From: Carpediemonas membranifera BICM
Taxonomy: Eukaryota; Protista; Fornicata
Assembly (NCBI GenBank): GCA_019828565.1
Contig: JAHDYR010000024.1
Coordinates: 342,834 to 406,833 of the forward strand
Direction of reading: 5' to 3'
Length of the DNA: 64,000 nucleotides
The notes beneath the pieces were generated by a model that was not told the origin of the DNA, searched no databases, and worked only from the letters and a program-made list of their open reading frames with translations. Below are positions 1 through 64,000 of this stretch, piece after piece; position 1 is the first letter of the stretch, and every line of letters begins with the position of its first letter. A program made the position numbers and the translations under genes.

Positions 1-11028: not shown

Positions 11029-14000
11029 TGTGGTGCAGCCAAGAAGAAGAGGAAGTGATTTAATAAGGAGTCAACCCTCGGTGGGAAAAAGGCCTAAACT
11101 AAAATATACCAATTAAACGCACTACACTGCCCCCATGATGCAGCTCAGCATCATCCTCAAATTGTGTCAGAAGGTACCAAAATCTTCGTCGATCGGTCGG
11201 GCATATGGTCTATGGTTCGAGGCCCCATGAACTCAACTTTTTGTTGCTCGACCCTAAAGTGCGAGACTCTAGGGCTGACTCGGCCATGAACGAACGTAAG
11301 AAGGGTCCCGGGGAGGGGAAAATGAAGCGTGTCCCAAAGTGATGCTTATGTGTTGGACGATTCGCACGTCGAGTGCGGGCGTCCATGGTAGCCTTGTTGC
11401 GGAGATCTAGGTGCGCGTGACGGAACGCCATGAACACGGCTCCGCGCAATTCAGGCTGATAGCGCGGGGAACGCTTGAGCAAGATGCAATGGAGAGGCTT
11501 TTGCATCGAAGGAGCCACAAGGGGCGCTGCTTGTACGTGAATCCGCGGAAATCTGCAAAACTAAGTGCTTGCATGCCTGAAACGGGAGAACGGCTGCACC
11601 ATGACAGGAACGGGGTTTGATAAAGCAATTGGGCGTACAGCGCTGCTCCTCACGCAGGAATATCCATCGTTCCAGGAAGATCACCTCTTAGTGTGCGGGT
11701 TATGGAGTGATCAGCTGCGGCGATAGTAGGGCTTGCGTCTAGCTGCCTTGATCAGCGCGGTTGCTTCTGGGTGCTCGTCAAGGTAAATGTCGACGGCGGC
11801 CAGCTTGTCCAGGTCACGATTGAAAATCTCGTCAGTGGACTCGGCTTCTTCGTAACCCTGCCAGGAGATTCGTAAAACAAGTCGGCCCTGGTCGTCGAGA
11901 CTGTGGCCGATGATCTTATCAACGATGTACTCGCCTGCCTGGGCGGCGGCGAGCTCGGCAATTTGGTTAGCGGTCAGTGTTCCAGGCAGGAACTTGCGCA
12001 GTCGTTCTTGATGGACGAAGAATGACTTGAGGGATGAGAGGTCCTGGATTTCGTAAACGTTAGGATCAGATCCTGCCCCCACGACAAGCAAGGGGCCGCG
12101 GACTGGTGCCTGGAGCTTAGGTACATGGCCAGTTGGCGTCAGGAGGACCCAATCGTTGGGCTTGAAGCTCTGAGCGCGGTCGTTGTTATCGTAGGCTTTG
12201 ATGGACGCTAGCTTGGCTTGATGCCACTGTCTAAACAGTTTGACTTGCGACTGGAGAGATTGAAGTAGAGCATTCTCCGTCTTACTGAGTTCGATGCCAG
12301 CGTCTGGTTGCAGCGGAATGCGAGTGTCACGGCCAAATAGGAGTTGGATAGGGGTGAGACCACTGAGGCTGTAGGCGGACTCGTTGATGATCCTCATCAC
12401 ATGATTAAGCAGTTGGGGCCAGCGGTCGGTTGCCATACGATTGTCGTGGAGAAGCGTTCTTAGATGCCGTACAATTTCGGCGTTAGCTCGCTCGACTATA
12501 CCGTTACTGGCAGGGCGGTAGGGGGTGGAATAGTGGTGTGGAATAGAGTAGGCTGCGGTCAAGAGCGCTACCAACTCGTTGCGATATTGAGACCCGTTAT
12601 CCGATTGGATCTCACGTGGGCGTCCGAAATGTGCCGACCAGTCAATGAGAGCCTCGACAGCTGAGTCAGCGTTGGTCGTACGGGCGGGATACAGTTTTGT
12701 GAACTTAGTGAAGGTGTCGACCGCTACGATGATGTACTTAAACCCCTCAGGGCTGATTGGAAGGGGCCCGAGGGTGTCAAGCTGGACCACGCCGAAGGGC
12801 TCCGTGGCCGCCGTCCGATGGTGTTGGTAAGGGGGTGGGCGGTTGGGCCTCTGAAGCTGGCATGTAGGACAGTGGGTAATGAATTCGCGTACGTCCTGTA
12901 CCATGCCGCGCCAGCCGCTGTATTGATCGCGGATACGGCGAACCGTCTCCTTATAGCCTAGATGGCCCTCAGTGCCGCCATGTACAGAAGAAATGATCTC
13001 TTGGCGGTCTTCTACGGACAGAGTGAGCAGACGACTGAGTGTGTCGGCACATCCGTTGTCCTTGCCGGCCACGTGGAGGACCGTGAAGTCGTAAATATCA
13101 ACGGCAAGGCGCCAGCGTCGGACTTTCGGATTCGTAGACGTCGCCATCCACACAAGGTTCCTATGGTCCGTGTGCGCTGTAAAGTGCGATGCCATTAGGT
13201 ACTTGGAGAACTTGTCAATGGCACTGACTAATGCGAACATCTCCTGTTCTATCGTCGACCAGCGGCGTTGAGTCGCAGAGAGGGTCTTCGAAAAGAATTG
13301 AACAGGGAGGAATGTAGTGTCCCTCTTAACCATCAGGACGCCTCCTATACCAATGTCAGAAGCATCAGTAAAGAGGTGAAGGTCGTCGCCTGGTCTAGGG
13401 TGTGTCAGAATCGTCCCCGAGGTGAGTTGGCGTCGTAGCTCATCGAATGCGGCCTGCTGCTCGCTATTCCAGGCAAAGGGAGTGTCGGCGCGGGTAAGGG
13501 CGATGATGGGCTCTGCAATATCTGCGAAGGTCGGTATTGTGGGCCGGAAATAGTTAACCATGCCGAGCAACGTGCGGACCTCGCTAATGTTCGTCGGGGC
13601 GCGCATGGAAAGGATGGGCTCCAGACGATCGGGTGAGATGGAGCGACCAGTTGGAGTCACGTGCCACCCGAGATAGTCAATCTCGTGGGCGGCGAGGATC
13701 GTTTTCTTCAAGTTAACGCGGACGTTGGCGTCGTCGAGACGCTCGAGCACGCTGCGAAGGTTCTTGAGGAATTCAGAACGGGTCTTACCCATGACGACGA
13801 TGTCGTCGATGTACACCAGGGCGGCCGTGAACAAGTCGGCGCCCATTACCTTTTCCAGGGCACGCTGCATGTGGATAGCGGCGTTGCGTAGGCCGAATGG
13901 CATCCTGCAATAGTGGTACTTGTGGTTGTCGGCGATAAAGGCGGTGTACTGCCGGGATTCCGGGTCCAGTGGGACCTGGAGGAAGGCCTTCGACAGGTCG

Positions 14001-15831
14001 AGTGTGGCGTAGTACGCCGAGCCTTCGAGCTGATCGAGTAGGTCCTCGATAAGCGGCAGGGGATGCTCGTCTGGCTCCGTTATGTCGTTAAGACGGCGGA
14101 AGTCCAGGCACAAGCGGATGCTGTTGTCGCGTTTGACTACAGCAACGATGGGGCTGTTGTAGGGGCTATCGGATGACTCTATTATGCCTAAGTCGAGCTG
14201 CTGGCTTGTCTGCAGGCGTATTTCATCCTGAACTGCCAGGGAATAGCGATAAGGAGGCGTGTTAGTCGTTTTCCCCTCAGTTAGACGAATCTTGAAGGCT
14301 TCCAGGGCCGAAGGCTCACTGGACAGCGGTTCAAAGACCCTATGATGTTCTTCGACGATTTTGGTGACCTCCTCGCGGAGGGAAGGAATCTGAACGTTGA
14401 GTTCAAGCGGCTCCTCTTCAAGCAGATTAAATTCCACCTCACTGCCTTCGTCGGGTTCTTCCGCGACAATGTCTGACCCCACGTTAAAAGTGATCAGGCC
14501 CAGCTCGAGGGAGGAGGGTAGGCCGAAAATGATGTCGTAAGGTAGGTGTCGCAGGACGAGGAACTGGTCAATGACCGAGAGTTTGTGGCCAGTTCTTGAG
14601 CGGCCAAGGCTCATCTCGATGGTGCAGATGGCCTCGACGTTGACTACCTGTCCGCTTCCCACACGGACGCGGCCTGAGTAAGGTCGCATGGGCAGCCCTA
14701 GTGTCGTCACGAGTGCGTGAGACACGAAGTTCGCCGTGGCGCCAGAATCAATCAGTGCGCTGCTGTGTGATACCTGGTTATCGTGCGGGATCTCTACCTC
14801 GATCTCGGCAGAGGCAGAAGACTTCCGTCCCGCTCGATCAGTCGCCATAACGTGTAGACAATGCTCATACTTACCACTTTTACCCGCACGCTTCTTCGCG
14901 AAGCACTGTTCTGCGGAGTGGCCTGACTTATGGCAGTACGAGCATGTCACTGTGTTCGTAGCCTTGCCCGGGGCGCGGCTGGTCTGGTGGTTAGCCGGGG
15001 GTGCGCGCGCCTCGTCGAGGTGTCGCGTCTCGCGCTGGGTCTGCTCAATGTGGCGCGACTGCTCGAGCGCCGCCTTGAACGCGGCTTGGAGGTCGTTGCG
15101 CGGAGCAATGGTGTTGACGCGATCACGGAGACGCTCCGGTTCAAGGCCGCCGATGAACTGCCTCACCAGGCGCTTAGTCGGAGGCTTGACATCAGCGCAG
15201 TTCTCCAGCTGACGTTGGTACTGGAAGACGTAGTTCAGGGCGTTTTGGTAAGTCGAACCACGCTTCTTGCAGGTAATGCGGGTGAAGGAGTCCAAGGCGT
15301 CTTGCTTATCAAGGGGCTGGAAGATGGCGTTAATGCGACAAATGATAGCGACGCTTGCTTGGTCGTTCTCGAGGGCTGGGATTGGAACCGGGAGCTGCTC
15401 GGGAGCTTCATCTTCGTCGTCGTCGGAGTCATCGCTTGAGGAGTCGCTGTCGGTGCCGTCGTTGTTCGCGTCACCTTGGATAAGCAGCGGTACGTCATCA
15501 CCGGCGGGTGCATCGTGATCGGGAACCTCGTACTCTTCGAGGGAAGGATCCCTCAGCTTGAGGACCTCCCATACGTCACGCGCGATGAGGAGACGAATGG
15601 CCAGGGAGCCACCGCGTGAGCGATACGCGTAATACTGCTCGCGATGGTCCTGCCAGGCGTCGGCGGTCGGGAGCTTTAAATAGGGGGCTACGAAAAGGTC
15701 GGGAACTTGGAATTGCATGGATCCAGTAATTACTGTGGTGCAGCCAAGAAGAAGAGGAAGTGATTTAATAAGGAGTCAACCCTCGGTGGGAAAAAGGCCT
15801 AAACTAAAATATACCAATTAAACGCACTACA
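11029..15831 (-). mobile_element. Intact Ty3/Gypsy chromodomain LTR retrotransposon B
   Basis: Identical 98-bp TG..CA LTRs at 11029-11126 and 15734-15831, 5-bp TSD GTCAG (11024-11028 and 15832-15836), PPT atgggggcag, single gag-pol ORF. Confidence 0.95.
11711..15718 (-). CDS. Gag-Pol polyprotein (CCHC knuckle, protease, RT, RNase H, integrase, chromodomain)
   Basis: CSYCHKSGHSAEQC, LIDSGA, YIDD, FTDASD, QLDTLGP..SDNG..NGIVER, and YIVDKIIGH..ISWQGY chromodomain. Confidence 0.95.
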   Translation of the reverse strand: MQFQVPDLFVAPYLKLPTADAWQDHREQYYAYRSRGGSLAIRLLIARDVWEVLKLRDPSLEEYEVPDHDAPAGDDVPLLIQGDANNDGTDSDSSSDDSDDDEDEAPEQLPVPIPALENDQASVAIICRINAIFQPLDKQDALDSFTRITCKKRGSTYQNALNYVFQYQRQLENCADVKPPTKRLVRQFIGGLEPERLRDRVNTIAPRNDLQAAFKAALEQSRHIEQTQRETRHLDEARAPPANHQTSRAPGKATNTVTCSYCHKSGHSAEQCFAKKRAGKSGKYEHCLHVMATDRAGRKSSASAEIEVEIPHDNQVSHSSALIDSGATANFVSHALVTTLGLPMRPYSGRVRVGSGQVVNVEAICTIEMSLGRSRTGHKLSVIDQFLVLRHLPYDIIFGLPSSLELGLITFNVGSDIVAEEPDEGSEVEFNLLEEEPLELNVQIPSLREEVTKIVEEHHRVFEPLSSEPSALEAFKIRLTEGKTTNTPPYRYSLAVQDEIRLQTSQQLDLGIIESSDSPYNSPIVAVVKRDNSIRLCLDFRRLNDITEPDEHPLPLIEDLLDQLEGSAYYATLDLSKAFLQVPLDPESRQYTAFIADNHKYHYCRMPFGLRNAAIHMQRALEKVMGADLFTAALVYIDDIVVMGKTRSEFLKNLRSVLERLDDANVRVNLKKTILAAHEIDYLGWHVTPTGRSISPDRLEPILSMRAPTNISEVRTLLGMVNYFRPTIPTFADIAEPIIALTRADTPFAWNSEQQAAFDELRRQLTSGTILTHPRPGDDLHLFTDASDIGIGGVLMVKRDTTFLPVQFFSKTLSATQRRWSTIEQEMFALVSAIDKFSKYLMASHFTAHTDHRNLVWMATSTNPKVRRWRLAVDIYDFTVLHVAGKDNGCADTLSRLLTLSVEDRQEIISSVHGGTEGHLGYKETVRRIRDQYSGWRGMVQDVREFITHCPTCQLQRPNRPPPYQHHRTAATEPFGVVQLDTLGPLPISPEGFKYIIVAVDTFTKFTKLYPARTTNADSAVEALIDWSAHFGRPREIQSDNGSQYRNELVALLTAAYSIPHHYSTPYRPASNGIVERANAEIVRHLRTLLHDNRMATDRWPQLLNHVMRIINESAYSLSGLTPIQLLFGRDTRIPLQPDAGIELSKTENALLQSLQSQVKLFRQWHQAKLASIKAYDNNDRAQSFKPNDWVLLTPTGHVPKLQAPVRGPLLVVGAGSDPNVYEIQDLSSLKSFFVHQERLRKFLPGTLTANQIAELAAAQAGEYIVDKIIGHSLDDQGRLVLRISWQGYEEAESTDEIFNRDLDKLAAVDIYLDEHPEATALIKAARRKPYYRRS

Positions 15832-18800
15832 GTCAGTCCTGGACACAAGGGAACCAATAAAGACTTTAGAGAGAATACTGCCATATCCTGCACCAAATGT
15901 GCAGGATAATACCTGTTGTGACCTGAGTCACACCACACTGCCCCTCCAAGGGTCATCTTGATAGAGATGAGCCTTGACAAAAGTATGTAAGGTGAGCTGT
16001 TGCGTCTGGTGACGCGACATGTGACGGAACCTGTCGTTGCTCGATGTCATAATGTTTTGAGATATCAAAAAGATATTCCGACACCACATGTGGACCGCAC
16101 GGCCGACCGTTCGGCTCTAAGCTGTCCGATGTACTTGCTGCGATGAAGGAACTGATGTGGTGGCTGGGTTGTAGATGTTACTGCCCCTCCACGGTCGTCT
16201 AAGTGACGGCCGTAACACATGTAGGCAATGATTGGGAAGTTGCTGCGGCGGCGAAGAAACTGATCGAATCAGAAAGAGAAACCACCTGGTGAAGACTAAA
16301 AAACCCCCGAAACCGGAAGAAAAAAGGTCATTGCTGAGTAAAATCTGAGCTGTCTGAAGCGCTCAAAGGGGTTTGGGAAGAGAACCACCCGGCGCTCACG
16401 TAAAGGTGAAGCCGGAGAAAGCCACACTAGTTCGATTTGTGGCGACAGATGACTGCGCTGTGCATGCGCAACATTTCGTGTCGGGCTCAAGGTCCAGACG
16501 AAGCGACCAAACCTGTCGAAAGACTGGTCAGGCGCGTTTGTTCTGACGGCTCTATAATAGCCACGTATGGCATGACGCTGTACGTCTTTGAAAAGGGACT
16601 GTCTCTTGGGACGTATCCAACCACACTTAAGCAAAAGCTTAAGGTAGCAGGCTACTCTATTACTGACACTCATCTATAGGACAACTCGGTCCTCGATGCA
16701 GGGTCTCATCGGTCAAGCCTCTAACCGTAAGCTTGGCCACCCCATCGCCTCCAACTGTGGTCTTGGGGCCGGTCTAACCCGTCCACCATTTGGACATATA
16801 CCATTCAAACGACGGTACTGCTCCGAACACAACCGATCTCCGGGATGACGTGTCGGACTGCGGGTTTCAACCCTGGCCCACTGACTCGTTGCGGCTCATG
16901 TTCCATCATAGTCTATCATAGACTGCCTGCCGTGTATTCCGGCTTATGAATGAGTCGGGCTTACCTATCGAACGATGGCCTAGGCTCACAACCATTCAAG
17001 ACAACAGCACAGCGATGAGCACCCGACTGGGCTCAGCTCTAACTCGCTGGTGTGTAATCATGACTAATCGCTGTCAGCGAGCGCCGTTAATCGGCCTGGC
17101 TCAGACCTGATAGCTTAATAGAAGAGTGTTGAACGACACTCGTGTGCTAGAGCATACATGCTCGCTAGCTGACTCAGAACATGCTCCGTAACAACCGTAC
17201 TTGCCACATGGCCTTTCCGGACGCTCAGGTGTGCAGAGCCCGTCGGCAAAGCATCCATTACCCGAACCTTAGATGGCGGTCCCAAGGTGTCACACACAGC
17301 CGTGTTGTCGTCGGGCGTGCACTCCCTCAGACTCACCGCACCGTGGATCAACGCTCAGCTGACCACTACCACCCGTCCACAGACCTACTGGTCTGGATCG
17401 CGATATATATCAAGTTGTTGGGATCCCTATGTAAGTAAGCGACACCCCTATACTGGCTAACTGCCAAGGCGGTGCAAAATAGAGATGTCGAACGACAGCT
17501 CAAAGGCTTGTAGACACTCATGTGCTATACAAAACCTACCTGGCCTCTGCGCCTACTCAGAGCATGCAAGATGCTCCGTTGTTCGACACAGCTCACTGGC
17601 CGTCTCCACCGAGGATTAACCTCCTGGTGAGACCGATTGGATGAACTACGAACGTAGTTTCGACGAGTTATAAATGTACATGTAACGTTAAAGCGCACCG
17701 GTGCTGACTGAACATGGGTAACCTACCTTCCGGTACAGGTTGGGTGTTAGGCTGAGTACGCTTGACTCAGGATACTATGAAGTGCTTCTTGCACTAGTAG
17801 ATGACTGTTGGCACAGCTTATGTCACAAGCCTGGCTGACATTGCGAAGGCTTGACTGCTGTGACGGCTATTCGGCACTAGAACTGTCCGCTTCGAGATGA
17901 GCGACGACTCATTGGCCACTCGATCGTGTGTCGCATCACTACATGATGCTGTCAATTGACGGTAGCTGGACATTGCTCAGGCGGCTGGGGATGTCTCTCG
18001 TACTTGCGGGTGGACTCACTCGCTCGGCCGAGGCGGATGGTTAAACATCGGGTGTGTACTGCTTGGGCTAACCCTTGCTCGCGGGCACGGCTCCTACGTA
18101 GCATAAGTATACGCGGTTGATTAGGTCATCCGCTGATGACTGTCGACCTAGGCTGGCTGTCTAGTGTCCGGGACATGGGTAGCAGAGTGCTCGGGAGACA
18201 GACCTGTCTCAGGGGCATACGGAAACTCTGCAACGTTTGCTTAGTGTAAACGACGATACAATCCACGATAAGTGGAGACTCTAGGAAGTGGGTGAACCAC
18301 GGGTTGAGATGCATCGACACTACCCTCCATCTGGCTGAGTCTCTAGTTGCTGGCTGACCTGACGGGTCGCAAGTATTGTGCTAAACGCGCTTGGTTCGTC
18401 TCTCGCTGGCGCGAATGAGAGTCATTACGACCTCTCTCGAGTGTCCTGTGACACCGAGTAACATGCAAGGTTGATTGAAGAGGCTGTAGGGCACTGTCAC
18501 CCCGACTGGGTGGTGCCTGAAGATCCCACAGATGTGAAAGGAAGGTTAAGTTCGTGAGGCAAGGCGCTGCCAAGCTCTTAGTTCCACTGCTAGTCAGCAG
18601 GCGTCGAAGGTGTATCCGCCCTCCTGTGGCGGAGACTTATGGGTAACCGGTGCGAACACGCACCGTGGGTGGACTTTTAGTCCTGGTATTGGCCTCGTAT
18701 GTTAGTACGAGAGGGCTTATCTGGCTTAGTGTTGATACTGCGGACGTCTTCGAGGGTGACTGCTGGGTCTACCGCTCGTCAAGAAGGTTATCAGCCTCCT

Positions 18801-20734
18801 CCATAGCTCTGTCTCCTAGTAGAGATATCATGTGGCGACGTGACGACATGAGTTAGATACGATATGAGTATTCTGCAGCATGACATGACGGATGATCTCC
18901 GGGTCTGCCCGAAGGTACCATTGATGACTAAGTGTTAGGGTGCCAGAGGCTGCTCGCCTCTATTGGCCTGAAGGTGTTGTACTGAGAGGATGGGCGCATC
19001 GCTGGAGGACGGGCCGACATGTGTTCGAGCTGCAACATGCTCGCGATACCCGTGAGTTGCTCGTCACGGGATGAGGTGATAATACGACCATACTAGACTG
19101 GTCGTGGTTTCGGTACAAGTCTCACAGAGGAAGGGACCCGTGAAACTACTATCTAAACTCGTTGAAGAGCTGCTATGCGCGGTAACGCTGCCCCTCCGCG
19201 GCTCTGAAGCACTTTGTGTTGTCGCCGCGTTGTTGTCTGATGACTGTTGGTCTCGTGTCTACTAAATTGACTTCAAGCAAGGATGCCGGTCATGATAAGT
19301 GGAAGCTAAGTAATTACCTTACCTGAGTTTGGCGGGTAGCACAGCTAGCCTTGACAAAAGTGCGAGCCATTGTTGCTCAAATGGAGATGCTCGCGCCATG
19401 GGGTGAACGATGGCAAGCGCGATACAGTTGACAGCAGATGGGGTGTCTGCCCAGGCTGTCGCGTACTGAGGATGTGGATGAGCAGCGGTCGAGCTTATCG
19501 TTGCTCTATGACGCTGGTTGCCCCTGACAGGGAATTGCGGAGACGGTGGCGTGCTAGCTCTATTGGTTCATGCCGTGTTGCTGTACGTGGAAGGGACCTG
19601 CAAGCTGGCGAGTTCGCACATGTTCGGGGATAACTGGAGAGCAAACCTTGAAGCTGCTCAATACGGGTGCTGTTTCAGCACTGTGTGGATAGAAGGATAT
19701 AACTGGCCGTCTAGGACCCACTGCTAGCAGTTACGTGCTCCACATGCTCTGCTGAGCATTTGTTAGGAAGGTATACATGGCCTCATGTAGACATATAAAT
19801 AGTGTGGATCGCTCCCACGACTGTAGGAACCGAGCTTGGTGTCCCCAGATGGGTCGTTACCTCTTTCGGTTTTTCATCGTCGATGATGGTAGTTGCCTGT
19901 CTGGCTTGGGCCATTGGCCCTGTGCCACGCTTGCTCATGGTCTGCTGGATGACCCGAATGATGTATGACTTGCTCTGGGCGCATGTGGCCAAGCTGCTAC
20001 TCTCTAGGTAGCTCTGGATGATGGTTGGGGACGATGATTCTGGAGGTCTACGTTGGTCAAAAGTCGTGCGTGGGTCTGTCAGTGAGTCTACTGGGGTCAC
20101 TGCCCCTTCTTGGCTTCTTCTCGCACTGTCTCGGGGTGTTCGATTTGGCTGGACGTGGAAGTGGCTGGCTCCTCGGCGTGGTTTCGGTTTGTTTTGCCTT
20201 TTGGCGGCTTTGGTGGTGCTTATTCCTGGTGCTATCTGCACTGTATCGGCTTGTGCTTGGCCTGGCCACTGGTCTCGTTGCTGGTCTCGGTCGATTGTCC
20301 TGAAGGAGCTTGATTGGCGCTCCAGAGCTGGTATTGCGGTGCTGTATCGTTTGTTGGAGCTTATTGAAGCTTGGTTACTGGTATTGGCCTGTTGTTTGCT
20401 TGTATGCTATAGTGCATTGGTGGAAGTTGATGGTCTTGTTGAACTAAACGCTCTAGACTTGTTGTTGCTTGCGAATTTCAGTTGAACTGTCGACACCGCG
20501 GAGACATTTGCATTGCGCTAACGGAAGAAATTGGTTCTGGTGAAAATGTCAATTGATGTTGCTTATATTGATTCTCCTGCGCCAGGACCGTTGAGCTCAT
20601 CTCCTCCGGAAGAAATGATATCATTGTGGTCAGTCCTGGACACAAGGGAACCAATAAAGACTTTAGAGAGAATACTGCCATATCCTGCACCAAATGTGCA
20701 GGATAATACCTGTTGTGACCTGAGTCACACCACA

Positions 20735-21702
20735 GTGGGACGCTTCGCAGGGTCGAAGTGGAGCATCTGCATTGCCAGGTCGTACAGGCTGAGACAAGTA
20801 GGTGGCGTGGTGCCGCGAATCGGGAGCTCAGAGTTCACGTTGACACACTCGAGGCAATCTTTGAAATGTGTCTGTGCCTGAGGTGACAACTGCAACTGCC
20901 CACCATAGAATTGGCACCAGTTCAGCAAGCTACCAAGCTTCAGCATCTTTTTCTTCTTCTTGTTGTCGATCTGCGCCATGTTTGCACCCATGTCAGTCAC
21001 CTTCGCGGCAAAGGGGGACTTAGAGAGACCGTTAACGAGCATCATAATGACAATACCGCAAGAGTAAATGTCCGATGCAGGTGTCACGACATAAGAAGTG
21101 ACGGAAAGAGCCCCTGCCGTCATGCGCGCGAGCTTGGAGGTGTCGCGTGCAGCAGGAATCACTGAGCGCGAGACAAGGTACTCGTAGAAAAGCTCTGGGG
21201 GCAAATATCCATGGGTGCCGCGATACTCGGATGCGAATCTCAGTTGTATGGCCCACCTGTCGTCGCCATTAGCCGGCTTCCTCATTGCAGACCCAAAATC
21301 AATGAGGTATCCCTTCTGACTCTTGCTGAAGAGGAAGTTGTCTGGCTTAATATCGCAATGGACAACCCCGTGGTCATGCATGTAGCATACTGCCTGCAGC
21401 AGATGCGAAACATAGCGGAACTGCACGCTGGAGTGAGCCTTGCAGATGCCAGCGAAGGGGGTACAGTTGACCAAAGGAGCCATGAAGGCTGGATCACGGT
21501 CGACAAAACCTGTATCGACGACAGGGAGGACATGCGGACTGTCCTTGAGCGCTAGCAGGGTGGGAACCTCCATACCATAATGCTCATCAACTTTGATCAC
21601 GACCTGCAGCTTTTCAGGTTCAAAGTCGTGCAGATATTGTCTACTATTACCAGGTAAGGAAGTAAGTCGCTCCAGCTTGTCGCTATCTAGCTCGAACACC
21701 AT
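20735..21702 (-). pseudogene. Ser/Thr protein kinase (Cdc7/CK1-like catalytic loop), N-terminal part, disrupted by LTR insertion
   Basis: VVIK, HCDIKPDNFL, LIDFG, GTHGYLPPE, DIYSCG, FDPAKRPT. Reconstituted length is 431 aa. Confidence 0.85.
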
Positions 21703-21866
21703 GCACAGGTAGCTGTGTGAAATTCGGTCTTAAAGTGCATTTCGCGACAGCTAGCTGTGCGTCGCAACGAGAGAAGTAGCAGTGGAAAACAAGCCAGGAC
21801 TGGCTTATGAATGGTGTTTATGGACATCAGCTATGCTCCAATCATAAACTCTTCCTCTTTACAATG

Positions 21867-22538
21867 TCAGATGAAGGAAAAGACGATACTGTCGGCAGTA
21901 TCGCTCTCTGAGCGCTCCTCATCAATCACATTCTCTTGAATCTCCCCATCACCATCTCTGCCCGCCACCTCCCCGCCATGCTCGTCGTGGTCGATCTTTG
22001 GTTCCTCATCGGCACTCTTGCATAAGTCCACCTCCTCACCAAAGGCGCCCTCCTCGCTCTCCTCGCGAGCTGGCACCTCGTAGTGCATCCACTCTGCCTG
22101 GTAAGCTGGCTCGTCGGACACCGCCTCCTCGTCAGTATCGCCCTCTCTCTCGCCCTCTGGCATCTCTGTCTCGCGAGTCAGCGAGCCGAACTCCGCCTCC
22201 TTGTCAGCCTCGCTCTGCCTCTCTTTCTTCTTAGTATCGTGAAGCTCGATCATTCTGGCCTTGAGCCTGTTGTAAAGCCAGTCATCGAGCATCGGCGGCA
22301 CCAGGTCGGCAGAGCTTGTGATCTCCGGGTTGAGATCAAAGATCGTCGGGCGCTGCAGGGTCGTCAGGTGGCTGTTTGCCAGCTGGTGGCGGAACTGATC
22401 ATCGGTGAGGCTGATGCGCTTGTCCATAATGACCTTCCGAACCTTGGTCAAGTCTCTGGGCCTGCCAGTCCGTCTCTCTCTCTCAATCTCCCGCGTCTTA
22501 AGCTGGTTGACATCGACATGCACCGGGGGCGCATAGCG
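21867..22538 (-). pseudogene. C-terminal half of split gene (continuation of 33884-34441) with long acidic tail
   Basis: Excising 22541-33883 plus one AA gives in-frame ..SVNQL|RYAPPVHVDVNQLK.. Confidence 0.8.
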
Positions 22539-23003
22539 AACATACTGTAAGAATGGCTAGAGTCTCCCGGGAGATACCCTGGAGATACTCCAAAAAGTGC
22601 AAGAAAAAATGAGATTCACTAGAATCTGTTTCACATTTCACATATTTCACAAGAATATGTGAAATGAGAAGCAAAGCTAGTGAATGTCATTTTTACTTGT
22701 CCCTCATCGTCTGTATGGCATCTATAAACAAATCACGTATCTCTTGCAGCAGAAACTCTGTGTCATTCACCCTTTTGTTGATTTCTTCTTCCTTTCGCAA
22801 GCCCTGAGCAGTTTTTCGGATTATTTTGTAAGAATCTTGTACTTTGGCAACTTCCACGAGCCCTGACGTTACCGTTTCTACCTTTTGGTGGCTAGTTGCT
22901 CGAATCATGATCGACAAATGTCGCAGTTTTAGGTATTGTCAATGCCAGGAGTCTACGTAAATAGACAAATGTAACAACGTAAACAGCTTGGATAGAAATT
23001 CTC

Positions 23004-24227
23004 ATGAATTCAGAAGTGTCTGTACCAGAACCTATTGCTGCTACGCCCCCCATCAGACAGTATGGCAACAGTAAGCTCGCAAATCTCCGTCGTTCATTTG
23101 TTACAGCCGTTGTTTCTTCAGTATTTGAGGACGACGAGGCAACTGACCTCGGCTTGAGTGCACGCGACATCCATAAGGTACTTCTGGAGGTCCAGCGCAG
23201 GGTCGCCGCCGAATGCCCTGGGTTCAAGTCAATTGAACTCCGGGAACAGGTCAGGCGGACGACTGTTGTCGGCGTTACTACGTTTATAACAGCAGTTAGA
23301 CCCTCTGCGGAGTACAATGGCTCTGTCATGCAGCACATTGCTGTCCGTAGTCAGCCCTGCCATGCCGAGTTCCGCCAGATGCTCTCAGAAGTTCTCTCAG
23401 ATGCTGGACTGAACGATGTTTCCGACTCAATCAGCCTTGAGAACTTGCCTGTGATCAACCGGGTGAGATATAAGCCTGTCAAGCAAAAGGCAACGGTCAA
23501 ATCGACCCCGACTACGATGATCAAGGCAGAGATCCCACCGATACGGTCGACTACGCAACTGTCTTCACTTGGTGTTGGTGATGAAGCAGACACACCTCAG
23601 TCAACGACAGATCGATCGGTGCCGGTTCGGAAGAAGATCGTCTTTGACGACGAGGAAGCCAAGCGACCCAGGCTTGGTGACGACGATCTGCAGCAGGTGT
23701 CTAACAACGTGTCCGATGCTGTTGTTGACCGTATTAAGGTCCTGATCAACGACGTTGTCTCAGAGACCCGTGTGAGAGACCCGCCTACCGAACCCGAGAC
23801 ATGTAAGACGACTTTCCTTAGCCTTCATCAGCGCAAAATGCTATTTGGATGTCTTGTGTGTGGTACCCCCGAGTGGTTCTTCAATCCAGACGGCACTACG
23901 TTCAGGAGATGCTGTGCTTGCAAAGGTTTCCTGCACGAGCAATGTGTCAGGACGAAGGGCAAGAAGGACTACTGTCCCGCGTGCTATATTACCGGCTCTA
24001 GCAACAAGTGCCAGGCGTGCAAAAAGGGCCTAAGATCCAAGAACACGAAGAAAGCAGAAGAACAGGCTTCTACTCTTCTTTGCTGCCGAGGCTGTCACTG
24101 GTGGTACTGTGAGCATTGCTCTGAGGAAGTGCAGTACACCATTGATGGCAAGTTGTACATCGTTCCCCTCTGCAGCAAATGTAAGGTTGTCTATAAGCGA
24201 GTAGAGGGCATGAGACCGATTGTTTAG
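23004..24227 (+). CDS. Double PHD-like zinc-finger protein (inner cargo)
   Basis: 407 aa. CLVC..CCAC..FLHEQC..YCPAC followed by CQAC..CRGC..WYCEHC..LCSKC. Same architecture as 2120-3307. Confidence 0.8.
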   Translation: MNSEVSVPEPIAATPPIRQYGNSKLANLRRSFVTAVVSSVFEDDEATDLGLSARDIHKVLLEVQRRVAAECPGFKSIELREQVRRTTVVGVTTFITAVRPSAEYNGSVMQHIAVRSQPCHAEFRQMLSEVLSDAGLNDVSDSISLENLPVINRVRYKPVKQKATVKSTPTTMIKAEIPPIRSTTQLSSLGVGDEADTPQSTTDRSVPVRKKIVFDDEEAKRPRLGDDDLQQVSNNVSDAVVDRIKVLINDVVSETRVRDPPTEPETCKTTFLSLHQRKMLFGCLVCGTPEWFFNPDGTTFRRCCACKGFLHEQCVRTKGKKDYCPACYITGSSNKCQACKKGLRSKNTKKAEEQASTLLCCRGCHWWYCEHCSEEVQYTIDGKLYIVPLCSKCKVVYKRVEGMRPIV

Positions 24228-24270
24228 TGTTTAGTGAGAGATGATCATAAATTGTATATATATCTGTTTA

Positions 24271-25281
24271 CTACACGTCTCTCTCAAGCGCACGGGTCAT
24301 CATGCTTATGTATCGATCATTCATAAGTCTTCTCTGGTCGGTTCTTAACGGGTCATACTCGTTGACATCAGAAACGATGTCTTGCATTTCAGGAAGAGGA
24401 ATGGGCCGGGCATAGCTAGTCTCAGACATGATGACCCTGGCCTCGTTGGGAAATGACAAGGAACCATTGGCTATAATCCGTCTTCCTGCTGAGCCAGGCG
24501 CGAAACGATAGCCAGAGAAGTACTTCGTCAGAAAGAAAAGAGGATTGTCGAGGCATGTCACGCGGTAGAGCCAATAGGCGTCCTGGAGAACAAGCTCATG
24601 CGCCAGAACCTTCTCAGGAGTGAGGATAATGCATGTGTTCTTGTACTTGGCTGTCGAAATAGCACTGCACAGCTGAGACTCCTCAGATCTGTCGAGTCCG
24701 GAGCAGGTGGCAAAGTAAATCAGACGCACACGCGTCGATCTCACCAAGGAAGGGCTCTCGAATGACCTGAGGATGAGCTGGACCAGATCATGGTGATACA
24801 GAAACTCGTTCGTAGACGTATCAATGATCATACGCGACGTTTCTGTATCAGAATGACCCGATATCACCCAGTAAGTGTCGAAGTTAGAGTACTGCGACGC
24901 CAACTCCTCAAGTACCTCGGCCAGATGGGACGTAGACTTAAAGGTGCGGGCAACGGCAGTCAGCCACTCATCATCAACGAGCTCTAGAGCCGTCTTGAGC
25001 TTGAAATGATAGCCAGATGAGTTGGCAAGACTTTCCACGCGGAAGACGGGGTAGGGCTGAGTCGGGGTCTCGAAACCATGCAGCGGCTCGATGGTGATTA
25101 GCACCCGTCGGTTAATCAACTTCTCTGTTGTAAAAGGACACTCGTGAGAGGAAGAAGACTTGAAACCGATCCCGCGATGTCCACGCCTGAGCTGAACCTT
25201 ACCACAGACACATTCAAAGACTTCTTGGTCCTTACTGATGCGTCGCGTGCCGAATTCTCCGTATTTCTCGTCCATTTGCAA
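24271..25281 (-). CDS. Putative caspase/CHAT-fold (clan CD) peptidase with N-terminal Zn ribbon
   Basis: YWVISGHS (His after a beta-strand) and LIYFATCSG (Cys after a beta-strand) with clan-CD-like spacing. N-terminal CVCG..HEC. Confidence 0.55.
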   Translation of the reverse strand: MQMDEKYGEFGTRRISKDQEVFECVCGKVQLRRGHRGIGFKSSSSHECPFTTEKLINRRVLITIEPLHGFETPTQPYPVFRVESLANSSGYHFKLKTALELVDDEWLTAVARTFKSTSHLAEVLEELASQYSNFDTYWVISGHSDTETSRMIIDTSTNEFLYHHDLVQLILRSFESPSLVRSTRVRLIYFATCSGLDRSEESQLCSAISTAKYKNTCIILTPEKVLAHELVLQDAYWLYRVTCLDNPLFFLTKYFSGYRFAPGSAGRRIIANGSLSFPNEARVIMSETSYARPIPLPEMQDIVSDVNEYDPLRTDQRRLMNDRYISMMTRALERDV

Positions 25282-25743
25282 TGTGCCATTTTTTTTTCAT
25301 GAATGGCACATTTTGATTTGAAGCAAAGGACAAGCTTTTGATCCAAGTAAAGAGGTATACCTTCATTGCTACACTATTTATGCATGCTACTGCAGTATTG
25401 TTCGGATCTGATCAGCGATGCGCCTGTTCTTCGGATCGGGAGTTGCGAGAAAAAAAAAGAGAACGAAGATATGGCGAGAAGAAAGATGCCCGCAAGGAAG
25501 CAGCAACCGGTAGGTAAGAGAAGGACTCAAAATCCACCCAACAAGACTTTTTGAGTCATCTGCTTCTCCGCAGGATCAACGTCCTGCGGAAACGACTGTA
25601 ACGGCAGCATCACCTCCTCCTCCGCCTCCCGAGTCGCCCGAGGATGGTAAGGAGCAAGATTCTCTCCTCCTCCGCCTCCCGAGTCGCCTTCCCATTCATC
25701 CAGCTCGTCTGAAGCCGAGGAGGACTCCGTCGAGGGGTCCGTC

Positions 25744-26430
25744 ATGCACGTCCACCCTAGGTGGACGCATGTTTACCCGGGTTCAGACCTGCAGGACGTC
25801 AAGCGGCTGATTTCGGATGAGATAAGCCTTCAGGCCATTCCTGCTCCGGCCTGGATCTCATCCGAGACCCGTTGCGACCCCCGTCTGACCCAGGAGCCCG
25901 ACCATCCGGCCCTCAATCGGACGCAGAGCGTCGGCCGAGGCATGATTGCCACTGAGGATATCTCAGCTGGCACATGTCTCGGCATATACTTCGGGAAGCT
26001 GATTCCCGATGCTGAGACGGCCAGCAACAACGGCCAGATGGTGTTTGTTTCGCATATTCCATTACCATTACACAGCATGTCATTCGCTGACAGTCAGGTC
26101 GCCGTCGATGCCATGTCGGCCGCAGCGGGTGTCCACCTGATTAACCACAGCCCTGACGATGTCAACTGTGAGTTCGTGGACGTCTTGGTGGATGGCCTGC
26201 CAGTGATATCGGTCAGGGCCACTGCCAACATCGTTCGCGGCGAGTTCTTGCGCATCGATTATGGCGAGACCTACTTTGAGGCCGATGAAGAGGAGCACCC
26301 GGTTGCTCGCTTCAAGAGTCTCGCCATAGATGACCCTCACTACCTCGCTCGAAAGGTGGAGCAGTTCAAAAATACTGCAGGTCAAGCCGCAGCCCCGCAA
26401 GCGGAAGACCAAGTCCAACCCCGCCCGTAA
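25744..26430 (+). CDS. SET-domain protein (inner cargo; possible upstream exon from 25471)
   Basis: GRGMIATEDI..GT.LGIYFG, HLINHSPDDVNC, I.RGEFLRIDYG..YF. Confidence 0.9.
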   Translation: MHVHPRWTHVYPGSDLQDVKRLISDEISLQAIPAPAWISSETRCDPRLTQEPDHPALNRTQSVGRGMIATEDISAGTCLGIYFGKLIPDAETASNNGQMVFVSHIPLPLHSMSFADSQVAVDAMSAAAGVHLINHSPDDVNCEFVDVLVDGLPVISVRATANIVRGEFLRIDYGETYFEADEEEHPVARFKSLAIDDPHYLARKVEQFKNTAGQAAAPQAEDQVQPRP

Positions 26431-26503
26431 GCGCTTCCACACTGCGCGCATGACTCAAGGCAAGAGTGAATAAACTTGAAGAGATATCAATTCAATCAAT
26501 CAT

Positions 26504-27400
26504 TTATGAGCGGGTGACATCCTCCGGACGAGTAGCACGCTTCTCGGGCTCTGCGGCAGCTGCCTTGCGCTTGCGGTCCGGAAGACTGTAGACACAGGCA
26601 TGACGATTCTCGATGACGATGAACTGAGTGAGCTTCATGCTCTCACAAAGACCTAAGATCTTGTCCAGCGTCGCATCCTGGATGGGCAAGAACTCTGAAT
26701 CTTCCCAACCTTTGTGGACCCAGAGGCAGGTAAGGTCCTCGTCGATCTGGGTGATGATTACCGGAGTGTGACTCAGCTCTACACTGGCCTGGATGGCCTC
26801 ATGGTCTGCCCAGGGGAAAGGGGAGCCAGGCATCTCAGAGAACGGGTCGCCCTCGAACCCCTTGCCCTCACAGAAGGATCGGATGTCCTCGTACAGCTGA
26901 AGCTTCTCACCAACAGTAGGCTGGGACCCAGTCCTGATGAGATGCATGGCGCTGAGAATGCATGAGCCATCCCCAGGCACCTCAGACCGCTTCAGAGAGC
27001 TTGTATCGTTCTTAAACTTCTTAGCGGTCTTCTCCATGATGGTCTGGACGTCATCTTTGGGGTCTGCGGCCACCAAAGCCTCCCGATCCAGGTCTATGAC
27101 CTCAGCCTCCTTCTTCAAGGGCACAAGCTTCTCCGTCTCGAGCTTTTCAATCTTGGCCCGGGCTCGCCAAAGCTCCCTCTTCAAATCACGGATCGCACCG
27201 TTGTGTTCCACGGCAAGATGGCGGCGCAGGAGGCGCGATGTGCCACTCAGGGTACTTCTGTGGACGGGAGAGTCCATCAGAAGCGCGTCCAGGTGCCTTA
27301 TCCGGTCGAACTGCACGTCGACCGGGTCCGACAGCTCAGGCTCGGCGTTGTTCTTGAACGAACGGACGACCCCCGACCTTCCTGGCTTCACCTTGCGCAT
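26504..27400 (-). CDS. OTU-like cysteine protease/deubiquitinase with coiled coil
   Basis: VPGDGSCILSAM catalytic loop, WAD..AIQA, and C-terminal ENRHACVY His. Confidence 0.75.
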   Translation of the reverse strand: MRKVKPGRSGVVRSFKNNAEPELSDPVDVQFDRIRHLDALLMDSPVHRSTLSGTSRLLRRHLAVEHNGAIRDLKRELWRARAKIEKLETEKLVPLKKEAEVIDLDREALVAADPKDDVQTIMEKTAKKFKNDTSSLKRSEVPGDGSCILSAMHLIRTGSQPTVGEKLQLYEDIRSFCEGKGFEGDPFSEMPGSPFPWADHEAIQASVELSHTPVIITQIDEDLTCLWVHKGWEDSEFLPIQDATLDKILGLCESMKLTQFIVIENRHACVYSLPDRKRKAAAAEPEKRATRPEDVTRS

Positions 27401-27441
27401 TATGCGCTCACGGAGCAGCGAAAGGACTGAATAAGCAGGAG

Positions 27442-27913
27442 TTATTTGGAGTACTTACCTCCAACGTCGTGCTCGTGATCCGAAGACACTTCTCGGCGGA
27501 CCTTCTGGACAAGGCTGTCGTAGGCATGATCTCCCATGACCTTCTTCAGCTCAGCCGATGTCGTGATCAGCTCAAGCTGAGCCTCGGCAGTTTCTCTTAG
27601 GTGCAGGATAAGGTGAGGCGACCTGAAGAGCTTGCGAAGCGTTTTCCAGCCAATATCTGTGTAAAAAGGTATGGGGAAAGTACTTACGATCACGAAGAAG
27701 GGCGGTGAGGATCTTGTCATCGGGCAGAAGGAACTTACGAAGAAGTGAGCACTTGATCATCTCCTGCGCGTTTGATGAGGCCTGACTGATCTCAGCGCTG
27801 TCATAGAAGATAAAGAACTGCTTACCAAACGTTTTCGAACGCTTCAAGAGCATGTAGAAGTCGAAAACCGATTGCATGATTATAAGGCTCTCAGGACCTA
27901 ATGAAAAATTCAT
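27442..27913 (-). CDS. Hypothetical protein, probably one gene over two overlapping frames
   Basis: Overlapping ORFs 27572-27913 and 27442-27720 on the same strand, possibly joined by a small intron. Confidence 0.35.
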
Positions 27914-28047
27914 AAGGCTCTGAGAGCCTAATAAACCATGCGGAAAAATGACCAGTATCAGTAGGCAACGGCGCGCGGGAGATTCATTAGGCTCTGAGAG
28001 CCTTATACACGATTTCGAATTGGTGTATAAGGCTCTGAGAGCCTTAT
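27882..28047. promoter_or_regulatory. Cluster of four palindromic ATAAGGCTCT-N-AGAGCCTTAT sites
   Basis: Copies at about 27882, 27912, 27986 and 28027, between divergently oriented ORFs. Confidence 0.5.
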
Positions 28048-28695
28048 GAACTCAGAGGAGGTCCTCAGGGCACTTCGGTGCAGAATTTTGATTGGGCATC
28101 TGATTGGACCATGGGGCGGATGCTCAGAGGGATGAATGCGAGCTCAATGGAGACCATTGGACATGTCAGAGATGGCATGTCCAGGTGAAGGTCCATCATG
28201 GAAGGAGCCATTCACGATAAGTCTTCTAAATGTTGTGTTGCGAGCGTCTGAAGGGCTTTCTCTGGATACCGACCAAGATGGAGGTCACGTGGATCAACGG
28301 ACGATAATTGCGGTATTCTGGCCTTGTATGCCACTCTTAAATCCATTGTTTGATCCATTCCCGCGTTTATAGTTCATCTCAACGCTTCCTCGACGAGTTA
28401 CAATTGTTGATGTTGTTTAGGTTCTATTACAGGCCATTCGAGGCCACAGAGCTCTCATGATGTTGTTTTTAGTGATATACACATGCTTGCCAGCGTTTGA
28501 GGATCGATACTCTTCTCCTTTCTTCGTTTGGTTTTCTAATTTCGTTGCGAGCATAAAGTGCACCTTGAAGAAACGTTATGCCTCCGAAACGGAGTAATAC
28601 TGCTAAGAGCAAGGGCAGAAAGCGTCTAAACGCTGTGGAAATGATTTCTACTTACTTAGAGAAGGAGCACGCTGCTGGAAGCATCTCCGCTGCCG

Positions 28696-29265
28696 ATGTC
28701 GCCACCGGAAACCGCATTTGCAATGAGGGTGGTTGACAGACGCCCCAATGACCTCCCCACATTCGTTCCGGAGGATCTTAGGGATGAAGCGGAGTTCCGT
28801 TCTCTCGATAGCATTGAGCAGATCATGGCGCAGTACAAGGGCGAGTCTTCTGAGGCCAAGGAGAAGCGCTTCAGGGCCCTCATCAGCCTGGACGCCGAAG
28901 GAGATGAGGTCGACCATGGCAGCCCTCTCTTGGCAACTGTCCGTGAGTACCGCGAGCTGTTCCACGGCATCCCTCAGTCGGTCCGCCCCCGCGCTTACGC
29001 CTTCGTCGCCCAGAGGCTTGGTATCTCTGTCGACAAGGTCAGAGAGGTCCTTCTGGAGAGTGTGTGCCGCAAGGACTCTAAGCTCATCTTCGAGCGTCCG
29101 CAGCTTGTCCTCAAGAAGCACTCGAAGACCTTCAAGGACCTCGCCGCTGTGATTGAGAAGAGGAACGCTGCCCGTGCCGCTGCAGAGGCTCGTGATGTTC
29201 TGCGTATACCCGTTTACGCGAGCCTCCTGCTCTTCCACGCAGCTAACGTCAACTCAAATGAGTAA
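28696..29265 (+). CDS. Helical protein with possible helix-turn-helix
   Basis: 189 aa. RAYAFVAQRLGISVDKVREVL fits an HTH pattern. Confidence 0.5.
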   Translation: MSPPETAFAMRVVDRRPNDLPTFVPEDLRDEAEFRSLDSIEQIMAQYKGESSEAKEKRFRALISLDAEGDEVDHGSPLLATVREYRELFHGIPQSVRPRAYAFVAQRLGISVDKVREVLLESVCRKDSKLIFERPQLVLKKHSKTFKDLAAVIEKRNAARAAAEARDVLRIPVYASLLLFHAANVNSNE

Positions 29266-29388
29266 TAAATCGACTGCTTCTTCATTTAATCTTCATTCTC
29301 TTCCTCATCTTCCTTCTCAGACAGCAGATGGTACCACTCTTCCTCGAAATAGTTCTCTTTCTGGTAATCCTTACGCATCTTTGATCTC

Positions 29389-30072
29389 TTATCCACGATC
29401 TTTTTGGACCAAATCCCTTCGGTTGCTGTCGTAAAGGGCGATGATTATCTCACGTTGCTTCTTGCGCGTCGGGTGCGGGGTAACACTCTTCCTCAGACGC
29501 TTAATGTAGCGGTTGAGCTTGTCCGAGGGCTTGGTGGGCAGGGTGGGTTGGGTGGCTTGGGTTCTCTTTGGGGGAGGCTGGACCTGGTCCACAGAAGTGA
29601 AAGCCGTACCGTAGTCGACGGACGGGGGAGCCCTCCAGGACTTCATGGCATATCCATGGCAAGCAACGAGACTCTCACCGAGCTTCGTCCACTTGTTCGG
29701 GCCGTATGTTGCCTCCATGGTCACCAGTTTCGCATCATCCAGGTACTCCATCGTGGACTTTTGCTTGGAGATGGACATCCCCATACGCTGGTAGGCTGGC
29801 ACAAGAGAACTTACACACTGCAGGCGGATCCTCTGTCCGGCAGAGGCAACCGAAAGAAGAATCGTGGCGAGACCATTGCCCCTGGCATAGAATGCCGTGC
29901 GAATAACCACAACATATAAGTCCTGGCGCAGCTCGGAAGGGGTTTCATCAGTAGCTTCGGTGTTGTATGACTCCTTCGTGAGCAACAAGGCCGAAATGAT
30001 GGAATCAGTCTTGCAGTCACGAATCGCAACCAATCTGGGTAAATACCTGGGCAACACTGGGTGAACAAACAT
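29389..30072 (-). CDS. GNAT-family acetyltransferase (inner cargo; N terminus uncertain)
   Basis: LYVVVIRT..ARGNGLATILL (acetyl-CoA motif A) and AYQRMGM (motif B). Confidence 0.7.
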   Translation of the reverse strand: MFVHPVLPRYLPRLVAIRDCKTDSIISALLLTKESYNTEATDETPSELRQDLYVVVIRTAFYARGNGLATILLSVASAGQRIRLQCVSSLVPAYQRMGMSISKQKSTMEYLDDAKLVTMEATYGPNKWTKLGESLVACHGYAMKSWRAPPSVDYGTAFTSVDQVQPPPKRTQATQPTLPTKPSDKLNRYIKRLRKSVTPHPTRKKQREIIIALYDSNRRDLVQKDRG

Positions 30073-30385
30073 GAAGAAGCGATGATCGATGTCATCAACT
30101 CCTCTCGTGGCAACGTCCTGCTTAAAAAACGTACGGACACTGGGGATGATGTCTGACTTATCAGAAAGTCTTACGTATTGTATATAAGCCTTATGGGCTG
30201 CAAGAGTATCCTCTGTCCAAGATTCTTTTCCCCGTTTGGTTCATTTTCACAAACTTTTGTGAAACCTGCGAAATGTGAAATGTGCCATTCATGAAAAAAA
30301 AAGTGGCACATATGAAAAATGAATGAATTTATCACGGAACCATCTTACATCACTTTATATCACGCGGATGCCTCAATTCTGTCTG

Positions 30386-32924
30386 CTACACTCTCCACAC
30401 AGGCAGCAAACTAACTCTATGCCATGGTCCGCCAGACTGCATGACATCGTGCCCTCCCTCACCCCACGTCAGCGTCGTATGCTCTTCTACAAACTCCCAC
30501 ACTTCATCAACAGTCTCCTGAAAGGTCTGGATCATCTCACGAGTTGGCTCGAAGGTCACGGTGGTCAGTGTGCGGACACCAAACCAATGCTTCGCATCCT
30601 TACAGCAGTCGTGAACTCGCACACACTTGAGTCGCTGGAGCTGGGGGACAGAGTAGTCCTGCCGACCAAAAAGAACGCATGCCCGTCAGGAAGGAACACG
30701 CGAGAGTTGTCTGCTCGATCAAGCAAATGCCCTCAAGGACTGCCTTCCTGTGCAACTTGGCTGCTACCTCCTGGTTCTTGATGAACTCTCGCTCAAAGTA
30801 CTCCTCTAGGATATAGAACAGCGGCACCTTGAGATGCTTGTGGCACAGGGGCTGCGTCGTGAGTCTGCTGATGCTGTAGAGGTTCTCAGCGCACGGTTTC
30901 TCCTTCGTCTTCGCTTCGCTGCTTGATAGCAGGGATATGGAAGTCTTATCCTTGTTAGGAATGAACGCAATCGTGACGTGAATGAGGTGGGCCACTGCGG
31001 CAGCCATGAAGTGAAACGCGACAGCCGCGTCAGTCACAGGTTCGGACGAGTAGTACATGGCCTGGAGGTAGCCAATGAGCCGAATGATATCTTGAATGCA
31101 CTCAGGGAGAGCAACGTAGTCCTCTTGGTCGTGGCAGCCATCCTTACACGTGCGGACGACTGCTCGTTACAACCTACGGTCCTATCGATGCTTCGCATGG
31201 ACGACATACGGCCAAGCTTGAGGTTGAGGAGCTTATTCTGGATGATCTCCTCGCGGGACCCGCGGGTGGTGGGATGCTTCTTGAAAGAACCACAGATATG
31301 GGCAACCTGCTCGAGTAAACGGTGCGAGTCGTGCATGAATGGAGGGCATATGACGATCTTCTCAAGAGGGATGACACTACAATTCTCGAACACCATGCGT
31401 TCATTGGTGAAATCGCCATAGATTGCAAGTACATCTTGAACTCGGTTCGGGTCGTCGACTTCAGCCTGGTATGCTGTCTTATCGTCCAGGTTGTCCTTGA
31501 TGGTGAGACGATGGCGGCCTGCTATCGGGTGGAGCGCCTTACTTTTGTGGTAAATCGTGTTGCAAGGGTGTGGATAGTTGGGCCGGCCCGACTTTCTGGA
31601 CAGCATGTGGCGGAGGGCGGCATGATCGCCCATGACGATGACATGGTCGAAGATTGTGACCTCACCAGTGTCTCTGATGGGTATCTGACTCGTGTATAGG
31701 CGCTCAATCTCCTTCTCGACGCGAGAAAGAGACTCTTCCATCAACAAATCACCCTCGCTACCCATATACTCGACTATACGGAAAGGTGGAGTAATCTTGT
31801 TGGGGAATGTGAAGCCTGTGGGGTCGTAGATGCGGAGCTTGAAGGCAGCAGAACCCCCTTTCCACCCGTCAAGCCATAGTAGGATCTTCATGGGGCTAAA
31901 CGTGACTCCAACCCTGTTGCCAAGGGCGTTCTTGCATCGAACGTAGTTGGGCTGGTCCGACTCGAGCCATTCCGGGTGGCGAACAGCTTGCTTGAGGTAA
32001 CGAACGGCATCAAACCAGACTCGATCAACCTTGTCCCATGTGGAGCTGTTGAGCCGCTTGCCGAGGGTGACTCCCTGGGTCTGCTTGAGCTCAGGGCGAT
32101 GACTTGTGGCCTCATCGCTCGTCTCGTAGTGAAGATCAAGCATTGGCTTCTCCCACTTGAAGTCAATGACGTTCTCCGCGTCCGTCAGGGGCTGGATATC
32201 GACACCCTCGTCCACCGTTAGGCGATTGGTGCACTCGAGTCTCGACTTTGTGCCATTTCTGCCCCACCGCCAGGTCGTGTTGACTGTGACAGACTCCACA
32301 GGGACGAGATGACCCAAGAAAGCAACCTCTGGTCTAGTCAGCGCTGCAACCAGGCCGTTGATCTTGGTGATATTGACCTGCAACTGCTTCACGAAGATAT
32401 CAGCAGCCTTGCTGGAGATGATTGGCATATGAAGTCGCGCAGAAAGACTACGGATGAGCTTAAAGAGCTCATGGGTTGCGTTACAACCCGACTTGATGTA
32501 CATCAGGATAGAAACAAGCTCCAAAAATCTGCTTGTAGTTGTCAGTTTCCTCAGTTGAGACCTCGTGCTGTCTCCGCAAGCGTTCGTGGGTGACAGCAAT
32601 ACGCGCGTGGTCACGTACGAAGACATCGAAGGTCGGGGCGACTCCTCTATGGGAACGTACTGCACGCAAGAAGGGTCGAGAGTCGTGCGGGTCGGCGAAA
32701 AATCTCGGATCGACCTCCATGTCCGCAAATAGGCCCTGGTTAGCCATTTCCAAGATGAGTTCACGGAATTCTCGGCGCTGGCGGCCTCGATCCTGTGTAT
32801 TTCCGCCAATACCAACAAGGGAGAGGTATGTATGAGCGAGAATGTAGTTCATACGCTCTGCAGTCCTTGGAGGGCCAGTATTGTCGTAGACAGTGCCAAT
32901 GAAGGTCTGTATGACAATGTGCAT
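30386..32924 (-). pseudogene. DDE transposase of inner element (several frameshifts)
   Basis: Successive frames give LLWLDG, KITPP, GDHAAL, PPFMHDSH, GCNEQS, MYYSS and FYILEEYFER, collinear with 45925-48489. Confidence 0.8.
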
Positions 32925-33883
32925 GCTCAGGAATTTTTGCTGAAGTCACTTTCACATTTCACAAGTTTCACAAGAGTTTGTGAAAGATTTTTGGTTTGGG
33001 GCTTCCGCTGCTCTGTTTCCTCCAAAAAGTTGTGAGCAGCAACTACACTGAGTTTTATACGTATTCTATGCTTCTCATACCCATTGATGCGTTATTGCGC
33101 AATTCTGCTTTGCCCTCAAAGGAAAAGTGAATTTGAATTTCCCCCTGAATCTTGCAAGATACTGCGGAAGTAACGGTAAGAAAAAATGAAACTCGCCAAC
33201 GAAAGCAGCTGGAAGAAAATGGTAAAAAGTATTGGAACTAGGACAATATGGTGTACACTCTGAGCAACTTCATTTCTTTCTGGCGTTCACCTGTGTCACG
33301 AGCTCTTTGGGCACTGTTTCGGGCGTTAGGACAAACCAAGGGTTCCATGATCCTTTGTTGATCTAGTTACACCTCTGTTGTTAGCACAATCTTCCAAGAC
33401 CATCTCATCGTTGATAAAATTTTGCAGATTTTTCGAATGCGAGAAAATGAAGACTTCCCCACAGAACCTGAGTATGTACGGATAGTACTTGACCCCCATG
33501 GATTATCCCCCCATGTTTGGTTTTTGTGGGGAAGTCTTCATTTTCTCAATCTCTTGATTCAATCATTAATTCATACGGAAGTAGAAGATACTGGAGGCTG
33601 AAAACTTCAGAGGGCATTGCTATTAGCTATAAAACACCGCTGTTAAGATCCCATGTTCGAACGAGCACTTCACATTTACAACATAAAATGCGTTATCCTC
33701 TTTTATCAACACTGACACCATGTGATACTTCAAGACGCCAGACATGTCTTTTATGCTTCTATAACTACCTTCTAGATGTTCTGGAGGTGCCTGAGATCGC
33801 CTGGATCGCGAGGTTTGACCAGCGTTGACACATGAGTATCTCCAGAGTATCTCCCGGGAGACTCTAGCCATTCTTACAGTATG

Positions 33884-34441
33884 AAGCTGGTTGACACTGA
33901 GCCCGACCTGCTTGACAGCCTCCGAGAAGGTGCTCGGCGCTACATGAGACAGTGCGGATGAGGCCTTGGAGAATACTATCCAGGCAGCGAGCTCTTCGGG
34001 AAGCTGAAGAGCTCGCTCACTGATGTCAATATCGCGGGCGGAAATAGCTGTCATGCCCGTGTGGCTGATGATAAGAGCCAGCGCATTGTAGGGGAAGACT
34101 AGTCGGACAATAGCTTCCGATGCGACAGGCTCAAACTGCCCAAGCGGCTTGACATTGTCTCTGCCGGAGTTTCGGAATGAGTTGACGGCACTGAGAGTGA
34201 CAGCAGCGGTTGCCTTGTTCAATGATGCAGCAAAACCGGGCACAAGCGATCTAACCTCCTCGGATCGGATCACGGAGAGCGCTTCGTCCTCGGTACTCCC
34301 TCGCTCACGTTGTACGAATTGAACGAACCGCGAAAGGTTGTTTGCGGCCGCTTTCCGGGAAGATTTCTTCTTAATCTTGTTCAACCAAGCTTCTTTCATA
34401 GCTTCCATGGTTGTTTCCATCTCCTGCGGGCTTCCTTCCAT
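33884..34441 (-). pseudogene. Tyrosine-recombinase-like protein, N-terminal half, split by the inner transposon
   Basis: Core-binding-like helices (EAWL..S.K..NNLSRFVQF..AT..LSAVNSF), then ALIISHTGM(T) and NQLR at the positions of YR box I/II. Catalytic residues are not canonical. Confidence 0.45.
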
Positions 34442-35558
34442 CGATATACGGATTTCAGACTTTCGTCATGCACAAAAATTCGAATCTCTCCAAATGCCCA
34501 AAACAGTGGTCAAACCGTGTTCAGGGGTACAAAAGAGTGCCATAGGCACGTTCTTGCATTTCAAAATATTCTAGAGGTCGTTCATAAATTCTCAGATGGC
34601 CAACAGTACGAAAGTCTGAAATCCATTTATCATGAGACCCGACAAATTTGAAATCCATTTATCGGGTGGATACATCACTGTAGAGGGTATTCATGGATAT
34701 AGGTGCCTTTTCGGTGCCGAGGGGAGTCAACATTTGAGGTCGTGCAGGCAGAAAGTCTGAAATCCGTATATCTCATCACTGCTTATAGATCCTGGCAGAC
34801 AACGGCCTCTTGGCAACGCCTGAGGTGAAAGGATTCGCTTGCCTCTGTGTTGTCGCATCAGCTTCGCTGAAAACGGGGGAACTGACCCGCGCATTCGCGC
34901 ACTTTATGCTCGCAACGAGATTGAAATGGCGAACTTAAGAATAGAAAGAATACTGGCGGCTTTAACGTAGTAGGCATGTGCACAACATTAAGAATCATCA
35001 GTAAGCGGGCGCAGAGCATCATTAAAGCAACAATAATCCCTAAACAACATCAAGTACCATAAGTCCACCACGTCCATACGATATGAACTATAAATGGAGC
35101 ATAGATCAGTACAGATGATTTGAAAGTACCAGGCATGGCCAGAATACCGCAATTATCGTCCGTTGATCCACGTGACCTCCATCTTGGTCGGTATCCAGAG
35201 AACCTCCGTCAGACGCTTGCAACGGAACATTTAGGGGGAGCATCCTGAATGGGGCCAGATTTGAGGGACCCTTGGTCTGACATGCCATGACCGAGTACTC
35301 TAGGGGCCTCCACAGTGCGTCCCGAGGTACGTTATAGCACCACAGACCTTCCCCCAAAAGCTGACTCCTGGACCCCTTGGCCGGAGCTCGCCGAAACGTG
35401 AAAATCGGCGATGATTTCTCCGTATAACTTCATAGGGGGTTATATGGGGCTCGTTTTAGCCGCAGATAACGTCTCTTGGCCATATTAAATTTGCGAAAGG
35501 CCCCGGCTCGCTGGCCGGACGATTTAATCAGCATCGGCGAGAATGGACGTGTGGGTAG

Positions 35559-38500
35559 TGTGGTGTGACTCAGGTCACAACAGGTATTATCCTGCACATT
35601 TGGTGCAGGATATGGCAGTATTCTCTCTAAAGTCTTTATTGGTTCCCTTGTGTCCAGGACTGACCACAATGATATCATTTCTTCCGGAGGAGATGAGCTC
35701 AACGGTCCTGGCGCAGGAGAATCAATATAAGCAACATCAATTGACATTTTCACCAGAACCAATTTCTTCCGTTAGCGCAATGCAAATGTCTCCGCGGTGT
35801 CGACAGTTCAACTGAAATTCGCAAGCAACAACAAGTCTAGAGCGTTTAGTTCAACAAGACCATCAACTTCCACCAATGCACTATAGCATACAAGCAAACA
35901 ACAGGCCAATACCAGTAACCAAGCTTCAATAAGCTCCAACAAACGATACAGCACCGCAATACCAGCTCTGGAGCGCCAATCAAGCTCCTTCAGGACAATC
36001 GACCGAGACCAGCAACGAGACCAGTGGCCAGGCCAAGCACAAGCCGATACAGTGCAGATAGCACCAGGAATAAGCACCACCAAAGCCGCCAAAAGGCAAA
36101 ACAAACCGAAACCACGCCGAGGAGCCAGCCACTTCCACGTCCAGCCAAATCGAACACCCCGAGACAGTGCGAGAAGAAGCCAAGAAGGGGCAGTGACCCC
36201 AGTAGACTCACTGACAGACCCACGCACGACTTTGACCAACGTAGACCTCCAGAATCATCGTCCCCAACCATCATCCAGAGCTACCTAGAGAGTAGCAGCT
36301 TGGCCACATGCGCCCAGAGCAAGTCATACATCATTCGGGTCATCCAGCAGACCATGAGCAAGCGTGGCACAGGGCCAATGGCCCAAGCCAGACAGGCAAC
36401 TACCATCATCGACGATGAAAAACCGAAAGAGGTAACGACCCATCTGGGGACACCAAGCTCGGTTCCTACAGTCGTGGGAGCGATCCACACTATTTATATG
36501 TCTACATGAGGCCATGTATACCTTCCTAACAAATGCTCAGCAGAGCATGTGGAGCACGTAACTGCTAGCAGTGGGTCCTAGACGGCCAGTTATATCCTTC
36601 TATCCACACAGTGCTGAAACAGCACCCGTATTGAGCAGCTTCAAGGTTTGCTCTCCAGTTATCCCCGAACATGTGCGAACTCGCCAGCTTGCAGGTCCCT
36701 TCCACGTACAGCAACACGGCATGAACCAATAGAGCTAGCACGCCACCGTCTCCGCAATTCCCTGTCAGGGGCAACCAGCGTCATAGAGCAACGATAAGCT
36801 CGACCGCTGCTCATCCACATCCTCAGTACGCGACAGCCTGGGCAGACACCCCATCTGCTGTCAACTGTATCGCGCTTGCCATCGTTCACCCCATGGCGCG
36901 AGCATCTCCATTTGAGCAACAATGGCTCGCACTTTTGTCAAGGCTAGCTGTGCTACCCGCCAAACTCAGGTAAGGTAATTACTTAGCTTCCACTTATCAT
37001 GACCGGCATCCTTGCTTGAAGTCAATTTAGTAGACACGAGACCAACAGTCATCAGACAACAACGCGGCGACAACACAAAGTGCTTCAGAGCCGCGGAGGG
37101 GCAGCGTTACCGCGCATAGCAGCTCTTCAACGAGTTTAGATAGTAGTTTCACGGGTCCCTTCCTCTGTGAGACTTGTACCGAAACCACGACCAGTCTAGT
37201 ATGGTCGTATTATCACCTCATCCCGTGACGAGCAACTCACGGGTATCGCGAGCATGTTGCAGCTCGAACACATGTCGGCCCGTCCTCCAGCGATGCGCCC
37301 ATCCTCTCAGTACAACACCTTCAGGCCAATAGAGGCGAGCAGCCTCTGGCACCCTAACACTTAGTCATCAATGGTACCTTCGGGCAGACCCGGAGATCAT
37401 CCGTCATGTCATGCTGCAGAATACTCATATCGTATCTAACTCATGTCGTCACGTCGCCACATGATATCTCTACTAGGAGACAGAGCTATGGAGGAGGCTG
37501 ATAACCTTCTTGACGAGCGGTAGACCCAGCAGTCACCCTCGAAGACGTCCGCAGTATCAACACTAAGCCAGATAAGCCCTCTCGTACTAACATACGAGGC
37601 CAATACCAGGACTAAAAGTCCACCCACGGTGCGTGTTCGCACCGGTTACCCATAAGTCTCCGCCACAGGAGGGCGGATACACCTTCGACGCCTGCTGACT
37701 AGCAGTGGAACTAAGAGCTTGGCAGCGCCTTGCCTCACGAACTTAACCTTCCTTTCACATCTGTGGGATCTTCAGGCACCACCCAGTCGGGGTGACAGTG
37801 CCCTACAGCCTCTTCAATCAACCTTGCATGTTACTCGGTGTCACAGGACACTCGAGAGAGGTCGTAATGACTCTCATTCGCGCCAGCGAGAGACGAACCA
37901 AGCGCGTTTAGCACAATACTTGCGACCCGTCAGGTCAGCCAGCAACTAGAGACTCAGCCAGATGGAGGGTAGTGTCGATGCATCTCAACCCGTGGTTCAC
38001 CCACTTCCTAGAGTCTCCACTTATCGTGGATTGTATCGTCGTTTACACTAAGCAAACGTTGCAGAGTTTCCGTATGCCCCTGAGACAGGTCTGTCTCCCG
38101 AGCACTCTGCTACCCATGTCCCGGACACTAGACAGCCAGCCTAGGTCGACAGTCATCAGCGGATGACCTAATCAACCGCGTATACTTATGCTACGTAGGA
38201 GCCGTGCCCGCGAGCAAGGGTTAGCCCAAGCAGTACACACCCGATGTTTAACCATCCGCCTCGGCCGAGCGAGTGAGTCCACCCGCAAGTACGAGAGACA
38301 TCCCCAGCCGCCTGAGCAATGTCCAGCTACCGTCAATTGACAGCATCATGTAGTGATGCGACACACGATCGAGTGGCCAATGAGTCGTCGCTCATCTCGA
38401 AGCGGACAGTTCTAGTGCCGAATAGCCGTCACAGCAGTCAAGCCTTCGCAATGTCAGCCAGGCTTGTGACATAAGCTGTGCAGACAGTCATCTACTAGTG

Positions 38501-40468
38501 CAAGAAGCACTTCATAGTATCCTGAGTCAAGCGTACTCAGCCTAACACCCAACCTGTACCGGAAGGTAGGTTACCCATGTTCAGTCAGCACCGGTGCGCT
38601 TTAACGTTACATGTACATTTATAACTCGTCGAAACTACGTTCGTAGTTCATCCAATCGGTCTCACCAGGAGGTTAATCCTCGGTGGAGACGGCCAGTGAG
38701 CTGTGTCGAACAACGGAGCATCTTGCATGCTCTGAGTAGGCGCAGAGGCCAGGTAGGTTTTGTATAGCACATGAGTGTCTACAAGCCTTTGAGCTGTCGT
38801 TCGACATCTCTATTTTGCACCGCCTTGGCAGTTAGCCAGTATAGGGGTGTCGCTTACTTACATAGGGATCCCAACAACTTGATATATATCGCGATCCAGA
38901 CCAGTAGGTCTGTGGACGGGTGGTAGTGGTCAGCTGAGCGTTGATCCACGGTGCGGTGAGTCTGAGGGAGTGCACGCCCGACGACAACACGGCTGTGTGT
39001 GACACCTTGGGACCGCCATCTAAGGTTCGGGTAATGGATGCTTTGCCGACGGGCTCTGCACACCTGAGCGTCCGGAAAGGCCATGTGGCAAGTACGGTTG
39101 TTACGGAGCATGTTCTGAGTCAGCTAGCGAGCATGTATGCTCCTAGCACACGAGTGTCGTTCAACACTCTTCTATTAAGCTATCAGGTCTGAGCCAGGCC
39201 GATTAACGGCGCTCGCTGACAGCGATTAGTCATGATTACACACCAGCGAGTTAGAGCTGAGCCCAGTCGGGTGCTCATCGCTGTGCTGTTGTCTTGAATG
39301 GTTGTGAGCCTAGGCCATCGTTCGATAGGTAAGCCCGACTCATTCATAAGCCGGAATACACGGCAGGCAGTCTATGATAGACTATGATGGAACATGAGCC
39401 GCAACGAGTCAGTGGGCCAGGGTTGAAACCCGCAGTCCGACACGTCATCCCGGAGATCGGTTGTGTTCGGAGCAGTACCGTCGTTTGAATGGTATATGTC
39501 CAAATGGTGGACGGGTTAGACCGGCCCCAAGACCACAGTTGGAGGCGATGGGGTGGCCAAGCTTACGGTTAGAGGCTTGACCGATGAGACCCTGCATCGA
39601 GGACCGAGTTGTCCTATAGATGAGTGTCAGTAATAGAGTAGCCTGCTACCTTAAGCTTTTGCTTAAGTGTGGTTGGATACGTCCCAAGAGACAGTCCCTT
39701 TTCAAAGACGTACAGCGTCATGCCATACGTGGCTATTATAGAGCCGTCAGAACAAACGCGCCTGACCAGTCTTTCGACAGGTTTGGTCGCTTCGTCTGGA
39801 CCTTGAGCCCGACACGAAATGTTGCGCATGCACAGCGCAGTCATCTGTCGCCACAAATCGAACTAGTGTGGCTTTCTCCGGCTTCACCTTTACGTGAGCG
39901 CCGGGTGGTTCTCTTCCCAAACCCCTTTGAGCGCTTCCAGACAGCTCAGATTTTTACTCAGCAATGACCTTTTTTTCTTCCGGTTTCGGGGGTTTTTTAG
40001 TCTTCACCAGGTGGTTTCTCTTTCTGATTCGATCAGTTTCTTCGCCGCCGCAGCAACTTCCCAATCATTGCCTACATGTGTTACGGCCGTCACTTAGACG
40101 ACCGTGGAGGGGCAGTAACATCTACAACCCAGCCACCACATCAGTTCCTTCATCGCAGCAAGTACATCGGACAGCTTAGAGCCGAACGGTCGGCCGTGCG
40201 GTCCACATGTGGTGTCGGAATATCTTTTTGATATCTCAAAACATTATGACATCGAGCAACGACAGGTTCCGTCACATGTCGCGTCACCAGACGCAACAGC
40301 TCACCTTACATACTTTTGTCAAGGCTCATCTCTATCAAGATGACCCTTGGAGGGGCAGTGTGGTGTGACTCAGGTCACAACAGGTATTATCCTGCACATT
40401 TGGTGCAGGATATGGCAGTATTCTCTCTAAAGTCTTTATTGGTTCCCTTGTGTCCAGGACTGACCACA
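35559..40468 (+). mobile_element. Non-autonomous LTR element (LARD-like), copy B, 4,910 bp
   Basis: Identical 110-bp TGTGG..CCACA LTRs at 35559-35668 and 40359-40468, 4-bp TSD GTAG (35555-35558 and 40469-40472), PPT ggaggggcag. No ORF longer than 161 aa. Confidence 0.93.
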
Positions 40469-40581
40469 GTAGGGCTAGGGGTGTGATGACGGCTGGTGGT
40501 AGTCACGGTGTGAGTGCTTACAAGCCGCAGGCGATATACATAAACTTTTAGTAACCATTTAACGTCTCTTGGCGATATACG

Positions 40582-42300
40582 ATGCTAGACTTGTTCACTT
40601 GGCTGGAAGAAGCCACTGAGTTCGAGAAGAAGGAGCTAATGACCAAGATCAATGCAGCTGCAAGCGCTAAAGGCAAATGCGACGTCCTTCGCGCGCTTTT
40701 GCTGCCTAGGCGCGATTTACTCGCTACTGTGATCAAGGAACGTACGTTACTGAGCGAAATTGTTTACACAGGTGTTAATCTCAAGCGTATTGCCACGTTC
40801 TTCCGCCTCACGCGCCAGGAGACAGAAGATATGAAGAAGGACCTTAAGGCGCAGTTTATGGCGACGATGAAATTGAATGAGGGTGAAAGGGTCACAGGGG
40901 AACACAAGAAAACACTGAAGCAGGTCCTCGGCGGGGATACCTTCACGCACCTGTACGACGGCGAGGTGGAGAGCGCGCGTATTCGGGTGAAGAAGAGCAT
41001 TCGTGAGGCTAGAATGAAGACAAACGCTAGGCTTGAGTGTGAACTCGCGAAGGAGGAGGACGAGGACATCAGGGATTGTACTCGGGTTCAGATGATGAAG
41101 CTGGCCGATGAGGAAGACCGAAAGGAGTTGGAAAAGGAGATGGAATACACGCGCGAGTCCAAGTATGACGTGGTATGGGAGCGAGTGTACGATGAGATCT
41201 GCGGTACTCGTCGTGTGCGGGCCCGCAGGGATAACGCCCCCTGTCCCGGCGAGGATCACGCCGACCACGTGCTTCAGCGCTATCTCTGGGCCGACCAGAT
41301 CGATACTCAGGCGCTTACTGGCGAGAAGACGTTGACCACGAGACTCCCTGCTGAAGCTCGAGTCGTACGTCGCGTGACAGCCAGTCTGATCTCTGCTCAG
41401 AAGACGGAGATCCAATCTCTCAAGGAGCAGGTCGAGCGGCTGAAGAAGCAGGTGACTGACGAGAGAAGAGACCACTTTCTTGAGTGCAGGCGTATCCATC
41501 ATGAGCATGACGTTGGGTACCTTGCTTCCTGCGATGTTTCGTTCGCCGCCAGCCCCATGCCGCCACAGTCTGGCACGCTCTCCAGGACTTCCTGCCCCCG
41601 ACGCGCTACGAACGAGCCCGAGGCCTCCATGTCTGTGAAGCGCAAGGCCCTCTTCATCACGCCCGAGAAGGCCAGGCCTGAGGACTCAGAGGAGGAGACA
41701 GAGGAGGAGCAGGAGGAGGCGAAGGAGAAGAGGGGTGAGGCAGAAGAGGAGACGGTGAACACATGCGACGCCTGCATCCAGACTGAGCCGGAGACTCAGA
41801 CTCGCATCACCTCTGAGGCCGCGGTGCAGACGTGCATCAACGCGGAGGCTCTCACGGCTGGCTGTACCGCGATTCATGTCAAGAGTGACGGCAACTGCGT
41901 TGCATATTGTCTCCAAGCCATTGAGTTGGGTGGCCGAGTTGATGGCGACTTCGAAAAGTGGCAGCGTGGCCTCTGCCAGTCAGTGAAGGCCAAGTACTGG
42001 TCTAAGAAGAATGTCACGGAGCGTAGTCTGAGAGATCCGGACTCCGGCTACTATAACTCGAACGCCATCCGAGTCTGGGCGAGGAAGCAGAAGCGGAACA
42101 TCCTTGTTGTCCAGTCATACGACGGATACAACGGCATGCAAGGCATCTCAGCCATCTTATACCTGTTTGATGGCACCACCATACTTGCACCTGATGCAGA
42201 CTTGTGGGGATTGACAGATAATTTCGCTATTGTCATCGAAGGCGATCCGGCTCACGCCACGCTGTACCAGAAGAAGTGCGAGGTCGTTGAGATTGAATAA
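40582..42300 (+). CDS. Coiled-coil protein with C-terminal OTU-like domain
   Basis: 572 aa. HVKSDGNCVAYCL catalytic loop and GDPAHATLY His. Confidence 0.75.
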   Translation: MLDLFTWLEEATEFEKKELMTKINAAASAKGKCDVLRALLLPRRDLLATVIKERTLLSEIVYTGVNLKRIATFFRLTRQETEDMKKDLKAQFMATMKLNEGERVTGEHKKTLKQVLGGDTFTHLYDGEVESARIRVKKSIREARMKTNARLECELAKEEDEDIRDCTRVQMMKLADEEDRKELEKEMEYTRESKYDVVWERVYDEICGTRRVRARRDNAPCPGEDHADHVLQRYLWADQIDTQALTGEKTLTTRLPAEARVVRRVTASLISAQKTEIQSLKEQVERLKKQVTDERRDHFLECRRIHHEHDVGYLASCDVSFAASPMPPQSGTLSRTSCPRRATNEPEASMSVKRKALFITPEKARPEDSEEETEEEQEEAKEKRGEAEEETVNTCDACIQTEPETQTRITSEAAVQTCINAEALTAGCTAIHVKSDGNCVAYCLQAIELGGRVDGDFEKWQRGLCQSVKAKYWSKKNVTERSLRDPDSGYYNSNAIRVWARKQKRNILVVQSYDGYNGMQGISAILYLFDGTTILAPDADLWGLTDNFAIVIEGDPAHATLYQKKCEVVEIE

Positions 42301-42465
42301 AGATTTGGATATGCCTTTGTAGTGCGTTCGACTGTGTACGTTTAGGAGAAGGCTGAGACGGAGAAGAAGGAGGACAAGGAGGTGGAGACAGAGGAGAAGA
42401 AGGGTAAGTAGGCAGACGAGGAGGAGCCTGACACGGTGGTGCGTGGGCCGGAAGATGACGACAAT

Positions 42466-43055
42466 ATGTCAGTCGTGTCGATCAGTGACAACGAGCATGA
42501 GCTGGTCTTCGACGTACAAACCGCGATCGACAGGATCCTGACCTGCCCTGCCAAGGAGATTCACCGTGACGGAGCCTGCATCGCTCATTCGCTCAACGAC
42601 ATTAAGCACGGCCAAGTACTGGGTAAGAATCGAATCAAACATTTCAAAAAAATCATCTGAGAGAACACACCGAGGAATCCATGGCCAAAAAGGCCGAGGG
42701 CCAGGTCAGGGGCACATGGTGGGACCCTTCCGAGCTGTTCAACGGCCAGGGCTGGCTGACAAGCACTGCTATCTCGGCTTGGACGCATCTTGAGAAGGAG
42801 AAGGTCATGGTCCTGCAGCGCAGAGAAGAGGAAGATGGTCGCATAGTCAACTCAGCGACTGTTTACGACAACGGAAGGGTCTACCCTCAGGATTTCAGAA
42901 GTCTGACTCAACTCAGTGATGCCATCAGGGAGACGGGCCACGAGAAGGTCATTGTCATTACGGGTAATCATGCCACGGTGTATCTCGTGGCGGAGCTTCT
43001 GTCAGATGGCACTGGTGAAGAGAGTGTGCCGAAGACAAGGAAGGGGAGGAAGTAA
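42466..43055 (+). pseudogene. Second OTU-like gene (frameshift in A7 run near 42650)
   Basis: IHRDGACIAHSL in one frame and GWL..AI..W..ITGNHATVY in the next. Confidence 0.6.
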
Positions 43056-43139
43056 ATGGTTTGATGTGTTCGGCTGTCTTTCATCTGTGAAATGAGAACA
43101 GGCGTGAGTGTCATGGACACAGATGGCCCGGACAGCGTT

Positions 43140-45778
43140 GCCTCCGTCTTGGCATTTGTTGAGGACAACACAGCTGTAAACGACAATAAGATGAAACAGA
43201 AGTAGCAAGCAATGTTTAATAACGTATGAACAGTCCTTTTGATGTTGTTTAGTGATTTTTGTGCATTAACGACCGAGAACAGTGGAGTGCAACGCAGATG
43301 TTGGTTATTGATGGTAGATGGCGCGCTTTTGACGACAGCTGGTTGCTTTTGCAGTATAAAGAACCGCATAGCTGCCACTAGTTCCTTCCAATAATGCTTT
43401 CCCGCCATTTTGAGGTTGGAATGAAATTCCAAGCACCGTGCACTTTATGTAATTGCCCAATATCAACGCCACCCCCGCCCCCAGCGCCTCCACGCCCCAC
43501 GCCAACGCCACCTCCGCCCCCTGGCGCTCAGTTCAGGAGATGTCCGGTCGATAAGCCATAAACTGCACGGATCCACAAACGTGGATTGGCCTGAACGACA
43601 GCGCTGAGGCCCAGACATGCACATATACATTCATTTATTCCTGTCTCGCTCTCTTGCCTGTCTGATCGCGACGTTTGACCCACTCAAATGCCTCATCTGT
43701 GAGGTAGACAGAGACGTCGCGAGTATTCCCAGTCCTAACCTTCCGAATCAACGTTCGGCAAGGATCTTTGGGTGTCGTCGTTGAGGTACGACGGCAAGCC
43801 CACTCTGAGGTCTCGCATGAGCCCCCGCACACGATGCAACGTCCTGACAGGACAAGCGGGGGGTCATGCGTTCTGGCCATAGCTAGCTGGTCCACCTGGC
43901 TAGCAGTCAGTGTGCGGGACATGAGCGTACCGCGCGTCTTGCCCGTGTCTTCGGGCCTGGGCCTCGGCTCATCCAGGTCTCCGACGTCCGAAGTCGTCAT
44001 CGTTGCCTGCTCCAAAGTGGTGGGCTCCGGCTGAGACCTGACACCTGGCAGCCTGAGCATGGTCTTACGGCCGCCGCTACGCAGCCTCTCAATCTCATCC
44101 TCAAGAATGCTGACCTTCTTCGTCAGAGCATGATGTTCACTTGTCGCAACGAGCGACACTGGCGACTTAAGCAGCGCGATGAACGCCCTGACGTTATCGT
44201 GCAATGGAACCGAGAAGGCCTGGGCCAAGCTCTCGACCAGCTCCAGGACCTTGGGCAGGGTGTCGGGCTCAAGCTCATTGTGAGCTGCGCGGTTCCGGTA
44301 CTCAACGAGATCACGAATGATCTTGGCATGGGCTTTGTTGTACGCCGCTCGATTGGACATCTCACGAAGGATTCTTGATGAATCCACGTCCTGTTCGAGC
44401 TCTTTGCCGAGGAGGTCCTTCTCGGTGCTATTGGGCTTGCACCCGGGGTTAAATGCAGGCGAGGCCAAGATCTTCCGCATCCAAGGGACCATCATGGCGA
44501 GCAGCTGAAGAACTCGCGCATTATCGCCAAGGATGCGGAGCTGCTCATCGTTCCATGGTGAAATGAACAGGTGATGATCTTGTCGAGCGGATGATTGCCC
44601 TTTGAGAGGTGCTTGGCGATGCTTAGCGCGATATCGGTCCATCCACAACTGTGGATGACGAGCAATTTAAGGTAGGTGCCGCATCAGTCAATAACCCCGT
44701 GCTATCGTGCAATAGAACACAGTTAACACTGCTTTCCATGCGCAGCAACACAGCCTGTGGCGGAGAGACGCCCGGTATGGACGACACCAGGTGATCCACA
44801 AACGTGGATTGGCCAATTACGTCGGCCCCTCCCATCCCGCATCCCTCAGGATACGCAAGCACAAGCTCTCTCCCTGCAGCACCTCTCTGGCGCTCTCTAA
44901 AAATCGTCGTATAGCGTAAACAGAATGTGCCGCATCAGTCATTCGTTCATTTTATTCCACTTATCACTCTTGGTCATCCTCCTCATCACTCACCTCCTCG
45001 CGGATACTGACATCATCACGAGCCTCGTCATCCGCGAGTGTCAATGGCTCTGTAATAGCGCGGGCAGCGTTGGTATACTCACCGTTGAACTGTCGCTGGC
45101 CTCTCTGAATGCGAGGAAAGCAATTCACGCACACCGGAACACGACGAGAAGGACGCTTCAACATGTCAGTTCCAGCCTCCGTCTTGGCATTTGTTGAGGA
45201 CAACACAGCTGTAAACGACAATAAGATGAAACAGAAGTAGCAAGCAATGTTTAATAACGTATGAACAGTCCTTTTGATGTTGTTTAGTGATTTTGTGCAT
45301 TAACGACCGAGAACAGTGGAGTGCAACGCAGATGTTGGTTATTGATGGTAGATGGCGCGCTTTTGACGACAGCTGGTTGCTTTTGCAGTATAAAGAACCG
45401 CATAGCTGCCACTAGTTCCTTCCAATAATGCTTTCCCGCCATTTTGAGGTTGGAATGAAATTCCAAGCACCGTGCACTTTATGTAATTGCCCAATATCAA
45501 CGCCACCCCCGCCCCCAGCGCCTCCACGCCCCACGCCAACGCCACCTCCGCCCCCCTGGCGCTCAGTTCAGGAGATGTCCGGTCGATAAGCCATAAACTG
45601 CACGGATCCACAAACGTGGATTGGCCTGAACGACAGCGCTGAGGCCCAAACAGGTGGTGAGACATTAAAAAGACTCATTTGCAATCCATTTACTCAGTCC
45701 TCACCCTCTTACCACTTGTCTCGATCTCTGAATCATCCTCTATTGTGTTGTCCGCATGCTTCTGCTTTTCGGGCGACT
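43140..45778 (-). repeat. Inverted composite duplication: tail of 310-aa gene, R, PHD 3' end plus HEPN gene, R
   Basis: About 43240-45175 is the reverse complement of 3096-5030. 45649-45778 matches the end of the 1.8-kb tandem unit. R copies at 43140-43613 and 45175-45648. Confidence 0.9.
43635..44648 (-). CDS. Swt1-like HEPN-domain protein (copy 2)
   Basis: Differs from 3622-4635 at two residues visible in the ORF track (SPEF/SPAF, QPVP/QPEP). Confidence 0.65.
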   Translation of the reverse strand: MWMDRYRAKHRQAPLKGQSSARQDHHLFISPWNDEQLRILGDNARVLQLLAMMVPWMRKILASPAFNPGCKPNSTEKDLLGKELEQDVDSSRILREMSNRAAYNKAHAKIIRDLVEYRNRAAHNELEPDTLPKVLELVESLAQAFSVPLHDNVRAFIALLKSPVSLVATSEHHALTKKVSILEDEIERLRSGGRKTMLRLPGVRSQPEPTTLEQATMTTSDVGDLDEPRPRPEDTGKTRGTLMSRTLTASQVDQLAMARTHDPPLVLSGRCIVCGGSCETSEWACRRTSTTTPKDPCRTLIRKVRTGNTRDVSVYLTDEAFEWVKRRDQTGKRARQE

Positions 45779-45924
45779 CTACATGAGTCACCCTTGCAGT
45801 GGACGTGGTTGTGGAGCACCCCCAGTGTCTCCACGTCCGCCACCAGCGCCAGATCCGCCACCATGCCCTACATCAGCACATTTGTGTATTTACTTTGTAA
45901 ATTTGTCCTATTGCTATTGAAGCA

Positions 45925-48489
45925 ATGCGTTTCGAGAACTGGGAAGTCGTCATCACCTATGGGGCGGACAGTTCTCTTGGATCTATCATCACCGCTGTCT
46001 TAGACGAGTTTCTGCTCCGAAACCGCGACAAATCGTTTCGTTTAGACAGCAAGGAGCAGTGCTTGCGCATTCTCCGAGATTTCCTGACGTCATGTCCACT
46101 GAGGGTGACACATAGTGATGCTACGTTACGTAGTGCAGTCGTTAATGCTGATTGGAGCGCATTGATGAGGAATCACAGCACTGCTCATGTGACTGTTACG
46201 CGAGTCGACAACGAGGCGAAGACGAAGAGCCTATACACGGCCATGGCAATTATCTGTGCCGTCGAGTTAGGGAAGAATCGCTACGACCGACTCCGCCATG
46301 CATTTGTTTCAATGGCCTCCGACATGGGAGTTCGCCTTGGAATTCACACTCCACCGGTGGTAGACAGTCTCCAGAATCTTGGGTATGACCTGCTGTCCAT
46401 CCCAGCCATACGATCTGTTATATCAGACCCAACACTGATCGAGGACGTCAACGCGTTCACTCCTGAGCAGCCCGATGTCTCTGGGCGTGATGGGGTGTCT
46501 AACCAAGAGCTTCAATGTCAAGCAGGAGCCGGTTTCACGCGTAGCGTGGAAGTCGCGGAGGCTTTTTACGTCCTATATGACCCAACCACCCACACCGACC
46601 TGCAAGAGACTCTCGATGAACACGACTGCCTCTTCGCTCACCACTTCGAGAAGATATCGGGGGAGTCACGGCTATACATTTCGCATGATGATCCATCCAA
46701 GCTGCCGGAGATTCAGAGATTATGCCGGAACATGGGCATCATTCCGCGTGGAACAAAGAAATCTCACCGGATGGTGATCAGCGCTCTGTCCTATGACCCT
46801 GTCGCCCAGATTAAGTTCATGCTGAAGTTCCCCGACCGAGTTCAGCGCGATATCAAGTCAAGCAAGTTCGTTCAATCCGTCACTATTAACCCGGAGAGCC
46901 GACAGGAGGCTTATGGTCTTGAGATGCTCCTATGGTTTGATGGATATCGGGCCGACTGTACGGCGGTCAAATATCGCATAATTGATCGCGAGGGAGCAGC
47001 CCTACCACAGAAGATTACCCCACCCATGACGCTTCTTACATTTCAGGGCACAGAGAAGCTCATTCCTTCGTTCTTTGATGATGTACAGCGGCTAATGAAC
47101 AAGCTCATTGGTATCCCCTTCGCATGTGGTGACAGTTCGTTGCTCCCACGCAGCCGTGTTGTCATCAGCCTGCTCGGGATCTGCGGCGATCACAAAGCGT
47201 TGCAGATTGCTAGTGGCGTCAAGCGGGGACGATACTACCGCTCTCCATTCTCCTCCCTACACATGGGAAAGGTCGCAAGCGACCCGTTTGCCAATCGTTG
47301 CGATCGCTGGACAATCGCAGATAGCATCCGTCTTCGTGACGCTGGTGGCGTGAAAGACATGACACGGTTTGGGTCCCGCGATGGTCACCGAGATGTCTGC
47401 TGTCTGACCTATGCCAACGAGATAGATGGCCCACTTCACGTGCTCACAAAGTACGCTGATGTCACGTTCATTCCACCTGTCATGCATGTGAGTCACTATC
47501 TTATGAAGGACTTCTGGACGCTGCTTGGCCTTGTCAAGGTTCAACACGCTGGTCAGAACGTGCACACACTTGAGCAGATTGAAAAGCTGTTCACGCGGAC
47601 AACTGGCTGCAACGAGCAGAGCTGGAACAGACGAAAGCTCGCGACACTAGTCAACGAGCACCTTGAGGAGTTTGACCAGTCACTCCAGCCCTTCATACTC
47701 CTGACAGCCAAGTTACAGGCGTTGTATTACTCCTCTGACCACGTGACACACCAGACAATCGCTTTCCATCACGCGGCGTCCTTTTCTACGTTCATTATGT
47801 TCCATGTCTTGACGTTGTTCTATGACCTTCCATCGAGTCGCTCCTCGGTTGCTACGACGCTCAATGATGGTCTCAGACTGACTTACTCTCCCAAGTTTAC
47901 CGGCTCGCTATATCTGAATGCAGTGGTGTCAGTTCTGCCCAAGGTTCACTCGAAACTGCGGCTTCCGATGTTCTATTTGCTTGAGGAGTACTTCGAACGT
48001 GATTTCCTCATCAATGCCCAGTTGCGAGTGGACAAGCATCGATCTTGGGTTCTCGGCTTCCTGGCTCAGAAGACAATGGTCGGTCGTGTCCTTGCTCACT
48101 ACACCCGCCGTGGCTCATCGAGAAAGCATGGTATGGTGTTGCCGATTGCAAGGCAGTGTAAGTCTGTCACATTCTGCTCGTGTCTATTTGATGCCGACCG
48201 GTGTGCCGCCTGGAGAAATCGTCTATTAACTAAGGTACCCAACTGGGATAGGGAGGCGAGCCAACAGTCGCTGAATGCGCTGTTTAGTGGATGGGTCAAG
48301 GGTATCTGTGAGGAGCCGGAGGAGATCCGGGAACTCATCACTGTTGACGAGACAGCCAAGACGATTTGTGTAAGGACGGCGGACAGTGGTCTGGATGAGA
48401 CTCTCTGCATCTGCAATCTGTGCAACAGTGAGCAGCGAGCGGAGGAGCTGATGAGGAGGACTGGGCACAATCTTCGCCCGAGAAGATAG
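45925..48489 (+). CDS. Intact 854-aa DDE transposase, divergent CMC/EnSpm-Transib-like
   Basis: LLWFDG (D1), ICGDHKAL (D2), PPVMHVSH (xMH motif), LEEYFER (E), C-terminal Cys cluster. Lies about 1 kb inside the right TIR. Confidence 0.8.
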   Translation: MRFENWEVVITYGADSSLGSIITAVLDEFLLRNRDKSFRLDSKEQCLRILRDFLTSCPLRVTHSDATLRSAVVNADWSALMRNHSTAHVTVTRVDNEAKTKSLYTAMAIICAVELGKNRYDRLRHAFVSMASDMGVRLGIHTPPVVDSLQNLGYDLLSIPAIRSVISDPTLIEDVNAFTPEQPDVSGRDGVSNQELQCQAGAGFTRSVEVAEAFYVLYDPTTHTDLQETLDEHDCLFAHHFEKISGESRLYISHDDPSKLPEIQRLCRNMGIIPRGTKKSHRMVISALSYDPVAQIKFMLKFPDRVQRDIKSSKFVQSVTINPESRQEAYGLEMLLWFDGYRADCTAVKYRIIDREGAALPQKITPPMTLLTFQGTEKLIPSFFDDVQRLMNKLIGIPFACGDSSLLPRSRVVISLLGICGDHKALQIASGVKRGRYYRSPFSSLHMGKVASDPFANRCDRWTIADSIRLRDAGGVKDMTRFGSRDGHRDVCCLTYANEIDGPLHVLTKYADVTFIPPVMHVSHYLMKDFWTLLGLVKVQHAGQNVHTLEQIEKLFTRTTGCNEQSWNRRKLATLVNEHLEEFDQSLQPFILLTAKLQALYYSSDHVTHQTIAFHHAASFSTFIMFHVLTLFYDLPSSRSSVATTLNDGLRLTYSPKFTGSLYLNAVVSVLPKVHSKLRLPMFYLLEEYFERDFLINAQLRVDKHRSWVLGFLAQKTMVGRVLAHYTRRGSSRKHGMVLPIARQCKSVTFCSCLFDADRCAAWRNRLLTKVPNWDREASQQSLNALFSGWVKGICEEPEEIRELITVDETAKTICVRTADSGLDETLCICNLCNSEQRAEELMRRTGHNLRPRR

Positions 48490-49448
48490 ATAGATGGATA
48501 ATCGGAGTATGTATATAAAGGGTTCTTTATGTTTACACTATCTTCACCAATCTACAGTCAATTACGTCTATTGCGAGCGAAGAACAGCTTTCAGTAAGAA
48601 ATTTGAGGCAACTGTCAGGTAATTCTTAGTAACGTCGTCGGCAATGGCGTAATAGTCATCCATTTCAGTCAAGTGACTCAGCTTAACGCGCATTTGCTTG
48701 ATTTCGGCGATAAACTCGGCCCGCTTCATTCGTTTGTCATAAAGTGCATTCCGGCCATATCACAAGTTTTCTTCATCACAAGGCACGCACGGGGGTGTAA
48801 GCGGGACCGAGGCTACCACCACAGCCTCTTCTGAGCCGATGGATACCTTTTGTTGATTTGCCAGAATTGACCAAACGACGAGGAATGCTTGATATGCCGC
48901 GTATGGATGATTTGAAGAAGAACTGAAGGTGAAAGACAAAGATCATAGAAATACACATCATGCGGCTCACTTTTGGAGACATTGGAGGTAAATTAGCTTT
49001 TAGGATCGTTTTTCGTTTGCCAGGCAAAGTTTTGAGTGTTTTCTCGAGAATACTCGATGCCGTATGCAATCTTGCTGCTATTTGATGCAGAACAAAGGTT
49101 GTTATGTGACACAGATGTTCTCACTTGCTTTCGGCCTTCTTTGTTGGCGAGCAAAAGCAAACTTCTTTGGGAGCAATTCCCAAAAATCGCATCTTTACGC
49201 ACCCAGGAAATTTTATCTCGGCATACTGGACCAGTGGGGGAGGCACGGCAGTCTATCCCGACCCTAGATGAACCATGAGACAGTTTTTCGACGAGAGTTT
49301 GTGCGATGCCACTGACTTCGCGAGTGAAGGTCTTCAGCATGTTGTACGGATGTCTAAACGATGCCTTGTGCAAGTGCAAGGCGTAATACGCTGTAGTTTA
49401 ATTGTTTGAGCGCGTTCATTTTTTCTTGCAATCGTCCTTTTTTCATGT

Positions 49449-49507
49449 ATTCCGGGACTTATTCCGGGACTTAAAGTCCCGGTTAAAGTACCAGAAAAAA
49501 CAGCATG
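49449..49507 (-). repeat. Right TIR of giant transposon
   Basis: Reverse complement reads catgctgttttttctggtactttaaccgggactttaagtcccggaataagtcccggaat. Confidence 0.92.
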
Positions 49508-52500
49508 GTGTGTTCGGTGACCAGGTCTTTCATCTTAGCGAAAGCGGCGTCCTGCTCGGCGCCCCAGGCCACGGGGGACGACTTCCCCGGAGAGCCCTTA
49601 AGCAGCCGGTTGAGAGGTGCTGCGGCGTCGGCGAGATGGGGAATGTAATTCGACAAGTAGTTGAACTTGCCGAGGGATCGACGGAGTTCCGACGTGGTGG
49701 TCGGAGGAAAGAGGTCGCGGATGGCCTGGACTCGAGCGGGGGCAACGGATCTGCCCATCTCGTTAACGATGAAGCCGCACACCTCAACCTCGGAGAGGCC
49801 GAGGGCACACTTGTCGGCCTTCAGTCTGACGTTGGCCGCCAGTAGATGATCGAAGAGATCCGTGATGGCGCTCTTGAACTCTTCCTCCGTGTGCGAGTAA
49901 GTGAAGATATCGTCGACGTAGGCTTTGGAGCTCTTGCAGTCTTCCAACACCTCGTCCATCGCTCTCTGGAACTTGGCCGGGGCATTCTTGAGCCCGAAGG
50001 GGGTACGAAGAAACTCGTAATGACCGCCTGGGATAGTGAAGGCGGTGAGTGAGACGCTGTCGGGGTCCATACGTTGCTGCCAGTAGCCGCTTCGGAGGTC
50101 GAGCGTGCCGAAGAGTGAGCAGCCGCTTGCCTCATGGACGAAGGAGCGGATATCTGGTGTCGGGTAGCGATCGTCTTCGGTGGCTTCATTCAGAACGTTA
50201 TACGCGACGCAGAACCTGTCCTCACCGTTCTTCTTCTTCGCCATCACGTGTGGGGATGAGTACGGCGAGTCACTTGGGCGGATGACTAATTGTTGGAGCA
50301 TCTTGTCGATTTCAGCGGCGGCGCTGGACGCTTGGGAACCCTTAAGGGGGCGTGGTCTTGCCTTCGGGAGCCTGTGGTCGCCAGGCTTCAGGGTGATCTT
50401 GTGTGGACGCAACTCGCTGCCGTCCTCTGGCAGCTCGCCGAAGAGCTCGCGGCGTTCGTATAGGAAGCCTTCGAGCCACTTAGTGAGGTCTGGATTGTCA
50501 TCGTAAGGGATTCGGACCTTCTTCCACTCGTTATCAACATCAATCTCATCTGTGCAGGAGTCGAGATACGGGTGTGGAGGCAGATTGTCGTTGTCGGAGA
50601 TGGTGGCGGATGACGGGATCAGCAGTCTGTCGTTCATGAGGTAGCCCAACCTTCTGAGGAGGTCGCGGCCGATCAGGACCTTTCGGCGTTTGGCGCGGAT
50701 CACCATCAGCAATGCGGTGGCCTGCACGGTCTTGCCATCGATAGACGGGAGAGTGATGTCGACCTTTGCGGCCTTACCGATGGAGATGACCTCGTCGCCG
50801 GCGCCGAAGAGCTCGACTGAGGTGTCGATGAGCTGGTAATTCGGGACCTTCGCTAGTGCGGGCTCCGAGATGACTGAGACGCAGGCTCCGATATCGAACT
50901 TCGTCTTGATTTGGACACCGTTGATCGTGGCCGGGACGTTGATGGGGTCGTTGTCGATCTCAACAGCCCCCACCTCATAGACGTCACCTTCGTCCTCGGA
51001 CTCGGCGTCATCTGAGGCGTTGTTGTCGACTTCATGGACGTCGCGCTGGCCGCGCGAGTTGCGAAGCTTTGAGGAGTCCCTCAGGAACATGTTGCCGGCC
51101 CGACGGTCGGACTGCGTACCGCTGGTCTGCTTCTGGTCGTTCTTCCGCGGCTGAGAGGAGCCGGAGGTGCCCTTGGACTGGTTGTCCTTCTGCCGTGCGA
51201 GGAACCTGCATGACTCTGTCGTATGGTTACTGTTCCACCCATGAGACTTGCACCACTTGTTGAAGTGCTGTGGGATGGCATACTTGTGCTTGTCTTTGAA
51301 CTGGAGATAGGGATCGCTTGTATGGGGCAGTACTGTCGGCTTTTGCTTGCCAGGGGCGCGACGGCCGCTGTCTTTCTGGTCGGCGGGTTGGGATGTTACC
51401 GCGAACGCCCGCCACGGGACAATAACGCGTTCGTCGTGATCGACGTCGAGGTTCTCGAGGCGAGAAAGAAGATCGTCGATTGACTCGGCTGGGTCCTCGA
51501 TGATGTCCTCGTAAAGAGCCTCGGCGTCCTTGCTATAGCCCTTGAGGAAGATCGACCCCAGTAAGCGCTCGGTCGAGTTGTAGGTTAGTGCCTCGATGTC
51601 TGGGACGCATGGATCGTAAGCGTTGAGGATCCTACGTAGCTTGAAGACGGCGAGTCGGTGCTCGACGGCTGGGCCGAAGAATCTAAGGCCGGATGCCTTG
51701 TCGCGCACCATCTTCAGTCTCGATCCCATGTCGAGGGTCGGTAGGAGCGTATAAACGATGTAGGGGATGATCGCCTTTGCCTCGGCGCGGAGGTAAGCGT
51801 AAACGTCGGGGGAAATCAGCACGCTTTGGCCAGGCGGCCAGGTCGGGCTTCTCATCTATGGTGGGCTCCGGGACCTTGTCAGAGAAATCTGGGAGTGTCA
51901 TGTCGGTCCCGTCAGGCACGGGGACAGTCGGGGTTGCGGCGCTGAAGAGGTCGGACCATCTGTTGGCCGCGGGGTCCTTCATGTACGAGGTGATGAATGT
52001 CCTGGCCTTCTCAGTGGCCTCCGGGATTGCGCGTTGTATCTCTGCCGAGATTGACTCCTTTGTCAGGCTGGTGAGGGCCGGGTCCTTGAAGTTTGAAGAG
52101 ACCCGCACACACTCTGCGTACTGCGCTCGCTTGCAGGCCGCCTCAAAGGCAGCAGCGAAACGCTTGGCGATTGCATCTGCGGTGGGATTGTGGGATATAG
52201 CTTGCGGAGCCTCGTCCGAACGGGCCTGAGCTCGGGCTTCGGCGTCAGACATAATGGAGGTCTGGAGGCTCTCAAGAGTGGGAAATTTCGCTGTCGGACG
52301 CCAATCACGCTTTAACTTCGCGACCGTGTCCGCTGTGAGCGTTTGGATGAAAGAAGTTGGGTTTCTCTCGTGGATAATTGCAGTGGTGTAATCCGCGAGC
52401 GCCTGGATTGCGCTTTCTGGATCATTAGTCGTGAATTGCTTCATTTCACCGGTAATATCGATATTGTGCCGTGTTACGAATGAGTTTTATGCAACCAACT

Positions 52501-52519
52501 CCCGCAGTTTAGGGTCACA
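49508..52519 (-). mobile_element. Ty3/Gypsy element A, 5' part (candidate LTR, gag, protease, RT)
   Basis: ORFs 51683-52444 and 49483-51855 (frameshift near 51810) contain CKSH..H..C knuckle, KFDIGA, YVDD. Candidate 55-bp TG..CA LTR at 52465-52519; its partner lies outside the window. Confidence 0.85.
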
Positions 52520-52815
52520 AGGGACGGCTGCAAGCAGACGATCGTATCCTCCTCCGTCTCCCCCAACAGCCCGCTCCAGAACGAGTCCATTGCGGTGAAA
52601 GAGTTCTTTGCGGCGACGAACGCCGTGGAGACGCTCCTTCCACATCTAACGGACAGGGAGATCACCGTATTCATCGACAAAAGCAACGCCTGCGCCTGGT
52701 TGAACAAGCAGGGATCAACGCGAGCCCCGCCGATGATCCAGGACGCTTGTCTCACCCTCTTTTCCCGCTTGGCCGCCTGCCAGATCACACTGAGAGCCCA
52801 GCACGTCAGCGGGCT
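52520..52815 (+). pseudogene. DIRS/Ngaro-type RNase H relic
   Basis: IAVKEFFAA..ITVFIDKSNACAWLNKQGSTR..ITLRAQHVSG is typical of DIRS1-like RNase H. Truncated at both ends. Confidence 0.7.
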
Positions 52816-53227
52816 TACCTTACCTAATCCGAGTAGATCTGGACGTTGCCGTTCCAGATGCAGCGCATCACTTCCTGCTCCAGGAAGCGGCCGGCCCCCA
52901 CACTCAGGCCGACCATCTTACACAATCTCACACACCAGGACTCGCCCTGGTCATCACTGCACGCTTCGCCAGTGATCTCGCAGGCGGCCGTCAGTAGCTC
53001 GGCTGACCAGTTGTGGTACTGCGCGGCCTTGTCTGACTCGGCGTTGGCCTGATCCTTCGAGATTACCACGTCGATGATGATGGGCTCGTTGGCGACCCTG
53101 CCCGTGGGAGAGCGACGCAGCGGGACATAGACGTAGACGTAAATTTTAACAGCTAGACGTCTTCAAGGGAGCAGCTGGACCTACAACTATGCCTCGACAA
53201 CAACAATAATATCTCATGCCACGGCGT

Positions 53228-54790
53228 TTACTTCTTGTCCTCAGCGATGTGAGTGATCACAGCCTTGACGAACTCATAGAAGGGGCCGACAGTGCGGATC
53301 ATCAGGCGCTCAGAGGGGCTGTGGGGTGACCGGATCTCTGGGCCGATCGAGACAGCATCCCTGACACAAGGGCAGTTGCTCAAAAGAAGCCCACACTCTA
53401 AACCGGCGTGAATAGCATACACAGCGGCCTTCTTGCCGACCACATCAACGTGCTTCTTCTCGGCAACCTTGAGGAGGTATGAGTCGGCGTTGGCGGGCCA
53501 GCCGGGGTACTCATCCTCACGCTCGGGGGCAGCGACGCCAGCAAGGGCGCAGAGGCCGCAGAGCTCGTTGTAGACGGCGTCGAGCTGGGCTTTGGCGTCA
53601 GAGCGGGCGGACCCGGTGAAGACGACCTCCGTCTCCTTGGACTCGGAGATCGTGATGGCGTAGGAGGTCTGGACGAGGTCTTCGACAGCCTGGCTCATGC
53701 GGTAGACGCGGAAGGGGAGCTGAAGGGCAAAGTTGAGGAACTTGGCGGTGGACTCGGCGGACATGGGAGTCATCTTCTCGGCGTCGACCCAGTCGAGCTT
53801 GATCTCGGGGTCGGTCTTGCGGAACTCCTCGCGGATAACGTCGACGAGGGCCTCGACCTTCTTGACGAACTCGGCCTTGGTGCCGGCGGGGAGCGAGACA
53901 GTGGAGACGATCTCGCGAGGCACGGCGTTGTGGGCCTGGCCACCGTTAACGGCGACAACGCGGCCGCCCTCAGGGAGGCAGGCCTTGAGGATGCGGGCGG
54001 ACAGCAGCAGGGCGTTGCCGCGGCCGAGGGGGATGTCGACGCCCGTGTGGCCGCCGGTGAGGTTCCACAGCTTCATGCCGACGAGCTCGCCCTCGTGGGC
54101 CTCGCGGGTGATGGGGAGGTGGAAGTGGTTGACGAAACCGCCAGCGCAGCCGACGCAGATGGCGAGCTCCTCCTCGGAGTCGAGATTGAGCACGAACACG
54201 GACTTGATGAAGCCGTCCTTGAGGGCAGCGGCGCCGAGGAGGCCGACCTCCTCGTCAGAGGTGATCAGGAGCTCGAGGGGGCCGTGCTTGAGGTCCTTCT
54301 CGAGAGCGATGGCGAGGCCGGCGGCAACGGCGATACCGTTGTCAGCACCGAGAGAGGTGTTGGTGGCGCTCACCCACTTCTCGCCCTCCATGTCGTGGAT
54401 GCGGGGGACGAGGGGGTCGGTCTTGAAGTTGTGGGTGAAGCCCGACTCGGCGACGCCGACAATGTCGCTGTGGCCCTGGAGGCCGATGACGGGGACGTTC
54501 TCGTAGCCGGGGGTGGCGGGGATGGTGATGCAGACGTTGTCGGCCTCATCGACGCGGCACTCGAGCTTGTGGTCGGCGGCGAACTTCTTGCAGAACTCGA
54601 CGACAGCAGTGTGGTGGTAGCTGGGACGGGGGGTCTCAACGAGGCCGAGGAAAATCTCCCAAACGGTCTGGTTGTAGTCCTTGGACTCCTTGAGCTCGGA
54701 GAGCTGCTTGAGGACGTTCTTAGCGGCATCAGTGGTAAGAAGGTTAAGGGACCTGCGTGAGGGACGGGATCGTGTTTTGGGGACATACAT
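53228..54790 (-). CDS. pepD: Aminoacyl-histidine dipeptidase (peptidase M20C, PepD-like)
   Basis: LQGHSDIV, SLGADNG, SDEEVGL, NLDSEE, GGHTG, IHAGLECG, PHSPSER, with strong host codon bias. Likely start at 54790, possibly with a 36-nt intron at 54753-54788. Confidence 0.92.
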   Translation of the reverse strand: MYVPKTRSRPSRRSLNLLTTDAAKNVLKQLSELKESKDYNQTVWEIFLGLVETPRPSYHHTAVVEFCKKFAADHKLECRVDEADNVCITIPATPGYENVPVIGLQGHSDIVGVAESGFTHNFKTDPLVPRIHDMEGEKWVSATNTSLGADNGIAVAAGLAIALEKDLKHGPLELLITSDEEVGLLGAAALKDGFIKSVFVLNLDSEEELAICVGCAGGFVNHFHLPITREAHEGELVGMKLWNLTGGHTGVDIPLGRGNALLLSARILKACLPEGGRVVAVNGGQAHNAVPREIVSTVSLPAGTKAEFVKKVEALVDVIREEFRKTDPEIKLDWVDAEKMTPMSAESTAKFLNFALQLPFRVYRMSQAVEDLVQTSYAITISESKETEVVFTGSARSDAKAQLDAVYNELCGLCALAGVAAPEREDEYPGWPANADSYLLKVAEKKHVDVVGKKAAVYAIHAGLECGLLLSNCPCVRDAVSIGPEIRSPHSPSERLMIRTVGPFYEFVKAVITHIAEDKK

Positions 54791-55361
54791 GGCTTGTGAC
54801 CTGTATAAATGAGCATGATGGTACTTGCGTTGCTGTGGAAGCGTGACAGAAGTGTTTCTGACTTCAATTGACTCCAGCCCAGGATGATATCGATCCCGAG
54901 GCCATACCAAGGATGATCGAGCGGTGCTGACCGCCGACAGACGAGGATCCCGTGGCATCGGTCGGTGCCGTCATGTTGCTAGCCAATGGATGCACCATGA
55001 TGGACAATGACAGCAGAAAGGGGGGCATGCGGCAGGGTCTGTACTCAGCACCAGACAGAGACATATGCTGAGGTCTGCGTGAACAGTAAGCAGCTCCGGC
55101 GACTACATGTGTGTATTGTCAGATTTGCACACCACGGACACCCTCGGGCAGTAGCGACACTCATGGATGCAATATCAGTATTGATGCCCATAGATGTCGA
55201 AGAGACCAAGCCAAGGCATTATTTGAGCATGAAACCCCTGATCATGGTCCAGGAAGATGCAGGAAGGCCAAGACTGCACAACTCGACACACTCACCCCCC
55301 AAAACAATATCAATTACTTTTATTCATCATAGATGCTGTGGATTAGCCCAGTAGACCCAGC

Positions 55362-55781
55362 TCACAGGGGTGTCGGCCTGTCCGGTGGGTACAGAGACGT
55401 CGCCAGCCTCTGCGTCAGGAGGAAAGCGAAGATGGAGGCACATAGCACGCCGAGCGCCACCAGGGTGATGTTGGCGGCGGAGTTGAGGCCGTCGCTGAAG
55501 CCGTGTGACCGGTTTGCTCTCAGACGGAGCTGCGTGATCTCAGCCTGAAGCTGCTCGAGCTGCGTTTGCGCCCTGTGAACTTCTCCCTTCGCGTTATCGA
55601 TGTCTGTCTCCAAATTTTTGATTGTACTCTCGTGCTCGGAGACCTTCTTGCCTCCGTCGTCCAAAACACGCTTCAACTCCGTCCGCATGCGTTGTTCGCG
55701 CATCATGCTAACAGCCATCTCATCTTCACCGTTGTCGAGTGCCGTATCAGCAGGAGATTCTTCGCGCTGAAGCTGTTCCAT
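55362..55781 (-). CDS. Small coiled-coil tail-anchored membrane protein
   Basis: 139 aa with heptad repeats and a C-terminal hydrophobic segment. Confidence 0.55.
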   Translation of the reverse strand: MEQLQREESPADTALDNGEDEMAVSMMREQRMRTELKRVLDDGGKKVSEHESTIKNLETDIDNAKGEVHRAQTQLEQLQAEITQLRLRANRSHGFSDGLNSAANITLVALGVLCASIFAFLLTQRLATSLYPPDRPTPL

Positions 55782-55881
55782 GTCGGATTGTTAATCGGGG
55801 CGCGCAGCTTTAGCATTGGGACGACAGGGAGTGGACAACAACCATACATCAACGTCAAGTCCGTTTATGTATCATGTATCA

Positions 55882-57450
55882 TTACAGCAAGCTCTTCATC
55901 ATCTCATCCCTGCTCATCGGCCGTGCACTCATCAGGATGTCCGACGGGATGTCCGCAGTCGACGGGGGCTTGAACACCACGCTCCGACTGGGCGTAGCCG
56001 GGGTGGGGGTCTTCGGCATCGGTGTCGTCGGGGCCGAGAGTATATCAGACAACCGGGACGACCCCCTGCTGTGGGTGGACCCCGGGCGTGGTGACTCGGG
56101 CAGCTGGCCCGCCTGGTCGACAACAGCGGCGTACTCGTCGGCCGGGACAACTTCTCTGAGCTCGTGGAGGGACGCCAGCATCTCCAGCGCCTTCTGCTCC
56201 ACGGCCCCGAGGACGTTGAGAGCGTTGGCCTCGGTGATCTCGCCACCCGCCAGGTCGTCGCACCCGAGCTTCGCGATGAGATCTGCGAGGATGACCTTGG
56301 TCTCGTTGAACTGGGCGAGGTGCTCCGCTGTGCTCTCGGCGAACCCTGTCTCCGACCGGTGGTACGACTCCAGACGGGTCTCCTGCTCGTGCAGCCGGCC
56401 GTTCATGGCATCATCCCTCTCGCCCGTGGTGGTCTCTACGTCTGCGAGCATCGCCTTGAGCTTGTTGAGCTCCTCCTCGAGCGCCTCCGCCTCATTTTGC
56501 AGCTCGTTCGTGAAGTTAAATAGCGAGAAGTTCTGATCCTCGGCCTCCACGAACAGCGGCACGAGGTCCTCGATGTCGTCGATCCCAGTCTCCTCCCGGA
56601 TGGTCTGGAACGCGTTCTCATAGAAGTCCACGTCATCTGGCCCCTCACTCTCGGCTGTCGGGGAGGCTGGCTGGGCAATCGCCATCGTCGGCGAGTCCTC
56701 CTCCTCGTGTCCCATCAGCACAGTACGTCTGATCTGCTCCCGCTCCATGATGCGGCCTAGCTCGCGGAACTCGGTCTCGTACGCCTTCGTCTCGAGGTCA
56801 AACTGCGTCTTTAGGTTGACGAGCTCAGTCTGGAGGCTCTCCCGTTCCTCGTACAGCTCCCGGCTCCGGTCCACCGTCTGGTCGATCGTTTTTCGCATGG
56901 ACTCCCTCTTGGCGAGGAGCTTGGCGTAATTCGTGTCAAACGACCCCCGCTCCTTCCGCAAGTTCTCAATCGTCTCGCGGTGGGCGCGGTTCTCGGCGAG
57001 GGCCTCGTTGTACCTCTGCAGCGCCTGCTCGAGTCTGTTCTCGAGCGTCTTGATCTGGCTTTCGGCTCTCGCCATCCTCGACATCCCTCCCTTCGTAAGC
57101 ATAGTCAGCTCGCGCTTCTTGTTGATAAGAGAGGACCGCATCTCCTTGAGCTTGCGACTGAGCTCCTTCTGACGCTGCTTCTCCTCGTTCATGAGACGTT
57201 GCATCTCCTGCTGTTGAGCCTGCAGTTTCTCGATCTTAGTGATGCTCTGCTTGTTGGTAACATCGGTAACAAAGCGGGTTTCGAGGGCCACTTTGTCCTG
57301 GAGGTCACCGTTCTCCTTCTCAAGCCGCGCAAGTGTTTTTTCCTGCTGTCTGAAAGTTCTCCGTGTCTCCTCAGCATATGCCTTGCGATCTGCTTCAAGA
57401 ATGGCACATTTCCTGGTTAAATCGAGGTTTTCAGAACTGTTCTCGCTCAT
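55882..57450 (-). CDS. Outer dynein arm docking complex subunit DC2 (CCDC63/CCDC114 family)
   Basis: LEADRKAYAEE, LENRLEQALQRYNEALAEN..RETIENLRKER, FVEAEDQNFSLFNF.NEL. Confidence 0.85.
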   Translation of the reverse strand: MSENSSENLDLTRKCAILEADRKAYAEETRRTFRQQEKTLARLEKENGDLQDKVALETRFVTDVTNKQSITKIEKLQAQQQEMQRLMNEEKQRQKELSRKLKEMRSSLINKKRELTMLTKGGMSRMARAESQIKTLENRLEQALQRYNEALAENRAHRETIENLRKERGSFDTNYAKLLAKRESMRKTIDQTVDRSRELYEERESLQTELVNLKTQFDLETKAYETEFRELGRIMEREQIRRTVLMGHEEEDSPTMAIAQPASPTAESEGPDDVDFYENAFQTIREETGIDDIEDLVPLFVEAEDQNFSLFNFTNELQNEAEALEEELNKLKAMLADVETTTGERDDAMNGRLHEQETRLESYHRSETGFAESTAEHLAQFNETKVILADLIAKLGCDDLAGGEITEANALNVLGAVEQKALEMLASLHELREVVPADEYAAVVDQAGQLPESPRPGSTHSRGSSRLSDILSAPTTPMPKTPTPATPSRSVVFKPPSTADIPSDILMSARPMSRDEMMKSLL

Positions 57451-57892
57451 CCACTCGTCTGTTCTGTTTTCAAAAATTCGACTCAGCGTTGCAGTCGACC
57501 GCAGACCACCATCCTTGGCGTCGGTGCGGTTGGGTCAGCCTGGCGCGATATACCCAGTACAACTAGCAGAGTCCGACGATTGTCGTCCCCAAACCGCTCT
57601 CCAACCGCTGAGGTTGATCAATGGACGCTGGATGGATGGGATCGACACACATCTCACTTGACACAGCTCGCAATGTTTATACGCAGCACAGTGCACCGAC
57701 CTGGTCATCCGCACGGTCCAGCAATTTAGTCCAGCCTCACCGCAACTGTGAGGGCACGCTGGTTCTGGGTTGCATTAGGGTCTGGGACACGGAGCACTAT
57801 GAGGGAGATGGCCTGGGGCCCCCGATGATGTCAATGACTTATCATGCTCGGACTTGCTTTCTCCGAAAGGGGCGACGCCGACAGAAAACTCA

Positions 57893-58918
57893 ATGAGCGA
57901 GCTGGTTGAGAAAGCGCAAAAGATCACCAGCTGGACAACACACAAACTCTTCAACGAAGCACAGTACGTCCTTGCAGCGCTCCCCTCGCCGGGAGACGCT
58001 GTCATCGCCTCGTTACCCAGAAACCGGTATTTTCAGCCAGTATTGACACCAATTATCGCTGGTTCATGCATGTGCCTGTCCTTCCTGGCGCTGGCCATCA
58101 TCACGGCATTCCTCGCGATCAGCCAGAATAACCGCGTTGCTATTTCCAAGCGGTACGACGACTTAAGCGCCACATCCCTCACGATGTCCCTCACCAAGGA
58201 GATGAAGAACGCCTACCTCTTCTACGAGCTCGAAGACTTCTACCAGAACCACAAGCGCTTCGCCGACTCCATCTCTTGGGAGCAGCTCAACACCGGGAGC
58301 GACAGCCAGGGCAACCTCGAGGACGCCTGCACCTACACCAAGGTCGTCTGCCGCACACTCAGCGACACGTGTGACCCGTGCGGCCTGGTCTACCGCGCCC
58401 ACTTCAACGACACATTCACCCTGACCAAGGTCGGCGGAAGTACAGTCACACTCGACCCGACCGTCGGTTGGAAGACTGACCGTGACAACAAGTTCGACGA
58501 CGCCTTTGAGAAGGGCGACCCAGACCGGGACCGGCTGACGTCTTGGATGCGGGTCTCCGGCCTTGGCGGCAAGACACTCAAGCCGTACGCCAAGGTCGGT
58601 GACCTGGACAAGGGCGACTACACCGTGGCGTTCAATAGCGTCTTCCCGGTCAACTCCTTTAGTGGCCAGAAGCGGGTCATTCTCATGGAAGTGGGCGACG
58701 TAGTGGGGGCCTTTGGTTGGGGCCTGCCACTGCTCAGCGGGGCAGCTGCCGGCCTGCTGCTGGTGTCTAGTCTAGTCATATGGTCGGTGATCGTTGCAAA
58801 GCTCGCGGTCACTCTCGTGCTGAAGGCGATCAACAAGAACAAGGCGGCCAAGGCCGGGGCCGGTCGCGAGGAGGAAGAGGAGACCACCTATCAGAGCCCT
58901 CTTGTCAGCCACATGTAA
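57893..58918 (+). CDS. CDC50/LEM3 flippase beta subunit
   Basis: QPVLTP, TM1, YLFYELEDFYQNHKRF, PCGL..FNDTF, WMR, FPV.SF.GQK, TM2. Confidence 0.88.
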   Translation: MSELVEKAQKITSWTTHKLFNEAQYVLAALPSPGDAVIASLPRNRYFQPVLTPIIAGSCMCLSFLALAIITAFLAISQNNRVAISKRYDDLSATSLTMSLTKEMKNAYLFYELEDFYQNHKRFADSISWEQLNTGSDSQGNLEDACTYTKVVCRTLSDTCDPCGLVYRAHFNDTFTLTKVGGSTVTLDPTVGWKTDRDNKFDDAFEKGDPDRDRLTSWMRVSGLGGKTLKPYAKVGDLDKGDYTVAFNSVFPVNSFSGQKRVILMEVGDVVGAFGWGLPLLSGAAAGLLLVSSLVIWSVIVAKLAVTLVLKAINKNKAAKAGAGREEEEETTYQSPLVSHM

Positions 58919-59707
58919 TCGATAAATGAGTCTGTTTTTGTCCAATGTTTAGTGGGCGAGCTGGGCGGGGGTCTTTGCGGTGGTCGCTTAGCCTGCGTGC
59001 TTCCAATAATTATCGAAGAAACGAGCGTGGTAACAAATGTGCCACATGTCCTGATGAAGGCCTCTGGGACGGTATCGCGTATCTTTTAGGTAGGGTAAAG
59101 GATTTGCCAGCGATACGTGACAAAGTTGTCCACCGCCCATGGGGGTGACATTGTCGATAATATCCAGTACGACTCGACTCAGACGGGGTCAAACAGAGGA
59201 GGAGAGGAGGATTAGTGCTGTGTTGGGAGAGCGCGGACATGGTGGGAGACTCGCGACTTGCCCCACAGGCGAGGAGTCACCGAGTGACCACTCCGACTGA
59301 CTTTCCTGTGTTATGGCCCGGGATTAATGGGACTTCCCTGACTCGGAATGTGCAGTTTATAAAGTTGTTACCGGATCCTATAGGAATACCACATTAGCAA
59401 CTCGGAGATCACCCAGGCGTTCATATTCGGGCAACGGCGAGCATCGTTCAGGATGGGCGAGGCAGCGTCGCTTGTCTCCGACATCTCTGACGGTTTGTGG
59501 GTCATCTATGACCCACTGGGGCCATCGTGCCCATAGCTGGACAGACTTGACGTGTTCATATTAACAGAGAGCCGGCCCGAGTCGGAGTGCCACACGCAAT
59601 AACCCAGTTCTGATCTGATCTCAATCCAGAGGTTGGGTTGACGTTTCCAAACCGAATTTATGAGAGAAACCAACCAGACTGCTAGAAATACAACAGAGGC
59701 ATCTGCA

Positions 59708-60520
59708 CTAAGCAAATGAATTCGTAAACCGGCGCCGACTCGACACTGAGCCTGCGCTGAGGACTGCCTCGTCCAAGGATGGGGTCGACGCTCGGTCGCT
59801 GGTGCTGCGGGTCGAGTAAAGCTGCCCGATCTCATCCACCTGGTTCCCCTGCCTCGGGGTGGTGCCGTCTAGACTCAACTCAGTGCGAGAGAGGTTCAAC
59901 GAGCGGAGTGTGGCCTCAATGTCGGCCTCATCGCTCGATTCCCCACGAGACACGAAGGAAGCCCGGCTAAACGACCGAGACCTGACAACATTCGCTGGGG
60001 CTATGCGGGTGAGCGGCGGCACGGGGCTGTTGTCCGAGCTGAGAGCACTCGGCGGAGACCTCGCTGACTCAAGGCTCGTGCACAGCGCGGGGTCCAGCTC
60101 AAGCGTCACTGAGTGAATCTGTGGGATGTGATAGAGAGGGGTGGCACTAGGGGAGCCCTTGGAGCGATGCCTGTGCCTGTGGGACGGCGAGTGAGTGGCG
60201 GAGAGGAGCGATGCCTCGGAACGGGAGTGGGTGATGCGATGCTTTCGCTTCGGAGGTGTATCATCGAGGAGATCCTTCCGTTCTGTGTCTTGTCCCTTTT
60301 CTTTCCGTGAATGATGGTGCTTTTCAACAACTTCCGCTTCGCGATGTGCGCTGGTTTCATGTGATCGCAGCGAAGACGGCTCAGTTGTTCCGGGAACATG
60401 CGCAACGACGCTTTTCGTCTTGCTGTTGTGTTTCATCGCTGGTTGTGCAACGGCGACACGCAGAGGAAATCTCCTTTCAGCCAGGAAAATTGAGTGCGCT
60501 GATCTGGTTGATTCAGTCAA
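59708..60520 (-). CDS. Hypothetical Ser/His-rich protein (possibly partial)
   Basis: 270-aa low-complexity ORF. Confidence 0.4.
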   Translation of the reverse strand: MTESTRSAHSIFLAERRFPLRVAVAQPAMKHNSKTKSVVAHVPGTTEPSSLRSHETSAHREAEVVEKHHHSRKEKGQDTERKDLLDDTPPKRKHRITHSRSEASLLSATHSPSHRHRHRSKGSPSATPLYHIPQIHSVTLELDPALCTSLESARSPPSALSSDNSPVPPLTRIAPANVVRSRSFSRASFVSRGESSDEADIEATLRSLNLSRTELSLDGTTPRQGNQVDEIGQLYSTRSTSDRASTPSLDEAVLSAGSVSSRRRFTNSFA

Positions 60521-60682
60521 GTACTGGCAGAATCAGACCTGCACACTGAATATCATCTCCCTTAAGGCCTATCCGACCAGTATTATATTTTTCCGCATGA
60601 TGTCATCTGGCACAAACCTGCACGACGACATCTCCAGCTCGACCCAACCCTCCAGGAAAACTTCTCAGCAACCCAACCGAGT

Positions 60683-61798
60683 TCATTTATGAAACACGCT
60701 GAGCGATGGCGGTGTGGGGTGCCCCTCCCCGACGAGTAGGGCCGTTAGGTCCCCCTCATCCACGCCACACTCCGCCCTGAGCACGTGAATGGCCCGCATG
60801 AGCGCCACGGCCCCGAAGCCCGTGCCCTGTTCGTGGAGGTCATCTGACACGCCCCGCACAGCTGCGAGCAGGAGGTCTGGACCGGGCGAGAGGGCCTGAC
60901 TCCGTTCCCGGGCCACGTTTGCCAGGGTCCGGACTGCTGGGGGCGGGTGGCCGTCGTTGTCGATGAGGATGAAAGTCCAGAGGATGCCATACGTCAGACG
61001 GCGGGAGAAGAGCTCCGTAGCCCGCTCGACGACGGCCTGGCCGCCCCAGGGCCCACCCTTGGTCGGCCTGTCCTTCCCAATGGAGTCAACCAGCGTGGGG
61101 AGTGGCGGCCGGCCCTTCATGGCGCGGAGCCGCTGCTGGGAGAAGGCAGCCAGACGCTCGGCCAGCTTGTCCTGTGGGGTGACGGCCTTGGCTGAGCCCG
61201 CCTGCCCCATGTCCTCCCTATCGATGGGCTGGCGCTTTCCCTTACACCGAGGACACTGGATGAAGAGGGACGCTCCGTGGAGCCGGGGCCGGCGAGGGGT
61301 GAAGGCGTCCACACCGACGGGGCTGTCCAGCTTAAGCTGCACTGACCCACACCGCTTGCAACAGAACTGCCTTCCGTCCGCAGTGAACGGGGAGGCGAGA
61401 CCGGCGTCCAGCATGACCCTGTGCAGGTGAGAATAGACCGCGGTCAGGTCTGTGACGCTCTTGACGACGGGGAAGAACTCGCTGGGGTCCTCAGCCGTCT
61501 CGGGCCGCGGGAGGGTGTCGAGGAGGTGGATTCCAAGGCTGACGCGCCGCTTGCGTCTCTCGGATGACTGCAGGCGTTCCTGGAGAGAACGGGGAAACCT
61601 TGATGTAATCGCGGGGTCCCGAACTGAGATCAAACGCTGCAGACGGGCAGCTGATTCCCGCACCGCGGCGGTTCGCGAAGACGGGTCATGTGCCGTTGTT
61701 CCCTCGTTCTTTTCGAGTTGAGCGTTGCGAGGTGATGGCTGTTTGCTTGGTATGTACATTGAGTCGATATGAGCTAGAGCAAAGAGCTTTCTGTTCAT
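60683..61798 (-). CDS. Hypothetical protein with CxxC..CxxC zinc ribbon
   Basis: 371-aa ORF containing CKRCG..CPRC. Confidence 0.5.
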   Translation of the reverse strand: MNRKLFALAHIDSMYIPSKQPSPRNAQLEKNEGTTAHDPSSRTAAVRESAARLQRLISVRDPAITSRFPRSLQERLQSSERRKRRVSLGIHLLDTLPRPETAEDPSEFFPVVKSVTDLTAVYSHLHRVMLDAGLASPFTADGRQFCCKRCGSVQLKLDSPVGVDAFTPRRPRLHGASLFIQCPRCKGKRQPIDREDMGQAGSAKAVTPQDKLAERLAAFSQQRLRAMKGRPPLPTLVDSIGKDRPTKGGPWGGQAVVERATELFSRRLTYGILWTFILIDNDGHPPPAVRTLANVARERSQALSPGPDLLLAAVRGVSDDLHEQGTGFGAVALMRAIHVLRAECGVDEGDLTALLVGEGHPTPPSLSVFHK

Positions 61799-62074
61799 AG
61801 TATAAAATGGTAGTGGGCTTAATCGTGTACTGAGCCAAACAATCGAGAAGTCGGGAAGTCAGCTCGAGTCAACCGTCGCCAAACCCCGTTGATAGCTTCC
61901 ATTCGCTGTGTCTGAGAGACTGTACTGTTCAATAGTGAGGGTTGGACGAGACTGAGTTGGGTCCACCCGAGGAAGGCTTAGGGTTGCAGCCTCACAGGGA
62001 CCATAGCATTCCCAAGGGCCACACATAAAGACTACTACGACCACTGACCTTAAGAGCTAGAGATTTACAACAGC

Positions 62075-63548
<1,474 letters not shown>

Positions 63549-64000
63549 GCTGGAAGTTTTGTCTTTCAAGACAGTGTTCTGAGTCTCAATCCGTCCTCCG
63601 TTGACCGGCGAGGAAGAGATCCTCCAGATTTCTCCAGAGACGAAAAGTATGAGAGGAGTGCCGGAGGAGGTTTTCAGCCATCATCGAGCCGGCCCAAGGC
63701 CTTTTTCCAATTCTCGCAGATTCTTGCCACATGATCTAAGCGATTTGGTAGCAAGGGTGGACAGTTCAAAAAACTAAGTCGACCCCCGATGTCCACAGGT
63801 CCATAGTATGGTCATACTGCCGCAGTTTGCTGACTGGTCTGAAAATGGGCAAATCTTGAGCACCACTTGATTGACACACACATGCAGCATTTGCGTGGGG
63901 AAACCTGCTGTACATCCACTATCGACGTCAGAGAGGCAGCTGGCGGTGGTTATCAGCGTTCACGTCCCTCACGTCATGTGACAAGTCAAGCTGACTCGCT

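Follow-up and report, generated by a model that had tools for sequence, protein, structure and literature searches.

What kind of element is the 11.3-kb insertion lodged within a larger mobile element of Carpediemonas membranifera, how does it move, and what are its passenger genes for? We addressed this question in a window of 64,000 nucleotides, that is, the whole stretch of DNA analysed.

Boundaries and target site of the inner element

The inner element is a DNA transposon of 11,343 bp (22541-33883) that splits a cargo gene of the outer element. The two elements are delimited by the following features:

22539-22540: left copy of the inner target-site duplication (TSD), AA
22541-22590, plus strand: inner left terminal inverted repeat (TIR), 50 bp, starting CATACTG and holding a 12-bp palindrome
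33834-33883, minus strand: inner right TIR, 50 bp
33884-33885: right copy of the inner TSD, AA
33884-34441, minus strand: 5' portion, 186 codons, of the split outer-element cargo gene (409 aa)
21867-22538, minus strand: 3' half (223 codons) of the same gene
1607-1672, plus strand: outer left TIR (CATGCTG...), with a GT TSD at 1605-1606
49443-49507, minus strand: outer right TIR, with a GT TSD at 49508-49509
45925-48489, plus strand: intact outer transposase, 854 aa (J8273_6817)

A first, sequence-only reading had proposed 50-bp TIRs with a single mismatch, which we confirmed (50 nt, 98% complementary, 22541-22590 against 33834-33883), and an AA duplication, which is present immediately outside either end. 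It also held that excision restores a 409-aa ORF; scripted removal of the element plus one AA indeed gave 409 aa (34441 to 21867, minus strand), and an ORF of just 199-216 aa resulted when 0, 1 or 3 extra bases were removed. When the two gene halves were used as separate queries, the gene turned up uninterrupted once each on C16, C36, C38 and C47 and twice on C18; at these six sites the halves abut exactly, with a single frame open over 417 or 452 codons. An assembly chimera at the insertion site was ruled out, because the flanks on either side belong to one gene. Palindromes were found inside the TIRs of both elements, as expected, but the view that these TIRs are unrelated beyond a terminal CAT understates their likeness: the inner and outer ends share six of their first seven bases (CATACTG vs CATGCTG), and the common end is CATRCTG, accompanied by inner palindromes that are specific to each family.

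Copies, mobility and relatives

We identified 53 TIR ends of the inner family in the C. membranifera genome. Among 17 testable pairs of ends (the pair on C6, L014/L015, was left out), the duplication was exactly 2 bp in 15 (binomial P about 6e-16), 3-9 bp in none, and absent in two. The duplicated bases may be any two and are not specifically AA; these paired copies, 15 of them with a variable 2-bp duplication, led us to reject both a chance and an AA-specific TSD. The nine full copies are 99.7-99.9% identical and lie 6-37 substitutions apart over 11.3 kb, and an empty site in the outer transposase gene (46942-46943) is the base-exact target of an inner-family copy on C38. These results show that the sequence bounded by the TIRs is mobilised as a single unit, and that its integration, staggered by 2 nt, leaves a 2-bp TSD of free sequence. 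The inner element is a young, multi-copy, recently spreading DNA transposon, and it is almost certainly of the cut-and-paste type. At least six other related families are present in the genome.

Together with these 15 of 17 pairs and two base-exact empty sites, three clean pairs of the outer family and L107, a complete relative in a separate assembly (11,629 bp, CATACTG ends, GC duplication, similar cargo), support the proposal that a second, diverged family member is nested in the first and follows the same end and TSD rule. The rule itself stands; the novelty implied for it does not, because CAT ends with 2-bp TSDs are already published for fungal PlavakaB elements.

A transposase with a RAG1-like predicted fold

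The transposase gene adjoins one end in both elements, as had been noticed, although its orientation is variable, being inward for the inner element and for L107 and outward for L100, L109 and the outer element. Its features in the inner element are:

30375-32924, minus strand: DDE transposase gene, about 850 aa if whole, reading inward; 3' end approximate
32481-32924, 31034-32626 and 30600-31058, minus strand: pieces of the gene in this copy
31868-31870 (D), 31625-31627 (D) and the E in the EEYFE motif at 30792-30806, minus strand: putative catalytic codons

Homology between the inner and outer transposases was borne out (27% identity over 268 aa, E 7e-18; 34% over 126 aa in the C-terminal piece), and the motifs WxD, xDH and EExFE are conserved. 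A structural model (pLDDT 90.5) matched RAG1 (Foldseek E 2e-9), BbRAG1L (1e-6) and HzTransib (2e-5), and in the VIA comparison reached Z 15.6 against RAG1 over 449 residues. The protein is thus predicted to have an RNase H fold of the RAG1/Transib kind, with a putative D-D-E triad kept. Whether the query was a single transposase or a profile of 7 or 51 rows, sequence searches of Pfam and the PDB returned no family, and no sequence-profile match linked the protein to a named CMCT family or to RAG1; Atlas features placed Transposase_21 and RAG1 clusters at 0.86-0.87, as leads only. Where C(2)C would follow the second D, the inner protein has HPCN and the outer SPFS, and the H(3-4)H motif before the E is missing from both, its first H occurring only in some close kin. 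Both motifs are retained at aligned positions by distant profile matches (P0020, P0028, P0038 and P0056), and the inner transposase has lost these zinc motifs. In a FastTree tree confined to the inner family and its matches, and subject to long-branch warnings, the close family formed one group.

The gene is broken near 32523, 31126 and 30668 in this copy, and no intact ORF was found in the nine copies or the other genomic matches checked (longest open frame, 824 codons). The inner family might be non-autonomous, with mobility supplied in trans by a sister family or by a single intact copy that escaped detection. A sister-family transposase is 55-57% identical, all nine compared copies carry at least one break, six of the nine show the break near 32523 and six the one near 31126, and no frame of about 850 codons occurs among the genomic matches. 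Against this, each break is closed in three of nine copies, and which copies these are does not follow SNP kinship (C1a and C26c, 6 SNPs apart, differ at both breaks); 60 of 75 indel sites fall in runs of at least three bases; two short-read contigs do not have the single extra bases of this copy (28727 and 30226); and the core contains no in-frame stop codons. These observations point to assembly error, and we regard non-autonomy as possible but doubtful. No expression of the transposase or GNAT gene was seen in four contig sets, in which contigs indicate presence only.

Cargo genes

The remainder of the element carries the following ORFs:

23004-24227, plus strand: 407-aa ORF whose C terminus has a Cys-rich, PHD-like finger; Pfam RH_dom only, weak
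24271-25275, minus strand: 334-aa ORF resembling clan CD cysteine proteases (caspase/CHAT fold); putative His 24853-24855, Cys 24703-24705
25744-26430, plus strand: SET-domain ORF (Pfam SET E 1.8e-11); open frame from 25651
26504-27400, minus strand: 298-aa OTU-like deubiquitinase ORF; putative Cys 26960-26962, His 26600-26602
27572-27913, minus strand: 113-aa ORF without a homologue found, which may not be a gene
28578-29265, plus strand: HTH-like ORF of about 228 aa; HTH Pfam matches weak (E 0.04-0.13)
29389-30072, minus strand: GNAT acetyltransferase-like ORF; Pfam-GNAT proteins matched by phmmer at E 2e-7 and 5e-5

In the protease-like ORF, G-H and C are invariant across six homologues. 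Its model (pLDDT 66) best matched SAVED-CHAT (Z 11.5), MALT1 (10.1) and caspases (9-10), and the Atlas pointed to DUF6642/CHAT; at this middling model confidence, the protein is predicted to have a caspase fold with a putative His-Cys dyad. The OTU-like ORF had no Pfam match on its own, but D-G-x-C and a distal H are invariant in five aligned domains, whose profile matches OTUD3 (4bou; E 4.5e-5), and these residues fit a putative deubiquitinase. The true start of the SET ORF is uncertain because of indels. The HTH-like ORF is 189 aa in this copy, with one extra G at 28727, and was the only part of the 6-kb stretch tested to have contigs from runs guessed to be RNA.

Homologues of these genes lie in related elements: the PHD-like ORF has a counterpart in L103 (E 2e-13) and in L109 (E 6e-12), each next to a related transposase, SET homologues occur in the outer element, L100, L105 and L107, and GNAT relatives adjoin related transposases in L105, L109 and L100. 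Overall, the protease, SET, OTU and GNAT types recur beside related transposase genes in L100, L103, L105 and L109. Cargo sets vary between families. The multi-gene cargo set and the transposon lineage appear undescribed.

The cargo could instead be neutral, consisting of host fragments captured by Pack-type transduplication that do nothing for the element. Cargo order and content do differ between families, and for most of the genes neither activity nor expression was observed. However, the same gene types stand beside related transposases in three independent sources, as full ORFs whose putative catalytic residues are invariant at 22-30% identity; for the protease and OTU proteins such residues are unchanged at 17-57% identity, and the protease family was found only in elements of this kind. 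Neutral capture is therefore unlikely, and we favour a cargo retained by the element; whether its role concerns chromatin we judge to be evenly balanced.

Non-coding features

Several non-coding features accompany the genes:

22600-22699: subterminal imperfect palindrome upstream of the PHD gene, with a TTTCACA-cluster motif at 22629-22664
27878-28054: array of four palindromic repeats of about 21 bp
28140-28565, plus strand: non-coding block, about 73-79% alike to outer-element 34895-35316 on the opposite strand
30245-30280, minus strand: TTTCACA-cluster motif upstream of the GNAT gene
32950-32985, minus strand: TTTCACA-cluster motif upstream of the transposase
33441-33547: subterminal imperfect hairpin with 51-nt arms

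The core of the block (28258-28323; 66 bp) is identical between the inner and outer elements; a coding reading of it was ruled out because there are no synonymous changes. The block matched no Rfam family and was not found in other assemblies, and RNAalifold on its two rows, with four double changes, gave no evidence of structure. Across 22400-35600, Rfam returned sub-threshold hairpin matches only, and a bacterial promoter scan stayed at chance level.

Proposed mode of action and significance

Taken together, the element is probably best explained as a young multi-copy cut-and-paste transposon whose lineage has no name yet and whose mechanism resembles that of the CMCT group (CACTA-Mirage-Chapaev-Transib). 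A transposase from an intact copy or sister family would pair the element ends, recognising the terminal heptamer where cleavage occurs, with the inner palindromes giving family specificity, and excision would follow the nick-and-hairpin chemistry of RAG1/Transib. More tentatively, selection may keep the cargo as a kit of PHD reader, SET and GNAT writers, OTU eraser and clan-CD protease, which might keep the element transcribable or counter silencing, and the HTH-like protein and TTTCACA motifs might control the cargo. A bolder reading, which we hold as a tentative suggestion, is a superfamily-level RAG1-fold lineage without the zinc module found in every described relative, with an RSS-like 7-bp CATRCTG end, a multi-enzyme chromatin kit under selection across Carpediemonas-like protists, and a 66-bp cis element or RNA shared by different families.

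These findings extend the group from which RAG1 arose by a recently mobile branch that appears undescribed. The host is a free-living metamonad, remote from the animals and fungi in which named lineages were discovered. A relative without zinc motifs and with a 2-bp stagger offers a natural test of which features of RAG1/Transib govern target spacing and hairpin chemistry, and the recurring SET, GNAT, OTU, PHD and protease genes may provide a testable case of transposon-borne chromatin enzymes. The Carpediemonas genome paper contains no word starting 'transpos' (PMC8516963). The elements fill a visible share of the genome, and many 'hypothetical' Carpediemonas genes are therefore transposon cargo.

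Comparison with known systems

The CMCT clade (Kojima 2025) is defined by CA..TG ends and TSDs of 2-5 bp (PMC12730594). The 53 inner ends, the outer family and L107 all have 5'-CA..TG-3' termini, and the 2-bp TSDs fall within this range, so that a CMCT-type lineage is probable. Against this placement stand the lack of a profile match, the missing zinc motifs, which all described CMCT lineages share, and a P-element Z score close to that of RAG1 (14.7 vs 15.6).

The element might also be a diverged PlavakaB (or ESTA/Lanisha) family, and thereby belong to a CMCT lineage that already has a name; PlavakaB has CATCA ends, 2-3-bp TSDs and a size of 6-9 kb and can carry the epigenetic cargo gene TET/JBP (PMC12730594). 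PlavakaB thus resembles our element in 5'-CAT ends, 2-bp TSD, multi-kb size and a possible epigenetic cargo gene. However, the termini here are CATAC and CATGC rather than CATCA..TGATG, none of 30 family proteins matched Pfam Plavaka (PF18759), Plavaka keeps the zinc motifs, and the cargo here is of SET/GNAT/OTU/PHD/protease type; a PF18759 search of the genome also gave no match, with the control likewise blank. ESTA requires TA TSDs, and 0 of 52 flanks end in TA. Membership of these named lineages is therefore improbable. The Drosophila P element begins with CAT and has a TSD of 7-8 bp. A highly diverged P-superfamily member outside CMCT is the least credible alternative: its transposase (6p5a) rivals RAG1 in fold (Z 14.7, rmsd 4.7), but over 332 rather than 449 residues and with Foldseek E 8e-3 rather than 2e-9, the 17 pairs do not match its TSD length, and in distant kin of our transposase C(2)C and H(3-4)H follow the CMCT order.

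Returning to the CMCT-type reading, the element resembles RAG1/Transib/ProtoRAG (PDB 6dbi, 6oem, 6b40 and 6pqn) in best fold match, D-D-E order, motif spacing and a conserved 7-bp terminus. It differs from them in its 10-15% identity, 2-bp TSD, CATRCTG ends, want of C(2)C and H(3-4)H and six cargo genes, and no RAG2-like gene was seen in the inner element. The TSD of Transib, typically 5 bp (PMC4411706), was seen in 0 of 17 pairs. EnSpm/CACTA elements resemble it in short TSD, CA..TG ends, repeats near the ends and the Atlas feature lead (0.87), but as published have CAC ends and a 3-bp TSD; CAC termini, a Transposase_21 domain or other Pfam match, and a TnpA-like second gene were not found in the inner element. 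As regards cargo, VANDAL Mutators of Arabidopsis are cargo-carrying anti-silencing transposons with different transposases. The TET+ fungal elements are likewise DNA transposons with chromatin-mark genes, and their transposases differ too (PMC12730594). In contrast to both, the inner element carries a putative multi-gene histone-type set together with a clan-CD protease.

A mobile unit with a base-exact empty site

The inner element was first described from sequence alone by its 50-bp terminal inverted repeats (TIRs) with one mismatch, an AA target-site duplication (TSD), and exact restoration of a 409-aa ORF on excision, and each of these points was borne out. The TIRs span 50 bp with a single mismatch, and AA directly flanks the element on both sides. 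Scripted removal of the element plus one AA restored the ORF and other offsets failed; the two ORF halves, searched separately by reference, adjoin in one open frame at six other places in the genome, and an empty site therefore exists.

Principal features (window coordinates)
22541-33883: inner element, 11,343 bp, delimited by TIRs and TSD
1607-49507: outer element, GT duplication
21867-22538 and 33884-34441, minus strand: halves of the 409-aa gene

The 409-aa product resembles a degenerate tyrosine-recombinase-fold protein with an acidic tail (motifs recognized by eye; Phage_int_SAM_1 at E 0.47 only). Its gene halves have 92 and 135 genome matches, including mosaic alleles in which the N-half is 28% and the C-half 88% identical.

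Copies, duplications and target sites

We searched the Carpediemonas membranifera genome (24.24 Mb, 69 contigs, as in the published table; PMC8516963) with the first 30 bases of the inner TIR and found 53 occurrences, against zero for a control pattern. These ends formed 18 pairs, most spaced 11.3 kb and three longer. Tabulation of the TSDs upheld the 2-bp rule: 15 of the 17 testable pairs carry exactly 2 bp (AG, GC, AA, CT, CC, AA, CC, GG, TT, CC, AA, TG, CT, GG, GA), and no TSD of 3-9 bp was detected among the 17. Two pairs (on contigs C4 and C35) have no matching TSD, likely owing to recombination between copies or misassembly. On contig C38, a copy interrupts an outer-family transposase gene; the sequences on either side of it correspond to window 46644-46943 and 46942-47241, which gives another empty site exact to the base. 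Nine full-length copies (11,336-11,353 bp) are only 6-37 substitutions apart, which points to a recent burst. Among 52 flanks, G at -5 (26/52), C at -8 (26/52) and A at -4 (21/52) give only a hint of bias, because paired ends are not independent; a TA flank is absent from all 52. The inner element moves as a TIR-bounded unit, its family joins at a 2-nt stagger with little choice of target sequence, and its members nest into kin. Two ends (C21:25389 and C26:1028287) have identical 300-bp flanks and so are not separate insertions; either the region is duplicated or the assembly is redundant there.

The outer element is flanked by fragments of a gypsy-type pol gene and, minus nested insertions, measures ~22 kb, comparable to copies on contigs C3 and C47; its transposase is J8273_6817. 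Clean 2-bp TSDs were found in three of six attempted outer-family pairs, and the other three, distant or in rearranged regions, may be wrongly paired. The outer element also contains two 99.9% identical copies of a 4.9-kb element in opposite orientation (15832-20737 and 35553-40468; ~110-bp terminal direct repeats, no long ORF), a gypsy-type LTR retrotransposon (11029-15831; identical 98-bp LTRs, 1335-aa ORF with terminal chromodomain), and a protein kinase cargo ORF (20725-21702) truncated by LTR-like inserts; the missing end of this ORF may be a Cys-rich piece at 10691-11026. L103, a locus with a related transposase, likewise has a kinase that ends in a Cys-rich tail. Duplications internal to the outer element, at 3096-5038, 43140-45792 and 6461-10570, comprise a 1.9-kb inverted copy, with a HEPN-like ORF (Pfam E 0.01-0.09), and 1.8-kb tandem units.

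Shared termini and a relative in a second assembly

The sequence-only reading held that the inner and outer TIRs agree only in CAT. CAT is indeed shared, but the common end is longer: CATACTG in the inner family and CATGCTG in the outer. CAT ends with 2-bp TSDs recur in independent insertions (15/17 inner pairs, 3/6 outer pairs), including a complete 11,629-bp related element on PPCM01000946.1 (GCA_002919055.1) with CATACTG ends, a GC duplication and its own inner palindromes. This element carries OTU, protease, SET and PHD genes, and its transposase lies 400 bp from one end, as the transposase adjoins one end of the inner element. On a metagenome contig (L109), a CATGCTG-type sequence, one end only, lies ~790 bp downstream of a related transposase. 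Three other contigs (L100:8262-8750, likewise L101 and L102) all stop at one base, 489 nt past a related transposase, in ...CCGACAT, which could be either a CATG end that is one base short or a TGTCGG end of the PlavakaA type.

Cargo genes and a shared non-coding block

Gene order of the inner element
PHD-finger ORF
clan-CD protease-like ORF
SET ORF
OTU-like ORF
palindrome array and conserved non-coding block
HTH-like ORF
GNAT-like ORF
transposase

The SET ORF has a direct Pfam match, the OTU-like profile matches OTUD3, and the GNAT-like assignment comes through homologues with Pfam matches. In the protease-like ORF, G-H and C are invariant and the predicted fold is nearest SAVED-CHAT, MALT1 and caspases. 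These gene types recur in shuffled order in related elements (L100, L103, L105, L107, L109). At L103:1-3932, PHD, RCC1-repeat and kinase genes adjoin the OTU, SET and protease genes of that related element and are probably further cargo.

A TTTCACA motif cluster lies upstream of three inner-element genes (3 matches versus 0.19 expected). A non-coding block of ~430 bp (28140-28565) is common to the inner and outer elements, with 66 bases identical (28258-28323/35137-35202), although the transposases of the two share only 27% identity; the genome has about 130 candidate sites for it, and Rfam gave no match. Since it precedes the HTH-like gene in the inner element and the 409-aa gene in the outer, our best guess is a promoter or regulatory cassette, with an RNA as the alternative. 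Within the 6 kb tested, contigs assembled from presumed RNA runs fell on the HTH-like ORF only.

Transposase integrity, relatives and predicted fold

The window copy of the inner transposase is fragmented near 32523, 31126 and 30668, breaks that are closed in 3/9, 3/9 and 5/9 copies, respectively; no intact frame was seen among the copies and genome matches checked. Assembly error is the likely cause, because the pattern of closed breaks is independent of SNP kinship among the nine copies, homopolymer runs hold 60 of the 75 indel sites, and two single extra bases of the window copy are missing from short-read contigs.

The proposed homology of the inner and outer transposases stands at that 27% identity. 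The inner type has no Pfam or PDB sequence match. When 1.84 billion proteins were searched by profile, 59 matched. About 18 of these are close; they fall together in a quick tree, and the sources that were traced are C. membranifera, GCA_002919055.1 and a metagenome. The others are distant and mostly metagenomic. At least six further related families (27-57% identity), several with 850-970-codon frames, occur in the C. membranifera genome.

A structure model built on a natural 613-aa segment of another copy (L092; pLDDT 90.5) matches RAG1 (Foldseek E 2e-9; Z 15.6, 449 residues), BbRAG1L and HzTransib, and also P transposase (E 8e-3; Z 14.7, 332 residues). The motifs WxD, xDH, PPxMH and EExFE are kept. 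C(2)C and H(3-4)H are absent from the inner and outer transposases and present at corresponding columns in four distant matches. On the simplest reading, both enzymes would descend from a CMCT-type (CACTA-Mirage-Chapaev-Transib) enzyme that lost its zinc site, a direction of change we only infer because the tree lacks a true root.

Judging from the fold, the transposase would synapse the ends and excise by nick-hairpin as RAG1/Transib; the heptamer would be read at the cut, and the inner palindromes would give family specificity. Given their recurrence and retained putative catalytic residues, the cargo proteins, several of them predicted enzymes, would act on chromatin to the element's benefit.

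Comparison with named lineages

The CMCT clade has CA..TG ends, 2-5-bp TSDs and two zinc motifs, and its PlavakaB lineage has CATCA ends and 2-3-bp TSDs (Kojima 2025, PMC12730594). The inner element shares the CA..TG ends and 2-bp TSD of CMCT but not C(2)C and H(3-4)H; a 2-bp TSD in both families fits PlavakaB, whereas their ends, CATACTG and CATGCTG, differ from CATCA. The inner element departs from every named lineage in at least one defining character and lacks the clade's zinc motifs, and we file it under none; within the literature searched, we found no description of these elements. That these elements make up a superfamily-level lineage of their own, with a chromatin kit maintained by selection, is a tentative reading, to which we give rather less than even weight. 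The observation itself is real. In its workings the inner element resembles a CMCT transposon, and there is precedent for its end rule.
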